Source of the DNA: an uncultured Chloroflexia bacterium
GTDB lineage: Bacteria > Chloroflexota > Limnocylindria > Limnocylindrales > CSP1-4
Length of the DNA: 64,000 bases
Assembly: GCA_963841545.1 (NCBI GenBank)
Contig: CAWJDE010000013.1
Span: 830 to 64,829 of the forward strand
Direction: 5' to 3'
The notes under the pieces are model-generated. The model was not told the DNA's origin. It saw only the letters and a list, made by a program, of their open reading frames with translations, and did not search any database. Positions 1 to 64,000 of this stretch are shown here, piece after piece. The number at the start of each line of letters is the position of its first letter. The stretch's first letter is position 1. Both the position numbers and the translations under genes were made by a program.

Positions 1-585
1 AACGAGGTGCGCACGGAGTCGTTCGTGTTCGGGACACGCCTGACCCGGGTCACCCGCCTGATGCGCGACCGCGACCGCGATCGCGCCCTGACCCGGGTCG
101 CCGACACGGTCACCGACTGGGCCGGTGGGACGCGGATCGGGGAGTCGTTCCGCGACTTCAACCACCGCTGGGCCCGCCGGACGCTGCGCACGTCGGGCGT
201 GGTGATCGTGGTCTCGGACGGGTGGGATCGTGGCGACCCCGCGCTGGTGGCCGCCGAGACCGCCCGCCTGCGGCGCAACTGCCACCGGCTGGTGTGGCTC
301 AACCCCCTGGCCTCGACCCCCGGCTACCAGCCGCTGGCGGCCGGCATGAAGGCCGCCTACCCGTTCATCGACGACTTCCTGCCCGCCGGCACCCTGGCGT
401 CCCTCGAGCGGCTGGGCCAGGTCCTCGCCGGCGCCTCGCAGCAGGGATCGTCGCGCCGGGGCACGGCCAGCACCCGGGCGACGAGCGTCGCGCCCTCGCT
501 CGGCCTGTTCGCACCCGAGGCCGAGGTGCCCCGCCCGCTGGACGGGGAGCCGACCGACGCGGCACGGGCCCGCCCCCTGGGCTGA
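1..585 (+). CDS. vWA-domain CoxE-like CO-dehydrogenase accessory protein (5' truncated at window edge)
   Basis: C-terminal vWA/CoxE-like sequence (…VIVVSDGWDRGD…LVWLNPL…GYQP…). Frame is open from nt 1. It is followed by the xdhC and cox structural genes. Confidence 0.65.
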   Translation, partial: NEVRTESFVFGTRLTRVTRLMRDRDRDRALTRVADTVTDWAGGTRIGESFRDFNHRWARRTLRTSGVVIVVSDGWDRGDPALVAAETARLRRNCHRLVWLNPLASTPGYQPLAAGMKAAYPFIDDFLPAGTLASLERLGQVLAGASQQGSSRRGTASTRATSVAPSLGLFAPEAEVPRPLDGEPTDAARARPLG

Positions 586-642
586 CCGTCCCGGACACGG
601 GTGCGGACCGGGTGAAGCCAACGACGCCACGGAGGAGCCGAG

Positions 643-1812
643 ATGCAGGAGCTGCTGGACTCGCTGGACGGCTGGCGCGCCGAGGGCGCCGGCGTCGGAC
701 GGGCGGTCGTGGTGCGCACCTTCGGCAGCGCGCCGCGGCCCGAGGGCGCCGTGCTGCTGGCGACCGACGATGGGCGGATCGCGGGGTCCGTCTCGGGCGG
801 CTGCGTCGAGGGCGCGGCGGCGGAGGAGATCCACGCGTCGAGGGCCACCGGCCGGGATCGGGTGATCCGCTATGGCATCAGCGACGAGCAGGCATGGGAC
901 GTGGGTCTCGCGTGTGGCGGAACGATCGACGTCCTGATCTCGCCCCGCGTGCCCGAAGCCGCGATCGTGGCCGCGCGCGAGACGCACGAGGGCCGGGGCG
1001 ACGGTCGGGCGATCGTGACCCCGCTGCCGCCGGACGCGCCGCCACCCTCGTTCGGCGCGCACCAGCCGGGCGCGGGAGCGCCGCCGGCCGACGTCCTGGT
1101 CGTCCACGACGACGGGCGCCTCGATGGCAGCCTGGGCGATCCGGCGGCGGATGCGGAGCTCGCTGCCGCGGCCTCGGCGTCGCTTGCCAAGGGCGTGTCG
1201 CGGACGGTGGAGATCGCGGGACGCCAGCTGTTCATCGAGTCGTACCCGGTGCGGCCGCGGCTGGTCGTGGTAGGCGCGGTCGAGGTCGCCCGATCGCTGG
1301 TGCGGCTGGCGGCCGAGCTGGGCTACGAGACGGTGGTCATCGACGGCCGTGCGGCGTTCGCGACCGAGGCCCGCTTTCCCGACGTCGACCGGCTCCTGGT
1401 CGGGTGGCCGGACGAGGTCGCGGACGAGATCGGGCTGGGGCCGGCCGATGCGGTCGCCGTCCTGACCCACGACGTCAAGTTCGACGAGCCGGCGATCGTC
1501 GAGGCGCTCCGCCGCGGCTGCCGGTACGTGGGCGCCGTCGGGTCGCGCAAGACCCAGGCGGATCGCCGCGCGCGGCTGCTCGCCGCCGGCGTCGCGGCCG
1601 CCGACCTCGATCGCCTTCGCGGCCCGATCGGGCTCGACCTCGGCGGACGGTTGCCGGCCGAGACGGCGCTCGCGATCATGGCCGAGGTGGTCGCGGAACG
1701 TCGAGCCGGCACGGGGCGCCCGATGCGCGACCTGGCGCGAGCTCGCGAGGCGGCCCCGGGCCCGCCGGCGGCGCCGTCGCAGACGGGCTCGATGGCAGCT
1801 CCGGCCGGATGA
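643..1812 (+). CDS. XdhC/CoxI family molybdoenzyme maturation factor
   Basis: N-terminal XdhC_CoxI domain (GSAPRPEGA…DGRIAGSVSGGCVEG) plus a C-terminal Rossmann-like XdhC_C domain. Stop overlaps the next start (ATGA). Confidence 0.8.
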   Translation: MQELLDSLDGWRAEGAGVGRAVVVRTFGSAPRPEGAVLLATDDGRIAGSVSGGCVEGAAAEEIHASRATGRDRVIRYGISDEQAWDVGLACGGTIDVLISPRVPEAAIVAARETHEGRGDGRAIVTPLPPDAPPPSFGAHQPGAGAPPADVLVVHDDGRLDGSLGDPAADAELAAAASASLAKGVSRTVEIAGRQLFIESYPVRPRLVVVGAVEVARSLVRLAAELGYETVVIDGRAAFATEARFPDVDRLLVGWPDEVADEIGLGPADAVAVLTHDVKFDEPAIVEALRRGCRYVGAVGSRKTQADRRARLLAAGVAAADLDRLRGPIGLDLGGRLPAETALAIMAEVVAERRAGTGRPMRDLARAREAAPGPPAAPSQTGSMAAPAG

Positions 1813-2408
1813 GGGTCGTCGGCGTCGTGCTCGCCGCGGGCGCGAGCTCGCGCTTCGGGTCGCCAAAGCTGCTGGCCGCGCTCGACGGCCGTCCGGTGCT
1901 GCAGCACGTGCTCGACACGCTGGCGGCCGGCGGGCCGCGGGACGTCGTGGTGGTGCTCGGGTCGGATTCCGCCGCGATCGAGGCGCGGGTCAGGTGGCGG
2001 TCCGAGCGTCGCGTCGTGAACCCCCGACCGGGCGACGGCCTGTCCAGCTCGCTCCGGATCGGGCTCGACGCCGCGGCCGAGGATCCGGCGGCCGACGCGG
2101 TGCTGATCGTGCTCGGCGACCAGCCGTTCCTGCGGCCGGACGCCGTGGAGGCAGTGCTCGCGATGGCCGGGTCGACCGACCGGCCGATCGTCCGCGCCCG
2201 CTACCCGGACGACGACGCCCCGAACCCGGTGCTGGTCCGTCGCGCCGCGTGGACGCTGGCGGCGGGAATCAGCGGCGACCGCGGGCTGGGGCCGCTGCTC
2301 GCGGAGCACCCGGGGCTGGTCGCCGAAGCGCCCGCCGCCGGCCGCAACCCCGACGTCGACACGCCCGACGACCTGGCCCGGCTGTCGGGCGTATCGTGGC
2401 CTCGATGA
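1809..2408 (+). CDS. MobA-like nucleotidyltransferase (molybdenum cofactor cytidylyltransferase MocA-like)
   Basis: Motif VVLAAGASSRFGSPKLL is typical of MobA/MocA NTP_transf_3. Its ATG at 1809 overlaps the xdhC stop. The longer track ORF 222..2408 is an out-of-frame composite. Confidence 0.7.
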   Translation: MRVVGVVLAAGASSRFGSPKLLAALDGRPVLQHVLDTLAAGGPRDVVVVLGSDSAAIEARVRWRSERRVVNPRPGDGLSSSLRIGLDAAAEDPAADAVLIVLGDQPFLRPDAVEAVLAMAGSTDRPIVRARYPDDDAPNPVLVRRAAWTLAAGISGDRGLGPLLAEHPGLVAEAPAAGRNPDVDTPDDLARLSGVSWPR

Positions 2409-3262
2409 ACGTACCGGACGCCACCACCGCGCAACGCCTCGAGGCCGCCTGGTCCTCGCGCGTGCTCGCCAACCGCGAGCAGGCCGAGCGCCTTCGCGAG
2501 ACGCAGCTGCCCGACTTCTATGCCCCCGTCACGTCGCAGTTCGTGTCCGATCCCCGCCGGACCGACGAGCCGGCCCTCGACGTCCTGCGCGCCTCGGCCC
2601 GGCCCGATGAGGCCTGGCTGGACATCGGCGCGGGCGCCGGTCGGTACGCGCTGCCGCTCGCGCTGGCCGTGCGCGAGGTCGTGGCCGTCGAGCCGTCGCC
2701 GGGGATGCGCCAGGCGCTGCGCGCGGGCATCGCCGAGCACGGGATCGGCAACCTCCGGGTCGTGGCCGGCGCCTGGCCGGAGGCTGCGGCGCAGCTCGGG
2801 CCGATGCCCGCGGTCGACGTCGCGCTCATCGCCCACGTCGCCTACGACATCGAGCCCATCGAGCCCTTCCTCGACGCGATGGACGCCGCGGTCCGCGAGC
2901 GATGCATCGCGATCCTCACCGATCGCAGCCCGGCATCGGTCGCCGACCCGTTGTGGCCGCTGGTCCATGGCGAGGAGCGCGTGCCGTTGCCCGCGCTGCC
3001 CGAGCTGCTGGAGGTGCTCCTGGCCCGCGGCTGCCGGACCGAGGTGATCCGGGTCGAGCGACCACCGCGGACGTTCGACTCGGTCGACGCGCTCGCCGCC
3101 CTCCTGCGCCGGCAGCTGTTCATCGCCGAAGGTGGCGAGAAGGACCTGCACTTCCGGGCGATCCTGCCCGACCTGATCGCCCCGATCGATGGCGGCTGGA
3201 CGCTGGCCACGCCACCGGCGGGGTCGCTCGGGATCGTGACCTGGGCGCCGCGCCAGGCGTAG
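2405..3262 (+). CDS. class I SAM-dependent methyltransferase
   Basis: Motif-I-like DIGAGAGRYALPLA followed by VVAVEPSPGM. ATG at 2405 overlaps the upstream stop, implying translational coupling. Confidence 0.55.
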   Translation: MNVPDATTAQRLEAAWSSRVLANREQAERLRETQLPDFYAPVTSQFVSDPRRTDEPALDVLRASARPDEAWLDIGAGAGRYALPLALAVREVVAVEPSPGMRQALRAGIAEHGIGNLRVVAGAWPEAAAQLGPMPAVDVALIAHVAYDIEPIEPFLDAMDAAVRERCIAILTDRSPASVADPLWPLVHGEERVPLPALPELLEVLLARGCRTEVIRVERPPRTFDSVDALAALLRRQLFIAEGGEKDLHFRAILPDLIAPIDGGWTLATPPAGSLGIVTWAPRQA

Positions 3263-3513
3263 CTCCGAGCGCGACGGCGGCAGTCCCCACACGGGACACG
3301 ATGTCACTACACGGCGCAACCCCATTGACGCTGTGCCGATCCCACGCCGATACTCGGGACCTCGCAGCTCCCTGGGCGCCCCCGACCCTGCGACCCCTGC
3401 AATCCGGCGGGTGCCCGACCCCGTATGTCAAGGCATCGCCGAGCCCGTCCCACCCGGTGCCGGGCCCGACATCGGTCCCGTGTGATCGACACGGGAAGGA
3501 GGGTTGGCGGCGC

Positions 3514-4386
3514 ATGATCCCCGGTCAGTTCGAGTACGTCCGTCCGGGCTCCCTCGACGAGGCGCTCCGGATCCTGCACGATCGAGAGGGGGAGGCCAAG
3601 GTCCTTTCGGGCGGCTACAGCCTGTTGCCGCTGATCAAGCTCCGCCTGGCCCAGCCGGCCCTGCTGGTCGACATCCAGGCCATCGGGGGCCTCGACGCGA
3701 TCGCACACGCCGACGACGGCTGGCGGATCGGCGCTCGCGCGACGCACCGCCGGATCCACGAGCACGACGCCCTCGCCGCCGCCTGGCCGATCATGCGCGA
3801 GACGGCCGGCGGGATCGGCGATCCGCAGGTGCGCAACTGGGGGACGATCGGCGGCTCGTGCGCCCACGCCGACCCCAGCTCGGACTGGCCGGCCGTGACC
3901 CAGGCGTTGGGCGGCTCGTTCGTGCTGCGCAGCGCCGGCGGTGAGCGCGTGGTGCCGGCCCGCGGCTTCTTCATCGACACGTTCCAGACCGGCATCGAGC
4001 TTGCCGAGATCCTGACCGAGGTGCGGATCCCGCACGCCGCCGCTCGCACCGGCAGCGCCTACGTCAAGCTCGAGCGTCGGGCGGGCGACTTCGCGACGGT
4101 CGGCGCAGCCGCGGTGGTGAGCCTCGCCGCGGACGGCACGGTGGAGCGGGTCGGGATCGGGCTGACGGCCGTCAGCGACGCCCCGTTCGCCGCGACCGAT
4201 GCGGAGGCGGCGCTGGCCGGCGCCGCACCGACCGAGGAGGCGATCCGGGCGGCCGCCTCCGCCGCCGCGGCGCAGTCGCGACCCGTGTCCGACACCCACG
4301 GTCCCGCCGACTACAAGCGGGCCATGGTCCGCGAGATCACGGCCCGGGCGCTGCGCCTGGCCACATCCCGGGCGCAGGGCGCCTGA
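3514..4386 (+). CDS. coxM: CO dehydrogenase medium subunit (FAD-binding, CoxM)
   Basis: FAD_binding_5 / CO_deh_flav_C architecture ([15 protein letters not shown]…GTIGGS). GGAGG RBS lies 8 nt upstream of the ATG at 3514. Confidence 0.85.
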
Positions 4387-4399
4387 GCGGAGGCGGACG

Positions 4400-4915
4400 A
4401 TGACAACGACGCACATCTCGGTCACCGTCAACGGACAGGCGCGCGAGGCCGACGTCGAGCCCCGGCTCCTGCTCGTCCACCTCCTGCGCGATGTGTTCGG
4501 CCTGACCGGCACCCACACGGGCTGCGACACGAGCAACTGCGGCGCGTGCACCGTGCACGTCAACGGCGAGAGCGCCAAGTCATGCACGATGCTCGCCGTC
4601 CAGGCCGACGGCGCCGCGATCACCACCATCGAGGGCATGGAGCAGGGCGGCAAGCTCCACCCGCTCCAGCAGGCGTTCTGGGACCAGCACGGCCTCCAGT
4701 GCGGGTTCTGCACCCCCGGCATGATCATGCAGACGAGCTGGCTGCTCGGCCAGAACGCGGATCCAAGCGAGCAGGAGATCCGCGAGGGCATCGCGGGCAA
4801 CCTCTGCCGCTGCACGGGGTACGTGAACATCGTCAAGGCGGTCCAGCAGGCGGCCGCCGAGCTCGGGGCGGCGCAGGGCGAACCAGCGCCCGAAGCCGCC
4901 GCGGCGTCGGCCTGA
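4400..4915 (+). CDS. coxS: CO dehydrogenase small subunit (2Fe-2S, CoxS)
   Basis: Both [2Fe-2S] motifs are present: [11 protein letters not shown] and CGFCTPGM…CRCTGY. Confidence 0.9.
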
Positions 4916-4935
4916 GCGCCGGAAGGAGAGCCACG

Positions 4936-7305
4936 ATGACGGAGGCACAGGCGCCCACCACGACCGCCGAGGTCTCGGGCATGGGCCACTCGATGAAGCG
5001 CAAGGAGGACCCGCGCTTCATCCGCGGCCAGGGCCAGTACATCGAGGACGTCGTCCTGCCGAACATGGTCTGGATGGACATCGTCCGCAGCCCGTACGCG
5101 CACGCGAAGATCAAGTCCATCGACGCCAGCGAGGCCCTCAAGATGCCGGGCGTGCTGGCGGTGATCACCGGGAAGGACCTCGAGAAGGCGGGGCTCCACT
5201 GGATGCCCACGCTCGCCGGCGACAAGCAGATGGTGCTGCCGGTGGACACGGTCATGTACCAGGCCCAGGAGGTCGCCGCGGTCATCGCGGAGACCCGCTA
5301 CCAGGCGGCCGACGCGATCCAGGCGGTGTACGTCGACTACGAGCCGCTGCCGGTCGTGATCGATCCGTTCAAGGCGCTCGAGCCGGACGCACCCGTCCTG
5401 CGCCCTGACCGCGGCCCGGACAAGGCGAACAATCACATCTGGCACTGGGAGTCGGGCGACCAGTCGGCCACCGACGCCGCCCTGGCGGCCTCGGACCGGG
5501 TCGTCCCGATCGACGTCTACATTCCCCGGATCCACGTCTCCTCGATCGAGACCTGCGGCTGCATCGCGGACTGGAATCCCGTCCGCGCCCACCTCGACTT
5601 CCACGTCACGAGCCAGGCGCCCCACGTCTACCGCACGGTCATCAGCCTGGTCTCCGGCATCCCCGAGTCGAGCATCCGCGTCAAGACCCACGACATCGGC
5701 GGCGGGTTCGGGGGCAAGGTGCCCGTCTACCCGGGCTACGTCTGTGCGATCGTCGCGTCGCTCACGCTCGGCCGGCCGGTCAAGTGGATCGAGGACCGCT
5801 CGGAGAACCTGCAGGCGGACTCGTTCGCCCGCGACTACCACGTCCACGCCGAGCTGGGCCTCGACAACGACGGCACGATCAGGGGCCTGCGCGTCAAGAC
5901 GCTCGCCGACCACGGCTACAGCGACGCCGCGGCCGACCCGTCCAAGTTCCCGGCGGGGCTGTTCAACGTGATCACCGGCTCCTACGTCGTCCCGCAGGCG
6001 TTCGTCGAGGTCGATGCCGCCTACACCAACAAGCCGCCCGGTGGCGTCGCCTACCGCTGCAGCTTCCGGGTCACCGAAGCGGTTCACACGATCGAGCGGC
6101 TGGTCGACAAGGCGGCCGGCGAGATCGGGATGGACCCGGCCGAGTTCCGTCTCAAGAACTTCATCCGCAAGGACCAGTTCCCGTACCACACGCCGACCGG
6201 CTGGGACTACGACTCGGGCGACTACCACACCGCGCTGCGCAAGGCGCTCGACCTCATCGGTTACCAGGACCTGCGCAAGGAGCAGGCCGAGAAGCGCGCC
6301 CGCGGCGAGCTCATGGGCATCGGGATCAGCAGCTTCACCGAGATCGTGGGTGCGGGTCCCTCGCACACGTTCGACATCATCGGCATCAAGATGTTCGATT
6401 CGGCCGAGCTCCGGGTGCACCCGACCGGCTCCGCGATCCTGCGCCTGGGCGTCCAGAGCCAGGGGCAGGGCCACGAGACGACGTACGCGCAGATCGTCGC
6501 GGAGGAGCTGGGCATCCCGGCGTCCAAGGTCGTGGTCGAGGAGGGCGACACGGACACCGCGCCGTACGGCCTCGGCACCTACGCGTCGCGGTCCACGCCC
6601 GTCGCCGGGGCCGCGACCGCCGTCGCTGCCCGCAAGATCCGGGAGAAGACCCGGCTGCTGGCGGCGCATCTGCTCGAGTGCTCGCCCGACGACCTCGAGT
6701 GGTCCAACGGCCAGTGGAGCGTCAAGGGCTCGCCCGACCGGGTCAAGACCATCGCCGAGCTCGCGTTCGCCGCGTACACCAACCTGCCCGACGGGATGGA
6801 GGCGGGCCTCGAGGCGGTCGACTACTACGACCCGCCCAACCTGACCTTCCCGTTCGGCAGCTACATCGCGGTCGTCGACATCGACAAGGGCACCGGGCAG
6901 GTCACCGTCCGCCGCTTCGTGGCCGTGGACGACTGCGGCAACATCATCAACCCGATGATCGTGGACGGGCAGATCCACGGCGGCCTGACGATGGGCCTGG
7001 CGCCCTCGCTGTACGAGGAGATCCCGTACGACGAGAACGGCAACAACCTCGCCGGGACGTTCATGGACTACCTGCTGCCGACGGCGGTGGAGACCCCGGC
7101 CTGGGAGACCGCCAAGACGATCACCCCCTCGCCACACCATCCGCTGGGCGCCAAGGGAGTGGGGGAGTCGGCCACCGTCGGTGCACCGCCCGCGATCGCC
7201 AACGCGGTCGTGGACGCCCTGTCGCACCTCGGCGTCACCCACATCGACATCCCGCTCACGCCGCACAAGGTGTGGCAGGTGCTCCACGAGAAGGGCGTGG
7301 CCTGA
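4936..7305 (+). CDS. coxL: CO dehydrogenase large subunit (Mo-Cu, form I, CoxL)
   Basis: Molybdopterin dehydrogenase large-subunit fold. The form-I CODH active-site signature VAYRCSFR is seen directly in the translation. GGAAGGAG RBS upstream. Confidence 0.9.
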   Translation: MTEAQAPTTTAEVSGMGHSMKRKEDPRFIRGQGQYIEDVVLPNMVWMDIVRSPYAHAKIKSIDASEALKMPGVLAVITGKDLEKAGLHWMPTLAGDKQMVLPVDTVMYQAQEVAAVIAETRYQAADAIQAVYVDYEPLPVVIDPFKALEPDAPVLRPDRGPDKANNHIWHWESGDQSATDAALAASDRVVPIDVYIPRIHVSSIETCGCIADWNPVRAHLDFHVTSQAPHVYRTVISLVSGIPESSIRVKTHDIGGGFGGKVPVYPGYVCAIVASLTLGRPVKWIEDRSENLQADSFARDYHVHAELGLDNDGTIRGLRVKTLADHGYSDAAADPSKFPAGLFNVITGSYVVPQAFVEVDAAYTNKPPGGVAYRCSFRVTEAVHTIERLVDKAAGEIGMDPAEFRLKNFIRKDQFPYHTPTGWDYDSGDYHTALRKALDLIGYQDLRKEQAEKRARGELMGIGISSFTEIVGAGPSHTFDIIGIKMFDSAELRVHPTGSAILRLGVQSQGQGHETTYAQIVAEELGIPASKVVVEEGDTDTAPYGLGTYASRSTPVAGAATAVAARKIREKTRLLAAHLLECSPDDLEWSNGQWSVKGSPDRVKTIAELAFAAYTNLPDGMEAGLEAVDYYDPPNLTFPFGSYIAVVDIDKGTGQVTVRRFVAVDDCGNIINPMIVDGQIHGGLTMGLAPSLYEEIPYDENGNNLAGTFMDYLLPTAVETPAWETAKTITPSPHHPLGAKGVGESATVGAPPAIANAVVDALSHLGVTHIDIPLTPHKVWQVLHEKGVA

Positions 7306-7310
7306 TCGCC

Positions 7311-8363
7311 GTGACCGGACGGAGCCTGTTCAGCCGGGTCACCGAGCTCGAAGCCGGCGGCTCGACGTTTGCCATCGCCACCGTGGTGGCGGTCCAGCGC
7401 CCGACCTCGGCCCGGCCGGGCGCCATGGGGATCGTCCACCCGGACGGCACGATCGAGGGCTGGGTCGGCGGCAGCTGCGCCCAGCCCGTGGTCGTCCGCG
7501 AGGCGCTGCGGGCGCTCGTGGACGGCCACCCGCGCCTGCTTCGGCTGTCGAAGGAGGCGCCCGCAGAGGGCCGCCGAGGCGACGGCGTCGTCGAGCTCGT
7601 CATGAGCTGCCATTCGGGCGGCACCCTGGAGATCTACGTGGAGCCGCATCTTCCCGCGCCCTCGCTGTGGCTGGCCGGCACGACGCCCATCGTCGGCGCC
7701 CTGGCCAGTCTCGGCGCCGCCACCGGGTGGCGGGTGTCGGTGTTCGACCCCATCGCCGACGCCGACGCCTTCCCCGACGCCGAGCGGGTGTCCACCCGGA
7801 CCGCGCTCGGTCGCATCGACCCGGAGGTGTCGCCGTACGTCGTGGTCGCCACCCAGGGCGTGTGGGACGAGGAGGCCCTGGCCGCGGCCCTCAAGCGGGA
7901 CGTGGCCTATGTCGGGCTGGTGACGTCGCCAACCCGGGCGCGGGTCATCCGCGCCTGGCTGCGCGAGGAGGCCGGCATCCCCGAGGAGCGGCTCGCGGCG
8001 CTGCGCGCGCCGTGCGGGCTCGACCTGGGCGCCGAGACGCCCGAGGAGATCGCGCTCTCGATCCTGGCCGAGCTGGTCACCGTCCGGCGGGGCCGGGCGG
8101 ACTTCGTGGCCCGTCCCGGGCCGGCCACGCTGGCCGGCGACAGCGCGGATGCGGCCGCGGCCGCCGAGGGTGCCGGGGATGCCGCGGTGGATGACATCGT
8201 CCTGCTCGACCCCGTCTGCGGCATGACCGTCGACCGCGCCCGCGCCCGGCACCTCGCCGAGCACGACGGCGTGGTCTACGCGTTCTGCTCGATGGGCTGC
8301 CGGACCGCGTTCATCCGCGAGCCCGGCGCGTTCGTCCCCGGACCGGCGACCGCGGAAGCCTGA
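7311..8363 (+). CDS. XdhC/CoxF-like maturation factor fused to a C-terminal YHS (TRASH) metal-binding domain
   Basis: N-terminal XdhC domain (LFSRVTELEAGGSTFAIATVV…GSCAQP). C-terminal DPVCGMTVD…YAFCSMGCRTAF matches the YHS consensus. GTG start at 7311 directly follows the coxL stop; the upstream part of track ORF 5784..8363 is antisense noise. Confidence 0.75.
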   Translation: MTGRSLFSRVTELEAGGSTFAIATVVAVQRPTSARPGAMGIVHPDGTIEGWVGGSCAQPVVVREALRALVDGHPRLLRLSKEAPAEGRRGDGVVELVMSCHSGGTLEIYVEPHLPAPSLWLAGTTPIVGALASLGAATGWRVSVFDPIADADAFPDAERVSTRTALGRIDPEVSPYVVVATQGVWDEEALAAALKRDVAYVGLVTSPTRARVIRAWLREEAGIPEERLAALRAPCGLDLGAETPEEIALSILAELVTVRRGRADFVARPGPATLAGDSADAAAAAEGAGDAAVDDIVLLDPVCGMTVDRARARHLAEHDGVVYAFCSMGCRTAFIREPGAFVPGPATAEA

Positions 8364-8440
8364 GATCCTCGGGCGCCCGGCGCGCGCGGGGAGCGTCGCC
8401 GGCGCCGTCGGGGGGCGAGCGGCCATCGAGCGCAGAGGTT

Positions 8441-8890
8441 GTGATGCAGTTCAAGGGCACCGTCCAGATCAGCGCTTCCCGGGACCGCGTATGGGCGTTC
8501 CTCATGGATCCCGACGCGGTCGGCGCGTGCGGCCCGGGCGTCGAGTCGATCGAGGTGATCGACGCCGATCACTTCAAGGCGAAGGCGAAGGTCGGCGTCG
8601 GGTTCATCTCGGCCCGGTTCGTGGTCGACATGACCGTCGCCGAGCGCAACGAGCCCGAGCTCGCGGTGCTCAAGGCCCACGGCCAGGCACCCGGCTCGGC
8701 CGTCGACGCCACGGCGGACATGCGGCTGTCCGGCCCGGTCGAGGGGCCGACGACGATGGACTGGTCCGCGGACGTGGCCATCGCGGGCACGCTGGCCTCG
8801 GTCGGCGCCCGGCTCATCGAGGGCACCGCCAACAAGATGATCGGCCAGACGTTCGACTGCATCCGGACCAGGCTCGAGGCGGCGGGCTGA
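8441..8890 (+). CDS. coxG: CoxG family SRPBCC protein
   Basis: Typical CoxG N-terminus (MQFKGTVQISASRDRVWAFLMDPDAV) and size (149 aa). Confidence 0.8.
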   Translation: MMQFKGTVQISASRDRVWAFLMDPDAVGACGPGVESIEVIDADHFKAKAKVGVGFISARFVVDMTVAERNEPELAVLKAHGQAPGSAVDATADMRLSGPVEGPTTMDWSADVAIAGTLASVGARLIEGTANKMIGQTFDCIRTRLEAAG

Positions 8891-8983
8891 CCCGGGCCGC
8901 CGCGCGGCCGCGGCGGCGGCCTTCCATGCGCCCGGGCGACCGCCCGCCGTGGACCCGCAGGGCTGCGGGCATGGGCCGAGCGG

Positions 8984-9232
8984 CTAGCGGTCGCGGCTGA
9001 CCAGCCAGTGAGACGTGTGCTCCAGCGCCTCCTCGACCGTGCGGACCACCTCGACGTGGGCGTCGAGGAAGCCGGCCGCACGCAGCAGTCGCTGGACCTC
9101 CGCCGCGGCCTTGGGGCCCTCGGGGCAGCACCCCGACCGATCCATCTCGGCGCGCGCATGCTCGAACGCCCGTACGAACGCCGGATCGTCCCACGGGGTG
9201 ATCTTCGCCTTCACGCGGACCGTGGTCGTCAT
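8984..9232 (-). CDS. hypothetical small protein (82 aa)
   Basis: ORF with GGAGGTGA RBS 5 nt before the internal ATG (MTTTVRVKA…). Coding-like GC3. No family recognised. Confidence 0.4.
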   Translation of the reverse strand: MTTTVRVKAKITPWDDPAFVRAFEHARAEMDRSGCCPEGPKAAAEVQRLLRAAGFLDAHVEVVRTVEEALEHTSHWLVSRDR

Positions 9233-9301
9233 GTCGATCACCTCCAGGCGCATTGTGCGCGCGGTCGGGTGTCACCGCGAGAGCCGGACGTCCCGGAACC
9301 G

Positions 9302-9412
9302 GCCGGACCGCGCACCCGTGCGCCGGGCCGTGCGCCCATGCGCCGGACCGTGCGCCCATGCGCCGGATCGTGCGCCCATGCCCTGGACCGTGCGCCCGTG
9401 CGCCGCATCGGC
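9302..9412. repeat. 5-6 tandem copies of a 20-bp direct repeat (consensus gcgccggaccgtgcgcccat) in a divergent intergenic region
   Basis: Seen directly at 9319-9398: gcgccgggccgtgcgcccat / gcgccggaccgtgcgcccat / gcgccggatcgtgcgcccat / gccctggaccgtgcgcccgt, plus degenerate flanking copies. Confidence 0.8.
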
Positions 9413-9448
9413 CCCGTCCGCCCGGCGGCCCCATGAGAGACTGGGTCG

Positions 9449-10087
9449 ATGGAGCATCTGAGCGCGGTGATCGGGCCGCTGGCGACGAACGTCCACGTGC
9501 TGGCCGATCCGGGCTCGCGCGAGGCGATCGCGATCGACACGGCGACGCCGTCGCTGGCGTGGATCGCCGCCGAGCTCGAGGCGCGTTCCTGGACCCTGCG
9601 GCTGATCGTGAGCACGCACGGCCACTGGGACCACGTGGGTGACAACGCCGCGGTGGCCGCGCACACGGGTGCCGAGATCGCGGTGCACGCAGCCGATCGG
9701 CACCACCTGACCGAGCCCCAACCCCTGTTCGCGCCGTTCGAGATCGTGCCGTCGGTGCCGGCCGTCGAGCTGGCGGAGGGTGGCGAGATCCGGTTCGGCG
9801 AGATCCGGCTCCGGGTCATCCACACGCCCGGCCACACGGAAGGCTCCGTGTGCCTGCTGGCCGCCGACGACGGGCTCCTGTTCAGCGGCGACACCCTGTT
9901 CGCGGGCGGCTGGGGGAGGGTGGACCTGCCCGGCGGCTCTGCCGACGAGATGGCGGCATCGATCGCGCGCCTGACCGATCTCGAAGACGCGCTGCGCGTG
10001 CACCCGGGCCACGGTGCCGCGACCACGATCGGACGGGAGCGGGCATGGATGGAGCTGGTCCGACGCGAGGGCCGCCTGCCGTTCTGA
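9449..10087 (+). CDS. MBL-fold metallo-hydrolase (glyoxalase II-like)
   Basis: Motif STHGHWDHVGDN (HxHxDH) followed by HTPGHT. Confidence 0.8.
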   Translation: MEHLSAVIGPLATNVHVLADPGSREAIAIDTATPSLAWIAAELEARSWTLRLIVSTHGHWDHVGDNAAVAAHTGAEIAVHAADRHHLTEPQPLFAPFEIVPSVPAVELAEGGEIRFGEIRLRVIHTPGHTEGSVCLLAADDGLLFSGDTLFAGGWGRVDLPGGSADEMAASIARLTDLEDALRVHPGHGAATTIGRERAWMELVRREGRLPF

Positions 10088-10148
10088 GCGTCAGCCGCCC
10101 GCGACGTCGCGGTCCCGGGTCGTCAGCTGCCGGTCGGCCGGCCGCCGG

Positions 10149-10859
10149 TCAGCCGCCGCGCCGGTAGCGACCCTCGAGGACGGCCGTGTCGAGCACCTTC
10201 GCCCGGTCCAGCGCCTTGCGGACCTGGTCGCCGCCGGGCGTCCCGGGCAGCGCGAGCGGCGCCGCGAGCGCATACAGCGTGAAGGTGTACCGGTGCGTGC
10301 CCGACGGCGGGCAGGGGCCGCCCCAGCCGATCCGCCCGAAGTCGTTGCGGCCCTGGGACGGGGCATCGGGCGAGGTCCCGACACCGCGCGGCAGCGCGCC
10401 GCTCGAGGTGCCGGTCATGTCGAGGACGATCCAGTGCACCCAACCGCGGGCGTCGGGATCGTCCACCAGCAGCACGAGCGCCTTCGTGTTCGGAGGCGCG
10501 CCGTCCCAGGCGAGCTCCGGCGACCCGTCCTCGCCGTCGCAGGTGTACCGCCTGGGGATCAGGCCACCGGCGTCGAAGGCGGTTGACGTCAGCACGAAGT
10601 CGGGCATGGTGGCCTCCTGGGTGGGCGAGGGGACCGCGGCGGACGCGGGTGGAGCGGACGGCGTTGCCGGGGTGGCGGCAGTGGCGGCGACCGACGGCGA
10701 CGAGGAGGACGGCTCGCCGGGCGCCGTGGTGGCCGCCGACCCCGGCGCCGTGGCGGACGGGGTCGTCCCGGACTCCTGCACGGCTCCGCCGCAGGCGGCC
10801 ACCAGCAGGACCGCGAGCCACGCGGCGGCGATTCGCCGGGACAGCGTGGGTGATGCCAT
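10149..10859 (-). CDS. YbhB/YbcL (PEBP) family lipoprotein
   Basis: Lipobox LLVAACGG, a Thr/Pro/Ala-rich linker, then a PEBP core (…HWIVLDM…GPCPPSGTHRYTFTLYAL). Start taken at MASPTLS, not at the upstream ORF extension. Confidence 0.75.
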   Translation of the reverse strand: MASPTLSRRIAAAWLAVLLVAACGGAVQESGTTPSATAPGSAATTAPGEPSSSSPSVAATAATPATPSAPPASAAVPSPTQEATMPDFVLTSTAFDAGGLIPRRYTCDGEDGSPELAWDGAPPNTKALVLLVDDPDARGWVHWIVLDMTGTSSGALPRGVGTSPDAPSQGRNDFGRIGWGGPCPPSGTHRYTFTLYALAAPLALPGTPGGDQVRKALDRAKVLDTAVLEGRYRRGG

Positions 10860-10920
10860 CAGCGAATCGTCCACCGTCGCGCGGACGACCGTCAATCGGT
10901 GCTCCCGGACGCGCCTGCGG

Positions 10921-11964
10921 TCAGCCCGGCCGGTCTCCGGCCGGCCGCCAGCCCGCCGGGGCCGCGCCGTCGAGCGGACGTCCATACGCCTGCCAGCGTC
11001 GCGCGACCTGGAACCCGAGGCCCTCGTACAGACCCAGGGCACCGGTCGGGTTCGAGCCGTCGACCCCCAGCCAGGCCTCGTCCATGCCCTGCTCGCGAAG
11101 CACCCGCAGCGACGCCGCGCACAGCGCCTTGGCCAGGCCACGGCCCCGCCAGGGGCGACGCACCGAGACTCGGTCGAGCCAGCCACGGCGGACGCCCAGC
11201 TGCTCGTTCTCGTCCCGGTAGATCGCGTTCATCACGACGCCCGCGACCTCGTCGCCGTCCCACGCCACGCACCACAGGGAGGTGTCGATGGACGGACCCT
11301 CGAAGCGCGCCACGAAGTCACCCTCGCCGGACGGCCGGTGGCCCCAGTGGTCGTGGAACGCCTCATCGTCCGCGACGAAGATCGCCCGGTGCTGCGCCTC
11401 GGTCACGGGCCGCAGCTCGAGACCCGCCGGCAGGTCGCGCTCGGGCAGCGCCCCGGTCAGGAAGCGGCGCATCTCGAACCCGAACCGGATCGGGACGAAG
11501 CCGCGTGCCGTCAGCAGGGCGATGTCGCACCGCTCCACGTCCAGCGCGTAGGAGCGGAGCTCGCGCGGTCCGGGACGGGGATCGGCCGCCATCTCGGCCG
11601 CGAGGCGGTCGCGGTTGGCCTGCCAGATCGCGCTGCCAAGCCCGCGGCGCCGGAGATCGGGCCGGACGCCGCCCCACATCTCGCCGACGAGCGCCCCGCT
11701 CCGCACGACGCGGTAGCCGAAGCCGAACCCGACCACCTCGCCGTCGACCTCGGCCAGCAGCAGGTCGCGGGACGCGTCGAACAGGTCGAGCGGCGCGTAC
11801 TCTGCTGCCAGGTCCTCGCCGCTGCGCACCTCGTCCACGCGGTCGGCCACGCGGGCGCGGTTGAGCACCTCGGCGACGGCGTCCCAGTCGCCTGGCCCCG
11901 CGGTGCGGAACGCGAGGCCGGGGATCGGCGGCGCGGCGGCCACCGTGATGTGCGGCGTGGTCAT
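10921..11964 (-). CDS. double-GNAT N-acetyltransferase (mycothiol synthase MshD-like architecture)
   Basis: Two GNAT cores (…RRRGLGSAIW… and …WRGRGLAKAL…LYEGLGF). Start MTTPHITV follows a GGGAGCGA RBS. Overlaps the rsgA stop by 4 nt. Confidence 0.65.
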   Translation of the reverse strand: MTTPHITVAAAPPIPGLAFRTAGPGDWDAVAEVLNRARVADRVDEVRSGEDLAAEYAPLDLFDASRDLLLAEVDGEVVGFGFGYRVVRSGALVGEMWGGVRPDLRRRGLGSAIWQANRDRLAAEMAADPRPGPRELRSYALDVERCDIALLTARGFVPIRFGFEMRRFLTGALPERDLPAGLELRPVTEAQHRAIFVADDEAFHDHWGHRPSGEGDFVARFEGPSIDTSLWCVAWDGDEVAGVVMNAIYRDENEQLGVRRGWLDRVSVRRPWRGRGLAKALCAASLRVLREQGMDEAWLGVDGSNPTGALGLYEGLGFQVARRWQAYGRPLDGAAPAGWRPAGDRPG

Positions 11965-13109
11965 CGATCGCTCCCGTACTTGTGCTGCATGTGGATGCTC
12001 ACGGACTGGTGGATCGCCTTCCAGCGGCGGCGCTCGGCCGCCCGGAGGAAGGGATCGGAGGCGCGTGCGACGTGGGCCGCCTCGCGCTCCAGCTTGCGGT
12101 GGCTCGCCAGCCGGTCGGGGTCGAGCCGGCCGTCCGCGATCGCCGCCAGGACCCCGCAGCCCGGCTCGCCCTCGTGGCGGCAGTCCCGGAACCGGCAGCC
12201 CGCCGCAAGGTCGGCGATCTCGGAGAAGGCCGGATCGAGGCCATCGCCCGCCCCCGCCACGCCGAGCGAGCGGATCCCCGGCGTGTCGATGAGCAAGGCG
12301 CCATGGGGGAGGCGGACAAGCTCGCGATGGGTCGTCGTGTGGCGACCCCGGGAGTCCGCCTCGCGAACCGCACCGGTGCGCTGCCGGTCGCCGCCCACGA
12401 GCGCGTTGACCAGGGTCGACTTGCCCGCCCCCGACGACCCGAGCACGACCGCCGTCCTGCCCCGCGGCAGGTGGTCCGCCGCGAGCGACGCGACGCCGTC
12501 GCCGGTGAGCGCCGAGATCGCGCGCACAGCGACGCCCGGCGCCACGGCCTCGGTCGCCACGCGCAGGCCGGCGAGATCGTCGGCGAGGTCGGTCTTGTTG
12601 AGCACGATCACCGGGATCGTGCCGCCGGCGTAGGCCACCGCGAGGTAGCGTTCCAGACGCCGCAGGTTGAAGTCGCCGTCGAGCCCGGTGACCAGGAACG
12701 CGAGGTCGACGTTCGCGGCCAGGATCTGGTCGTCCTCGGGTCGGGCGCCGGTCCGGTCGCTCGAATCGACGGTGCTCCGGCCGAACGCCGCCCGCCGGGG
12801 CAGGACCGCGTGGATCACGACCGGATCGACACCCTCGACGTTGGTCGCGCCGACCGGGCTCGTGGCCACCCAGTCTCCGACGGCGGGCAGGTCGGCAGGA
12901 CCCATGGCCGCGTGCCGCAACCGGCCGGCGACGACGGCGTCGAGGTCGCCGGCGCCGGACCCGACGACCCATGCGTCGCGGTGCGCGGCCACGACCCGGG
13001 CGGGCTGCCAGCCGGCGGCCTCGAACGGCAGGAACGCGGCCGCCCAGCCCGGATCCCAGCCGAGCGCTGCGAGGGTGGAGGTCACGCCGGGCAGGGGGTT
13101 GAGGTCCAT
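11961..13109 (-). CDS. rsgA: ribosome small-subunit-dependent GTPase A
   Basis: Circularly permuted GTPase: G4 (LNKTDL) precedes G1 (VLGSSGAGKSTLVNAL). C-terminal zinc finger CRFRDCRHEGEPGC. Confidence 0.85.
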   Translation of the reverse strand: MDLNPLPGVTSTLAALGWDPGWAAAFLPFEAAGWQPARVVAAHRDAWVVGSGAGDLDAVVAGRLRHAAMGPADLPAVGDWVATSPVGATNVEGVDPVVIHAVLPRRAAFGRSTVDSSDRTGARPEDDQILAANVDLAFLVTGLDGDFNLRRLERYLAVAYAGGTIPVIVLNKTDLADDLAGLRVATEAVAPGVAVRAISALTGDGVASLAADHLPRGRTAVVLGSSGAGKSTLVNALVGGDRQRTGAVREADSRGRHTTTHRELVRLPHGALLIDTPGIRSLGVAGAGDGLDPAFSEIADLAAGCRFRDCRHEGEPGCGVLAAIADGRLDPDRLASHRKLEREAAHVARASDPFLRAAERRRWKAIHQSVSIHMQHKYGSDR

Positions 13110-13112
13110 CGT

Positions 13113-13916
13113 TCAGCCCACCCGCTTGAGCTTGCCGGTGCGCTTTGCGTAGCGCTCCGCGCGACCGAACGCCCACAGACCGGCCGGGATCAGCACCGCG
13201 CCCATCGCGAGCAGCGGCACGATGTCGCCGACCAGCGCGGTCACCGGCTGGCCGTCGAGCAGGCCGGCGCGGACGCCGTCGAGGACGTAGGTGGCCGGCG
13301 ACAGGTGCGACAGCGCCTGCATCCAGCCCGGCAGCACCGAGACCGGGTAGTACACGCCCGACACGAGCAGCAGGCACGACTGCAGGACGAACGTCATCTG
13401 GGCGCCCCGCTCCACGTAGAGCAGGGGCAGGATGGCGGCCATCATGCCGATGCCGACGAAGCTGAACGAGCCGAGGGCGACGAACACGACCGCGGTCAGC
13501 GCATTCATCGAGCCCGCGTCGAGCTGCGGGAAGAACAGCGTCAGCACGACCAGGATGGCGGCCGTGTGCACGAACCCGTACGCCATCGCGTACAGGCACG
13601 AGCCCAGCAGCTGGGTCCAGCGCCGGACGGGCGCCATGAACGTGTATTCGAGGGTGCCTTCCCAGCGCTCGACCGAGATCGTCTCGGCGATCCACGAGAA
13701 GACCACCGAGAGGTAGTTCCAGAACACGGCGCCGATGATCAGGGTCAGCAGCAGCCGGTCGTCACCCGATGCCGCGCCGATGAACGAGATCGACAGCGCG
13801 CTCGCGACCGAGTAGACGAGGAACGCGACCTCCCAGCCCCAGTAGCGGCGGGTGAGGAAGAAGTTGCGCTCGACGAAGGCGTACGACGCCTTCAGCTCGT
13901 GCGTGAGGAGTGCCAA
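13113..13916 (-). CDS. ABC-2 type transporter permease
   Basis: Six predicted TM helices with an ABC-2 family signature region. Lies 3 nt upstream of rsgA. Confidence 0.8.
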   Translation of the reverse strand: MALLTHELKASYAFVERNFFLTRRYWGWEVAFLVYSVASALSISFIGAASGDDRLLLTLIIGAVFWNYLSVVFSWIAETISVERWEGTLEYTFMAPVRRWTQLLGSCLYAMAYGFVHTAAILVVLTLFFPQLDAGSMNALTAVVFVALGSFSFVGIGMMAAILPLLYVERGAQMTFVLQSCLLLVSGVYYPVSVLPGWMQALSHLSPATYVLDGVRAGLLDGQPVTALVGDIVPLLAMGAVLIPAGLWAFGRAERYAKRTGKLKRVG

Positions 13917-13959
13917 CGAAGGGATCCTTTCGAGGTGGAGGGCCCCCGCCCTGACCGGG

Positions 13960-14172
13960 TCATCCGGTCAGGGCGGGGGATCCGTGGCTCTCCCCGGCGA
14001 TCCGGTGGCCGAGCCGGATGATCGGCTCGCCAAGGCGCCGCCGAAGCGGCCTGGGAGCCGGCGCGCGGCGCTTGGCCTCGCGGATCGCCTGGAGATGCTC
14101 GTTGATGCGCAGCCGCTCTTCGCGAGCGTGGCGCAGCTCGAGCTCCTGCAATCGAAGATCGATCAGGTGCAT
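13960..14172 (-). CDS. hypothetical small coiled-coil protein (70 aa)
   Basis: Strong AAGGAG RBS 6 nt before the ATG. Sits between the ABC ATPase and permease genes. Charged, helical sequence. Confidence 0.35.
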   Translation of the reverse strand: MHLIDLRLQELELRHAREERLRINEHLQAIREAKRRAPAPRPLRRRLGEPIIRLGHRIAGESHGSPALTG

Positions 14173-14248
14173 GACACGCTCCTTGGTCGTTCGTGGTGGT
14201 CATGGTCGTGGTCGTGGTTCGGGTCGTGGTTCGTGCGTCGGTCCTGCA

Positions 14249-15202
14249 TCAGTCGTCCTCCCCTTCGGTCTCGAGGTCCTCGTCGAGCGAGCGACCGGTG
14301 AACGTCATGAACACGGATTCGAGCGTCGGCGGCTGCCCGTGGTCCCGGGCGACGAGTCGCTTGAGACCGTCGGGCGTGTCCTCCGCGACCACCCGACCCC
14401 CGTCGAGGATCGTGATCCGGTCGCACAGGCGCTCCGCCTCGGCCAGGTCGTGGGTGGTGAGGACGATCGTCGCGTCGTTCGACGCGTTGACCTCCTCGAC
14501 GAACGCCTGGACGTCGAGCTTGCTGCGCGGGTCGAGGCCGGTCGTCGGCTCGTCGAGCAGGAGCAGCGTCGGGCTCGTCAGCAGGGCTCGCGCGATGGCG
14601 ACCTTCTGCTGCATGCCGCGGCTCATCTGCTCCACCGGGCGGCCGAGGCGGCTCTCCGCGATGCCGAGCCGGCCGAGGATCGCCGTTGCCTGTCGCCTTG
14701 CCACCGCGGCATCGAGGCCGTAGAGGCGGGCGGCGAACAGGAGGTTCTCCATCGGGCTCAGCTTCTTGAAGAACGCCGCGTCCACGCTGACCCGGTTGAT
14801 GAGCCGCTTCACGGCCAGCTCGTCGCGCTCGATGTCGAGGCCGAACACCTCCACCCGGCCCTCGTCGAGGGTCAGCAACCCCGAGATGAGGCGGATGAGG
14901 GTCGACTTGCCGGAGCCGTTGGCACCCAGGATCCCGTGGATCGCGCCTCGCTCCATGCGTAGCGAGACGTCGTCGATCGCGAGGACCGGGGGCTTGCGCC
15001 GGTCGACCACGAAGCGCTTGGTGACGCGCTCGACGAGGAGCGCCGGCGGGCCGGCGGGCACCTGGAGGGTCGGGACGCGCTGGTCCTCGACCCCCTCGGC
15101 GGCCGGGATCCGCTCGGCAGGCTCGCGGTCGGCCAGGGGCGCCGGCAGCGGGCTCGACGTCGGAGTCGTCGTCTTCGGTTGGGGTGCGAGGGTCGTCGTC
15201 AC
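14249..15202 (-). CDS. ABC transporter ATP-binding protein
   Basis: Walker A GANGSGKST, signature SRGMQQKV and Walker B LLLLDEPT. Start taken at GTG (15202) after a GGAGCG RBS. The track ORF extends to 15451, but that upstream part lacks an RBS and is Pro/Thr low-complexity. Confidence 0.75.
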   Translation of the reverse strand: MTTTLAPQPKTTTPTSSPLPAPLADREPAERIPAAEGVEDQRVPTLQVPAGPPALLVERVTKRFVVDRRKPPVLAIDDVSLRMERGAIHGILGANGSGKSTLIRLISGLLTLDEGRVEVFGLDIERDELAVKRLINRVSVDAAFFKKLSPMENLLFAARLYGLDAAVARRQATAILGRLGIAESRLGRPVEQMSRGMQQKVAIARALLTSPTLLLLDEPTTGLDPRSKLDVQAFVEEVNASNDATIVLTTHDLAEAERLCDRITILDGGRVVAEDTPDGLKRLVARDHGQPPTLESVFMTFTGRSLDEDLETEGEDD

Positions 15203-15690
15203 GGGTACGCTCCTGCGGCTTGGCTGGATCGAGGTGGACGAGCCGGTCCGCGGGGTCCCAGACATGGGACGAGCCGCGGGCCCGGTGTTTCCGGGTGGGC
15301 CGGCGGCTCGTGTCGAGTGGGCGGCAACAGCGCCCGAAAAAAGACTTGAGCCGCGGGCCCGGTGGCCCACGGCTCGGTGGTCGCTCCTGGGGCTTACGCC
15401 CCGCGTCCTACCTGCTGGTGGGCACACCTCTCCCGCTGACAGCGCCGGCATCGGGCGCCGCCATGTGCGGCCGGATGAGGGTGGTGTTCACCATCTGGAG
15501 GCTACCTCCGTCGTGGACAGGCGAGCGACCTGCTCGACCGCCGCGCAGTCTACGCGGGCGCCGCCGGCCTCGTCAAGCCGTCCGCGTGCCGTCCGCTTGC
15601 CGCCTGTCGGAGGACACCACGACAGGGCGTGGGAACCGGGTTGACCAGGTCGAGCGTCCATCTGGCGCGCCCACCACGAGGTTCCGACCC

Positions 15691-16626
15691 ATGTTCACCA
15701 TGGCCCGGTCAGCGGCCAAACTTCGCCTCGCCATCCTGCTCGGCGTCGCCCTCGCGACGGCCACCGCCTGCACGGGCACCGCCGCGCCGCCCACCACCGC
15801 GCCGCCCACCACCGCGCCGTCCGCGTCGGCGGATCCGGGCGGCTCGCCGACGCCCGCGGCCGAAACCTACTGGCTGCGCATGACGACGTGGCAGGCCATC
15901 CCGCCGCTGGACCTGTTCGCCGTTCAGCCGGTCCTGGTGATCACGGGCTCCGGGATCGCCGTCGCCCAGGGACCGGTCCCGGCGATCTATCCCGGTCCAT
16001 TGCTGCCCAACCTCGTGGGGCGGTCCATCAGCGGCGCCGGCGAGTCGGCCATCGTGCAGGCCACCAGCGACCTCGGCCTGATCGGCGCGACCACCGACTT
16101 CACCGGCCAGGGCGGCCCGATGGGCGCCGTCAGCGGCCGGCTCGAGCTGACCGTTGACGGAAGCCGGATCACGATCACGGGCAACCCGGATGCGCACATC
16201 GAATGCATCACGACGCCCTGCGAGCCGCAACCAGGCACGCCCGAGGCCTTCGGCGAGCTGTGGCGCCGGCTGCTCGACCTGCCGTCCTGGCTGGCAGGCG
16301 ATCTCGGGCCCGAGGCCGGGTATGTCGCTCCGGCCTACGCGCTCCTGGTCGGACCGCCGCCGAAGCCGGATCCGACCCTGCCGCAGGGGGCGGTCGCCTG
16401 GCCGCTCGACCGGCCGGTCACCGAGCTTGGGCGGCCGGTCGCGAACGGCACCGCGCGCTGCGGCACCATCTCGGGTGCCGACGCGGACGCGCTCCGACCG
16501 TCGCTCGCCGCCGCCAACCAGCTCACGCCGTGGATCAGGGATCCGGCGACCAGCGTCGCCTTCGGGCTCGTGGTGCGACCCCTGACCCCCGGAGAGGACG
16601 CCTGCGCAGAGGTGTTCGGCAGCTGA
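15691..16626 (+). CDS. hypothetical secreted lipoprotein
   Basis: Signal peptide plus lipobox (LATATAC), then a TAPPTTAP linker. No recognised domain. Confidence 0.55.
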   Translation: MFTMARSAAKLRLAILLGVALATATACTGTAAPPTTAPPTTAPSASADPGGSPTPAAETYWLRMTTWQAIPPLDLFAVQPVLVITGSGIAVAQGPVPAIYPGPLLPNLVGRSISGAGESAIVQATSDLGLIGATTDFTGQGGPMGAVSGRLELTVDGSRITITGNPDAHIECITTPCEPQPGTPEAFGELWRRLLDLPSWLAGDLGPEAGYVAPAYALLVGPPPKPDPTLPQGAVAWPLDRPVTELGRPVANGTARCGTISGADADALRPSLAAANQLTPWIRDPATSVAFGLVVRPLTPGEDACAEVFGS

Positions 16627-16650
16627 CGGCGTCGTCCGACCGCGTCGGGC

Positions 16651-17229
16651 TCAGGCATCGCGGCGCATGACCACGCGGGGTGTCCCGGTCGATGCCTTCG
16701 ACGTCGTCGGGGCGGCCTCCGTGAACCCCGCTGCCTCGAACATCGACGCGGTACCCGTGTAGACCGACGCCGACGGGATGCGCGATCCATCGGTCCGAAC
16801 CGGGTAGCCATCGATGATCCGCGCTCCGCGGGATCGGGCGTACTCGACGGCCGCGTCGAGCAGCGCCCGGGCGACCCCGGAGCGCCTCGCCGTCCTCGCC
16901 ACCACGAAGCAGTTGACGACCCACACCGCGTCACCGGGGAGCTGCGGCAGCGTCCGCGATCGTGCCAGCCGCCCGAACGCCTCGCGCGGCCCGAAGCCCA
17001 CCCAGCCGACAGGCGTGCCATCGCGGATCGCCACCAGGCCCGGCGCCGGGTCGTGATCGACCAGCGCCCGGAGCGACGCCCGGTTGTCTTCGGCGGTCGT
17101 GTTGGTCCAATTGGACCCCGCCTTGCGCCAGAACTGGCACCAGCACCACTTCGGATCTCCGCCGGCCGAGAACAGCTCGACGATGAGCGGCCACAGCTCG
17201 GGCGACGCCGGCAGGATCTCCACCGGCAC
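16651..17229 (-). CDS. GNAT family N-acetyltransferase
   Basis: Acetyl-CoA binding core RRSGVARALL. Confidence 0.75.
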   Translation of the reverse strand: MPVEILPASPELWPLIVELFSAGGDPKWCWCQFWRKAGSNWTNTTAEDNRASLRALVDHDPAPGLVAIRDGTPVGWVGFGPREAFGRLARSRTLPQLPGDAVWVVNCFVVARTARRSGVARALLDAAVEYARSRGARIIDGYPVRTDGSRIPSASVYTGTASMFEAAGFTEAAPTTSKASTGTPRVVMRRDA

Positions 17230-17369
17230 ATTCTGACCGCCATCGCGGTCAGAACGCGGCAGGAACGCGGGAAGCGAACCGGCCGGAGGAGCCGCGCGCT
17301 AGGATCGAGCCCGGGGCCAACCCGCCGGCCGGGTGGGCCTGGAACGGGAGGACGAGGAGGTCGAGCACG

Positions 17370-17570
17370 ATGCACGAATGGCAGATCCGCACCCTTGACG
17401 CCGGCGGCACCGCGATGGTCGTCGTCGTCTGCTCCGTCTGCGGCCTGATCCGGACGACCGTCGCACCCAACCCAACGATGGAGCGCTACATCGGCCTCGG
17501 CGGCGAGTGCCCGCGGACGCCACAGCGCCAGAGCCAGCAGCCGCAGCCGCGCACGGACCTTGCGGATTAG
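17370..17570 (+). CDS. hypothetical small Cys-containing protein (66 aa)
   Basis: GGGAGGACGAGGAGG RBS before the ATG. CxxC…C pattern (VCSVCG…GGEC). Weak call. Confidence 0.2.
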   Translation: MHEWQIRTLDAGGTAMVVVVCSVCGLIRTTVAPNPTMERYIGLGGECPRTPQRQSQQPQPRTDLAD

Positions 17571-17571
17571 A

Positions 17572-18213
17572 TCAGGCGTCGGCCACGTCGCTCCTCGAGG
17601 GGTACCGGGGGTGATGGACCCGGTTGGCCGTCCGCAGCGTGCGCTGCGAGTACCAGACGAGCAGGGCGAGCGCCACGACGAAGCCGGCCGCACCGGCCAT
17701 GAGCGCGGCCATCTCGCCGCTCCCGGCCTGGATGACCACGAGCGCGACGATCGCCGCAACGAGCACGGCGTCGAGGACGGCGACCTGCACGGGCGTGGCC
17801 GCGAAATGGTTGACGGCGTTCGACCGGCCGGGCATGAGCGCCATCGTCTTCATGATCCCGGCCCAGTCGTCGCCGGTGCCCGCGACGAACACACCCTCGA
17901 GATCGGGCGCGAGCTCGACGTACATCGCGCGGATGCGGTTGAGGCCCACAACGCACATCAGCTCCTGGTAGTTCGCCGTATCGAGGTGCAGCAGCGTCCC
18001 GATGCCGAGAAACAGGACGACCGGCAGAACCGCGAGGGCGAACAGGCGGAAGGCGTCCCCGAAGTCCGATGCCTGGGCGACCAGCGCCAGCGCGACCACC
18101 GCGAACGACAGCGTCGAGAGGAACATGCCCGTCCGGCTGAACGAGTCGCTCCACGCCAGGCTTCGCGATGCGAGCAGGCTCCAGTGCTCGGTCGAGAGGA
18201 TCTGGAGGCGCAT
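17572..18213 (-). CDS. hypothetical integral membrane protein (about 5 TM)
   Basis: Hydrophobic TM segments. The opposite-strand ORF 17560..18474 is R/H/D-rich antisense noise. Start at MRLQILS after an AAGGTGGAG RBS. Confidence 0.5.
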   Translation of the reverse strand: MRLQILSTEHWSLLASRSLAWSDSFSRTGMFLSTLSFAVVALALVAQASDFGDAFRLFALAVLPVVLFLGIGTLLHLDTANYQELMCVVGLNRIRAMYVELAPDLEGVFVAGTGDDWAGIMKTMALMPGRSNAVNHFAATPVQVAVLDAVLVAAIVALVVIQAGSGEMAALMAGAAGFVVALALLVWYSQRTLRTANRVHHPRYPSRSDVADA

Positions 18214-18550
18214 CGCCGGGGTGGCTGGCTCCACCTTGGTAGTCGCGGGCTCGACCGATGGCATCGGGCGGCGGTCCGGGGACGGATCGGGCCGACCGGG
18301 TCGGTCGCCCGAGCGGGCCGTGGTGGACGTGGGACGCGGGCTGGACATGCGCCTGGTCTCCCTGCGGTGGTCCTCCGGCGACAGTACCGCACCCGGCTCG
18401 GCGAGCGCAGCCCGCGTCTCGCCTTGTCGGGTCGGGCCCGCCGAGCTCGCCCGGGGCGCATATCCTTTGCCTGAACTCGACGCGGCCCGGGATGCGACGC
18501 TGCCACCGACGCCTGGCGTCCGGCCTGGGCCCACGATGAAGGGAGCCGGA

Positions 18551-18982
18551 ATGCTGCGCCGCCTGCTCGCCGTCAGCCTCATCCTCGTGAGCGTGGCTGC
18601 ATGCGGCGGATCGTCCGCGACCGAGACCCCCTCGGCATCCGACGCGACGACGCCGGCGCCGCCGACCGCGCCCGCGGCATCGCCGTCTGCCCCGCCGGCA
18701 AGCACGCCGTCGCCGTCGCCCGCGCTGCCCGCCACCAGGACCACGGCCTGCGATGCGGTGGCCCTGCGTGCGGATTCCTCCACCTCGAGCAAGCTCCTGG
18801 CCAGGATCCCGGCCGGGCAGAAGGTCCGGGTGGTGGCCGAGCAGGCGGGCGATGCCTATGCCACGGGCGCCTGTGGCACCGCGGGCGACAGCTGGTTCAA
18901 GATCAGCAAGGTCGGCACCAAGAAGGTCAAGGCGCTGTACGGGGTCCCGTTCGTCTACGCGGCGGCCGGCCTGTTCCAATAG
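18551..18982 (+). CDS. lipoprotein with C-terminal SH3b-like domain
   Basis: AAGGGAG RBS 5 nt before the ATG. Lipobox LVSVAACGG, a Pro/Ala linker, then an SH3_3-like C-terminus (ARIPAGQKVRVV…DSWFKISKVGTKKV). Confidence 0.6.
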   Translation: MLRRLLAVSLILVSVAACGGSSATETPSASDATTPAPPTAPAASPSAPPASTPSPSPALPATRTTACDAVALRADSSTSSKLLARIPAGQKVRVVAEQAGDAYATGACGTAGDSWFKISKVGTKKVKALYGVPFVYAAAGLFQ

Positions 18983-19017
18983 GCCGCTCGACCGCGGACG
19001 ACGGCTTCGCCGCCTCG

Positions 19018-19899
19018 GTGCCGCCACCGGCGGGTTCCGGCGTCGCTCGCGAGCCGAGAGGCGGGTATCCGGATCCTGTCCGCCTGGCCGGGCTCGTCCA
19101 CGCGGGCCTGCTCGATGCCGAGCTGGCGGCGCTCCTGTGGCTGCTCGTGGAGGCGCGCGTTCCGATCATGGTCGCGGGCGATGCCGCCGCGCGCGAGACG
19201 ATCCGCGACGTCCTGACGCCGCTCCTGCCCGCGACGGCTCCGCGGCGAAGGCTGGCGGGGCCCGATGAGCGATTCCGATGGATGCCCGAGGCCGCCGCGC
19301 TCGGCTGGCGGTCCGACCCTGCGGGCGCCGGCGCGCCCGGCGGGCACGCCGGAGATGGACCGGTGGCGCGCGCCATGGACGCGGAAGCCACGAGTCCGGG
19401 GCAGCCCGCCGTCGAGACGGGGACGGTGCTCATCGCCGATCTCGATCCGGACAGCGCGCTGCCGACCTGGGGCGAGCGCGCTCGCGTGGTGGTCCGCTCC
19501 CTCTCGATCGGCTACGGCCTCCTCGCCACGGGCACCGGCGCCCGCCTCGAGGAGGTTCTTGGTCGCCTGGCGATGCCGCCCGTTGCCGCGCTCGACGACG
19601 AGCTGGCCCGGCTGGGCGTGGTCCTGATCGCCGGCATGGATGCCGCCGGCCGCGGGCGCGTGGTTGCCGCGCACTACCTGCGGCCGGTCGCTCGCGACGT
19701 GCAGGGCCACGTCCAGCGGCTCCCGCCGGCCGTGCTCGCGACCTGGGCCCCGGCGAGCGGCCGGTTCGAGCACTTCGCCTGGGGCATCCTCGACGAGCTG
19801 GCCGGTCGGGCCGGATTGACGCCGATCGAGCTCGAGCGCGAGCAGGCGCGGCGCATGGAGCTGGTCACGCGGCTGGCCGGCCGGCCCGGGCCCGGCTGA
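19018..19899 (+). CDS. hypothetical protein
   Basis: Coding-like GC3 across the ORF. Start is ambiguous (GTG 19018 or ATG 19168). No family recognised. Lies immediately upstream of the ATPase/vWA pair. Confidence 0.4.
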   Translation: MPPPAGSGVAREPRGGYPDPVRLAGLVHAGLLDAELAALLWLLVEARVPIMVAGDAAARETIRDVLTPLLPATAPRRRLAGPDERFRWMPEAAALGWRSDPAGAGAPGGHAGDGPVARAMDAEATSPGQPAVETGTVLIADLDPDSALPTWGERARVVVRSLSIGYGLLATGTGARLEEVLGRLAMPPVAALDDELARLGVVLIAGMDAAGRGRVVAAHYLRPVARDVQGHVQRLPPAVLATWAPASGRFEHFAWGILDELAGRAGLTPIELEREQARRMELVTRLAGRPGPG

Positions 19900-20040
19900 C
19901 CGCCCCGACCTCGCCACGCTCGCCGGCCGGGCCTGGCCGTCGTGCCCGCGGCTGCCGCCGGCGACCCGTTTGACGCTTTCGAGGCGCCGTGCCACGCTGG
20001 CGCCCCGAGTCGCAACCGCCTGCATCCCGGAGTCCCCGTC

Positions 20041-21519
20041 GTGGTTCGCTCGCCCTCCGGCCGATCCCGCGCCGCCAGTCCCTCAGCCGGCTCTGACGCC
20101 AGCCGTCCGGACACGCTCGGCTCGCTGCGGTCGTCCGGCTGGCTGCCGCGGACGGTCAAGGAGGAGCTGCGCGCCAACCTGCTGACGCGGCTCGCGGCCG
20201 GAGACCGCCTGTTCGGCACCATCGTCGGCTACGAGGCGACCGTCATTCCCGCGATCGAGAACGCCATCGTCGCGGGCCAGGACATCGTGTTCCTGGGTGA
20301 GCGGGGGCAGGCCAAGACGCGGCTGGCCCGGATGCTCGTCGACCTGCTCGACGAGTGGCTCCCCGTCGTCCGGGGCGGCGAGCTCAACGACGACCCGTTC
20401 GCGCCGATCAGCGCCGCCGCCCGCGCGATCCTGGCCGAGCACGGCGACCGGACGCCGATCGAGTGGATCCCCCGGGATCGCCGCTACGCCGAGAAGCTGG
20501 CCACGCCCGACATCACGATCGCCGACCTCATCGGCGAGGTCGACCCGATCCGGGTGGCGGAGGGTCGCTACCTGTCCGACGAGCTGGTCCTCCACTATGG
20601 CCTGATCCCGCGCGCCAACCGCGGGATCTTCGCCGTCAACGAGCTGCCGGACCTCGCGGAGCGGATCCAGGTGGGCCTGCTCAACATCCTCGAGGAGCGG
20701 GACGTCCAGGTCCGTGGCTTTCAGATCCGGCTGCCCCTCGACCTGTTCGTGGTCGCCTCGGCCAACCCCGAGGACTACACCAGCCGCGGCCGGATCATCA
20801 CGCCGCTCAAGGACCGGCTGGGATCGCAGATCCGAACGCATTACCCGCGCTCGCTCGAGCACGAGGTGGCGATCGTCCGCCAGGAGAAGCACACGTTCCC
20901 GTCCCGTCCGGACATCCCGCCCGTGGTGGTGCCGGCGTTCATGGAGGAGCTGGTCGCCGAGCTGACCCACCTCGCCCGGAGATCGCCCGACATCAGCCAG
21001 CGGAGCGGCGTGTCGGTCCGGGTCTCGGTCGCCAACGTCGAGGTGCTCGAAGCCGCGGCGATCCGCCGGGCCGTCCGGCTGGGTGAGCCGGTGGGTGCGC
21101 CCCGGATCTCGGACCTGGGCGCGCTGCTGGCCTCGACGGCGGGCAAGGTCGAGGTCGAGACGGTGGGCGAGGACACGCCCGAGGAGCGGATCGTCGAGCG
21201 GCTGGTGACCAAGGCCGTGTTCGCCACCTTCAACCGCCACGTCCTGCTCGACCAGCTGGCGCCGGTCATCGAGGCGTTCGAGGATGGGCTCGTGGTGGAA
21301 ACGGGCGAGCTCGTGCCATCGCGTACCTACGTGCGCTGGATGCGCGAGATCCCGGGCCTGCGCGAGGCGGTCGTGCGGCTGGGCACGTTCGACGCCACGG
21401 ATGGCGCGCAGGACCCGGCCCTGGTCGCGTCGGCGGTGGAGTTCCTGCTCGAGGGCCTCCACCTCCAGCGGCGCGTCAACAAGGATCGCGGCGCCGCGGG
21501 CGTGACCTACCGCCGATGA
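20041..21519 (+). CDS. MoxR/ChlI-like AAA+ ATPase with degenerate Walker B
   Basis: Walker A GERGQAKT. Walker B region reads IFAVNELPD (Asn in the Asp position). MoxR-like sensor region VVASANPED…DRL. Start chosen at GTG 20041 (GGAG RBS); the track start 19942 lies in a low-GC3 leader. Confidence 0.7.
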   Translation: MVRSPSGRSRAASPSAGSDASRPDTLGSLRSSGWLPRTVKEELRANLLTRLAAGDRLFGTIVGYEATVIPAIENAIVAGQDIVFLGERGQAKTRLARMLVDLLDEWLPVVRGGELNDDPFAPISAAARAILAEHGDRTPIEWIPRDRRYAEKLATPDITIADLIGEVDPIRVAEGRYLSDELVLHYGLIPRANRGIFAVNELPDLAERIQVGLLNILEERDVQVRGFQIRLPLDLFVVASANPEDYTSRGRIITPLKDRLGSQIRTHYPRSLEHEVAIVRQEKHTFPSRPDIPPVVVPAFMEELVAELTHLARRSPDISQRSGVSVRVSVANVEVLEAAAIRRAVRLGEPVGAPRISDLGALLASTAGKVEVETVGEDTPEERIVERLVTKAVFATFNRHVLLDQLAPVIEAFEDGLVVETGELVPSRTYVRWMREIPGLREAVVRLGTFDATDGAQDPALVASAVEFLLEGLHLQRRVNKDRGAAGVTYRR

Positions 21520-21523
21520 GCCG

Positions 21524-23764
21524 ATGGCGTTCCTGACGCCCGATCCACGCCATCTCCGCCGCGACGACGGCCGGTCGTTCGGCGGCGACCCGGCGCTGGT
21601 GCCCGCCGCGCGCTACCGCCGCTGGGACGGCAGCCAGACGCTGCCCGACTTCACGGCCGACGAGATCATGGATGCGCTCGCCGACGACCTCCTCGAGAGC
21701 GGCGACCTGCGCGAGGCGCTGCGCAAGCTGGCGCGGCGCGGGCTCCGCAGCCAGGACCCGTCGCGCTCGGACCTGCGCGGGCTTCGGGACCTGCTGGAGC
21801 GGCTGCGAGCCAGGCGCGAAGAGACGCTCGAGCAGGGATCGCTCTCGGATCCGCTGGCCGACGTGCGCCGGGAGCTGGACGAGATCGTGGCAACCGAGCG
21901 CGCAGGGGTGGAGCGCCGGCTCGATGCGACGGAGCCCGGCGCCGAGCCGGACGCGGGTGCCGAGGGTGAGCCCGGACCCCGTGCCGAGCCGGACGCGGGT
22001 GCCGAGGGTGAGCCCGAACCCGCCGGACCCGCCGGACCCGCCGCGCCTCCGGCCGCCACCGCCGCGGGTGATGACCGGGGCGTCGACCCCGCGCTCCGGC
22101 GCATGGCCCGCGACATCGCGATGCGCCGGCTCGATCGGCTCGACGCGCTGCCGCACGACACGGGCGCCCGGATCCGGGCCCTGGACGACTACGACTTCCT
22201 GGAGCCCGAGGCCCGCGAGCGGTTCGACGCCCTCCTCGATCGCCTCCGCAGCGGGGTGCTCGACCGGCTGTCGGCCGGGCTCTCGGACGCAGTCAGGAAT
22301 CTCCGGCCGGAGGACCTCGACGCACAGCGGGCAATGGTCCGCGATCTCAACGCGCTGCTCGACCGTCGCCTCGCGGGGGACGAGCCCGCGCAGGCCGACG
22401 TCGACGACTTCCTCCGCCGGCACGGCGCGTTCTTCCCCGGTGCCGCCACCCTCGACGACGTCGTCGAGCAGCTCGCCGAGCGGATGGCCGCGATGCAGTC
22501 GCTGCTCCGCTCCCTGTCGCCCGAGCAGCGAGCGGAGCTGCAGGGCACGATCGACGCGCTGCTCCGGGACGACCGCCTCCGGTGGGATCTCGCGCGGCTG
22601 GCGTCGAGCCTCGATCAGCTCCTGCCGAACGGGCTGGGCGAGCCGATGCCGTTTGCCGGTGATCGGAGGCTCGGTCTCGAGACGGCGCTCGAGACGATCG
22701 AGCAGCTGCAGGCGATGGACCGGCTCGAGAACGACCTCGACGGCGCGACCCGGTCCGGCGACCTGTCCGGCGTCGATCGCGCCGACCTCCGCGAGCTGCT
22801 GGGCGACGATGCCGTCCGGGACCTCGACGCGCTGGAGGACCTGGCCGACCGCCTCGAGGCGGCGGGCTACGTCGAGCGGGCCGGCGACCGGCTCGAGCTC
22901 GGTCCCCGCGGCACCCGGCGCATCGGCCAGAAGGTGCTCGACGAGCTGTTCGCCCGACTCGGGCAGGATGCGCTGGGCGGCCACCGCCAGGAGCGCTCCG
23001 GCCGGGGCGGCGAGCGCGAGGAGACGTCGAAGCCGTTCGAGTTCGGGGATCCGTTCCATCTCGACCTGCGCTCGACCATGGCGAACGCGTTGACGCGGGA
23101 GGAGAATGCCCCGCCGCGCCCCGCCGGGGCCGGCGCGATCACCTTGCGGGCGGACGACTTCGAGGTCTTCCGCACCGAGCGGAACACGTCGGTGTCCACC
23201 GTGCTGCTGGTCGACATGAGCCGGTCGATGCTGCTGCGCGGCTGCTACCTCGCGGCCAAGAAGGTCGCGCTGGCACTCGAGACGCTCATCAGGACCCAGT
23301 TCCCGAGGGATCGCCTGGCCATCGTCGGCTTCGCCTACGACGCGCGCGAGATCCGGCCTGAAGCCCTCGCCAGCCTCTCGTGGCACGGCTACGAGTACGG
23401 CACCAACCTTCAGCACGGCCTCCAGGTTGCCCGCCGGATCCTCGCTCGCCAGCGCTCGGCGAATCGCGAGATCGTGGTGATCACCGACGGCGAGCCGACC
23501 GCGCACGTCGAGCACGGCGAGGTCGAGTTCAACTACCCGCCGACGAGCCGCACGATCCGGGCGACGTTGCGCGAGGTGGCGCGGTGCACGCGCGAGGGCA
23601 TCACGATCAACACGTTCATGCTCGAGCGCACGCCGGCCCTGACCGACTTCGTCGGCCTGGTCACCGAGCTCAACCGCGGCCGCGCCTTCTACGCCGAGCC
23701 AGAGCGACTCGGCGAGTACGTCCTCGTCGATTTCGTCCAGCGCCGCCGGAAGCGAGTGTCGTAG
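21524..23764 (+). CDS. vWA domain-containing protein (MoxR partner), 746 aa with long helical N-region
   Basis: C-terminal vWA domain with a MIDAS-like motif (LLVDMSRSM…ITDGEPT). Starts 5 nt after the ATPase stop. An internal 36-bp duplication is present. Confidence 0.75.
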   Translation: MAFLTPDPRHLRRDDGRSFGGDPALVPAARYRRWDGSQTLPDFTADEIMDALADDLLESGDLREALRKLARRGLRSQDPSRSDLRGLRDLLERLRARREETLEQGSLSDPLADVRRELDEIVATERAGVERRLDATEPGAEPDAGAEGEPGPRAEPDAGAEGEPEPAGPAGPAAPPAATAAGDDRGVDPALRRMARDIAMRRLDRLDALPHDTGARIRALDDYDFLEPEARERFDALLDRLRSGVLDRLSAGLSDAVRNLRPEDLDAQRAMVRDLNALLDRRLAGDEPAQADVDDFLRRHGAFFPGAATLDDVVEQLAERMAAMQSLLRSLSPEQRAELQGTIDALLRDDRLRWDLARLASSLDQLLPNGLGEPMPFAGDRRLGLETALETIEQLQAMDRLENDLDGATRSGDLSGVDRADLRELLGDDAVRDLDALEDLADRLEAAGYVERAGDRLELGPRGTRRIGQKVLDELFARLGQDALGGHRQERSGRGGEREETSKPFEFGDPFHLDLRSTMANALTREENAPPRPAGAGAITLRADDFEVFRTERNTSVSTVLLVDMSRSMLLRGCYLAAKKVALALETLIRTQFPRDRLAIVGFAYDAREIRPEALASLSWHGYEYGTNLQHGLQVARRILARQRSANREIVVITDGEPTAHVEHGEVEFNYPPTSRTIRATLREVARCTREGITINTFMLERTPALTDFVGLVTELNRGRAFYAEPERLGEYVLVDFVQRRRKRVS
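21941..22020. repeat. internal tandem duplication (2 x about 40 bp) inside the vWA gene, encoding EPDAGAEGEPxP twice
   Basis: gccgagccggacgcgggtgccgagggtgagcccg occurs twice in direct tandem. Confidence 0.8.
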
Positions 23765-23829
23765 AGTCACCACCCGGGGCGCGCCCCTGCCATCCCCGCG
23801 TGGTCGGGTGACGGGCGCGCCGATGGGAG

Positions 23830-24327
23830 GTGTCCGTGCTCCAGCTGTTCCTGTTCCTCCACGTGCTCGGCGCGATCGCGGTGTTCGGGCCGACGTTCGC
23901 GTTCCCGCTCATCTCCCGCCAGGCCGGCGCCGCGCCGCAGCACGGGCACTTCGCCGCCGTGGTGATGGACCTCATCGAGCGCCGGATCGTCATCCCGGGC
24001 GCGATCGTGCAGGGGATCACCGGTGTCGCCCTGATCCTGATCATCGGCGCCGATCTCTCCACGGCCGCCTATCGCTGGCTGATCGCGGCGATCGTGCTGT
24101 ACCTGATCGCCGTCGGCTACGCGATCCTGGTCCAGGCGCCGGCCGCCGCGAAGATGGTCGAGCTCACGGCAGGTGGACCCCCCGCGGGTGCCCCGCCGGC
24201 CGGAGCGCCGGCCGGCCCGCCGCCCGAGATCGCCGCGACCGCGCAGAAGCTGTCGAGGGGCGGAATGCTGCTGACGGTGCTGATCGTCCTGATCGTCGCC
24301 CTGATGGTGACCAAGCCCGGCGTCTGA
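23830..24327 (+). CDS. DUF2269-like small integral membrane protein
   Basis: Four TM segments. GGGAGG RBS. Alternative GTG start at 23836. Confidence 0.5.
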   Translation: MSVLQLFLFLHVLGAIAVFGPTFAFPLISRQAGAAPQHGHFAAVVMDLIERRIVIPGAIVQGITGVALILIIGADLSTAAYRWLIAAIVLYLIAVGYAILVQAPAAAKMVELTAGGPPAGAPPAGAPAGPPPEIAATAQKLSRGGMLLTVLIVLIVALMVTKPGV

Positions 24328-24660
24328 CCCGGGCCGGCAGCGCCCACCGGCGTCCGCCCATCGCCCACGGGCCGGCGCCCATCGCCCATCGCCCACCGCG
24401 CACCGGCCACCGCCACCATCCGAGCCGAGGGCCCGTCCCGGCCGGGGCCGGATGCGCCCACCCGGGCCGGACCGGCCGGTCGTCGCATGCCGAGCGGCAC
24501 CCCTGGAGCGACAGCCGACCCTGGCCCTTGCTCACCTTCCGCCCGTTCGCCTGTGGCTCGGGCGGCGCATCCTCGTGCGGCCGGCGTCGGAAGGGCGGCG
24601 GATCGGGTGGGCGCCACCCCGGCTACCATCAGTGGCAACACGAACAGGAGACACGATCCG

Positions 24661-26067
24661 ATGCCCCACGTCGCGACCTCGCCCGCCGACCTCCTCGCCA
24701 AGCTTGCCGGGATTGCCCACGTCGCCGACGACGGCCTGGTCATCGACGACGCCGCCCGGTTCCGCTCGCAGGCAGCCGCGGACCTCGCCTGGACCGCGGC
24801 GTTCACGACCGATGACGCCGTCGCCGAGGCGGCCAGGTGGATCGTATGGGAGGCGAGCCAGGCCCTGGGCGCCCGCTCCGCCAGCATCCACGAGCTGTAC
24901 AAGGCCCGCAGCCGGGGCGAGGTCTCCGGCTTCACCGTCCCGGCCCTCAACCTCCGGGCGCAGACGTTCGACATGGCGCGGACGGCGTACGAGACGGCCG
25001 CCGCGGCCGACGTCGGCGCCGTGATCTTCGAGCTCGCCCGAAGCGAGCAGACCTACACGTATCAGCGCCCGATGGACTTCGCGACGTCCGTCCTGGCAGG
25101 TGCGATCGCGGCAGGATGGGCGGCGCCGGTGTTCATCCAGGGCGACCACTACCAGTTCAACGCGAAGAAGTACGCGGCCGATCCCGAGGCCATGACCGAG
25201 GAGATCCGGCGCGCCTGCCGGCTCGCCATCGACGCCGGCTATCGGAACATCGACATCGACAGCTCCACCCTGGTCGACCTGTCCAGGCCCAACGTCGACG
25301 AGGAGCAGCACGAGAACTACACGCGCGCCGCGGAGCTGACCGCGCTCATCCGGAGCCTGGAGGCCGATGGCGTGACGGTGAGCGTCGGCGGCGAGATCGG
25401 TGAGGTCGGCAAGCAGAACTCCACGCCTGAGGAGCTCCGGGCCTATCTCGCCGGCTACGAGCGCGAGCTCGGCGCGCGTGCCCCGGGCGCCATGGGCCTG
25501 TCCAAGGTCAGCGTCCAGACGGGCACGTCGCACGGCGGCGTCCCGCTGCCCGGTGGCGGGGTTGCCGAGGTCAAGCTCGACTTCGACGTGCTCGCCAAGC
25601 TCGGCGTCGTCGCCCGCGAGCATGGCCTGGCCGGGGCCGTCCAGCATGGTGCGTCCACGCTGCCCGACGAGCTGTTCCACCACTTCCCGACGGTCGAGAC
25701 GGCCGAGATCCACCTTGCCACGGGATTCCAGAACTCGCTCTACGAGCATCCGGCGTTCCCGTCCTCGCTGATGGACGCGATCTATGACTGGTGCCGCGCC
25801 AATGCCGCGGACGAGCGCAAGCCGGGTCAGACCGAGGAGCAGTTCCTGTACACCACCCGCAAGAAGGCCATCGGGCCGTTCAAGCGCGAGCTGTGGGATC
25901 TGGAGACCAGGGACGAGGTGCTCGCCTCGCAGGCGACCAAGATCGCGTTCCTGTTCCGGAACCTCAAGGTCAACGGCTCGATGGAGCTGGTCGAGCGGTA
26001 CGTCAAGCCGGTCCCCGTGGCGCGGCCGATCCCGGACGCACTCCGGACGGCGACGGTGGCTCGCTGA
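24661..26067 (+). CDS. class II (ketose-bisphosphate) aldolase family protein
   Basis: F_bP_aldolase-like motifs: FIQGDHYQF and VQTGTSHGG. AGGAGA RBS 8 nt upstream. Confidence 0.65.
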   Translation: MPHVATSPADLLAKLAGIAHVADDGLVIDDAARFRSQAAADLAWTAAFTTDDAVAEAARWIVWEASQALGARSASIHELYKARSRGEVSGFTVPALNLRAQTFDMARTAYETAAAADVGAVIFELARSEQTYTYQRPMDFATSVLAGAIAAGWAAPVFIQGDHYQFNAKKYAADPEAMTEEIRRACRLAIDAGYRNIDIDSSTLVDLSRPNVDEEQHENYTRAAELTALIRSLEADGVTVSVGGEIGEVGKQNSTPEELRAYLAGYERELGARAPGAMGLSKVSVQTGTSHGGVPLPGGGVAEVKLDFDVLAKLGVVAREHGLAGAVQHGASTLPDELFHHFPTVETAEIHLATGFQNSLYEHPAFPSSLMDAIYDWCRANAADERKPGQTEEQFLYTTRKKAIGPFKRELWDLETRDEVLASQATKIAFLFRNLKVNGSMELVERYVKPVPVARPIPDALRTATVAR

Positions 26068-26170
26068 GCGGCCACCGGCTCCGCGCTGCGGCGTCCCGGC
26101 AGGGGCGCCTGCAGCCGTGACCGACGGCTTCGGCGACGGCCTGGAGCGGCTTCGTCCGGCTCCGCTGCCG

Positions 26171-26692
26171 GTGACGATCCGGCTCGAGGCGCCGGGCGAC
26201 GAGCCGGCCATCCGGGCGGTCGAGCTGGCCGCGTTCGCCGGTCCCGAAGAGGCCGACATCGTCGACCGGATCCGGCATGAGGCGCCGGACGGATGGCATT
26301 CGCTGGTGGCGCACGACGATGAGGGCGGGATCGTCGGTCACCTGCTGCTGTCGCCGTGCCCGGTGGTGGACGACGACGGCCGACCCGTCGCCCGGGTGCT
26401 CGCGATCGGCCCGGTCGCCGTCCAGCCCGGGGTCCAGCGCCGGGGCGTCGGCTCCGCGCTGATGACAGCGGCGCTCGGTCTGGCTCTCGCGCGGGCGGTG
26501 CCCGCGCTCGTCCTGCTCGGCTACCCGTCGTACTACCCGCGGTTCGGGTTCGAGCCGGCACGCACGCTGGGGCTCAGGCCGCCGGCGGCCGCCTGGCCCG
26601 ACGCGGCGTGGATGGCCCGGCTGCTGCCGGCCTGGCGGGAGTCGATGGCGGGAACGGTCCGCTACCAGGCCGCGTTCGAGCCGCTCGCCTGA
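26171..26692 (+). CDS. GNAT family N-acetyltransferase (YhbS-like)
   Basis: Motif QRRGVGSALM. GTG start placed by homology-style N-terminus (TIRLEAPGDEPAI). An alternative GTG lies at 26117. Confidence 0.55.
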   Translation: MTIRLEAPGDEPAIRAVELAAFAGPEEADIVDRIRHEAPDGWHSLVAHDDEGGIVGHLLLSPCPVVDDDGRPVARVLAIGPVAVQPGVQRRGVGSALMTAALGLALARAVPALVLLGYPSYYPRFGFEPARTLGLRPPAAAWPDAAWMARLLPAWRESMAGTVRYQAAFEPLA

Positions 26693-26877
26693 ACCGGATC
26701 GCCTGACGCCCGGCGCGGGGCCCGGGCCCGATGCGGGACTGGCGCGCCGCCTGGCTCACGCGCCGCCCGCCCGGCTCACGCGCCGCCTGGCTCACGCGCC
26801 GCCCGCCGCCGGCATACCCTGCTCGGGTGCAACGCGGAGCGCGCCCGCCGGTTCCAGCCCGCCTCTCATCGGCAGTG

Positions 26878-27921
26878 ATGCTCGTGGCGCTCGCCGTGAT
26901 CGTCGGCGTGGGTGGCCTGTTGATCAGCACCGGGTGGCCGGGCGGGACCCCGGTATCGACCGCGACCTCCTCGGAGATCGCGGTCGTGTCGGCGAGTGCG
27001 ACGGATCCCGGGCGCGGTGCGACACCCTCGCCCACGCCCGGTGCCGCAGCGAGCGCGTCCGCCCCGGCCAGCGAGCGGATCGGCACGCCGGCACCGTCGC
27101 CCGAGCCCGTGGTGCTGATCGGAGCCGGCGACATCGCGCGCTGTGACAGCCCGTTCGACGAGGCGACCGCGGACCTCGTCGCGGCCAGGCCCGGGGTCGT
27201 GTTCACCCTCGGCGACAACGTCTACCCGAGCGGCAGCGCCGCCCAGCTCCGCGACTGCTACGACCCGTCCTGGGGCCGCGTGCTCGACCGTACCCGGTTC
27301 GTGGTCGCGGGCAACCACGACTACCTCACCGACGGGGCGAGCCCGTTTCGCGCGTACTTCGGCAGGGCCGCCGTCCGTGGCGGTCACACCTGGTTCTCCG
27401 AGGACGTCGGCGCCTGGCACGTGATCGTGCTCGATGCAGACTGCGCCGAGGTGCCGGGCGGCTGCGGACCGGGCTCGGCCCAGCTCCGCTGGCTGCATCG
27501 CGACCTCGCCGGGAGCACCGCGGCCTGCACCGTCGCGATGTGGCATCAGCCACGGTTCAGCAGCGGCTACCACGGCAACGACCGGGAGGTGTCCGCCTTC
27601 TGGGACGAGCTCTACGCGGCAGGCGCCGAGCTCGTGCTCAATGGTCACGATCACGACTACGAGCGCTTCGCGCCGCAGGATCCCTCGGGTCGGGCGGACC
27701 CCGATGGGGGCATCACCGAGATCGTGGCCGGCACGGGTGGCGGCCAGCTCCGGCCGTTCGCCGGTCGTCAGCCCAACAGCGTCGCGCGATCGGCTCGCTC
27801 GTACGGCGTGGTCGTCCTGACGCTGCGCGCCGACGGCTGGGACCTCGAGTTCGTGTCGACCGACGGCCGGTTCAGCGACGCCGCGACGGGAACGTGCCAC
27901 CAGGGCACCATCAGCCCATGA
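26878..27921 (+). CDS. calcineurin-like metallophosphoesterase, N-terminally membrane-anchored
   Basis: Signal anchor MLVALAVIVGVGG. Metallophosphatase motifs GDNVY, GNHDY and GHDHDYER. Confidence 0.7.
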   Translation: MLVALAVIVGVGGLLISTGWPGGTPVSTATSSEIAVVSASATDPGRGATPSPTPGAAASASAPASERIGTPAPSPEPVVLIGAGDIARCDSPFDEATADLVAARPGVVFTLGDNVYPSGSAAQLRDCYDPSWGRVLDRTRFVVAGNHDYLTDGASPFRAYFGRAAVRGGHTWFSEDVGAWHVIVLDADCAEVPGGCGPGSAQLRWLHRDLAGSTAACTVAMWHQPRFSSGYHGNDREVSAFWDELYAAGAELVLNGHDHDYERFAPQDPSGRADPDGGITEIVAGTGGGQLRPFAGRQPNSVARSARSYGVVVLTLRADGWDLEFVSTDGRFSDAATGTCHQGTISP

Positions 27922-28763
27922 GCGACGCCACGTACGGACCGTCCTGGTCGGCCGCCAGGGCGCGCGCTGCCGAGCCGCTCCTGCGCGGCTGGCTGGCGTT
28001 CGCGATGGACGCCTGCGATGCCGCGGACGAGATCGCGATGGCCAGCTTCCGGCGCGACCTCGTCATCGAGCGCAAGCCGGACCGGTCGTTCGTGACCGCG
28101 GCCGATCGGGCCATCGAGCGCGAGATCCGCGGCGGCATCGAGGCGCGCTACCCGGACCACGGACTGGTGGGGGAGGAGTACGGGGAGACCGCCGGCGATG
28201 CGCCGACCCGCTGGTTCATCGACCCCATCGACGGCACCCACAACTTCATGCGCGGCATCCCCCTGTTCGGAACCCTGCTCGCGGTGGAGCACGAGGGCGA
28301 GGTCCAGGTCGGCGTGATCTCCGCGCCGGCGCTGCACGAGCGCTGGTTCGCCTGGCGTGGCGGGGGCGCCTGGAGCCGTGGCCGGGCCGGGGAGCGGCGG
28401 CTGACGGTGTCGAAGGTCGCCGCCCTCGAGGACGCGGAGCTGCTCTACGGCAGCGCCCGCGACAACGTCGCGAGCGGCTTCATGCCGGGCTTCGACGCGT
28501 TGCTCAGGGCGGCCTGGCAGGAGCGCGGCTTTGGCGACTTCTGGGGCTACGCCCTGGTCGCGGAGGGCGCCGCCGAGGCGATGCTCGAGACCTGGATGCA
28601 CAGCTGGGATCTCGCCGCGCCGCAGGTGCTGATCGAGGAGGCCGGCGGCCGGGTCACCGACGTCGCCGGCGACCGCCGGATCGACGCACCGTCGTTCATC
28701 GGCTCGAACGGGCTGCTCCACGACGAGATCCTGCGCCGCCTGCGGGTCCCGCCGGGCCCGTAG
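27918..28763 (+). CDS. inositol monophosphatase family protein (possibly histidinol-phosphatase HisN-like)
   Basis: IMPase motifs WFIDPIDGT and WDLAA. Start overlaps the upstream stop (ATGA). Confidence 0.8.
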   Translation: MSDATYGPSWSAARARAAEPLLRGWLAFAMDACDAADEIAMASFRRDLVIERKPDRSFVTAADRAIEREIRGGIEARYPDHGLVGEEYGETAGDAPTRWFIDPIDGTHNFMRGIPLFGTLLAVEHEGEVQVGVISAPALHERWFAWRGGGAWSRGRAGERRLTVSKVAALEDAELLYGSARDNVASGFMPGFDALLRAAWQERGFGDFWGYALVAEGAAEAMLETWMHSWDLAAPQVLIEEAGGRVTDVAGDRRIDAPSFIGSNGLLHDEILRRLRVPPGP

Positions 28764-28891
28764 CGGTCGGGGCGTCCCGAGCAGCCATCCGCTGCGCGCC
28801 CGAAGCGGACACCAGCCGCCGCGCGACGGGCCGCCATCCGATGCTTGCGCTGCGCCGGCCGGACGCTCTCTCGGCGGGACCGGCCGCTGGC

Positions 28892-29704
28892 TCAGCCGAA
28901 CAGCCAGGCGAGCAGGAGGCTGGCCGCCACGACGACGAGGAGCAGCGGCAGGCTGCCGGCCAGCCCTCCGAAGGACATCGCGGCGGTGACCGCGACCGCC
29001 GCCACGATCACGAACACCGCGGCCCGGCGGGCCTGCCGGTCGCCCCGGGCGAGCTCGTCGTCCGCGAGCTCGTCGTCCGCGACCTCGTCGCCTTCGGTAA
29101 GCTCGCCGTCCGCGGGTTGGTCGCCTTCGGTCAGGTCGCCGTCCGCAAGGGCGTCGTCCGCGACCTCGTCGCCTTGGGTCAGCTCGCCGTCCGCAAGCTC
29201 GTCGCTCGCGACGTCGTCGTCCGCGACCACGGGCCCGGGGCGCGCGGCCGGTTCTTGCGGGCGTCCGGGGAGGGGCATCAGGCCGAGCAGGATCCGACCA
29301 GGGTTGGCGAGCGTCGCAGCTGCGGCCGGGTCGAGCACGTCCTCGACGACCGCCACCGCGACGGCGTCCTCGATGGCGGCCAGGAGCCGTGTCAGGTCCT
29401 CGGCGCGGCCACCAACCTGTTGCCCCATGGCCCCGGAGCTGCTCACGGACCGCGAGACCGCACGCTCCATGAGCTCGTCCCGGACTCGGCCACGTGCCTC
29501 GTCGAGCAATGGCCGGCGCCCGTACCGGCTTGCCAGCTCCTCGAGATCGGCGACGAGGTCCCGCCGCTCGCCCTCATCGCGCCGGGGAACGTCGGGCAGC
29601 CACAGCTCGGGAGGGCTGAGCCGGTCCGCCGCGTCGAACACGGCCTCGACGCGGGCGCGGACGGCACCCTCGCCCGGGACGCTCAGGCGGCCGGGCTGGA
29701 GCAT
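28892..29704 (-). CDS. hypothetical tail-anchored protein with acidic D/E-rich repeats
   Basis: GGAGGGG RBS. Central (DDELADGELTEGDEVAD)n repeats and a C-terminal TM (AAVFVIVAAVAVTAAMSF…). Imperfect ~30-bp DNA repeats at 29080-29230. Confidence 0.5.
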   Translation of the reverse strand: MLQPGRLSVPGEGAVRARVEAVFDAADRLSPPELWLPDVPRRDEGERRDLVADLEELASRYGRRPLLDEARGRVRDELMERAVSRSVSSSGAMGQQVGGRAEDLTRLLAAIEDAVAVAVVEDVLDPAAAATLANPGRILLGLMPLPGRPQEPAARPGPVVADDDVASDELADGELTQGDEVADDALADGDLTEGDQPADGELTEGDEVADDELADDELARGDRQARRAAVFVIVAAVAVTAAMSFGGLAGSLPLLLVVVAASLLLAWLFG

Positions 29705-29805
29705 CCGGAGCCCCTCCGTGTGGACGGCGGATCGGCGTTCGAGGCGCTCAACCGGACGCGCGCCGATCGCGGGGCGCGGGCGGCCGACCCGCCGTGATCG
29801 TGGGC

Positions 29806-31119
29806 TCAGGCGCCGGCGACGTCCAGTGCCTCGGTCATCGTTCCGATGGCCAGATCGATCTCCCCGGCAGTGGTCACCAGGGGCGGGATGATCCGGATCA
29901 CGTTCACATAGGTCCCGGCGGTGAGCACCAGGAGGCCGCGGTCGAAGCACGCCTGCTGGATCCGCTTGGTCAGCGCCGGATCCGGCACGCGCCCGTCGCC
30001 CTCGCCCGGCTTCACCAGCTCCATCGCCACCATGAGCCCGAGACCCCGGACGTCGCCCACGGCCGCCCGGCCCGCGCTCGCCGCCCGCAGCCCCTCGAGC
30101 AGCTGGGTGCCGCGCGTCCGGGCGTTGGCGACCAGGCCCTCGTCCTCGATCACGTCGAGCGTCGCCAGCGCGGCGGCGCAGGCGACCACGTTGCCGCCGT
30201 AGGTGCCACCATGGGCTCCCGGCGGGAACCGATCCATCAGCTCGGTACGGGCGAGGATCCCCGACAGCGGCAGCCCGGACGCGATCCCCTTGGCCATGAC
30301 GAGGATGTCGGGCTCGACGTCCCAGTGGCGGACCGCGAACAGCTCGCCCGTGCGTCCGAACCCGGTCTGGACCTCGTCGGCGATCAGGAGCATCCCGTGC
30401 TGTCGCGTGATCTCGCGCAGGCGGGGCAGGAAGCCGGGAGGCGGCACGATGTAGCCGCCCTCGCCGATCACGGGCTCGACGATGATCCCGGCGACCTTGT
30501 CCGGGTACACGAGCTGGTGGAACAGGAGGTCGAGCTGGGCCTCCCAGTCGCAGCTGCAGGCAGCGGGATCGTGGGCGCCGCCCGTCGCCCGGTAGCAGTA
30601 CGGGTAGGCGGCGTGGTACACGGAGCCGGGGAGTGGCTCGAAGGCGCCGCGGTAGACGTCCTTCGCGGCCGTGAGCGCCATGGCCTGCCCGGTCCGGCCG
30701 TGGAACCCGTAGCGGAACGCGACGATCGCCGGCCGGCCCGTGGCGACCCGGGCCAGCTTGACGGCGGCCTCGACCGCCTCCGCCCCCGAGTTGGCCAGGA
30801 ACGCCGACCACGGACCGCCGGGCAACAGGCCGGCCAGCCGCTCGTACAGGCGCAGGCCGGGCTCGTGGTAGACGATGTTCTGCTGGCCGTGGAGCAGCTT
30901 CGCCGCCTGGGCCTGGATCGCCGCCACGACGCGCGGATGCGCATGCCCGGTGTTGGTGACGCCGATCCCGGACGTGTAGTCGAGGTAGCGGTCGCCGTCG
31001 GCGGTGACCAGCCACGAGCCCTCGCCGTGGTCGACCACGAGGTTGGTGATGCGGCTCCAGACCGCGGGCACGACCGACCGGTCGGGCAGGGGGTGCAGCT
31101 GGGGATCGGTCTCGATCAT
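29806..31119 (-). CDS. class III pyridoxal-phosphate aminotransferase (GabT / omega-aminotransferase-like)
   Basis: Aminotran_3 motifs: LIADEVQTGFGRTG and VMAKGIASGLP (PLP lysine). GAGGGA RBS before MIETD. Confidence 0.85.
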   Translation of the reverse strand: MIETDPQLHPLPDRSVVPAVWSRITNLVVDHGEGSWLVTADGDRYLDYTSGIGVTNTGHAHPRVVAAIQAQAAKLLHGQQNIVYHEPGLRLYERLAGLLPGGPWSAFLANSGAEAVEAAVKLARVATGRPAIVAFRYGFHGRTGQAMALTAAKDVYRGAFEPLPGSVYHAAYPYCYRATGGAHDPAACSCDWEAQLDLLFHQLVYPDKVAGIIVEPVIGEGGYIVPPPGFLPRLREITRQHGMLLIADEVQTGFGRTGELFAVRHWDVEPDILVMAKGIASGLPLSGILARTELMDRFPPGAHGGTYGGNVVACAAALATLDVIEDEGLVANARTRGTQLLEGLRAASAGRAAVGDVRGLGLMVAMELVKPGEGDGRVPDPALTKRIQQACFDRGLLVLTAGTYVNVIRIIPPLVTTAGEIDLAIGTMTEALDVAGA

Positions 31120-31157
31120 CCGGGTCCCTCGGCGAGCTCGGGTGGTGAACGGCCGCT

Positions 31158-32012
31158 TCAGCGGCGGCGGCGTGCGGCGAGCGTGGTGAGCGCCACCGAG
31201 CCGACGGCGATCACGAAGATGCAGGTCCCGATCACGTTGACCTGGACCGGGATCCCGCGGAGCGACGCCGCGTAGATGTACATCGGGAACGTCTGCGTCT
31301 TGCCCGCCGTGAAGTTGGTGATCACGAAGTCGTCGATGGACAGGCTGAAGGCGAGCAGGGCGGCGGCGATGATGCCCGGCAGGATGAGCGGGAAGGTGAC
31401 CCGCCAGAACGTGTGCCACTCGTTGGCGTACAGGTCCATCGCCGCCTCCTCGAGGTGACGCGGGAAGCCGGCCAGCCGTGCCCGGACCGTGACCACGACG
31501 TAGCTGATGTTGAACATGATGTGGGCGATCAGGATGGTCAGGAAGTTGAGCGGGAAGAACGGCGGTGACCCGATCGACACGAACATGGTCAGCAGCGACG
31601 CGCCCATGATGATCTCGGGCGTCGCCATGGGCAGGAAGATCAGGGCGTTGGTCAGGCCCTTGCCGCGGAAGCGGTAGCGCTCGAGCGCGATCGCGATCAG
31701 CGTGCCCAGCGCGGTCGCCACCCCCGTCGACACGAACGCGATGACCAGGCTGAGCATCACCGAGTTGCCCAGGCCCAGGGGTCGGAACGGTTCCAGCCAG
31801 TACTTGAGCGTGAACCCCTGCCAGATGAAGTTGCTGCGGCCGGCCGGGTCGTTGAAGCTGAACGCGATGATCACGAGCACCGGCAGCATCAGGTAGATGA
31901 CCGCCAGCAGCGTGTACGCGATCATCGACCAGCGGTCGACGAACCGGCCCACCCGCGCGCCCAGCGATCCCCGAGGCCGGGTGGCGACGAGCACCGAGGT
32001 CGCCGTCGCCAT
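31158..32012 (-). CDS. potC: ABC transporter permease (PotC/PotI-like)
   Basis: BPD_transp_1 permease with EAA-like loop (…EEAAMDLYANEWHTFWRVTFPL). Confidence 0.8.
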   Translation of the reverse strand: MATATSVLVATRPRGSLGARVGRFVDRWSMIAYTLLAVIYLMLPVLVIIAFSFNDPAGRSNFIWQGFTLKYWLEPFRPLGLGNSVMLSLVIAFVSTGVATALGTLIAIALERYRFRGKGLTNALIFLPMATPEIIMGASLLTMFVSIGSPPFFPLNFLTILIAHIMFNISYVVVTVRARLAGFPRHLEEAAMDLYANEWHTFWRVTFPLILPGIIAAALLAFSLSIDDFVITNFTAGKTQTFPMYIYAASLRGIPVQVNVIGTCIFVIAVGSVALTTLAARRRR

Positions 32013-33031
32013 CAGACCCTCGCCGCGGCCGAGGACAGCTCCTCGGTGCCGAGGATCCGGGCGTAGATCGCGACCACGATCAGCACGCCGGCCATCATGG
32101 TGAAGCTGAGGGCCGCCGCGATCGGGTAGTCGTTCTGGGTCAGGAACTTGTTCTGGATGACATTCCCGATCATGTTCGTGTCCGCATTGCCCAGCAGCTC
32201 GGCGTTGATGTAGTCACCGATCGCGGGGATGAACGTCAACAGCCCTCCCGCGAACACGCCGGACAGCGACAGCGGGAACGTCACCCGCACGAACGATTCC
32301 GAGATCAGGAACCACGCGATCAGCGCCCCCACGGCTGCGCCGATGACGGCGAACACGGGCCACTCGGCGTTGAACGCCAGGCCCAGCGCGGCCATCAGCA
32401 GGCCGCCGACGACCGCACCGGTGATCGCCCCACCAGGTCGCCACGGGCCCGCGTAGAGGTCCTTGGCCGCCTCCACCAGCCGGATGTCCACCTTCTCGAG
32501 CGCGACGTAGATCGGCAGGGTCATGAACGGCAGGAAGTTGTAGGTGATGCCGGCGATGACCGCCATCGGGGTGGCCAGGATGTGGAAGTCCTCGGTCAGC
32601 AGCCCGGCCGACTTGAGCGGGCCGAGGATCGGCCCCACGTCGCCCAGCAGGATCTTCCAGCTGATGGTCCGTAGCAGGAAGCTGGTGAAGAACGGGGCCA
32701 CCACCAGGAACAGCAGCAGGTTCTTGTAGCGTCCGCCCTTGAACGCGATCGTGTAGGCGAGCGGATAGGCGATCAGGAACGTGGTCAGCGTTGCCGCGCC
32801 GCCGTAGAGCAGCGAGCGCCCGTACCACGGGGCGAACTGGGTGACCGCGTTCGGGTAGTTGACCCAGTTCTCGGGCGAGAACTCGAACCCGCGGGCGAGG
32901 GATCCCGACCAGAAGCTGGCCATGAACATCTGGAACGAGGGCCAGAAGTAGAACACGACCAGCCACAGCAGCCCGGGCGTGAGGAGCGCCAGCGGAGTGA
33001 TCCAGTGGTGTCGCTTCAGGAACGCACCCAT
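32012..33031 (-). CDS. potB: ABC transporter permease (PotB/PotH-like)
   Basis: BPD_transp_1 permease (EAAKDLYAGPWR…). Stop/start overlaps potC. Confidence 0.8.
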   Translation of the reverse strand: MGAFLKRHHWITPLALLTPGLLWLVVFYFWPSFQMFMASFWSGSLARGFEFSPENWVNYPNAVTQFAPWYGRSLLYGGAATLTTFLIAYPLAYTIAFKGGRYKNLLLFLVVAPFFTSFLLRTISWKILLGDVGPILGPLKSAGLLTEDFHILATPMAVIAGITYNFLPFMTLPIYVALEKVDIRLVEAAKDLYAGPWRPGGAITGAVVGGLLMAALGLAFNAEWPVFAVIGAAVGALIAWFLISESFVRVTFPLSLSGVFAGGLLTFIPAIGDYINAELLGNADTNMIGNVIQNKFLTQNDYPIAAALSFTMMAGVLIVVAIYARILGTEELSSAAARV

Positions 33032-33080
33032 CGGCCGGTACCGACTCCCTCAGGTTACGGAGCGTGGTTGCCGGTCGGTC

Positions 33081-34352
33081 TCAGCCGACGCCGAGCACCT
33101 TCGCGAACTGCTGGTTGAAGTACGCCTCGTCGTCCTCGCTCAGCGCGCCGAAGATGTGGAGCTTGGCCGTGATCGAGTCGGGCGGAAAGATCAGCGGGTT
33201 GCTGGCGACCTCCGGATCGATCGCCTGGAGCGCGACGTCGGCGCCCTTGACCGGGCAGATGTAGTTGACGTAGTCCTCGACCAGCGCGGCGTTCTCGGGG
33301 ATGTAGTACCAGTCGATGAGCAGCTCGGCCGTGCCCTTGTGCTGAGCGCCCTTGGGGATCATGTTGTTGTCGGTCCAGAGCATGCCGCCCTCGTCGGCGA
33401 CGACGAACTGGATGTCCCGCTTCTTCTGGTTCGCGGTGTCGACCAGCACCTGGATCATGTCGCCCGACCAGGCCATGACGAGGTCGGCGACCTTGTTGCG
33501 CAGATCGTCGGCATAGGAGTTGCCCTTGACGGCGCGGATGATGCCGTCGGACTTCGCCTGCTGCAGGGCGGCCACCGCCTGGTCGCAGCCATCGCGCGTG
33601 GGGTTGGCGGGATCGAGGCCCAGGTAGAGCATGGTCAGCCCGATCGTGTCGCGCATCTCGTCGAGCAGCTCGGTCTTGCCCTTCCAGCGTTCGTCGGGGG
33701 TGAAGAACACGCCGAGGCTCGTGACGTCGCCCGTCACCGACCTGTCGAAGCCGATGCCGGTCATGCCCGACTGCCACGGGGCATGGTGGGTGCCGTCCGG
33801 GTCCCAGCCGACGCCCTTGTAGTTGTCCTTCAGGTTGGCCACGAAGTTGGGCATGTTGCCCAGGTTGAACGACTCGATCCAGCCCAGCCGGATCAGCCGC
33901 GAGGCCATCCAGTCGGTCATGGTGATGATGTCCCAGCCGGTGTCCTGACCCGCCTGGAGCGCCGGCTGGATGGTGCCGAAGAAGGACTCGTTGCCGTCGA
34001 CGACCTCCTGGTACTGGACCGCGGTGCCGTACTTGGCGGTGAACGCGTCGAGCGTGGGATGCGACTGGCCGTCGTCGCTGAGGTCCATGTAGTAGGTCCA
34101 GTTGGCCCAGTTGACGACGTCCGACGGGGTGGCGGGCGGGAGCGTCGGCGACGCGGCCTCCTCGGTCGCGGGCGCCGCGGAGGCGCCCGAGGGGGCCGGC
34201 GTGGACGCCGGCGGGGCCGTCGGGACCGGGGTGTTCGCAGTGCCCTTGGTCCCGCACGCGGCGAGGAAGGCGGCCACGCCGGCCAGCGCTCCGCCCTGGA
34301 GCACGCGACGCCGCGAGACCCGTGCGTTGCCGGCGTTGTTCGTCTCGCTCAT
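33081..34352 (-). CDS. potD: polyamine-type ABC substrate-binding lipoprotein (PotD/PotF-like) with Tat signal
   Basis: SRRRVLQGG Tat motif plus lipobox LAACG, then an SBP_bac_8-like body. Strong GGAGGAGGA RBS. Confidence 0.8.
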   Translation of the reverse strand: MSETNNAGNARVSRRRVLQGGALAGVAAFLAACGTKGTANTPVPTAPPASTPAPSGASAAPATEEAASPTLPPATPSDVVNWANWTYYMDLSDDGQSHPTLDAFTAKYGTAVQYQEVVDGNESFFGTIQPALQAGQDTGWDIITMTDWMASRLIRLGWIESFNLGNMPNFVANLKDNYKGVGWDPDGTHHAPWQSGMTGIGFDRSVTGDVTSLGVFFTPDERWKGKTELLDEMRDTIGLTMLYLGLDPANPTRDGCDQAVAALQQAKSDGIIRAVKGNSYADDLRNKVADLVMAWSGDMIQVLVDTANQKKRDIQFVVADEGGMLWTDNNMIPKGAQHKGTAELLIDWYYIPENAALVEDYVNYICPVKGADVALQAIDPEVASNPLIFPPDSITAKLHIFGALSEDDEAYFNQQFAKVLGVG

Positions 34353-34398
34353 TCGACTCTCCTCCTCCGACCGCTCGCGGTCCTGGTCGTCCGTTTCG

Positions 34399-35568
34399 CT
34401 ACACGACCCCCGCCAGGCCGGTTGGCTCGACCGGCGCGCCTGGCTCGTCCGGCACGACGAAGCTGTGATCGGGGTGCCAGGCGAGCGTGACCTCCTCGCC
34501 GGGGGCCCACAGCTCGGCCCGGGTCGCCCGCTCGGCGTTCTGCTCGTAGACGGTGATCAGGCGTCCGCCGCCCAGCTCCACGATGTACTGCGTGCTGACG
34601 CCGATGTAGGACGCGTCGCGGATCACGCCGTCGAGGCAGTTGGCACCCGCGGCCGTCTCCCCGCCGCGAGGGTGGAGCCGGATCTTCTCCGGCCGCACGC
34701 CGAGCGCGACATCGCCCGGGTGCCCCTCCGTCAGGCTCCTCGGGACGCGCGCCGGTGCGCCGTTCTCGAGACGCAGGACCGCGTAGTCGTCGGCCGTGCC
34801 GTCAGGGGCGGCGCGAAGCAGGTTGCTGACCCCGAGGAAGCCGGCCACGAACCGCGTCATGGGACGTTCGTACAGGACCTCGGGCTCACCCAGCTGCTCG
34901 TAGTGGCCCCGGTTCATCACGGCGATGCGATCCGACATCGTCATCGCCTCCTCCTGGTCGTGGGTCACGTAGATGAACGTGATCCCGACCTCCTGCTGGA
35001 TGCGCTTGAGCTCGACCTGCATCTGCTTGCGCAGCTTGAGGTCGAGCGCGCCCAGCGGCTCGTCGAGCAGCAGCACCCCCGGTCGGTTGATGAGCGCCCG
35101 CGCAAGCGCGACCCGCTGCGCCTGGCCGCCGGAGATCTGGCCGGGCTTGCGCGCCTCGAACCCTTCGAGCTGCACGAGCTGGAGCGCCTGGCGGACACGC
35201 TGCCTGACCTCGTCGGGCTTCACGCCGCGGCGACGCAGCCCAAAGGCGACGTTCTCGAAGATCGTGAGGTGCGGGAACAGCGCGTAGCTCTGGAACACCG
35301 TGTTGACGTTCCGGCTGTAGGGCGGCAGCCAGGTCACGTCCTGACCCTGCAGCTCGATGAGGCCGGAGGTTGGCTCCTCGAACCCGCCGATCATGCGGAG
35401 CGTCGTGGTCTTGCCGCAGCCGGACGGCCCCAGCAGGCTGAAGAACTCGCCGTCGCGGACCTCGAGATCGATGTGATCGACGGCGATCACATCCCCGAAC
35501 GCCTTGGTGACCTGGACGAGCCTGACATCGACGTCGGTCACGGGTGAGGTCCACTCCTCGTACTGCAA
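34399..35568 (-). CDS. potA: ABC transporter ATP-binding protein (PotA-like, with TOBE C-domain)
   Basis: Walker A GPSGCGKTT, signature LSGGQAQRVALARAL and Walker B LLLDEPL. Track start is TTG; an alternative GTG lies at 35541. Confidence 0.85.
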   Translation of the reverse strand: MQYEEWTSPVTDVDVRLVQVTKAFGDVIAVDHIDLEVRDGEFFSLLGPSGCGKTTTLRMIGGFEEPTSGLIELQGQDVTWLPPYSRNVNTVFQSYALFPHLTIFENVAFGLRRRGVKPDEVRQRVRQALQLVQLEGFEARKPGQISGGQAQRVALARALINRPGVLLLDEPLGALDLKLRKQMQVELKRIQQEVGITFIYVTHDQEEAMTMSDRIAVMNRGHYEQLGEPEVLYERPMTRFVAGFLGVSNLLRAAPDGTADDYAVLRLENGAPARVPRSLTEGHPGDVALGVRPEKIRLHPRGGETAAGANCLDGVIRDASYIGVSTQYIVELGGGRLITVYEQNAERATRAELWAPGEEVTLAWHPDHSFVVPDEPGAPVEPTGLAGVV

Positions 35569-35975
35569 CCGGGGGTGCCGGACCCGCGACGAATCCGGCG
35601 GCCGTGCGGACGCTGCACGTCGACGCCCCTTGGGGGCTCGAACGATAGGCGCGCGGAGTCGGGGGTGTCAAATCGACGATCCATCGCCGTTTGGCCGCAG
35701 AGTCGTGCGAGATTCGCAGACCCGACCTCCCGACGCTCATGGATTCGCACGCCCGGGCCGTCGTCCGGGCGATCGGGAGCGACGCCTCCACGGTGCCGGA
35801 CGTCTTCTGGGGAGGCGCGCCCGGACACCGTCGGGGCACCGGCCACGGCACCCGATCCGGGGCGCGAGCGAGGGGCCCGGGGATCACGGGTACGATTAGG
35901 GGACCGCGTCGAGCGGACCGCGACGGCCGTCGCGGCATCCAGTCCCGATCGAGCCAAGAAGCGAGCAGCAAGCGC

Positions 35976-37052
35976 ATGACCGTCATCACCGAGTCCGCCG
36001 TCATGGACGCCCTCCGCACGGTCCAGGAGCCGGAGCTGGGTGGCGACCTCGTGACCCGCGACATGGTCCGCGACCTCACCATCGACGGGATGGCCGTCGC
36101 CTTCACCATCGAGCTCACCACGCCGGCCTGCCCGCTCAAGGACCAGATCGAGGCCGAGGTCCGCCGCGCCCTCGGGCCGCTGGGCGTCGAGGACGTCTCG
36201 ATCACCTGGGGCGCCACGGTCCGCCGGGCTGCGCCGAGGTCGGCGGAGCAGCTGCTGCCAGGGGTCAAGAACGTGCTCGCGGTCGCGTCCGGCAAGGGCG
36301 GTGTCGGCAAGAGCACGGTGAGCGTCAATCTCGCCGTGGCCCTCGCGCGCGCCGGCGCCGCCGTCGGTCTCCTCGACGCCGACATCACCGGCCCCAACGT
36401 TCCGATGATGCTCGGGGCGGAGGGCCAGCCGACGGCGAGCGAGAACAACCGGATCGTCCCCCTCGAGCGCCACGGCGTGAAGGTGATCTCGATCCAGTTC
36501 TTCGTCCCCGAGGGCCAGCCGATCGTGTGGCGCGGCCCGCTCATCGGCGGTGCGATCAGCCAGTTCCTGCGCGACGTGGACTGGGGCGAGCTCGACTACC
36601 TGGTGGTGGATCTGCCGCCCGGCACCTCGGACGCGCAGCTCACGCTGGCGCAGGCCGTTCCGGTGAGCGGCACCGTGCTGGTGACCACCCCGCAGGACGT
36701 CGCGCTGTCCGACGTGGCCAAGGCCCTCGCGATGCTCGAGCGGCTGAACGTGCCGGTGATCGGCGTGGTCGAGAACATGAGCGCGTTCGTCTGCCCCCAC
36801 TGCGGCGAGGCGACCGAGATCTTCGGCCGCGGTGGCGGCGAGCGCTTCGCGCAGGAGCACGGGCTCGACTTCCTGGGCAAGATCCCGCTCGACATCACCG
36901 TGCGCCAGGGCGGCGATGCAGGCGTGCCGGCAGTCGCCCAGCGCGAGCCCGGCCCCGCGGCGCTCGCCCTCCTGGCGGTTGCCGGGCAGGTGGCGGCGAA
37001 GATGAGCATCCGGGCGGCCACCGCGCAGGCGCCCGTGCTGACCGTGTCCTGA
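35976..37052 (+). CDS. apbC: Mrp/ApbC Fe-S cluster carrier ATPase with N-terminal MIP18 (DUF59) domain
   Basis: P-loop SGKGGVGKSTVSVNLA and CPHC Fe-S ligand motif. Confidence 0.85.
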   Translation: MTVITESAVMDALRTVQEPELGGDLVTRDMVRDLTIDGMAVAFTIELTTPACPLKDQIEAEVRRALGPLGVEDVSITWGATVRRAAPRSAEQLLPGVKNVLAVASGKGGVGKSTVSVNLAVALARAGAAVGLLDADITGPNVPMMLGAEGQPTASENNRIVPLERHGVKVISIQFFVPEGQPIVWRGPLIGGAISQFLRDVDWGELDYLVVDLPPGTSDAQLTLAQAVPVSGTVLVTTPQDVALSDVAKALAMLERLNVPVIGVVENMSAFVCPHCGEATEIFGRGGGERFAQEHGLDFLGKIPLDITVRQGGDAGVPAVAQREPGPAALALLAVAGQVAAKMSIRAATAQAPVLTVS

Positions 37053-37095
37053 CGGATCGACCCCCGGGACCCGAACGGGAGCTGGATGGGCGCCC

Positions 37096-37812
37096 ATGAG
37101 CCAGGGCCGCCAGCCGCCTGACGCGTCGGCCCTCCGGGCCGCGCTCGACGGGATGCCCCTGTTCCGCGACCTCGGGGACGCGGACCTCGCCGCGCTGGCC
37201 GCCACGGTGCGCACGCGCCGATACCGGCGGTCCGAGGTGATCTTCCACCAGGGCGACCCCGGCGATGGGCTGCACATCGTGCTGGGCGGTCGGGTCAAGA
37301 TCTCGACCGTCAGCGAGAGCGGCCTGGAAGCGATTCTTGCGACCCTGCGCCCGGGCGAGTTCTTCGGTGCCCTGGCCCTGCTCGACGGCGCGCCCCGGTC
37401 CGCGACGGCGACCGCCGTCGAGACGACGGAGACGATGATCCTTCCCCGTGACCGGTTCCGACAGCTGGTGGACGAGGAGCCGCGGATCCGCGATCACGTG
37501 CTGACGCAGCTCGCCCACGAGCTGCGTCGCCTGACGAACCACGTCGAGGAGCTGCATTTCCTGGACATCGCCGGCCGGCTGGCAGCCCGCCTCGCGCGCA
37601 TGGCCGAGGAGCAGGGGCGGCCTGGCGGCGATGGCGAGGTCCGCCTCGACGGCCCGATCACGCAGGGCGAGCTTGCGGCGATGGTGGGCAGCACCCGTCA
37701 GAGCGTGAACAAGCTGCTGGGGTGGCTGATCGACGACGGCCTGATCCGCCTCGAGCGCGACGCGATCGTGATCGTCGACCTGCCCGGGCTCCAGCGGGCG
37801 GCGCGGCGCTAG
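37096..37812 (+). CDS. Crp/Fnr family transcriptional regulator
   Basis: cNMP-binding fold (GEFFGALALLDGAPRSATA) and a C-terminal HTH (TQGELAAMVGSTRQSVNKLL). Confidence 0.85.
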   Translation: MSQGRQPPDASALRAALDGMPLFRDLGDADLAALAATVRTRRYRRSEVIFHQGDPGDGLHIVLGGRVKISTVSESGLEAILATLRPGEFFGALALLDGAPRSATATAVETTETMILPRDRFRQLVDEEPRIRDHVLTQLAHELRRLTNHVEELHFLDIAGRLAARLARMAEEQGRPGGDGEVRLDGPITQGELAAMVGSTRQSVNKLLGWLIDDGLIRLERDAIVIVDLPGLQRAARR

Positions 37813-37852
37813 GACGTGCGCGCGCCGGACCGGTCGCGTGGCGACGACCCGG

Positions 37853-39046
37853 CTAGCCCTTGTCGCGCAGCGCGGCCAGCAGCACCGCGGCGGCCGCGAT
37901 CGCCGCGCGATCGGCCCCCTGGCTCCCGCGCATGAACGCGAGGCGTCGCTCGACGCGGGTGCCCGCGGGCGTCGCCAGCGCGATCCGGACCGCCGAGTCC
38001 TCGTGCGCCGGCTCGACGCGAATGGCCAGCCCGATGGTCGTGCCCGCCTCGTCGCGGACGCGCTCGGCGTCCGCCGCGTCGTCAACCGTCCCCGGCGCGT
38101 CGCCGAGGACCTCGGCGCGGTGGAGCGCGGTGAGGTCGTGGAGGAGCCCGACCAGCGCGCCGCGCGAACCCCGCTCACGGGTGGCCAGGGTCCAGCCCCG
38201 TGCCGCCAGGGCCTCGTCCAGCGCCTCCGCCCAGGTCGTGTCGCCGCGAGACCAGACGTGGGCGCCGACGATGGCCAGCACAGCCCGCTCCGCCTCGTCC
38301 GCGATCTCGGCCGCCGTCCGGCCGTCCGCGGCGCGCGCCGAGATCCGGATGTCGACCGCCTCGTGCCGGGCATAGGTCGCCACCACCGGGTTGGCGGCCC
38401 GCAGCATGGCCTCGCCCAGGTCCTCGGCGAGCTGCGACTCGCCGATCCCGGTCAGCCGCAACGTCCTGACCTCGCTGTCCGCTCCGACGCCGCGCTCGCC
38501 GAGCCGCGGCAGCACCGCGGTCGCCCACATCGGACGCATCTCACGCGGGGGCCCGGGCAGCAGCACGATGACGCGTCCATCGGGGCGGTCGACCCACCAG
38601 CCGGGTGCCGACCCGTGGGGATTGGGCAGGCTGGTCGCGGACGGGATCAGCCAGGCCTGCTTGACGTTCGTCGCGGGAAAGGGCAGCCGCCGCCGGCGCC
38701 ACCGCTCGCGCAGCCAGTCGAGCGTGCCCGGATCGACGGTCAGGGATTCCCCGCATGCCTCCGCGACCGCCTCGCGGGTCAGGTCGTCGGGCGTGGGGCC
38801 GAGGCCGCCGGTGGTGACCACGAGATCGGCGCGCCGGAGCGCGACGCGCAGGGCGTCGACGACGACCGGCAGGTCGTCGGGCAGGTTGGCGATCCGGCCC
38901 ACCGTCACGCCGCGCCCGACCAGCGACCGGGCCAGCTCACCGCTGTTGGTGTCGGTCGTCTCGCCCACGGTCAGCTCGGTTCCCACGGCCAGCAGCTCGG
39001 CCGTCAGGATCGCGCGCCGGATCGTCGGGGAGGCTTCGCCGGGCAT
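37853..39046 (-). CDS. cinA: CinA family protein (competence/damage-inducible; NMN amidohydrolase-like)
   Basis: MoCF_biosynth N-domain (AEL LAVGTELTVGETTDTN) plus a CinA C-domain. Start at MPGEAS chosen by family N-terminus; the track GTG at 39085 adds 13 aa. Confidence 0.8.
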   Translation of the reverse strand: MPGEASPTIRRAILTAELLAVGTELTVGETTDTNSGELARSLVGRGVTVGRIANLPDDLPVVVDALRVALRRADLVVTTGGLGPTPDDLTREAVAEACGESLTVDPGTLDWLRERWRRRRLPFPATNVKQAWLIPSATSLPNPHGSAPGWWVDRPDGRVIVLLPGPPREMRPMWATAVLPRLGERGVGADSEVRTLRLTGIGESQLAEDLGEAMLRAANPVVATYARHEAVDIRISARAADGRTAAEIADEAERAVLAIVGAHVWSRGDTTWAEALDEALAARGWTLATRERGSRGALVGLLHDLTALHRAEVLGDAPGTVDDAADAERVRDEAGTTIGLAIRVEPAHEDSAVRIALATPAGTRVERRLAFMRGSQGADRAAIAAAAVLLAALRDKG

Positions 39047-39132
39047 GTGGCGGAGGGTACCCCGCCGGCGGGCGGCTGACCGCACCGGGGTGGGCCGCCG
39101 GTCGCCGCTGGTATGATTCGATCGCTCCCCGG

Positions 39133-40017
39133 ATGCCCGCCCACCGTACCGGAGGACGACCGCTGGATCCGAACCGGACCGATCCCGACCCCGCGACCGG
39201 CGGCGGCACGCCGCCCGAGGACCGCGACGTCCCGCGCGGCATCCGCGACCAGCTGCAGGCCACCCGCGATGCCCTCATGCGGGTCGTTCGCGCGCACCTC
39301 GATCTCGCGCGCGCCGAGATGGACGCCATCAAGGGCGAGGTGTCGCGTGCGGCCGCGCTCGGCGGGTTCGCGCTCGCCCTCGTCATCCTGCTCGCCTTCC
39401 TGCTCCCGATCGGGCTCACCCTGTTCCTCGGCGAGTGGATCTTCGGCTCGATCGGGTGGGGTGTGCTGCTCGGGACCGAGCTCCTCGTCGCGGTCACCGT
39501 GCTGCTCGTGCTGGTGGCGCTGCGGGTGCCGCGCCTGGGCGTGGACCTGTTGATCGCCATCGCGATCGGGGTCATCGCCTCCATCGTGCTCGGCGCGAAC
39601 GCGGCCAACGAGCTCTGGCGACGGATCGGCGACGCGGCGAGCCTCGGTGACCCTGCCTGGCGACCGCTGGTGGTCGGGATCATCGCGGGCGCGATCCTGG
39701 GCGCGGTCGTGGGCCTGGTCGCCGGCGCACGGCCGGGCGGCGCGGGCGCGGCCGTCGGCGGCCTGTTCGCGGGCGCGATCCTGGGGGCCGTGCTCGGCGC
39801 GTTCGTCGCGATCACCTTCGGCTGGCGGGTGGGTGCGGCGGTCGGCGTCGCCATCGGGCTCCTGGCCTGGACCACGCTGATGGGGGTGCGGGTCGCCCGC
39901 CAGGGGATCGACGGCGAGGCCCTCAAGGCCCGCTTCTGGCCGCAGGCCACGATCGACACCACGAAGGAGACGCTCGAGTGGGCGAAGGCGAGGGTCCCGT
40001 TCGGGCCGAAGGCATGA
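39133..40017 (+). CDS. DUF1469 / putative holin-X-like membrane protein with extended Gly/Ala-rich TM C-region
   Basis: Motif MRVVRAHLDLARAEMDAIKGEVSRAA followed by TM helices. Confidence 0.5.
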   Translation: MPAHRTGGRPLDPNRTDPDPATGGGTPPEDRDVPRGIRDQLQATRDALMRVVRAHLDLARAEMDAIKGEVSRAAALGGFALALVILLAFLLPIGLTLFLGEWIFGSIGWGVLLGTELLVAVTVLLVLVALRVPRLGVDLLIAIAIGVIASIVLGANAANELWRRIGDAASLGDPAWRPLVVGIIAGAILGAVVGLVAGARPGGAGAAVGGLFAGAILGAVLGAFVAITFGWRVGAAVGVAIGLLAWTTLMGVRVARQGIDGEALKARFWPQATIDTTKETLEWAKARVPFGPKA

Positions 40018-40625
40018 CCACGTCGGACGACATCCTGGCCGAGCGACCGGAGGTCGTCGCCGCGCGGCACGAGACGCGCAAGGCACGCGCCGCGTTCGAC
40101 GACGAGCTGGAGCGGTTGGAGGCGTCGGCCCGGGCCGCCGTCGACGTCCCGGCCAAGATGCGCCGGAACCCGGTCCGGACGGCCGGCGTCGCCGCCGGGA
40201 CCGGCTTCCTGCTGCTCGGCGGACCTCGCCGGGTCCTGCGTGGCGCCCGCAACGCCATCTTCGGCAAGCCCGACCCGCTGCCCAAATCGATGCTGCCCAG
40301 GGAGATCGACAAGGCGGTCTCGGAGCTGGGCGACGACGGGGCCAGGGTCCGGGGAACGATCGAGCGCGAGTTCGCGGCCTACCTGCGCGAGAAGGCGCCC
40401 GAGCGCCGCGAGCGCGACCTCTCCGGCGTGACCGCCTCGCTGCTGTCGCGGGTCGCGGAGCCGGTCGTGCAGCGGCTGGGCCGGCGCCTGGCCGAGGAGA
40501 TGCTGTCACCCAGCCAGTCCTCGTTCGCCGACCAGCTCGAGCGCGTCAGGGCCAGGCGCACGGCCGGCAGGACCGGAGAGACGAGCAGGGACCCGTCCGA
40601 CGCGAGCAAGGACGCGTCCGACTGA
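40014..40625 (+). CDS. hypothetical protein (DUF3618-like), translationally coupled to upstream membrane protein
   Basis: ATGA overlap with the upstream stop. Charged, helical, with one central hydrophobic segment. Confidence 0.45.
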   Translation: MTTSDDILAERPEVVAARHETRKARAAFDDELERLEASARAAVDVPAKMRRNPVRTAGVAAGTGFLLLGGPRRVLRGARNAIFGKPDPLPKSMLPREIDKAVSELGDDGARVRGTIEREFAAYLREKAPERRERDLSGVTASLLSRVAEPVVQRLGRRLAEEMLSPSQSSFADQLERVRARRTAGRTGETSRDPSDASKDASD

Positions 40626-40702
40626 TCCCTTCCTCGCACGTGCGAGCGCGATCGGACGGCGCCGTGCAACTCGGCTGCCCTGCGCCCGCGCGTCCGCCAA
40701 CC

Positions 40703-40790
40703 TGGTAGGCGAGGTCGGGATCGAACCGACACGTCCCTCACGGGACACCGGCTCCTAAGGCCGGCGCGTCTGCCATTCCGCCACTCGCCC
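40703..40790 (-). tRNA. tRNA-Leu (anticodon UAG), long variable arm, CCA encoded
   Basis: Reverse complement reads GGGCGAGUGGCGGAAUGGCAGACGCGCCGGCCUUAGGAGCCGG…GGUUCGAUCCCGACCUCGCCUACCA. D-loop, anticodon loop CUUAGGA, T-arm GGUUCGAUCC and a 7-bp acceptor stem with G1-U72. Confidence 0.8.
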
Positions 40791-40898
40791 GGTGAGATCG
40801 TAGCGGCAAGGAAACCCTGCGACGCGCCCGGGACGTCGGAGCAGGGGCGCTGATGGCGGATCGAACGATCCGTGCGCACCAGGGATCTGTAGCGGTGG

Positions 40899-41171
40899 AT
40901 GGAGCCGACGGTGGCGCATCGAGGGGTTGACGCGGCCGACGGGGCGGCGTCGTTCGAGGCGCTCGTCGGCCCGTGGGTGGACGAGATGTATCGTGCCGCG
41001 GCGGCCATCGTCGGCGAGAGCGACGCCCGCGACGTGACCCAGGACATCGACCTTCGCCCGCTCGACGACCTGATGCTCGAGGCCGTCTTCCCGGCAGCCG
41101 GGCAGGCGTGTGCCTTCGGATCACCGTCGCCGCCCAGACTGTCGTATCTCGAGGCCGCCCCGAGCCCGTAG
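40899..41171 (+). pseudogene. possible remnant of an ECF sigma-factor N-terminal (region 2) coding sequence
   Basis: 90-aa ORF with ECF sigma-2-like features (…SFEALVGPWVDEMYRAAAAIVGESDARDVTQD…) that terminates prematurely. No region 4. Confidence 0.2.
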
Positions 41172-41288
41172 CCGACGCCGGGCGCCCACGGCCGGCACCG
41201 CCGACGACCGCCACCGCCAGCCCACGGCCGCCACGCACCGGCCACGCCGCCGCCCCGGACGGTCGACCCACCCTATACTCGGCCGGCG

Positions 41289-42713
41289 ATGCAAGTGACC
41301 GCTACCCCCGCCCCCAAGAGCTCCATCCTCCTCGAGATCGAGGTTCCCCCCGACCGGCTCGACCGGGCCGTGCGCGACGCGGTCGGCCGCCTGTCCCGGA
41401 GAACGCGCGTGGCCGGCTTTCGGCCAGGCAAGGCACCGCGGCCGATCCTGGAGCGGGTGCTGGGGCCAGGCGCCGTGCTCGACGAGGCCGTCGATCACCT
41501 CGTCCAGGACGCCTATCGCGAGGCCGTCATCGAGCAGGGGATCGTGCCGCTGACCAACGCCGACGTCGAGGTCGTCGAGGCGGTCGAAGGCAAGCCGCTG
41601 CGGTTCAAGGCGACGGTCCAGGTCCGGCCCGAGGTGCAGCTCGGCGACTATCAGCAGTTCAACTTCGCGCCCGAGATCGAGTCGGTCGACGAGGCCAAGG
41701 TCGACAAGGTGGTCGACGAGCTGCGCGACCAGAACGCGACCCTGGCGGCCGTCGAGGATCGCGGCGCACGGGACGGGGACTGGGCGGTGATCGGGTTCGT
41801 CGGCACGCGCGAGGGTGAGCCGTTCGACGGCGGGACCGCGGAGCGGATGCCGTTGATCATCGGCGAGGACCGCCTGATCCCGGGCTTCGAGGCCAACCTC
41901 GTGGGCCTCAAGCCGGGCGAGTCGAAGGGCTTCGACCTGACCTTCCCCGACGACTACGGGGAGGCGAGCCTGGCCGGCAAGGAAGCGCATTTCGAGGTCG
42001 ATCTCAAGGAGCTGCGCGAGAAGATCCTCCCCGACGCGGACGACGAGTTCGCGCGGTCGATGGGCGAGTACGCGGACCTCGCCGCGCTCCGGGCGGAGGT
42101 CGACCAGCGGCTGCGTCGAAACGCGCTCGATCGGGCTCGCCACGAGTTCAGCGACCGGATCATCGACTACGCCGTCGCCAACGCCACCATCGACCTTCCG
42201 GACGTCCTGGTCGAGCAGGAGGTCGAGGTGATGCACGACGAGTTCCGGGCGACGCTCGCTCGCCAGGGCATCGGCGAGGAGGCATACCTCAAGGCGACCG
42301 AGCAGTCCGACGCCGACCTGCACCAGGAGTTCCGGCCCAGGGCGGAGCAGCGGACCAAGGTGCTCCTGGTCCTCTCGAAGATCGCGGAGGTCGAGGGCAT
42401 CGCGGTGCCCGATGCGGAGGTCGAGGGCCAGGTCGAGCTCGCCCGCGCCCGCTACCGCGATGCCAAGACGGTCCGCTACTTCGAGTCGGAGCGGGGCCGC
42501 AACTTCATCCGCAGCACGCTCCGCCGCACGCGGGTCGTCGAGTCGCTCGTCGATCGCTGGCTGGCGGCGCACCCCGACCATCCGGCGCTGCCGCACCTCG
42601 AGGACGACGCACCGTCGGCGGTCGACGCGCCGGAGGCCGAGGCGGCCGCGGCGCTCGACGCCACCGACCCCGGGGCGATCCCCGAATCCACCCCGGCCAC
42701 CGCCGATGCCTGA
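41289..42713 (+). CDS. tig: trigger factor
   Basis: Ribosome-binding signature GFRPGKAP, an FKBP-type PPIase and a C-terminal domain. Confidence 0.9.
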
Positions 42714-42766
42714 CGGCGACGCGCGGCCAGCCACCGACGCCTGATCGAACGCAGGGGAGACCCACG

Positions 42767-43450
42767 ATGCTCGTCCCGATGGTCATCGAGTCCACCAGCC
42801 GTGGTGAGCGCGCGTATGACATCTATTCGCGGCTGCTGCGGGAGCGGATCATCTTCCTGGGCGATGCGATCGACGACCACCTCGCCAACCTGGTGATCGC
42901 GCAGCTGCTGTTCCTCGAGTCCGAGGACCCCGAGAAGGACATCAGCCTGTACATCAACTCGCCCGGCGGCGTGGTCACGAGCGGCCTCGCGATCTACGAC
43001 ACGATGCAGTACCTGCGCGCGCCGGTGAGCACGATCTGCATCGGCATGGCGGCGTCCATGGCAGCGGTCCTGCTCGCCGCGGGTGCCCAGGGCAAGCGCT
43101 ACGCGCTGCCCCACAGCCGGGTGATGATCCACCAGGGCTCGGGTGGCTTCCGGGGCGCCGCTCCGGATGCGATGATCCAGATGAAGGAGTGGGAATACCT
43201 GGTCCAGGTCAACCACGAGATCCTCGCGCGCCACACGGGCCAGCCGCTGGACAAAGTGATCAGGGACACCGATCGGGACTATTTCATGGGTCCCGACCAG
43301 GCCAAGGACTATGGCATCATCGACGCGGTCTACACCCTGACCGGCGATTCGCTCATCGCGCAGGCGCATGACGCGGAGCTGTCCGCCGACCGGGGGACGA
43401 GCCCGCGATCATCGGCACCGGACGAGCCCGGGCCGGCCACGGAGCGATAG
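42767..43450 (+). CDS. clpP: ATP-dependent Clp protease proteolytic subunit
   Basis: ClpP catalytic motifs: Ser in GMAASMAA and His in MIHQ. Confidence 0.95.
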
Positions 43451-43462
43451 CGCAGGGAAGCC

Positions 43463-44776
<1,314 letters not shown>

Positions 44777-44816
44777 CGCCGCCCCGGATCGCCGGCACGG
44801 CGCCCCTTGTGCGGCG

Positions 44817-45170
44817 TCAGCCGGTCTGGAACAGGCGGAGCACGAGCGCGGCCAGGACGAGCCCGCCGATCCCCACCGCGAGCGACCGCCGGCCGGCCAG
44901 CCGCTGCCAGAACCGGGCGAGCGGGAGCACGATCAGCGCCACCACCGCGTACAGCAGGTGGAGGGGGTCGGCCGGCCGGCCCCCGGTCGCGAGGATGACG
45001 AGGCCGAGCACGATGCCCAACGTGACGAGCGCCAGGGCGGCCAGGATCGTGCGATCGATCGCGAACCGCGTCTCGACGTGGAGCGCCGACCCGGCGACGA
45101 CGGTCAGGGTCAGGACGCCGCCGCAGGCGGCGACCAGCAGCGCGGCGATGAGATGAAGCGTGACGACCAT
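44817..45170 (-). CDS. hypothetical small membrane protein (117 aa, about 4 TM)
   Basis: GGGAG RBS before MVVTLHLIAALL. Hydrophobic throughout. Confidence 0.45.
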   Translation of the reverse strand: MVVTLHLIAALLVAACGGVLTLTVVAGSALHVETRFAIDRTILAALALVTLGIVLGLVILATGGRPADPLHLLYAVVALIVLPLARFWQRLAGRRSLAVGIGGLVLAALVLRLFQTG

Positions 45171-45332
45171 CTGGCTCCCGCTGGTGGACTCGCCTCCGCG
45201 ATCGAGGTCACGTCCGGAGTGACACATCGGAGCGCGATGGGCGCCGCTCCGCCGGACGGAACGGATCATGGCAGCACCGCCTGTCCGCCGGCCTCCCGGA
45301 GTAGCATGGGCGCCTAGCCATCAAGGAAGGCG

Positions 45333-46187
45333 ATGGTAGACCGACCGCTCGCGTCCCCCGTCGGCCCCGACCCAGGTCGCCGGCGGCGAAACGGCCCCAG
45401 CCGATCGCCGTCGGGTCGCCAGGTGCTGCTGGGCTACGCCGCCATCACCGGGCTGCTGATCGTCGGCCTGGTGGCCGCCGGCGCCGTGTCGGGCGCAGCG
45501 GATCCCGCTGGCAGCGCCGCGATGGGTGCCCCCGATGCCGTGACCGTCGCCTCGCGCGGCGAGCAGCTGTTCCTCACCAGCTGCGCCTCGTGTCACGGGC
45601 CCCAGGGCGCCGGCACGGCGACCGCGCCCGACATCCGCTCGGCGGGTGCCGCGCTCGCCGACTTCGTGCTGCGGACCGGACGGATGCCACTGGCCGATCC
45701 CGCCGCGCCGGCCCGGCGTGGCGCCCCGAAGTTCGACGACGCCGACACGCAGGCGCTGGTCGCCTATGTGGCCTCGCTCGGCCAGGGCCCGGACATCCCC
45801 AACGTCGTCACCAGCGGCGCCGACACCGGCAAGGGGCGGGACCTGTTCGTGGCCAACTGCGCGGCCTGCCACGGGCCCGCCGGCGGTGGCGGGTCGGTGG
45901 GCGGCGGGTTCGTCGCGCCGGCGCTGACCAGCGCCGATGCGACCACCGTCGGCGAAGCGGCGATCAGCGGACCCGGCCCGATGCCCCGCTTCTCCTTCTC
46001 CCCCGAGGAGCTCGACGACCTCGCGGCATATGTCGGGTTCCTGCGCAATGCGCCGCATCCCGGAGGCGCGACCGCGCCGGCCGTGGGTCCGGTGACCGAG
46101 GGCTTCATCGCGGGCGTGGCGCTGCTCGGCCTGCTGCTCGTCGCGCGCTGGGTTGCGGTGCGCCATGAGCGCGAGGTGGACCCGTGA
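45333..46187 (+). CDS. qcrC: cytochrome bc1 complex diheme cytochrome c subunit
   Basis: Two CxxCH motifs (CASCH, CAACH) and a C-terminal TM anchor. Confidence 0.85.
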   Translation: MVDRPLASPVGPDPGRRRRNGPSRSPSGRQVLLGYAAITGLLIVGLVAAGAVSGAADPAGSAAMGAPDAVTVASRGEQLFLTSCASCHGPQGAGTATAPDIRSAGAALADFVLRTGRMPLADPAAPARRGAPKFDDADTQALVAYVASLGQGPDIPNVVTSGADTGKGRDLFVANCAACHGPAGGGGSVGGGFVAPALTSADATTVGEAAISGPGPMPRFSFSPEELDDLAAYVGFLRNAPHPGGATAPAVGPVTEGFIAGVALLGLLLVARWVAVRHEREVDP

Positions 46188-47044
46188 GCCCGGACCCGCG
46201 CCCCGGCGAGCGCCGGATCGAGCGAGCGATCGCCGGGGTGTTCCTCGTCTCGGCGATCTCCGGCGTCGCCCTGCTCGGCGTCTACCTCGCCGGCGGCCAG
46301 ACCCAGGTCGAGGCGGTGCTGCTCGCGCTCTCGCTGGGGGGTATCGGCATCGGCATCATCGCGTGGTCGCAGCAGCTGCTGCCAGGCACGTTGCGGATCG
46401 AGGAGCGACACCCGGTCGAGGCCACGGCCGATCCCGACGCCAGGCAGGAGATCCTGGCCGAGGAGGCGTCGATCACGCGACGGTCGCTCCTCGTGCGGGC
46501 GCTCGGCGGTGCCCTGGCCGGTCTCGCCGCCGCGCTCGCGATCCCGGTGCTGTCGCTTGGACCGGCGCCTGGCCGCAGCCTGTTCGAGACCCCATGGCGG
46601 CGCGGCGGCCTGCGCCTCGTCGGCCTCGACGGGCTGCCGATCAGGGCCGACGAGCTGCCGCTCGAAGGCGTGGTGACGGCGTTCCCGGAGGGCTTCGTCG
46701 GATCCGCGGACGGCCAGACGCTGCTGATCCACGTCGCGCCCGGTCTGCTCCGGCTCGCGCAGGACCGTGCGGCCTGGGCGCCCGAGGGGTACGTGGCCTT
46801 CTCGAAGCTGTGCACGCACGCCGGCTGCCCGGTCGGCCTCTACCGCGCCGCCGAGCATCGGCTGATCTGCCCCTGCCACCAGTCAACGTTCGACGTGCTC
46901 GATGGCGCGAAGCCGGTGTTCGGGCCGGCGGCGCGCCCGCTGCCGCAGCTGCCGATCACGCTCCAGGACGACGGGACGTTCGTGGCCACGGGCGACTTCT
47001 CGGAGCCGGTCGGCCCGGCGTTCTGGGACATCACCGATGCCTGA
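46184..47044 (+). CDS. qcrA: ubiquinol-cytochrome c reductase Rieske iron-sulfur subunit
   Basis: Rieske motifs CTHAGC and CPCHQS, with N-terminal TM helices. GTGA start/stop overlap with qcrC. Confidence 0.85.
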   Translation: MSPDPRPGERRIERAIAGVFLVSAISGVALLGVYLAGGQTQVEAVLLALSLGGIGIGIIAWSQQLLPGTLRIEERHPVEATADPDARQEILAEEASITRRSLLVRALGGALAGLAAALAIPVLSLGPAPGRSLFETPWRRGGLRLVGLDGLPIRADELPLEGVVTAFPEGFVGSADGQTLLIHVAPGLLRLAQDRAAWAPEGYVAFSKLCTHAGCPVGLYRAAEHRLICPCHQSTFDVLDGAKPVFGPAARPLPQLPITLQDDGTFVATGDFSEPVGPAFWDITDA

Positions 47045-48527
47045 CCCGGCGCCGCGCACCCCCGCGACGGAGCAGGCCGCGGCAAACCGGCCTGCAGCCG
47101 ACCGCGCCCGCAGCGCCGCGGACGGCGACCGGCCCACCGAGCTTGAGCGCCTGGTCGGCTGGGTCGATCGGAGGACCGGCCTGGCGGGGCCGATCCGCGG
47201 CGGGATGCGCAAGGTGTTTCCCGACCACTGGAGCTTCCTGCTGGGCGAGATCGCGCTGTTCTCGTTCGTGATCCTGCTCGCGACCGGCACCTTTCTCACG
47301 TTCTTCTACACCCCCGATGCGCGCCTGGTGACCTATCAGGGCTCGTACGGAACGCTCGACGGCGCCGGGATGTCGGCCGCCTTCGCGTCGGTCATGCGGC
47401 TCTCGTTCGACGTCGAGGCCGGCCTCCTGATGCGCCAGCTCCACCACTGGACGGCGCTGGTGTTCATCGGCGCGATCGGCGCCCATCTCGCCCGGATCTT
47501 CTTCACCGGCGCGTTCCGTCGACCCCGGGAGCTCAACTACCTCATCGGCATGGGGCTGTTGACGTTCGCCCTGGGCGAGGGGATCACGGGCTACTCGCTG
47601 CCCGACGACCTGCTGTCGGGGACGGGCCTGCGGATCATCGACTCGGCGATGCTCTCGATCCCGTTCGTCGGCCCCTGGGTGGCCTCGCTGTTCTTCGGCG
47701 GGGAGTATCCGACCGCCGACATCCTCAGCCGGTTGTTCGTGTTCCACGTGATGCTGCTGCCGGGCCTGCTGGTGGGCGGCATCACGGTCCATCTCGCCCT
47801 GCTGTGGTTCCAGAAGCACACCCAGTACCGCGGCGGGCCAGCTCGCGAGGACAACGTGGTCGGGCTCTCGTTCTGGCCCGGCCAGGTGTTCCGGTCGCTG
47901 GGCCTGTTCTTCCTGACGTCGGCGGTGATGGTGCTGCTGGCCGGGCTCGTCCAGATCAACCCCGTCTGGCTGTACGGACCCTACGTCCCGTACGTCGCGA
48001 CCGTGCCGGCGCAGCCCGACTGGTACGTCGGCTGGCTCGAGGGGGCGCTCCGCCTGGGCCTCCCGATCGAGCCCACCATCCTCGGCGTGACGATCCCGTC
48101 GCCGTTCGTGCCGGGCATCCTCATCCCCGGGGTGCTCATGACCCTCCTGGCGCTGTGGCCGTTCCTCGAGGCACGGCTGACCGGCGACCACGCCGAGCAC
48201 CACCTGCTCGATGCACCGTGGCAGACGCCGATCCGGACGGCGACCGGCGCCGCGGGCGTGGCCTTGTTCCTGGTGCTGACGATCGCGGGTGGCAACGACG
48301 TCCTGAGCGTGATCTTCGACGTCCCGGTGGAGGCGATCACGATCGCGTTCCGGGTGCTCCTCCTGGTGGTGCCGGTCCTGACCTGGCTGCTGGTGTACCG
48401 GCTCGCCCGCGACTACGGGGACAGCCGGCGGCGCCACGAGGAGGATGGGCTGCCCGAGGAGCCACCCAGCGTGATCCTGGTCCGCAACGCGGCCGGCGGC
48501 TTCAGCGAAGCCGAGACGGAGCGATGA
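47037..48527 (+). CDS. qcrB: cytochrome bc1 complex cytochrome b subunit
   Basis: Cytochrome b N/C domains with heme-ligand His in conserved TM helices. 8-nt overlap with qcrA. Confidence 0.9.
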   Translation: MPDPAPRTPATEQAAANRPAADRARSAADGDRPTELERLVGWVDRRTGLAGPIRGGMRKVFPDHWSFLLGEIALFSFVILLATGTFLTFFYTPDARLVTYQGSYGTLDGAGMSAAFASVMRLSFDVEAGLLMRQLHHWTALVFIGAIGAHLARIFFTGAFRRPRELNYLIGMGLLTFALGEGITGYSLPDDLLSGTGLRIIDSAMLSIPFVGPWVASLFFGGEYPTADILSRLFVFHVMLLPGLLVGGITVHLALLWFQKHTQYRGGPAREDNVVGLSFWPGQVFRSLGLFFLTSAVMVLLAGLVQINPVWLYGPYVPYVATVPAQPDWYVGWLEGALRLGLPIEPTILGVTIPSPFVPGILIPGVLMTLLALWPFLEARLTGDHAEHHLLDAPWQTPIRTATGAAGVALFLVLTIAGGNDVLSVIFDVPVEAITIAFRVLLLVVPVLTWLLVYRLARDYGDSRRRHEEDGLPEEPPSVILVRNAAGGFSEAETER

Positions 48528-49246
48528 GCCGGCGATCGACGCCGACGGCGGCCGTCGCCGCGCTGCCGCTGCTGGCGGTCGCGATCGGCGGCTGCATGCC
48601 GACCGCTGCCTCCTCGCAGGGTCAGGACATCTCGGATCTGTACACGGTGTTCCTGGTCGCCGGGATCGTGGTCGCGGCGGTCGTCTGGAGCCTGGTCACG
48701 TGGGCGATCCTCCGCTACCGCCGCCGTGACGACCGCCTCCCGGAGCAGATCGAGGGCAGCCTCCGGATCGAGGCCGTGTGGACCCTCATTCCCCTGATGA
48801 CCGTGCTCGTGCTGTTCCTGCTGACGGTCCGCACGCTCGCGGCCGTCGACACCGTGGAGGCCGGCGGGATCGACCTCCACGTCACGGCCTTCCGCTGGCA
48901 ATGGCAGGCCGACTACCCGGCGGGGGGCGTCAAGCTCATCGGCACGACCGATCAGCCGCTGGAGGTGGTCCTGCCGGTCGACACCCCGGTCCACGTCACC
49001 CTCGAATCGCTCGACGTCGACCACGCGTGGTACGTCCCGGCGTTCCTGTTCAAGCGTGACGCGATCCCTGGCAGACCCACCTTCTTCGACCTCCGGATCA
49101 CCGCCCCGGGGGTCTATCCGGGCGCCTGCGCCGAGTTCTGCGGCGTCGGCCATGACGACATGCTGTTCACGATCCGGGCCGTCGACCAGGCCACCTTCGA
49201 GCGCTGGCTCGCCGATCGGGCGGCCGGTGGGAGCGCAGCCCCATGA
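48524..49246 (+). CDS. ctaC: cytochrome c oxidase subunit II
   Basis: CuA centre motif HAWYVP…CAEFCGVGH with N-terminal TM helices. ATGA overlap with qcrB. Confidence 0.85.
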   Translation: MSRRSTPTAAVAALPLLAVAIGGCMPTAASSQGQDISDLYTVFLVAGIVVAAVVWSLVTWAILRYRRRDDRLPEQIEGSLRIEAVWTLIPLMTVLVLFLLTVRTLAAVDTVEAGGIDLHVTAFRWQWQADYPAGGVKLIGTTDQPLEVVLPVDTPVHVTLESLDVDHAWYVPAFLFKRDAIPGRPTFFDLRITAPGVYPGACAEFCGVGHDDMLFTIRAVDQATFERWLADRAAGGSAAP

Positions 49247-50922
49247 CCGCGATCGACGCACCCCGCGTCACCCTGCCCGTGGCCACCGCGCCGCGGGTGA
49301 CCCTGCTGGAGTGGCTGACGACCACGGACCACAAGCGGATCGGCGCGCTGTACATCACCGCGGCGTTCGGGTTTGCGCTCGTCGGCGGTGCGATCGCCGA
49401 GCTGATCCGGCTCGAGCTCGCGGCGCCCGGCCAGCAGCTGGTCGACGCTTCGACCTACGACCAGCTGTTCACCGTCCACGGCACGCTGATGCTGCTGTTC
49501 TTTGCCGGCCCGCTTGCGATCGGGTTCGCCAACGCGATCATGCCGCTCCAGATCGGTGCCGCGGACATGTCGTTCCCCCGCCTCAACGCCCTCTCGTTCT
49601 GGCTGTTCCTGTTCGGCGGCCTGATCGTGATGTCCGGGTTCCTGACCACGGGCGGCGCGGCTGCGGCCGGCTGGACCGGCTACCCGCCGCTGTCGGGGCC
49701 CGACTTCGCGCCAAGCGCGGGCATGGACCTGTGGATCGTGGGCGTCGCCCTGGTCGGGGCATCGGGGATCCTGGGCGCGGTCAACTTCCTGGTGACGATC
49801 TACACGCGGCGGGCGCCCGGGATGCGGATGTTCCGGATGCCCATGTTCACCTGGACGATCCTGGTCACCTCGATCCTGATCCTGTTCGCGTTCCCGTCGG
49901 TCACCGCCGCGCTCGCGATGCTGTTCATCGACCGCCACTTCGGCGGCGGCTTCTTCGACCCCACCCAGGGTGGCGACCCGGTCCTGTGGCAGCACCTGTT
50001 CTGGTTCTTCGGTCACCCGGAGGTGTACATCCTGGTGCTGCCGTACTTCGGAATCATGAGCGAGGTGGTGCCGGTCTTCTCGAGCAAGCCGCTGTTCGGC
50101 TACCGGCTGATGGTGTTCGCCGTGATCGCGATCGCCGGCCTGTCGATGGGCGTGTGGGCGCACCACATGTTCACCACCGGGCGGGTGGACCTGCCGTTCT
50201 TCTCGATCATGTCGCTGCTCATCGCCGTACCCACCGGGATCAAGATCTTCAACTGGACCGCGACGATGTTCCGTGGCAGCCTCCGGTTCTCCGTCCCGAT
50301 GCTGTGGGCGCTGGGGCTGCTGTACGTGTTCACGATCGGCGGCATCACGGGTGTCATGCTCGCCTCGCCGCCCATCGACTACCAGGCGCAGGACACGTAC
50401 TTCGTGGTCGCCCATCTGCACAACGTCCTGATCGGCGGCACGATGTTCGCGGGGTTCGCCGGGATCTACTTCTGGTTCCCCAAGCTCACCGGCCGGATGC
50501 TCGACGAGCGGCTCGGCCGGCTGCATTGGGCGTCCTGGATGATCGGGTTCGTGCTGACCTTCGTGCCCCAGTACCTGCTGGGCGCCGAGGGGATGCCCCG
50601 GCGCATCGCCGACTATCCCGCGGACCGTGGGTGGGCCGACCTCAACCTGCTCTCGACGATCGGGGCGCTGGTGCTGGCGGCCGGGATGCTGCCGTTCCTG
50701 CTGGCCGTGGTGCGGGCGATGCGTCGTCCGGCCGATGCCCCCGCCGACCCGTGGGGCGGCAACTCGCTCGAGTGGGCGACCTCGTCGCCGCCGCCGCACC
50801 ACAACTTCGACCGGCTGCCGCCGATCCGCTCCCTGCGACCCGTGTTCGACGCGCGCATGGAGGCACAGGCTGAGGCCGCGCGCGGGCTGGAGAGGGCCGG
50901 ACCGGGATCCGCCGATGCCTGA
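49243..50922 (+). CDS. ctaD: cytochrome c oxidase subunit I
   Basis: Canonical COX1 motifs (WFFGHPEVY, HHMF, etc.). Confidence 0.95.
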   Translation: MTAIDAPRVTLPVATAPRVTLLEWLTTTDHKRIGALYITAAFGFALVGGAIAELIRLELAAPGQQLVDASTYDQLFTVHGTLMLLFFAGPLAIGFANAIMPLQIGAADMSFPRLNALSFWLFLFGGLIVMSGFLTTGGAAAAGWTGYPPLSGPDFAPSAGMDLWIVGVALVGASGILGAVNFLVTIYTRRAPGMRMFRMPMFTWTILVTSILILFAFPSVTAALAMLFIDRHFGGGFFDPTQGGDPVLWQHLFWFFGHPEVYILVLPYFGIMSEVVPVFSSKPLFGYRLMVFAVIAIAGLSMGVWAHHMFTTGRVDLPFFSIMSLLIAVPTGIKIFNWTATMFRGSLRFSVPMLWALGLLYVFTIGGITGVMLASPPIDYQAQDTYFVVAHLHNVLIGGTMFAGFAGIYFWFPKLTGRMLDERLGRLHWASWMIGFVLTFVPQYLLGAEGMPRRIADYPADRGWADLNLLSTIGALVLAAGMLPFLLAVVRAMRRPADAPADPWGGNSLEWATSSPPPHHNFDRLPPIRSLRPVFDARMEAQAEAARGLERAGPGSADA

Positions 50923-51334
50923 GGAGGTGCGGTTCTTCGGGCGGCTGTCGGTCTATGCGCTGCTCGCCGGCGTCGTCTACTGGTTCATCAGCTACGAGAG
51001 CGCCGGCACGGTGCTGCTCATCGGGTTCGGGGTGGCCACCGGCGTCGCGTTCCTCGTCCTGCGAAGCTCCCGACAGCGGCCGTCACCGGTCGACGCCGCA
51101 GGCTCGCGTGATCCCGACGGTCCGTTCGGCGACGAATCGGCCCCCGTGCCGACCCGGAGCGCGGCGCCGCTCGCGGTTGGTCTCGGGCTCGCCCTGATCG
51201 GGCTCGCGGGTGCCTTCGGCCCGTGGTTCCTGGTGGTGGGGGCGATGCCGTTGCTGATCGGGGCCGCCGACTGGCTGCGTTCGGCCAGCCGCGAGCTCGA
51301 CCAGCGCACCGACGCCGATCGGGATCGCCGCTGA
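50915..51334 (+). CDS. ctaF: cytochrome c oxidase subunit IV (actinobacterial CtaF-like)
   Basis: 139 aa, 4 TM, with an 8-nt overlap with the ctaD stop. Size and position match actinobacterial CtaF. Confidence 0.55.
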   Translation: MPEEVRFFGRLSVYALLAGVVYWFISYESAGTVLLIGFGVATGVAFLVLRSSRQRPSPVDAAGSRDPDGPFGDESAPVPTRSAAPLAVGLGLALIGLAGAFGPWFLVVGAMPLLIGAADWLRSASRELDQRTDADRDRR

Positions 51335-51394
51335 CGGGCCGCCCCATCGGCCGACCGGACCGGTGGAACCGTCTCAGGCGAGCATCCTGACGCC

Positions 51395-52039
51395 ATGCAG
51401 CACGACGACCACGTCGCATTGATCCGGGACGGCGTTCTCGGCGCGGGGCCCCGGTGGCTCGAGCTCGGGGCCGGCGAGGGCGCGTTCACGCTCGCGCTGG
51501 CCGATCTGCTGGGGAACGATGGCCATATCGTGGCCCTCGATCGCGACCGGTGGCCGCTCACGGTGCTCGCCGACGCGGCGGCCGCCCGCTTTCCCGGCAC
51601 GCCCATCCACACCGTGACCGCCGACTTCACGCGTCAGCTGCCCGCCGGTCCGTTCGACGGCGTGCTGGCCGCGAACAGCCTCCACTTCGTGGCCGACCCG
51701 CGCCCGGTGCTGGACGTGATCCGGACCATCCTGTCCCCGCATGGCCGGCTCGTGCTCGTCGAGTACGACGCCGATCGCGGCAATCCCTACGTCCCGCACC
51801 CCATCTCGTTCCGGCGCTGGCGCGGGCTGGCAGGGGATGCGGGCTTCGGGCCGCCCTACCTGCTGCACCGGGTGCCCAGCCGGTTTCTCGGTTCCATCTA
51901 TGCGGCAGCGGCGGCCCGGGGCCCGGGGCCGGCCGCGGATCCGATCGGGCCGGTGACCGGATCCATCGCCGTCCGGCAGCGGGACCCCGCAGATCGCGTG
52001 GTACACTCCCGCCCTCACGGCGACGACCGAGAGGAGTAG
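51395..52039 (+). CDS. class I SAM-dependent methyltransferase
   Basis: Motif I WLELGAGEGAFTLALA followed by VALDRD. Confidence 0.6.
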   Translation: MQHDDHVALIRDGVLGAGPRWLELGAGEGAFTLALADLLGNDGHIVALDRDRWPLTVLADAAAARFPGTPIHTVTADFTRQLPAGPFDGVLAANSLHFVADPRPVLDVIRTILSPHGRLVLVEYDADRGNPYVPHPISFRRWRGLAGDAGFGPPYLLHRVPSRFLGSIYAAAAARGPGPAADPIGPVTGSIAVRQRDPADRVVHSRPHGDDREE

Positions 52040-52059
52040 GTCCGGAACGGCCCACAGCG

Positions 52060-52285
52060 AGCGCGGGACGGTGCGAGCCGCGCGGGGATGCCGGGTCCGA
52101 AGGTCGCTCGCGAGCCGTGCGGGTGGCGCCCGATAGCGCGCCAGGGAGGGTGCCGGAGCACGGCCGGCCGCGATACGCGGCGGGCACCGGCATCGAACCA
52201 GCAGGTGGTACCACGACCCCGTTCGTCCGCTGGACGACGGGGCGTTTTCGTCTCTGCGGGCGTGCGCCCGCGAACCGGGAGCGAC
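52060..52285 (+). promoter_or_regulatory. putative T-box riboswitch leader of valS (T-box sequence plus terminator/antiterminator)
   Basis: AGCAGGUGGUACCACGACC at about 52199-52217 matches the T-box consensus GGGUGGNACCGCG. It is immediately followed by an 11-bp GC hairpin (CCCCGuUCGUCC-GCUG-GGACGACGGGG) and a U-run (CGUUUUCGUCUCU). A GUC codon is present upstream at about 52101. Confidence 0.45.
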
Positions 52286-52287
52286 CG

Positions 52288-55023
52288 ATGACGAACTCGA
52301 CCGAACCTCCGGCCCCGACGCTCGCCAAGGCCTACGTCCCGGCCCAGTTCGAGCACGAGATCTACGAGCGGTGGCTGGCCGCCGACGTGTTCGCTCCGGA
52401 CGGCAGCGGGTCGACCGCCGATCCGGCGCTCGAGCCGTTCGTGATCATCCAGCCGCCGCCCAACGTGACCGGCAGCCTGCACCTCGGCCACGCGCAGCGG
52501 ACCACGGTCGAGGATCTGATGATCCGCCACGCGCGGATGCTCGGCCGGCCGACGCTGTTCCTGCCCGGGCTCGATCACGCCAGCATCGCCGCCCAGTTCG
52601 TGCTCGACGGCATCCTGGCAAGGGAGGGGCAGAGCCGGGCCACGCTGGGCCGGGAGCGCTATCTCGAGCGGATGCGCGCGTTCGTGGACGCGACGCGGAC
52701 GACCATCCTCACCCAGCAGCGGCGCGTCGGGGGCAGCTGCGACTGGGGCCGGCTGCGGTTCACGATGGACGAGGTGTCGGCGCGGGCCGTTCGCGAGGCC
52801 TTCGTGCGGCTGTTCCGGCGCGGCCTGGCGTACCGCTCCGAGGCGCTCATCAACTGGTGCCCCGGCTGCCACACCAGCGTCAGCGACCTCGAGGTGATCC
52901 CGACGCCCGAGCAGGGAACGATCTGGCGCGTCCGGTATCACCTGATCGACCCGGCGACCGGGCAGCCTGACCCGGGGGCGACGGTCACGGTCGCCACCAC
53001 CCGGCCCGAGACGATCCTGGGCGACACGGCGGTCGCCGTCCACCCCGAGGACGCGCGCTACACGGCGCTCGTCGGACGCCTCGTCCGCATCCCGTTCGTC
53101 GATCGCGACGTCCCGATCATCGCGGATCCGATCGTCGACCCCGACTTCGGCACGGGTGCCGTCAAGATCACGCCGGCCCACGACCACGACGACCACGACA
53201 CGGGCCGCCGCCACGGGCTGGCCATGCCCACCATCCTCGATGACGCAGCCCGGGTGGCCGGCACCGGCACCGACTACGACGGCCTCGATCGCTACGACGC
53301 CCGCCGGCGGATCCTGGCCGACCTTGCGCTGCGCGGCGATCTCGCGGGCGAGCAGCCCCACGAGATGGTCATCGGCCGCTGCCAGCGGAGCAACGACGTC
53401 GTCGAGCCGCGGCTCAAGACGCAATGGTTCGTGCGTACCGGACCCCTGGCGGCGGCTGCGCTGGAGGCCACCCGCTCCGGCCGGACGCGGATCCTGCCCG
53501 AACGGATGGACAAGGTCTGGGAGCACTGGATGACCAACATCCGCGACTGGAACGTGTCGCGGCAGCTGTGGTGGGGCCACCGCATCCCGGCCTGGTACTG
53601 CCCCGACGGCCACGTGACGGTCAGCGCCGATCCCGAGGGCCCGACGGCCTGCGAGGCGTGCGCCCGGCCGGCCACGGAGCTGGTCCAGGACCCCGACATC
53701 TTCGACACCTGGTTCAGCTCGGGGCTGTGGCCGTTCTCGACGCTCGGCTGGCCGGAGGCGACCGACGACCTGGCTCGCTTCTACCCGGGCTCGGTGATGG
53801 AGACGGGCTACGACATCCTGTTCTTCTGGGTCGCCCGGATGATGATGCTGGGCATCGAGCTGACCGGCGAGATCCCGTTCCACACGGTCTACCTGTCGGG
53901 CCTCATCCGCGACCCGTACGGCGCGAAGATGTCCAAGACCAAGGGCAACGTGGTCGATCCGCTGGGCACGATCGACGAGATGGGCGCCGACGCGCTGCGG
54001 TTCGCGGTGGTCCACGGGACGACGCCGGGCAGCGACCAGCGGTTCGGCAGCGCCAAGGTCGAGAACGCCCGCAACTTCGCCAACAAGCTGTGGAACGCGA
54101 CCCGCTTCGTGGTCGGTGCCCGGCCGGACTCGGTGCCGGAGGGAGCCGAGCGCCGGCTTCCCGACCCCGCGCTGCTCGGTCCCGCGGAACGCTGGGTCCT
54201 GTCGCGCACGGCGGCGACGGTCGCAGCGGTGAACCGGGCGCTCGCCGGCTACAGCTTCGGCGAGGTCACCCGCCTGCTGTACGAGGCGATCTGGAGCGAG
54301 TACTGCGACTGGGGCCTGGAGCTTGCCAAGGTGCGCCTGGCGGACGGCTCGCTGTCCGACGAGCGCCGCGAGGCCACCTGGTGGGCGCTGGTCGAGGCGC
54401 TCGACACGTACCTGCGGCTGCTCCATCCGGTGATGCCGTTCGTGACCGAGCGACTGTGGCAGGCCCTGCCGCATCGGGCCACGGACCCGGACCTCCTGAT
54501 CGTCGCGCGGTGGCCCGGGGTGGGGGAGCGCGACGAGGCGATCGAGGCGCAGGTGGGCGCCCTGGTGGACGTGGTGCGCGCGATCCGGAACGCCCGCGCA
54601 GAGGCGAAGCTCGAGCCGGGCGCCTACCTGCCGCTCGACGTGTACGCCGAGCCCGAGCTCGGTGCGACGCTCGAGGCGTTGCGGCCCGCCCTCGAGCGGC
54701 TGGCCCGGGCGCGACCCCTTCGCCGGCACCTCACGCCGGAAGACCTCCACGCCACCGCCGGGGGCGGCCTCGCCGTGATCACCGGCCCGGTCGAGGCGAT
54801 CGTTGGGCTTGCGGATGCCGATCCGGGGAAGGCCGACGCGGACCGGGCACGGCTCGAGAAGGAGCTCGCAGACGCCCGCAGGCTCCTCGAGTCGGCCCGC
54901 GCCCGGCTCGCGGACACCGCCTTCCTCGCCCGGGCGCCCGCGGCGATCGTGAACGGCGCCCGGGTGCGGGAGGCCGAGCTCGCCGATCAGGTCGAACGGC
55001 TCTCGGCGCGCCTGGAGCGGTGA
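52288..55023 (+). CDS. valS: valine--tRNA ligase
   Basis: HIGH motif PNVTGSLHLGHA, KMSKS motif KMSKTKGN and a C-terminal coiled coil. The first 278 codons of the track ORF are out-of-context R-rich extension. Confidence 0.95.
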   Translation: MTNSTEPPAPTLAKAYVPAQFEHEIYERWLAADVFAPDGSGSTADPALEPFVIIQPPPNVTGSLHLGHAQRTTVEDLMIRHARMLGRPTLFLPGLDHASIAAQFVLDGILAREGQSRATLGRERYLERMRAFVDATRTTILTQQRRVGGSCDWGRLRFTMDEVSARAVREAFVRLFRRGLAYRSEALINWCPGCHTSVSDLEVIPTPEQGTIWRVRYHLIDPATGQPDPGATVTVATTRPETILGDTAVAVHPEDARYTALVGRLVRIPFVDRDVPIIADPIVDPDFGTGAVKITPAHDHDDHDTGRRHGLAMPTILDDAARVAGTGTDYDGLDRYDARRRILADLALRGDLAGEQPHEMVIGRCQRSNDVVEPRLKTQWFVRTGPLAAAALEATRSGRTRILPERMDKVWEHWMTNIRDWNVSRQLWWGHRIPAWYCPDGHVTVSADPEGPTACEACARPATELVQDPDIFDTWFSSGLWPFSTLGWPEATDDLARFYPGSVMETGYDILFFWVARMMMLGIELTGEIPFHTVYLSGLIRDPYGAKMSKTKGNVVDPLGTIDEMGADALRFAVVHGTTPGSDQRFGSAKVENARNFANKLWNATRFVVGARPDSVPEGAERRLPDPALLGPAERWVLSRTAATVAAVNRALAGYSFGEVTRLLYEAIWSEYCDWGLELAKVRLADGSLSDERREATWWALVEALDTYLRLLHPVMPFVTERLWQALPHRATDPDLLIVARWPGVGERDEAIEAQVGALVDVVRAIRNARAEAKLEPGAYLPLDVYAEPELGATLEALRPALERLARARPLRRHLTPEDLHATAGGGLAVITGPVEAIVGLADADPGKADADRARLEKELADARRLLESARARLADTAFLARAPAAIVNGARVREAELADQVERLSARLER

Positions 55024-55132
55024 CCTTCGAGCCCGCCCGCCGCCGATCGCGATCCGGCGGCCGCGATGACCGGCGCCTCCCTCGCTGCTACGATCTTCAC
55101 CATCAGCCAGCTCGCTGTGCCCGGAGGACCCT

Positions 55133-55885
55133 GTGCCCCTCGATTTCCTGAAGCGCCGAGGCGGTGACCCCGAGCAGCCTGGACCCTCCCCCAAACCGGC
55201 GACCGTGGTCGGGTTGCCCGAGGAGGTCGTCGCCCAGGACTACCAGCTGAAGCTGTACTACGCGGGCAAGAGCACCGAGGGGGTGCGGCTGCAGGCGGGT
55301 CCGAGGGCGATGGCCGAGCTGCCGGCGATGCTGGCGGGGGTCGCGCGGGACGACGTCGAGGTGGTCGAGCCGCTGCCGCTCGAGTTCAGCCAGGCGGTCC
55401 CCCAGATCGCCCGGCCGTCGGAGGCGATGCAGTGGCTCAACGCCCACCACCAGCTGAGCCCGGTCACCCGCCATGCGCTCGTGGTCCTCGAGTCGATCGA
55501 CGCGATCGACCTCGCCTTCGACACCTTCGCCTGCGCGCTGCTCGACGGCGAGACTGACACGTCGGGCTACCCGGAATACAACGCGGTCGTCGGCGGCGTG
55601 GCCTCCCACTGGGACGAGGCGACGGGCGACATGATCGTTCGCGGCGTGGTCGGCTGGGGTGGCCGGGGCGTCCGTGGCGACACCGACCGGATCGCGCAGC
55701 GGATCCTGGGTGGCATCCTGACCAACATCCTGGCCAATCAGTTCGCGCTCGGGTTGACCGCGGTGGACCGTCCCGTGCCCGCGGCCGGGCGAGGCGGGCT
55801 CGTCTGCGCGCACTGCGGCTTCGCCTCCGGCCACGAGCGTGCCTTCTACTGCCCCAAGTGCGGCATGCGGCTGCTGCGCGGCTGA
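55133..55885 (+). CDS. hypothetical protein with C-terminal zinc ribbon
   Basis: C-terminal CAHCG…CPKCG. No recognised N-domain. Confidence 0.45.
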   Translation: MPLDFLKRRGGDPEQPGPSPKPATVVGLPEEVVAQDYQLKLYYAGKSTEGVRLQAGPRAMAELPAMLAGVARDDVEVVEPLPLEFSQAVPQIARPSEAMQWLNAHHQLSPVTRHALVVLESIDAIDLAFDTFACALLDGETDTSGYPEYNAVVGGVASHWDEATGDMIVRGVVGWGGRGVRGDTDRIAQRILGGILTNILANQFALGLTAVDRPVPAAGRGGLVCAHCGFASGHERAFYCPKCGMRLLRG

Positions 55886-55906
55886 ACGAGCGACCGGACC
55901 CACCCG

Positions 55907-56287
55907 ATGCCGATCTACGACTACGTCTGCACCGCCTGCGATCATCGGACCGACATCCTGCACGGCATCAACGAGCCCGGCCCGCATTACTGCCCGTCCT
56001 GCGGGCGTGAAGGGACGATGCGCAAGCAGTTCGCAGCGCCGGCAGTCCACTACAAGGGATCGGGCTGGGCCAAGAAGGACCGCGGCAGCTCGAGCGGCGG
56101 CAGCCGGGCATCGAGCGGGCCCTCGGCCGGCCACAAGGCGGACGCGGGCTCGCAGGACGGTGCCTCGGGTGACAAGCGTGACAAGGGCGACCAGGGTGAC
56201 AAGGGCGACCAGCGCGACAAAGGCGACAAAGGTGACAAGGGCGGCGCATCGAGCGCATCGGGCAAGCCGGCCGGCGGCGAGGACTGA
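55907..56287 (+). CDS. FmdB family zinc-ribbon protein with low-complexity (DKGD)n tail
   Basis: MPIYDYVCTACDHR…YCPSCG matches the FmdB family. 9-bp DNA repeats gacaagggc at 56176-56250. Confidence 0.7.
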   Translation: MPIYDYVCTACDHRTDILHGINEPGPHYCPSCGREGTMRKQFAAPAVHYKGSGWAKKDRGSSSGGSRASSGPSAGHKADAGSQDGASGDKRDKGDQGDKGDQRDKGDKGDKGGASSASGKPAGGED

Positions 56288-56291
56288 CCGC

Positions 56292-56531
56292 GTGCCGGCC
56301 GCCGCCGACTGGATCACGCTCGCCGAGGCTGCCGAGATCCTGGCCGCCGCGAATGTCCGGTTCCGCCCGTCGACGATCGGGACCTGGGCGCGCACCGGCC
56401 GCCTGTCGAGCATCAAGCTCGGGGGCCGGAGGTTCGTGCGGCGCGGCGAGGTCAAGGCCCTGGTCGCCGCCCCTCGCCGGGTGCGCGCCGAGGATGTCCA
56501 GCCGGGATTGTTCGAGGACCTGACGGGCTGA
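56292..56531 (+). CDS. helix-turn-helix DNA-binding protein (excisionase/MerR-like family)
   Basis: WITLAEAAEILAAANVRFRPSTIGTWARTGRLSSIKLGGRRF is an HTH_17-like motif. GTG start 5 nt after the FmdB stop. Confidence 0.5.
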   Translation: MPAAADWITLAEAAEILAAANVRFRPSTIGTWARTGRLSSIKLGGRRFVRRGEVKALVAAPRRVRAEDVQPGLFEDLTG

Positions 56532-56536
56532 GGCGC

Positions 56537-57712
56537 ATGGATGACGCGGCCGAGGCGCAGGAGGAGAGCCGGGCCGACCGCGTTCGGGATCTCGCAGCGT
56601 GGATCGCCGGCAGGCTCGGTGGCATCGCCGCGGTGCGGACGCTGGCCGCCGTGCTCCGGACGTACGACGCGGCGGGTGGCGGCCTGGTCGCCAATGGTCT
56701 CGCCTACAGCGCCCTGCTGGCGCTGCTGCCCGGCCTGCTGCTGGTGCTGTCGGTGGTCGCCCTGATCGTCGACGACCCCGGGGTCCGGGAGCAGATCGTG
56801 GCCGCCATCGCGCGGGCAGTGCCGCCGCTCGAGGACGTCTCCCGGACCGCGCTCGAGCAGGTGTCGGCGGGCGCGGGCCCGACCGGAGTCGTGGCGCTGC
56901 TCGGCCTGGTCTGGGGTTCGAGCCGCTTCTACGGCGCGCTGGACGCGGCCGTGGCAAGGATCTTCCGGTCGGCGCCGCGCCGGAGCTTCGTCGCGCGGAC
57001 CGCCCGAGGCCTGGTCGTGTCAGCGCTGCTCGTGGCGACGCCGGTCGCCGCCCTGGTGGCGGGGTCCGTCGTCTCCTGGCTCATCGATCTGGCCCCAGCC
57101 GGGATGGTGATCGAGGGGGCGCTGGGAACGGTGTTCCGGGTCGCCTCCCCGTTCCTCTCGTTCGCGCTGTTCGTGTTCGGCGCGGCCGTCGTGTACCGGC
57201 TGGTGCCGACGCGTCGCGTCCCCGCTCGGGCGCTCTGGCCCCCGGCGCTCGTCGCCGGGTTGGCCATGGCCGTGATCGCCCAGCTGTTCGCCTTCGTGGC
57301 ACCGCGGCTGGTCGGCGTCGCAGCGCTGTTCGGCGCCTTCGTCGCCGTGTTCGGCGTCCTTGCCTGGCTGTCGATCAGCCTCAACGTGCTGCTGCTCGGG
57401 GCGTGCTGGGCGAGGGTCCGGGCGGTGTCGATGGCTGAGCCGACGACGCCCGTCGGTGGTGATCCCGATCGGCGGGTGCGGGCGCGACTTGAGGCGGTGG
57501 TTCAGCCCTGGCGACTGCCACAGCGCCGGCAGAAGCGGGCGTTGGCGGACAGGGACAGCCCGCACTGCACGCACGGCTGCGCCGACGGCGTCGGCGCAGC
57601 TGCCGGGTGGTTCGCCGGAGCCGCTCCAAGGACCTCGCGTGCCGATGCCGCCCACAGTGCCGATGCGTCGTCCCGGGGCAGCAGCGGCCGTCCCGCGAGC
57701 GTGCGCGGATAG
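56537..57712 (+). CDS. YihY/BrkB (virulence factor BrkB) family membrane protein
   Basis: Six TM helices with the YihY signature (GLAYSALLALLP…). The C-terminal about 70 aa overlaps the convergent gene's 3' end and may not be meaningful sequence. Confidence 0.7.
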   Translation: MDDAAEAQEESRADRVRDLAAWIAGRLGGIAAVRTLAAVLRTYDAAGGGLVANGLAYSALLALLPGLLLVLSVVALIVDDPGVREQIVAAIARAVPPLEDVSRTALEQVSAGAGPTGVVALLGLVWGSSRFYGALDAAVARIFRSAPRRSFVARTARGLVVSALLVATPVAALVAGSVVSWLIDLAPAGMVIEGALGTVFRVASPFLSFALFVFGAAVVYRLVPTRRVPARALWPPALVAGLAMAVIAQLFAFVAPRLVGVAALFGAFVAVFGVLAWLSISLNVLLLGACWARVRAVSMAEPTTPVGGDPDRRVRARLEAVVQPWRLPQRRQKRALADRDSPHCTHGCADGVGAAAGWFAGAAPRTSRADAAHSADASSRGSSGRPASVRG

Positions 57713-59413
57713 GCGCGGTTCGAGACCTCCGGCCAGGCAGGGCCCTGCGGCCACTGCGGGTCCGCCTGGGTGACGGTGTCATCGGGCGCAACCATCAGCC
57801 AGGGTGCGACGGCCGGCTCGGCCGGGGTGTTGGCGGGGGCGGGTGGCAGCTCCGACGGAGGGGGAACGGGCCAGGTTGGCTGGACGATGACGTCGGCGGG
57901 CGGTGCCGCTGGTGGCAACGTCTCGGGTCCGGCGGGCGCCGCTGGCGGCGCGGGCGGCATCGGCGGCGGAGGTGCAGCCTCGACCGGCGCGGCGTCGACC
58001 GCGGCCTCGACCGGCCACGCCTCGACCGGAGCGGATGGCGGCATGCCCACCGGCGATTCGGCCGGCGGGATCGCGGGCAGGGGAGGTGGCGGGGGCGGTG
58101 CTCCGGCGGATGCGGGGGCTGTCTCGAAAGCCACCTGGGCGGCCGGCGGCTCGGGCCGGAATGGCGGCTCGGGCGGCAGCGGCGTTGCCTGTGCGGCGAT
58201 CGCCGCCTGGGGCTCGAATGGCGCGTTCGTTGGCACCGCTGCCTCGAACATGCCTGCGGCCGCGGCCGGCGACGCGACCTCCGGCGATCCTGATGGTGCA
58301 GGGTCCGGGCGAGTCCAGGCCTGCTCCTCCTCGAGCGTCCAGGCCTGCCCGGCATCGGACGTCCAGGCCTGCCCGGCATCGGACGTCCAGGCCTGCCCGG
58401 CATCGGGCGTCCAGGCCTGCCCGGCATCGGGCGTCCAGGCCTGCCCGGCATCGGGCGTCGCCGCCTCGTCGGCCGCGAGCTGATTCGTCGGCCTCGACCG
58501 GGCTCGCCGCCTCGTCGGCCGCGAGCTGCGATTCGTCGGCCGCGACCGGGCTCGCCGCCTCGTCGGCCGCGAGCTGCGATTCGTCGGCCTCGACCGGGCT
58601 CGCCGCCTCGTCGGCCGCGAGCTGCGATTCGTCGGCCGCGACCGGGCTCGCCGCCTCGTCGGCCGCGAGCTGCGATTCGTAGGCCGCGATCGCGTCCTCG
58701 ATGCTCTGTCCGGGCGCCACGCCGGGCAGCGGCGCGCTGACCGAGCGAGCGACCTCGTCGCTGAACGCTGCCTCGCCGGCGGGCGACAGGTCCTCTGCCG
58801 GCCCGAGCGACGCGGGAAGGTCCACGAGGTGATCCGTCGCGCCCACCGGGGGCGGCGCGCCGACCTCCTGCGCGTCGGCCGGCATGACGTCGCGCGCGCC
58901 GTCGTGGTCGGTGCTGTCGTCGAACGTGTCGAAGGTTTCGAACGTCGTGCTCGCCGCGGGCTCGCCGAGGACCTGTGCGATGCGGGCGAGATCCGCCTCG
59001 GGCCAGGCGCCGTCCATGTCGGCCGGCGCGTGCCCGTTGCCATCGAGCGACGGCTCGATCGTGGCAGCCGTCGACATGGACGGCTCCTCCAGGCCGGGGA
59101 CGGGGGCGCAGGTCAGGCATCGCCCCTCGGTCTGGTTCCAGCAGTTCCCGCACGTGTACTGGCGGCAGGTAAGACAGAAGTTGAACGTCTGGTGGAAGGC
59201 GTCGAGCTGATGGGCCGTCGCCGACATCTCCAGCTCGCTTCGCGCGTCCGCCATCGCCTCCGAGAACGAGGCGTCGTCGGACATCACGAAGTTGCGGACA
59301 CCCTTGGAGAAGGTCCGCACGCGACCGAGACGCGACCGGCGTGGTGCGCTCGACTCGAAGGTATAGCGGGTGCCGCACCGTTCGCAGAACGACTCGGTGA
59401 GGATCTCCGTCAT
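57502..59413 (-). pseudogene. long repeat-containing protein with N- and C-terminal zinc ribbons; reading frame broken (-2) inside tandem repeats
   Basis: N-terminal part, in the frame of ORF 57779..59488: MTEILTESFCERCG…CLTCRQYTCGNCWN…CLTCAP, then (ESQLAADEAASPVxAD)x4.5. C-terminal part, in the frame of ORF 57502..59043: (DAGQAWT)x5, a Pro-rich linker, then CVQCGLSLSANARFCRRCG. The frames differ by a 2-bp deletion (gagctgATTcg versus gagctgCGattcg) in the last 48-bp repeat near 58480. Confidence 0.5.
58321..58680. repeat. tandem repeat array: 24-bp unit x5 (58321-58445), then 48-bp unit x about 4.5 (58446-58680)
   Basis: Direct reading: gtccaggcctgcccggcatcggac repeated. Then cgtcggccgcgagctgcgattcgtcggcc(g/t)cgaccgggctcgccgcct repeated. 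Confidence 0.9.
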
Positions 59414-59577
59414 CAAAACCCCGGGCCACGCAGAGTGAGATGCCCGGACTGGCTGCCGGGCAGGGCCCAGAGTATACCCGCGCCACACCAGGACCCCTCA
59501 CACCGAGGTACCCCATCCGGACCCCGTTGGTCCTTCGGCCGGCCGCCGGCGGGCGGAATGGTACGGTTCCACCCGCC

Positions 59578-60552
59578 ATGGCTTCCATCGCGGACATCGA
59601 GCAGCTCCTGGAGCAGATCTTCGAGCGCTCCGCCGCGCGCCTGTTCCGAACCCGGGTTCAGGTCGTCCAGATCGAGCGCCGGGTCGAACGGGCGATGGAG
59701 CGGTCGAGGACCGGACACGGCGCCCGGACGGAGGTGCCGGCGAGCTACCGCGTGCGACTGCATCCGGCGGACCTCGCCGACGTGGCGCCGACGCCCGCTG
59801 ACGCCCAGGCCCTGGCGGCCCGCCTCGCCGATGCGGCGCTGGCCTTCGCCCGCGCTCACGGCTACCACCTGCCCGGGCGACCGACGGTGGCCGTGCTGTC
59901 CGATGCGTCGCTCGATCGTGGCCGCGTGCGAATTGATGCCGGGACGGCCCCCGGTGACGCGGATGCTCCCGCGAGCGCGTCACGATCCGGCTCCGGCGCG
60001 CCCGGGAGGACGCTGGCGTCCGGTCCCGTCATGCCCGCGGCGGCGCCCACGGGTCCCGCTGTCCCGGTCGAACCCGTGAGGCCCGGTCACGCCGCGGCAG
60101 CCGGACCCGATAACGCCGCGGCGACCGGACCCGGCTACGCCGGGGCGGCCGATGCCGCAGGCGCGTCCGGCGGACAGCCCCGGGAGCTCGAGCCAGGCGG
60201 CATCCGCGTTGACGGCGACCGAACACAGGTCTTCCGGCGACCGGCTCCGGAGGCTGCACGGGCCATGCTGCGGGTGTTCGGTCGTGACGGCCGGGAGACG
60301 GCCATCGACGTGAACGGCCGGCCGCTCACGGTGGGCCGGTCGCGCGACAACGCCCTGGTCATCGACGATCCACGGGTCTCGCGCCATCACGGCCGGCTCC
60401 AGGCCCGGCACGGGACCCTGGTCTATACCGATCTCGGCAGCACCAACGGTAGCCGGGTGAACGGGATCCGGGTCGACGAGATCGCGCTGGGTCTCGGCGA
60501 CCGGCTGCTGGTCGGCGATACGGTGCTCGTGGTCGAGACCCTGCCGGATTGA
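59578..60552 (+). CDS. fhaA: FHA domain-containing protein FhaA (DUF3662 N-domain plus C-terminal FHA)
   Basis: N-terminus IEQLLEQIFERSAARLF resembles the FhaA N-domain. C-terminal FHA domain (GRSRDNALVIDDPRVSRHHGRL…TDLGSTNGSRVNG). Confidence 0.8.
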   Translation: MASIADIEQLLEQIFERSAARLFRTRVQVVQIERRVERAMERSRTGHGARTEVPASYRVRLHPADLADVAPTPADAQALAARLADAALAFARAHGYHLPGRPTVAVLSDASLDRGRVRIDAGTAPGDADAPASASRSGSGAPGRTLASGPVMPAAAPTGPAVPVEPVRPGHAAAAGPDNAAATGPGYAGAADAAGASGGQPRELEPGGIRVDGDRTQVFRRPAPEAARAMLRVFGRDGRETAIDVNGRPLTVGRSRDNALVIDDPRVSRHHGRLQARHGTLVYTDLGSTNGSRVNGIRVDEIALGLGDRLLVGDTVLVVETLPD

Positions 60553-60989
60553 TCGTGGACGGCTTTGTCCTCACCCTGTGGGTGGTTCGGGTCCTGTTCC
60601 TGGTCCTGCTGTACGGCTTCCTGTTCGCGGTGACCCGGGTGCTGCTGCGGGATCTGCGGACCGCCGCACGAGGCCCCATGGAGCTCGGTCGTCTGGTGGT
60701 CCTTGCCGCGCCGGCCGCCGAGCCACCGGTCGGCGCCTCGTTCCCGCTCGACGCGGTCACCAGCCTCGGCCGCGACGTGAACAATTCGATCGTGATCGAC
60801 GACCCGTTTGCCTCATCCGAGCACGCCGTGCTGAGCTTTCGCGGCCGGGCCTGGTACGTCGAGGATCTCGGCAGCACCAATGGCACGTTCGTGAACGGGT
60901 TGCCGGTCGAGCAGGTGGCGGCGCTCGGGTTCGGCGACGAGCTCCAGGTCGGCGAGGTTCGGTTCCGGCTCGACCGGGGACGAGCGTGA
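60549..60989 (+). CDS. fhaB: FHA domain-containing membrane protein FhaB/FipA
   Basis: N-terminal TM helix plus FHA domain (GRDVNNSIVIDDPFASSEHAVL…EDLGSTNGTFVNG). TTG/GTG start overlaps the fhaA stop. Confidence 0.8.
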   Translation: MIVDGFVLTLWVVRVLFLVLLYGFLFAVTRVLLRDLRTAARGPMELGRLVVLAAPAAEPPVGASFPLDAVTSLGRDVNNSIVIDDPFASSEHAVLSFRGRAWYVEDLGSTNGTFVNGLPVEQVAALGFGDELQVGEVRFRLDRGRA

Positions 60990-62536
60990 GCGTCCTCACC
61001 CAGGCGCGTCCGATCGCGGCATCCCGCTGGCGGGTCCGGCCGCGGGCTCGCCGGACGGAGCTCATGCTGCTCGGCCTGGTCTCGCTCACGCTCGTGGTGG
61101 GTGCCGCCTCCCTGGGAGCCACGATTCGGGTCCAGACCACGCTCGCGACCGGCGGGACCGTGAGCGCCCTCGACTTCCGGCCGCCCGATCCGACGGCGCT
61201 GGCGGTCTACCTCGGCGCCCTGTTCGCCGTGCACGCTGCGTTCGTCCTTGCCGGGCGGCGGATCGACCAGGTTCTGCTGCCGGCGGTCAGCCTGCTCGGT
61301 GGGATCGGGCTGCTGCTGATGCAGCGGCTGCCGCAGGACCTGGTGACCCAGTCGTTCGGCGGGACCGAGCTCGGGCTCGGTCAGCTGCAGCTGGGCTGGC
61401 TGCTGATCGCCCTCGTCGTGATCGCCGGCCTCGGCATCGCCGTCCGCTCCGACGCCTGGCTGCGCACCTACAAGTACACCTGGGCGGCCGCCGGGATCGC
61501 CCTCCTCATGGCCACGTTCGTGTTCGGCACCGACGTCAACGGTGCGCGCCTCACGCTCTCGATCGGCCCCCTGTCCGGCCAGCCCTCGGAGCTGCTCAAG
61601 GTCATCCTGGTGGTGTTCCTCGCCGGATACCTGTCCGAGAACCGGACGCTGCTCGCGGACGAGAGCACGCGTCTGGGACCGATCCGGCTGCCACCGATCC
61701 CGTACCTGGCCCCCATGGTCGCCATGTGGGCGGTCGCGCTGGGCATCGTGGTGGTCCAGCGCGATCTCGGTGCCGCGCTCCTGTTCTTCGCCGTGTTCCT
61801 TGCGTTGCTGTACATCACGACCGGTCGGCCGTCGTACGTGATCGGCGGCGTGATCCTGTTCCTGATCGGGTCATGGGTCCTGTACAACCTGTTCGGCCAC
61901 GTCCAGCAGCGGGTCGACAACTGGCTGGACCCGTTCCGGGACCCGCTCGGGACCGGGTTCCAGACGGTCCAGGCGCTGTACGCGTTCGCTCGAGGCGGCA
62001 TCCTCGGGGTTGGCCTCGGCGCCGGGCTGCCCACGATCGGTGGTCACCTGCCCGTCCCGGCCGTTCACACGGACTATCCGCTCGCGGCGCTCGGCGAGGA
62101 GCTTGGTCTCATCGGGCTGCTCGCGATCCTCGGTCTCTACCTCGTGGTGGTGGAGCGCGGCCTCCGGATCGCGGCCGCGGCCCACGATGACTTCCGCACG
62201 ATCCTCGCCGCCGGCCTGGCGCTGGTGGTCGCCGTCCAGGCGTTCATCATCGCGGGCGGCAACCTCAAGCTGATCCCGCTGACCGGGATCACGCTGCCGC
62301 TCATCTCCTACGGTGGCTCGTCGCTGCTGGCCAACGCGCTCGTGATCGGCCTCCTGCTCGCCCTGTCCGATCCGGGTGTGGAGCCGCCGCCCGCGCCCCG
62401 GGCCGCGCGCCGGTGGCTGCCGGGTCTCCGACGGGATGCCGCACCGGGCCGCCGTGCCGCTGCGCCAGGCCGCCGGGAGGCGGCGCCGGCTGGCCCGGCG
62501 CCGGCGGCCCCGGGGATCGGCGGGGAGCGTCGATGA
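60986..62536 (+). CDS. rodA: FtsW/RodA/SpoVE family peptidoglycan glycosyltransferase
   Basis: SEDS family motifs (…PSELLKVILVVFLAGYL…LPLISYGGSSLLAN). GTGA overlap with the fhaB stop. Confidence 0.85.
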   Translation: MSVLTQARPIAASRWRVRPRARRTELMLLGLVSLTLVVGAASLGATIRVQTTLATGGTVSALDFRPPDPTALAVYLGALFAVHAAFVLAGRRIDQVLLPAVSLLGGIGLLLMQRLPQDLVTQSFGGTELGLGQLQLGWLLIALVVIAGLGIAVRSDAWLRTYKYTWAAAGIALLMATFVFGTDVNGARLTLSIGPLSGQPSELLKVILVVFLAGYLSENRTLLADESTRLGPIRLPPIPYLAPMVAMWAVALGIVVVQRDLGAALLFFAVFLALLYITTGRPSYVIGGVILFLIGSWVLYNLFGHVQQRVDNWLDPFRDPLGTGFQTVQALYAFARGGILGVGLGAGLPTIGGHLPVPAVHTDYPLAALGEELGLIGLLAILGLYLVVVERGLRIAAAAHDDFRTILAAGLALVVAVQAFIIAGGNLKLIPLTGITLPLISYGGSSLLANALVIGLLLALSDPGVEPPPAPRAARRWLPGLRRDAAPGRRAAAPGRREAAPAGPAPAAPGIGGERR

Positions 62537-64000
62537 ACGCCGCGGCCGGCCGCGCGCCCATCGCCGGCAACATCCTGCGGACCGGGATTGCCCTGATCAC
62601 GGCGTTCGCCGTGCTCGCCCTTGGCGCCGGCTGGTGGCAGGTCGTCGAGGCGCAGCGGCTCTCCCGGGCGCCCGACAACCCGGCGGTGATCGCCGTTGCG
62701 CGGCGCGCGCTCCGTGGTCCCATCGTGGATCGCGACGGTCGGTGGCTGGCCCGGAGCTCGCGCGACCGGAATGGCGAGGCGGTCCGCGAGTACCGCGACG
62801 ATACGATCAGCCACGTGGTGGGCTATGCCTCGCGCCAGTTCGGGACCGCCGGCCTGGAGCGGACCTACAACGCCGAGCTGCTCGGGCTTGCCGGCGCGGA
62901 CCCCTTCGACGGCTTGCTCGACAAGTTCGGCTCGGCCACCCCCGACGCCCTCGGGCTCCAGCTGACGCTCGACCTGCGCCTCCAGCGAGCGGCCGTGAAT
63001 GGGCTGGGCAACGATCGAGGCGCCGTGGTCATGCTGGACCCGAGGACCGGGGAGGTCCTCGCGCTGGCATCGACGCCGACCTACGACGCATCGGCGATCG
63101 CGGATCCGGCGACCGCGACCGACACCTTCGAGGCGCTCCGCGCGGACAAGTCCAACCCGTTGCTGCCGCGTGCGACCCTCGGGCGCTACGTCCCGGGCTC
63201 GGTGTTCAAGATCCTGACGGCGATCGCCGGCCTCAACACCGGCGCGATCACCCCCGAGACGACCTACTCGGAACAGCCGGCCGCGGAGCGCAAGGGTCTG
63301 CTCGTCGACGGGTTCCGGATCAAGGACGGGCACCACCCGCAGACCGGCAACAGGGCGCTCGACCTGGTCGAGGCAACGGAGGTGAGCTGCAACATCTGGT
63401 ATGCGCTGACCGGCCTCGCCATCGGCGGCCAGAACCTCGTCGACCAGGCGTCCACGCTCGGGTTCGGGGCCCCGCTCCCGTTCGACCTGCCGACGGCGGT
63501 CAGCCAGGTCACGTCGGGAACGGGCAATGCCCCGGGCGGGTTCCGCGACGACGTCGAGCTGGCGTCCGCTTCCTTCGGGCAGGGCGAGACGTTCGTCACG
63601 CCGCTCCAGATGGCGCTGGTCGCGTCGGCCGTGGCCGACGGCGGCGTGCTGATGAAGCCGCATCTCGTCGAGGCCTTCACCGGCACCGGGCCCGGCGCGG
63701 GTGCCGTCCAGCCGCAGGTGTGGCGGCGCGCCATCTCCGCCGCCGACGCGGCGACGATCACCGGCGCGATGCAGCAGGCCGTCGAAGGGGACCTTGGCCG
63801 CCTGTTCACGGCGGGCGCCGCGGTCCCGGGCGTCGCGACGGCCGGCAAGTCGGGGACCGCCGAGCTTGGCGGCTCCGGCGAGCCGCACTCGTGGTTCATC
63901 GGCTTCGCACCGGCCGACCATCCCGTGATCGCGATCGCGGTCCTCGTGGAGCAGGGCGGGCGGGGAGGCGAACGCGCGGCGCCGCTTGCCGGCTCGCTGA
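62533..64000 (+). CDS. pbpA: penicillin-binding protein A (class B transpeptidase), 3' truncated at window edge
   Basis: SxxK (GSVFK), SxN (SCN) and KSG (GKSGTAE) motifs. ATGA overlap with the rodA stop. Not in the ORF track because no stop falls within the window. Confidence 0.85.
   Translation, partial: MNAAAGRAPIAGNILRTGIALITAFAVLALGAGWWQVVEAQRLSRAPDNPAVIAVARRALRGPIVDRDGRWLARSSRDRNGEAVREYRDDTISHVVGYASRQFGTAGLERTYNAELLGLAGADPFDGLLDKFGSATPDALGLQLTLDLRLQRAAVNGLGNDRGAVVMLDPRTGEVLALASTPTYDASAIADPATATDTFEALRADKSNPLLPRATLGRYVPGSVFKILTAIAGLNTGAITPETTYSEQPAAERKGLLVDGFRIKDGHHPQTGNRALDLVEATEVSCNIWYALTGLAIGGQNLVDQASTLGFGAPLPFDLPTAVSQVTSGTGNAPGGFRDDVELASASFGQGETFVTPLQMALVASAVADGGVLMKPHLVEAFTGTGPGAGAVQPQVWRRAISAADAATITGAMQQAVEGDLGRLFTAGAAVPGVATAGKSGTAELGGSGEPHSWFIGFAPADHPVIAIAVLVEQGGRGGERAAPLAGSL

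Follow-up and report, generated by a model that had tools for sequence, protein, structure and literature searches.

Copper insertion into the Mo-Cu CO dehydrogenase (CODH) has been studied in O. carboxidovorans (Afipia) OM5, in which coxE or coxF mutants produce a CODH that contains Mo and sulfane sulfur and is devoid of Cu (Pelzmann 2014, PMC4240915). CODH from the coxF::km mutant retains sulfane sulfur in stoichiometric amounts, and CoxF has been proposed as a Cu escort, with M107CPSHGTM suggested as its Cu site by Pelzmann et al. (PMC4240915). The current model of Cu insertion is built solely on these O. carboxidovorans mutants and on short motifs of CoxF. The first-pass annotation of the DNA analysed here attributed Cu insertion jointly to CoxD, CoxE and CoxF, which holds for CoxE and CoxF and is slightly loose for CoxD, because CoxD has its role in sulfuration, the Cu step being confined to CoxE and CoxF (PMC4240915). 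XdhC proteins bind and protect the sulfurated molybdenum cofactor (Moco) (PMC2997495). Copper-free members of this enzyme family are inhibited by Cu(I) in vivo (PMC10434068), and uncontrolled Cu near Moco is therefore harmful. A different line of work concerns the YHS domain, of which the adenylyl cyclase of M. phlei represents the only biochemical study; its YHS confers a Cu-specific activation, with Zn, Fe, Co and Ni being ineffective, and an Asp and three Cys residues have been proposed as the ligands (PMC4626032).

The window, i.e. the whole stretch of 64,000 nucleotides from an uncultured Chloroflexia bacterium that was analysed here, has a G+C content of 72% and carries a form-I coxMSL cluster together with coxE and coxG (Table 1). 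Its coxL belongs to form I as judged by a TIGR02416 score of 1205 bits against a cut-off of 991 and by the active-site motif VAYRCSFR. A gene encoding an XdhC/CoxF-type maturation factor with a YHS domain (coxF-YHS) lies within this cluster, its GTG start codon being separated from the coxL stop codon at 7305 by a gap of 5 nt. In O. carboxidovorans, coxF follows coxE, whereas the window gene directly follows coxL with coxD and coxE upstream; the coxE gene reaches into the window with its 3' part, and coxD is found upstream of coxE in relatives. Further upstream genes include a second xdhC gene (xdhC1), the stop of which overlaps with the start of the mocA-like gene by 4 nt.

Table 1 Features of the cox locus in the window (nucleotide positions within the window).
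Feature	Position	Strand	Evidence or remark
coxE, 3' part (VWA_CoxE); gene extends beyond window start	7..585	+	PF05762, 136 bits
xdhC1, long CoxI-like XdhC paralogue, 389 aa	643..1812	+	XdhC_CoxI and XdhC_C only
mocA-like MobA-family nucleotidyltransferase (molybdopterin cytidylyltransferase type)	1809..2408	+	PF12804, 114.6 bits
SAM-methyltransferase-like gene	2405..3262	+	Methyltransf_25/11/12 matches
coxM (FAD subunit)	3514..4386	+	FAD_binding_5 and CO_deh_flav_C
coxS (2x[2Fe-2S] subunit)	4400..4915	+	Fer2_2 and Fer2
coxL, form-I Mo-Cu CO dehydrogenase large subunit	4936..7305	+	TIGR02416, VAYRCSFR
coxF-YHS (XdhC/CoxF-type maturation factor and YHS)	7311..8363	+	Pfam, CoxF comparison
XdhC_CoxI N-domain, aa 15-78	7353..7544	+	PF02625, 63.9 bits; contains invariant C56
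XdhC Rossmann domain (XdhC_C), aa 119-255	7665..8075	+	PF13478, 106.9 bits; AF2 pLDDT >90
Flexible linker, Ala/Gly/Asp-rich, aa 266-295	8106..8195	+	AF2 pLDDT <50
YHS domain, aa 300-342	8208..8336	+	PF04945 above gathering score
Putative YHS ligands D300, C303, C326 and C330; in addition M305	C303 8217-8219; C326 8286-8288; C330 8298-8300	+	Analogy with Linder 2015 (PMC4626032)
coxG (SRPBCC)	8441..8890	+	PF06240 COXG, 116.8 bits

The fusion gene is a single uninterrupted open reading frame of 350 codons terminated by TGA, and its product consists of an XdhC_CoxI N-domain, an XdhC Rossmann domain, a disordered linker of about 30-40 aa and a YHS domain. Its C-terminus, as translated from 7311-8363, reads ...DPVCGMTVDRARARHLAEHDGVVYAFCSMGCRTAFIREPGAFVPGPATAEA, and the ending DPVCGMTVD...YAFCSMGCRTAF quoted in the first-pass annotation is indeed part of it, as is the overall architecture of an XdhC/CoxF-like factor fused to a YHS domain right after coxL that had been read from the sequence. 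Both core domains score above their Pfam gathering scores (24.3 for PF02625 and 29.7 for PF13478), which places the protein in the XdhC family; scores of 117 bits for NCBIfam XdhC_rel_AOR (NF045664, cut-off 350) and of 38 bits for xanthine_xdhC (TIGR02964, cut-off 161.6) remain below the cut-offs, and the fusion protein is a member of neither of these two equivalog groups.

The YHS domain was recognized by PF04945 (gathering score 30.3) with 31.9 bits (E 1.3e-7) in the whole protein and with 35.7 bits (E 8.8e-9) when the C-terminal 77 aa were searched in isolation, so that the profile search proposed along with the original assignment came out in its favour. It contains the putative D-x2-C ... 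C-x3-C ligand set as defined for the cyclase (PMC4626032). The combined label YHS/TRASH, under which the domain had first been recorded, can be kept in its YHS part. The strict four-Cys TRASH signature C-x2-C-x19-22-C-x3-C is absent, since the first position is occupied by Asp (DPVC) and three Cys remain, and neither of the Pfam TRASH models PF24273 and PF08394 matched the fusion protein at E<=0.01; the same two models match 51 and 4, respectively, of 118 homologues. An Asp as the first ligand is usual for YHS. The D-x2-C ... C-x3-C pattern and the length of about 45 aa recur in the YHS domains of Cu-ATPases of the P1B type and of the cyclase from M. phlei, but these form part of a pump and of a signalling enzyme, respectively, rather than of a cofactor-maturation chaperone.

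Two types of XdhC proteins have to be told apart in such loci. CoxF of O. carboxidovorans (pHCG3, 280 aa), which is likewise encoded in a form-I cox cluster, is composed of the same XdhC_CoxI and XdhC Rossmann core, and this gene, located after coxD and coxE, is the best match of the fusion protein on pHCG3, with 143 bits and 41.5% identity over aa 10-260, compared to 63 bits and 26% identity for CoxI of the same organism. In a neighbour-joining tree of the cores, calculated without bootstrap and used solely for the split between CoxF and CoxI, the fusion protein groups with CoxF and apart from CoxI-like sequences. On the basis of these alignments it is assigned as an orthologue of O. carboxidovorans CoxF and not of CoxI. 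Unlike the window protein, however, the CoxF of O. carboxidovorans ends about 15 residues past the Rossmann domain and contains neither Cys nor a YHS domain in this region. R. capsulatus XdhC, CoxI and PaoD, the general Moco-insertion chaperones of the xanthine oxidase family, share the two-domain core fold and the conserved GGxC and CxxGG motifs with the window protein, but serve copper-free enzymes and lack a metal-binding extension. Such a paralogue also exists in the window, where xdhC1 adjoins mocA. Its product resembles the second XdhC of Paraburkholderia (158 bits) more closely than CoxF, is the counterpart of the second XdhC in both Paraburkholderia and Natronorubrum, and clusters with CoxI in the tree, away from the CoxF group. 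No C-terminal metal module was found on the CoxI-like paralogue, either in the window or in the loci examined. As separate CoxF-like and CoxI-like XdhC types are present, the window has the division of labour of the model organism, with a CoxI-like XdhC by mocA and a CoxF-like XdhC by the structural genes.

The motif around C100 of the window protein (MSCHSGGT) matches M107CPSHGTM of O. carboxidovorans CoxF and was considered as a CoxF-specific feature. This was rejected because the CoxI-like xdhC1 has an equivalent LACGGT; the motif M107CPSHGTM/MSC100HSGGT is thus generic and found family-wide in XdhC proteins.

The joining of the two parts is well conserved. The architecture XdhC_CoxI, XdhC_C and YHS is found in 119 of the best 120 clusters at 90% identity, and a scan with one genome per species retrieved 80 species-level loci with 69-86% identity, all of them from Chloroflexota MAGs that are mostly labelled Limnocylindria or Limnocylindrales, a class to which the window itself thus probably belongs. 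Wherever the contigs of these 80 loci extend far enough, the order is coxM-coxS-coxL-xdhC/YHS-coxG, usually preceded by coxE-xdhC1-mocA-methyltransferase with coxD before coxE, and most of the Limnocylindria loci retain the methyltransferase-like gene between mocA and coxM. Identities of the 80 orthologues to the window protein are 0.85 for the N-domain, 0.73 for the Rossmann domain, 0.81 for the YHS domain and 0.53 for the linker, which is the least conserved part and contains indels. All 80 orthologues have D300, C303, M305, C326 and C330 without exception; in the more diverse set of 118 representatives introduced below, conservation of C56 and of the three YHS cysteines reaches at least 90%, and most of them have D300. 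The YHS codons have an in-frame GC3 of 1.00 and are under purifying selection as strong as that on the core (median dN/dS of 0.225 for YHS, 0.231 for the core and 0.333 for the linker). The fusion is therefore not a missed stop, a possibility that the first-pass annotation had itself pointed to. More generally, an annotation or assembly artefact, in which a missed stop or a frameshift would have joined two genes, is refuted and its probability negligible: the reading frame is continuous through 7311-8363, identical architectures recur in hundreds of assemblies obtained independently, among them complete genomes from cultured organisms, and both the coding signature and the purifying selection run across the junction.

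Fusions of this kind are spread over at least five phyla (Chloroflexota, Acidobacteriota, Betaproteobacteria, Deinococcota and haloarchaea). Among the 118 full-length representatives of 50%-identity clusters closest to the query, all contain the XdhC core and 103 the YHS domain; an N-terminal MobA-like (MocA) domain is also found in five and an HMA domain in one. The best 120 matches of a profile search all bear YHS, some of them in two or three tandem copies, and include proteins from Anaerolineales, Chloroflexia, Terriglobales, Bryobacteraceae, Korobacteraceae and Calditrichaeota. Genomic contexts were surveyed for about 110 loci, with those from across the phyla being taken from PLSDB and from contigs encoding homologues. 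The XdhC-YHS gene follows coxMSL in Thermomicrobium roseum, follows coxMSL-G-D-E and precedes mocA and a second xdhC in Paraburkholderia aromaticivorans, and is located beside a form-I coxL in Deinococcus sp. AJ005 and Natronorubrum bangense. Two Acidobacteriota have coxMSL-G-D-E-XdhC-YHS and hence the fusion in the exact CoxF slot, a locus encoding three YHS copies is a form-I cox cluster as well, and in an Anaerolineales locus the gene lies 6 kb from coxMSL. Nine loci with a MocA-XdhC-YHS fusion are found beside coxMSLG and coxDE. Through these triple fusions, the protein is linked to the synthesis of the MCD cofactor no less than to copper. In the Deinococcus-type YHS the first Cys is lost.

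Among the contexts examined, XdhC-YHS is found solely with form-I (Mo-Cu) cox clusters. The motif AYRCSFR is present in every locus that reaches the active-site region of coxL, i.e. 78 of the first 89, the remaining 11 being on contigs that end short of this region, and later loci agree. In PLSDB, 259 records contain a CoxL-like gene and are divided by a clear gap into 19 form-I records with at least 55.7% identity and the remaining 240 with no more than 43.8%; the 19 form-I coxL records are at the same time the 19 best XdhC matches. A YHS extension is present in six of them (Thermomicrobium, Deinococcus, Paraburkholderia, two Caballeronia and Natronorubrum), and no XdhC-YHS was found among the 240 PLSDB records with only non-form-I CoxL homologues. 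Where a non-form-I coxMSL paralogue is present in the same locus, the XdhC adjacent to it is without YHS. The other 13 of the 19 form-I records, from Alphaproteobacteria (including O. carboxidovorans) and Nonomuraea, have a CoxF without a C-terminal module, and the module is thus not essential for Cu insertion in general. Most CoxF proteins of Alphaproteobacteria lack it, which makes it dispensable in some lineages.

The position occupied by YHS can also be filled by other modules. A C-terminal HMA domain (MxCxxC; GMSCAHC) is found on the same core in at least 35 clusters, including that of Rhodothermus marinus, and three genomes have the order coxMSL-G-D-E-[XdhC-HMA]-mocA with a form-I coxL. 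Like XdhC-YHS, the XdhC-HMA proteins combine a CoxF-type core with a C-terminal thiolate metal module in a form-I cluster, there after coxE, but with a ferredoxin-like HMA (MxCxxC) instead of the YHS ribbon. Other close relatives end in CC-rich tails (e.g. ...DCCSEP...SCCGGEK), two of which belong to genes located directly after a CoxE C-terminus; the CC-tail cases cited here are manually inspected sequences only, as the automatic motif class 'Cysrich' partly mislabels YHS variants. The protein P0459, for example, was classed as Cys-rich and is nearly identical to the YHS-bearing P0462. From the observed variants it follows that the CoxF slot can carry no module, one to three YHS domains, an HMA domain or a Cys-rich tail. 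YHS, HMA and Cys-rich tails are all thiolate-rich binders of soft metals.

This interchange and the distribution described above bear on what the module does. Perhaps the C-terminal cysteines handle sulfur rather than metal, in a persulfide relay that would build the mu-sulfido bridge or guard the terminal Mo=S. XdhC proteins partner with cysteine desulfurases and keep the sulfido ligand from being lost (PMC2997495, PMC4240915), and Cys-rich tails could carry persulfides. Such a function would be needed by all sulfurated Mo hydroxylases, yet in the loci examined the module is confined to form-I clusters and missing from the CoxI-like paralogue; HMA and YHS, moreover, are folds that bind metals, and the CODH of the coxF mutant keeps its full complement of sulfane sulfur and is without Cu (PMC4240915). 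A role in sulfur handling is thus very improbable.

Taken together, the fusion and the alternative modules at the same spot point to CoxF as the protein that would bring copper to the Mo-Cu centre. For the window protein, the tethered YHS domain probably binds Cu(I) and delivers the metal to the Mo-SH site of CoxL. This reading, based on sequence comparison, is well supported by comparative genomics because of the CoxF orthology, the exclusive association with form-I contexts and the interchange of YHS with HMA, Cys-rich tails and tandem YHS. The survey of domain architectures among XdhC homologues that had been recommended for the first-pass idea of a dedicated Cu-delivery step thereby strengthens it.

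The structure predicted by AlphaFold2 for the full-length protein (mean pLDDT 84.9) shows a confident core, a disordered stretch at aa 266-295 and a folded YHS domain (aa 297-340, pLDDT 83-91), which is also confident when modelled alone (pLDDT 83-95 over both models). In this model, folded core, disordered tether and folded YHS have the layout of a swinging-arm module. Best matches of the whole model in Foldseek are 2WE8 and 3ON5 (E 2e-18), of which 2WE8, the top PDB match, is of the long CoxI-like type and not of the CoxF type. A metal-bound relative of the YHS domain was sought in the PDB by sequence and by fold, which returned only insignificant matches, namely alpha subunits of phenol/toluene hydroxylase (C-terminal YHS; diiron) and eL24, and no Cu-bound YHS structure was found in these searches. 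Alternatively, YHS could be a structural, zinc-ribbon-like module that mediates docking to CoxE, CoxD, CoxL or the membrane and carries no copper. TRASH/YHS domains adopt the fold of a treble-clef-like metal ribbon, the nearest solved relatives of which are eL24 and the hydroxylase YHS, with no copper role known there (PMC4626032). For a structural ribbon, however, neither a replacement by HMA or by unstructured CC-rich tails nor a two- to threefold multiplication at the same position would be expected, and nor would a restriction to the Cu-containing enzyme class. A docking function is therefore considered unlikely.

The tether itself is relevant to a third possibility, according to which YHS would act as a copper sensor that enables the CoxF chaperone only when Cu is available, while another protein supplies the metal. 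The sole YHS biochemistry indeed describes a regulatory, Cu-specific activation in the M. phlei adenylyl cyclase (PMC4626032), and many CoxF proteins work without the module. The cyclase domain is connected by a linker of 8 aa (PMC4626032), compared to about 30 disordered residues in the window protein. A long disordered tether and tandem duplications suit capture and delivery more than an allosteric coupling. HMA domains, which take the same position, are classic carrier modules known from CopZ/Atx1-type proteins. The sensor reading is consequently judged slightly less probable even than docking.

If the module delivers Cu(I), the following course of events can be envisaged. By homology to XdhC/CoxF, the XdhC-like core would contact CoxL at its molybdenum cofactor site and shield the sulfurated Mo centre, while YHS would offer a putative Asp/Cys3 (+Met) site on a disordered tether of about 30 aa. 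YHS would capture cytoplasmic Cu(I), keep it off other targets and, while the XdhC core is docked, hand it to the Mo-SH centre in the folded apo-CODH. Alternatively, Cu(I) could first be passed to the conserved Cys56 and Cys100 of the core. Either route would complete the [CuSMoO2] cluster. Extended to all variants, YHS, HMA and CC-rich tails could be dedicated Cu(I) donors for Mo-Cu CODH and CoxF a two-part metallochaperone, with a core that docks on CoxL and guards Mo-SH and a tethered module that delivers Cu; in that case, the CoxF without a module in O. carboxidovorans would be derived and depend on another Cu source. This wider proposal is about as likely as not.

Atmospheric CO oxidisers are globally abundant, and the finding bears on how copper is delivered to the buried [CuSMoO2] centre of aerobic CODH and makes this question testable. 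The presence of soft-metal modules on CoxF and on no other XdhC paralogue provides independent comparative evidence for CoxF as the copper-handling step. Proteins from Thermomicrobium roseum, Paraburkholderia aromaticivorans and Rhodothermus marinus would be tractable for Cu(I)-binding and transfer assays, and the fusion could aid the heterologous production of active Mo-Cu CODH. In annotation, the C-terminal module can serve as a marker that helps to tell true CoxF from other XdhC genes. A full-text literature search for XdhC with YHS, CODH with YHS and CoxF with TRASH, the coverage of which excluded most subscription journals, retrieved no paper discussing the fusion. As a CoxF with a tethered metal module, the protein is not categorically new. 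Some XdhC-YHS proteins have already been labelled 'YHS domain-containing protein' by annotation pipelines, and the architecture is visible in databases.

In the Deinococcus lineage, the YHS domain of the XdhC protein of Deinococcus sp. AJ005 and of P0267 is degenerate and reads SPVDGE...YYFTCANC, with Asp in place of the first Cys and a shifted Cys spacing, so that the putative ligand set is unlike that of the other proteins. Elsewhere the domain is multiplied, as some CoxF-type proteins (380-441 aa; P0271-P0321) carry two or three YHS domains in tandem. Based on its position in two loci, DUF364 (PF04016) may be a further accessory factor in some form-I clusters. In addition, MocA-XdhC-YHS triple fusions are encoded in nine loci (L090-L098), where they adjoin form-I coxMSLG and coxDE, with an additional XdhC gene upstream.

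Within the window, the 4-nt overlap of the CoxI-like xdhC1 and mocA suggests that the two genes are translationally coupled, and the pairing of a CoxI-like xdhC with mocA is found again in other phyla. Most of the cox loci from the 80 Limnocylindria genomes keep the methyltransferase-like gene in this syntenic place between mocA and coxM.

Apart from one tRNA-Leu, no Rfam or ARAGORN match was found anywhere in the 64-kb window. About 11 kb downstream of the cox cluster lies an overlapping AAA+/VWA_2 gene pair, which is similar to MoxR-VWA pairs, whereas CoxD and CoxE are far smaller.

Coordinates of genes and other features in the window and in related loci
Feature	Locus	Position	Strand	Remark
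xdhC1 (CoxI-like)	window	643-1812	+	
mocA	window	1809-2408	+	
SAM-methyltransferase-like gene	window	2405-3262	+	between mocA and coxM
AAA+ gene (AAA_5 / Mg-chelatase-like)	window	19942-21519	+	overlaps VWA_2 gene
VWA_2 gene	window	21506-23764	+	overlaps AAA+ gene
tRNA-Leu	window	40703-40790	-	Rfam / ARAGORN
XdhC gene with degenerate YHS	L004 (Deinococcus sp. AJ005)	7992-9053		
XdhC-3xYHS gene	L086 (metagenomic)	9001-10317		tandem YHS
DUF364 gene	L086 (metagenomic)	10314-11483		immediately after XdhC-3xYHS gene
DUF364 gene	L005 (Natronorubrum bangense)	11499-12419		after coxE
MocA-XdhC-YHS fusion	L090	2465-4108		example of triple fusion

Follow-up and report, generated by a model that had tools for sequence, protein, structure and literature searches.

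The window, that is, the whole stretch of 64,000 nucleotides analysed here, carries on its forward strand a gene for valyl-tRNA synthetase (valS), with Pfam matches to tRNA-synt_1 (2e-117), Anticodon_1 and Val_tRNA-synt_C, preceded by an ORF coding for a SAM-methyltransferase. The window is identical to part of a metagenome contig of 2.65 Mb in ENA (ERZ25039539 contig_9582), here called the source contig. The methyltransferase ORF corresponds to one 214-aa gene call on it, and its Pfam matches (Methyltransf_11/12/23/25/31) are confined to residues 16-148. Between both genes lies the interval 52040-52287, for which an earlier note had reported a T-box core, a possible valine specifier and an antiterminator/terminator arrangement; every sequence element quoted there was found in its place in the window. 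The features of the locus are collected in Table 1. Among 185,579 species genomes, the loci encoding the nearest ValS proteins (54-79% identity) all belong to Chloroflexota MAGs labelled as Limnocylindria/Limnocylindrales or as Chloroflexia, and the ValS of Streptomyces and other Actinobacteria show only about 43-46% identity to that of the window. Leaders of the window type come likewise from Chloroflexota in all cases (Ca. Limnocylindria/Limnocylindrales MAGs). Judging from these protein and leader similarities, the host is an uncultured member of the Chloroflexota (Ca. Limnocylindria), and not the actinobacterium that had been supposed.

Table 1. Features of the valS locus and its leader (positions in the window; the last column gives the basis or remarks)
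Feature	Position	Strand	Basis or remarks
SAM-methyltransferase ORF, upstream of the leader	51395..52039	+	Pfam and source-contig gene call
Probable -10 element with TG extension, TGGTACACT (TGnTAnnnT)	51999..52007	+	conservation
Stem I	52016..52119	+	RF00230 match, pairing, covariation
Stem I base helix, CACGGC/GCCGUG (outer span of both strands)	52016..52119	+	92.9% paired; compensatory changes in 5/6 pairs
K-turn	bulge GAC 52022-24; G52025-A52113 and A52026-G52112	+	invariant or nearly so, 77 sequences
Stem I second helix	52028-31/52107-10	+	98.7% paired
Specifier loop, 5' side, AGGAGUA	52032-52038	+	77-leader alignment
AG bulge, ACAGCGA	52054-60	+	AG.GA (52056-60) conserved
Distal loop, GACGGUGCGAG	52067-77	+	.UG..A (52072-76) conserved
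Specifier loop, 3' side, GAA-G-GUC-G	52099..52106	+	77-leader alignment
Specifier codon GUC (Val)	52103-52105	+	stacking purine G52106
IIA/B pseudoknot, 23 nt, directly adjoining Stem I	52120..52142	+	covariation, homology to L076
Stem IIA, 3 bp	52120-22/52130-32	+	93% paired, conserved, no covariation
Stem IIB	52125-29/52138-42	+	99% paired
F-box CCGAUA	52130-35	+	within the IIA/B pseudoknot
Purine string AGGGAGG, Stem III and 3' GAA flank	52143..52198	+	per-sequence folding
Stem III base helix; inner hairpin	52149-56/52187-94; 52165-52181	+	
Antiterminator	52199..52232	+	match to RF00230 positions 189-214; fold -6.2 kcal/mol
Helix A1	52199-202 and 52204-05 with 52227-32	+	100% paired
T-box bulge UGGUACC, 7 nt	52206-12	+	between A1 and A2
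Helix A2	52213-16/52223-26	+	100% paired
Intrinsic terminator and tail CGUUUUCGUCUCU	52217..52255	+	terminator scan, folding energy
Extra GC hairpin GCGGGC-GUGC-GCCCGC, between terminator and ribosome-binding site	52256..52271	+	sequence
Shine-Dalgarno GGGAG, 6 nt before ATG	52277..52281	+	sequence
valS, valyl-tRNA synthetase, 911 aa, regulated gene	52288..55023	+	Pfam and source-contig gene call

The element is larger than the intergenic interval itself. The 3' end of the methyltransferase ORF contains the -10-like sequence together with the initial 24 nt of Stem I and, therefore, the element extends 5' of the interval first reported. In fact, the TAG stop codon of the methyltransferase (52037-39) shares two bases with the conserved AGUA of the specifier loop; in one of the related loci (L006), an ORF with a similar C-terminal sequence ends about 100 nt ahead of the promoter. 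The TGnTAnnnT element is found 8-11 nt ahead of the base of Stem I in 77/77 aligned leaders, an invariance that is partly by construction, since the motif was used to set the start of the alignment. Among the five untruncated leaders without the exact motif, four have TA(G/C)ACT in the same place. No -35 element is recognisable and a sigma-70 promoter scan gave no match, so that the promoter of the valS leader is a probable one, proposed from conservation only.

The Rfam T-box family RF00230 gave no match at its gathering score in the 64-kb window, in which a tRNA-Leu was the sole Rfam match at gathering thresholds. This threshold is 93 bits for RF00230; it is a limit set on the score by curation and does not reflect a biological trait of the family. 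The pieces of the T-box become visible only in a permissive scan with an E-value threshold, where model positions 7-103 (the whole Stem I) match 52020-52115 with 31.6 bits (local E 2.4e-5; E 0.0031 when all 4227 Rfam families are run against the full 64-kb window), and positions 189-214 (the T-box bulge and helix A2) match 52204-52228 with 11.5 bits. The match to RF00230 anticipated by the earlier note is thus upheld by E-value and falls far short of the gathering score. The missing Stem II and a long, GC-rich Stem III account for the low score. Within the Rfam alignment, GCGACGA...CGAGC corresponds to the K-turn, AGGAGUA and GAA to the S-turn of the specifier loop, and ACAGCGA to the AG bulge, GGUGCGA falls in the distal loop, and GUC occupies the codon position and is followed by a purine. 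The 9-nt core that had drawn attention to the leader (GGUGGUACC at 52204-52212, within AGCAGGUGGUACCACGACC at 52200-52218) is present and does not exceed chance, as GGTGGNACCRCG with one mismatch has 8 matches in comparison with 8.9 expected. The minimum free energy of the whole leader is not better than that of shuffled sequences either (z = -0.85), and the corresponding fold mixes domains. The significance of the leader comes from the E-value of its Stem I and from its conservation in front of valS, seen in over 90 independent sequences. Support for its identity as a T-box comes mostly from sequence comparison and less from Rfam. A second T-box was not found in the rest of the window or among 201 compared loci.

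The same leader is present in 12 of the 13 closest full-length genome loci. It was also found upstream of valS in 80 metagenome loci among the matches listed, which were obtained by scanning metagenome contigs for an exact match with a 20-mer from the T-box region (at least 120 stretches, 80 of them listed as loci). Among the matches listed, the downstream gene is valS in all the 74 loci with enough downstream DNA. An alignment of 77 distinct leaders was made with MAFFT. When the antiterminator form of the structure, including the pseudoknot, is laid on these leaders, 82.3% of the cells are standard pairs, a proportion that falls to 30-46% if the 3' partners are slid by 1-3 columns. Pairs changed on both sides amount to 31, against 21.7 in column shuffles, and none of 500 shuffles reached 31. 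Covariation is clear in the base, second and distal helices of Stem I and in Stem IIB. On the other hand, helices A1 and A2 and the terminator are essentially invariant and covariation speaks neither for nor against them; moreover, the pattern used in the search for L081-L160 covered most of the antiterminator stretch, and invariance there says nothing. MAFFT does not correctly align the length-variable middle of Stem I, nor Stem III; the pair counts there (61% and 43%) understate the pairing, and for Stem III these counts were replaced by folding of each sequence. Invariant or nearly invariant columns in the 77 leaders correspond to the two sheared G-A pairs of the K-turn, the A.GAGUA and GAA of the specifier loop, the AG.GA of the AG bulge, the UG..A of the distal loop, the CCG.UA of the F-box and the UGGUACC bulge; in L003, the bulge carries UGGC.

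T-boxes were already known in Chloroflexi (PMC2494555; TBDB preprint 10.1101/2020.06.17.157016), and valS, which had been regarded as an unusual target, is among the genes most widely regulated by T-boxes (PMC2494555). In the loci compared here, a valS T-box reaches the Rfam gathering score in three of three Firmicute loci (100-146 bits) and in the valS leader of a Chloroflexales MAG (L076, 113 bits), and in none of 13 actinobacterial valS loci. The Firmicute and Chloroflexales valS leaders above the gathering score can be aligned with the window leader. In a more distant Chloroflexi bin (L010), clpX is directly upstream of valS and no T-box was found at the valS locus. The window and 47 related loci contain no tRNA-Val gene.

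Stem I is of full length and forms, as anticipated, with GUC in its specifier loop, an arrangement conserved among the relatives. Its base helix has been doubly changed in one relative (CACGGC/GCCGUG to CAUCGC/GCGAUG in L008), and the basal K-turn (GA motif) is flanked on both sides by well-paired helices with compensatory changes. The helix between the AG bulge and the distal loop is paired in 95% of the cases and covaries; the sequences of both motifs are those of an elbow platform, which would adopt the interdigitated T-loop fold. The specifier loop consists of an AGUA/GAA S-turn with a GUN codon in all 77 leaders, followed by a purine (G in 64, A in 11) and with valS downstream. The valine codon, which lies 100 nt 5' of the T-box core, as had been roughly estimated, is GUC in 59 leaders (plus 2 with a 1-nt deletion), GUA in 14 and GUU in 2; its G and U are invariant, and its third base and the base before the codon vary. 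No other single argument for a valine specifier is as strong as this variation, which is only synonymous and precedes a constant valS gene. In addition, the context GAAGGUC/GAAGGUA is common to leaders of the window type and to the Firmicute and Chloroflexales valS T-boxes that reach the gathering score.

The region that follows Stem I departs from the usual T-box design. All the canonical elements of a T-box have been found in the valS leader except Stem II, which is absent from the window and from 76 relatives: in 77/77 leaders a linker of 0-1 nt separates the end of Stem I (3' strand GCCGUG, last base 52119 in the window) from the CGG of Stem IIA, and no second GAA/AGUA pair, as would correspond to the S-turn of Stem II, was found in any of the 77. 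In the Rfam alignment of L076, a Stem II helix that has a GAA/AGUA S-turn of its own lies between Stem I and a CGG...CCGUUA pseudoknot, and in a direct alignment the Limnocylindria leaders show a gap of about 34 nt exactly at this Stem II. The pseudoknot of the window is homologous to the L076 region that is aligned by Rfam to the IIA/F-box part of RF00230. One pair of Stem IIB appears as GC in 46 leaders, AU in 28 and CG in 2, and further compensatory variants of this helix are GAUGC/GCAUC, GGCAC/GUGCC and CCGC/GCGG. On this comparative evidence, the IIA/B pseudoknot is evidently retained and under selection. The loss of Stem II with retention of the pseudoknot, the feature of this leader that is actually unusual, had escaped the earlier note. 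Stem III, in turn, folds in all 76 relatives that could be anchored into one hairpin or a few hairpins enclosed by a base helix. It is preceded by GAGAG or AGGGAGG and followed by GAA, in agreement with the layout 5'-RRRxG-Stem III-AA-3' described for the purine flanks of this stem (PMC7583486). A GAUGA pentaloop is conserved in Stem III of most relatives and is not present in the window.

Downstream of Stem III, the leader can form two alternative structures, as had been recognised previously. Helix A1 of the antiterminator is changed on both strands in the independent loci L012 and L013 (CGAAGG/CCUUCG versus CAGC(A)GG/CCGCUG). The terminator stem, CCCCGUUCGUCC (52217-28) with GGACGACGGGG (52232-42), has 11 bp, one bulged U and a GCU loop, and the hairpin 52217-52242 is also reported by a terminator scan; it is followed by the tail CGUUUUCGUCUCU. 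Its 5' arm reuses the loop of A2 and the 3' strands of A2 and A1, residues 52217-52232 being common to both structures, which are therefore mutually exclusive, and the terminator is the more stable one (-18.0 versus -6.2 kcal/mol). Both energies fall inside the ranges given by TBDB for transcriptional T-boxes (-19.5 +/- 7.9 kcal/mol for the terminator and -7.4 +/- 4.2 for the antiterminator). The U tract of the window is short and interrupted (4 U); the tails after the hairpin contain 3-7 U in 9 nt in the 76 relatives, compared to 9.4% U in the rest of the leaders. An extra GC hairpin that follows the terminator is not conserved in the relatives, a similar insert being present in L149, and is probably lineage-specific. 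The Shine-Dalgarno sequence, located 35 nt past the terminator stem, lies outside this hairpin and outside every T-box helix. U-rich tails together with a Shine-Dalgarno sequence free of every helix favour transcription attenuation over sequestration of the ribosome-binding site.

Taken as a whole, the leader 5' of valS is very probably a T-box riboswitch for valine, acting on valS through transcription attenuation. By analogy with the characterised members of the T-box family, it would bind tRNA, sense its charge and terminate transcription in the following way. Transcription would start a few nucleotides after the conserved -10 element; the nascent leader would then fold its full-length Stem I, so that GUC could pair with the anticodon of tRNA-Val and the platform made by the AG bulge and the distal loop could stack on the tRNA elbow. 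If the bound tRNA-Val were uncharged, its 3' ACCA would pair with the UGGU of the T-box bulge (52206-09), and the attenuation of valS transcription would be released. With aminoacylated tRNA-Val, the stronger terminator (52217-52242 and the U-rich tail) would form and transcription would stop before valS. In the absence of Stem II, this function cannot simply be assumed from Class I precedents.

Other explanations of the leader have been considered. A translational T-box like that of actinobacterial ileS, with the hairpin 52217-52242 acting as sequestrator of the ribosome-binding site instead of as terminator, is suggested by U tracts that are weak and interrupted in many relatives, and GC-rich lineages with translational T-boxes are also without strong U tracts (PMC7583486, PMC10482949). 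However, the Shine-Dalgarno sequence of the window is located 35 nt downstream of the hairpin and pairs with no T-box helix, a GGAG-type site is also found 10-30 nt past the stem in the relatives, the tails are strongly enriched in U with respect to the leader, and a full-length Stem I with elbow platform is typical of transcriptional T-boxes (PMC7583486). The translational mode is thus unlikely, and sequestration of the Shine-Dalgarno sequence has been rejected from the geometry of the leader. A decayed T-box is also improbable. Such a remnant would no longer switch and, lacking Stem II, would not bind tRNA-Val productively, persisting as a constitutive leader or a partial terminator. Stem II has indeed been reported to be important for non-glycine T-boxes, in which partial deletions of its domain cut tRNA binding by orders of magnitude (PMC7583486). 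Nevertheless, the other functional motifs of the valS leader are conserved to single nucleotides in more than 90 sequences with ValS identities of 54-88%, its helices are kept by compensatory changes and its specifier varies only synonymously; selection of this kind would not act on a relic.

The two remaining alternatives concern the specificity of the leader and its very existence as an RNA element. The window sequence GAAGGUCG includes GGU (Gly, 52102-04, directly after GAA) as well as GUC, and a different tRNA might be read in that frame. In the relatives, however, GAA is followed by C in 49, G in 24 and U in 2, which would give CGU, GGU or UGU, codons for three different amino acids, whereas the GUN frame does not change, valS is in every case the downstream gene and the Rfam alignment places GUC in the codon position before a purine. 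Synonymous variation in front of a constant valS rules this frame out, and a specifier for another tRNA deserves hardly any credence. Equally remote is a chance resemblance in GC-rich intergenic DNA. It would account for the lack of an Rfam match at the gathering score, for a core that occurs with one mismatch at the chance rate and for a fold z-score that is not significant; on the contrary, it is at odds with the window-wide E-value of Stem I and with an architecture conserved with covariation in 77 distinct leaders, always upstream of valS, comparative data by which it has already been refuted.

Four classes of T-boxes are distinguished in the published classification (PMC10482949). Class I T-boxes have a long Stem I and a Stem II domain (PMC10482949), and are among the nearest known systems to the window leader (RF00230, as in Bacillus subtilis tyrS; and the valS leaders L027, L031 and L025 of Firmicutes and L076 of Chloroflexales). 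In common with them it has the long Stem I carrying a K-turn, an S-turn specifier loop, an AG bulge and a distal loop, the GAAGGUC-purine context, the F-box pseudoknot, the purine-flanked Stem III, the UGGUACC bulge, the overlapping antiterminator and terminator, and the regulated gene. In contrast to Class I, Stem II and its S-turn are lacking, Stem I adjoins IIA almost directly, Stem III is unusually long (about 46 nt) and the Rfam score is 31.6 + 11.5 bits versus 100-146. Class II T-boxes are glycine-specific, and in them the Stem II domain has given way in its entirety, with the pseudoknot, to a single-stranded linker (PMC10482949, PMC7583486). The window leader resembles Class II (glyQS) in its long Stem I with elbow platform, in the absence of a Stem II helix and in its transcriptional terminator/antiterminator, but its specifier is for valine (GUC/GUA/GUU, containing an A-U pair) and not for glycine, and it has retained the F-box-containing IIA/B pseudoknot, so that no linker stands for the whole domain. 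The translational ileS T-boxes of Classes III and IV from Actinobacteria (Nocardia farcinica and Mycobacterium tuberculosis) also have a GC-rich host, an F-box pseudoknot of the CCGNNA type and a T-box bulge. Their own features are a short Stem I without distal platform, a specifier in the apical loop, a Stem II that is required and a sequestered Shine-Dalgarno sequence (PMC10482949), and none of them applies to the window leader, in which Stem I is of full length and the Shine-Dalgarno sequence is located well past the hairpin. Another example of natural uncoupling between the two parts of the Stem II domain is the glyQS leader of Streptococcus pyogenes (PMC11404447). This glycine T-box is the opposite of the window leader, as it has a helix resembling Stem II and no IIA/B pseudoknot that could be recognised (PMC11404447). 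It was the sole other uncoupled Stem II domain found in the literature covered, which did not extend to the comparative surveys of Vitreschak et al. (2008) and Gutierrez-Preciado et al. (2009); a literature search on T-boxes with Stem II, the pseudoknot and Chloroflexi gave no match. In kind, the valS leader is a known element; its architecture is a variant one, in which Stem II has gone and the adjacent pseudoknot has been kept, and it fits none of the types described above exactly.

As a regulator, the valS leader is ordinary, since T-boxes commonly control valS and have been reported before in Chloroflexi. The biological significance of its architecture is related to the role attributed to Stem II, which has been described as needed outside glycine T-boxes (PMC7583486) and, according to the reviews, is dispensable only because of the strong GGC-GCC pairing of glycine (PMC7583486, PMC10482949). 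The pseudoknot has been described as stacking on Stem II (PMC7583486), its known task is the organisation of the docking between Stem I and Stem II, and according to the reviews its precise role needs further experiments (PMC7583486, PMC10482949). We tentatively entertain the possibility, doubtful as it is, that the valS leaders of Limnocylindria form an undescribed architectural class of T-boxes, with a long Stem I and its elbow platform, a IIA/B pseudoknot, no Stem II and an A-U-containing codon. If this were true, the pseudoknot would have a function of its own, apart from Stem II, perhaps stacking on the Stem I base or placing the Stem III purine string on the discriminator, as has been speculated (PMC7583486). 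The enlarged Stem III, for its part, may provide, in place of Stem II, the lateral support that the codon-anticodon helix normally receives. The leader offers a natural deletion of Stem II, with the pseudoknot kept, in a non-glycine T-box, and its approximately 80 natural variants constitute a system for probing the role of the pseudoknot without Stem II; the same clade would be useful to learn how a GUC/GUA specifier gets read without the S-turn clamp. Finally, an abundant uncultured lineage of soil and freshwater carries T-boxes that fall below the curated Rfam threshold and, because this threshold misses those of Limnocylindria, riboswitch censuses of such genomes will under-count them.

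Stem III, the unusually long stem between the pseudoknot and the antiterminator, has a conserved loop at its tip in most leaders. In the alignment of 77 distinct valS leaders, 58 carry a GAUGA-type pentaloop at this position (alignment columns ~290-300), 52 of them with exactly GAUGA, and the carriers include the related loci L001 and L004-L008 as well as most of the metagenome loci found by T-box 20-mer match (L081-L160). The pair closing the loop alternates between G-C (28) and C-G (24). Such conservation of a loop in a stem that normally varies suggests a tertiary contact. In the window, the tip (52165-52181) reads CCGCG-AUA-CGCGG in place of the pentaloop.

In L007, L129, and L151, Stem III contains additional hairpins of 25-60 nt; L137, L140, and L151 have such insertions in Stem I, on its 5' strand ahead of the AG bulge. 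The distal Stem I hairpin is longer in the GUA-specifier subclade. Despite these changes, the core motifs are intact. The GC hairpin of the window leader (see table) is missing in most relatives, with a similar insert in L149. In the related locus L009 (2740-3000), ~330 nt separate the T-box from the conserved ValS start downstream. A CGGCCGACGGCCGACC(T/C)GCGG-like repeat occurs in tandem within this stretch, which either extends ValS at its N-terminus or is a repeat insertion.

Features in and around the valS leader of the window
Feature	Position	Strand	Remark
tRNA-Leu (anticodon TAG)	40703-40790	-	Rfam / ARAGORN
Cytochrome c oxidase subunit I (COX1) gene and gene for a Cyt_c_ox_IV-domain (PF12270) protein	49243-51334	+
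Methyltransferase ORF	51395-52039	+	of note mainly at 51900-52039
6-bp GC hairpin GCGGGC-GUGC-GCCCGC	52256-52271	+	between terminator tail and Shine-Dalgarno sequence

Upstream of valS in the window, the methyltransferase ORF, directly preceded by COX1 and the gene for the Cyt_c_ox_IV-domain protein, runs ~45 codons beyond its Pfam domain, crossing the valS promoter into Stem I, and its TAG stop (52037-39) shares two bases with the AGUA that is conserved in the specifier loop. The tail may reflect lineage-specific read-on or a gene call that is too long, because in L006 an ORF with a similar C-terminal sequence ends ~100 nt upstream of the promoter. The tRNA-Leu(TAG) gene is the sole other match of Rfam or ARAGORN within the window. 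Among the matches listed, the same tRNA gene also lies a few kb or less from valS in five metagenome loci (L083, L090, L092, L131, and L144), and therefore its synteny with valS is conserved.

The more distant Chloroflexi bin L010 (2550-3000; ValS 58% identical) has no T-box before valS, and a clpX-like gene extends up to valS; thus, T-box control of this gene is not universal in the phylum. Finally, L003 (2905-2913) is the only case among the genome loci with a UGGCACC T-box bulge instead of the usual UGGUACC, which predicts either a G discriminator base in the tRNA-Val of its host or a mismatch.
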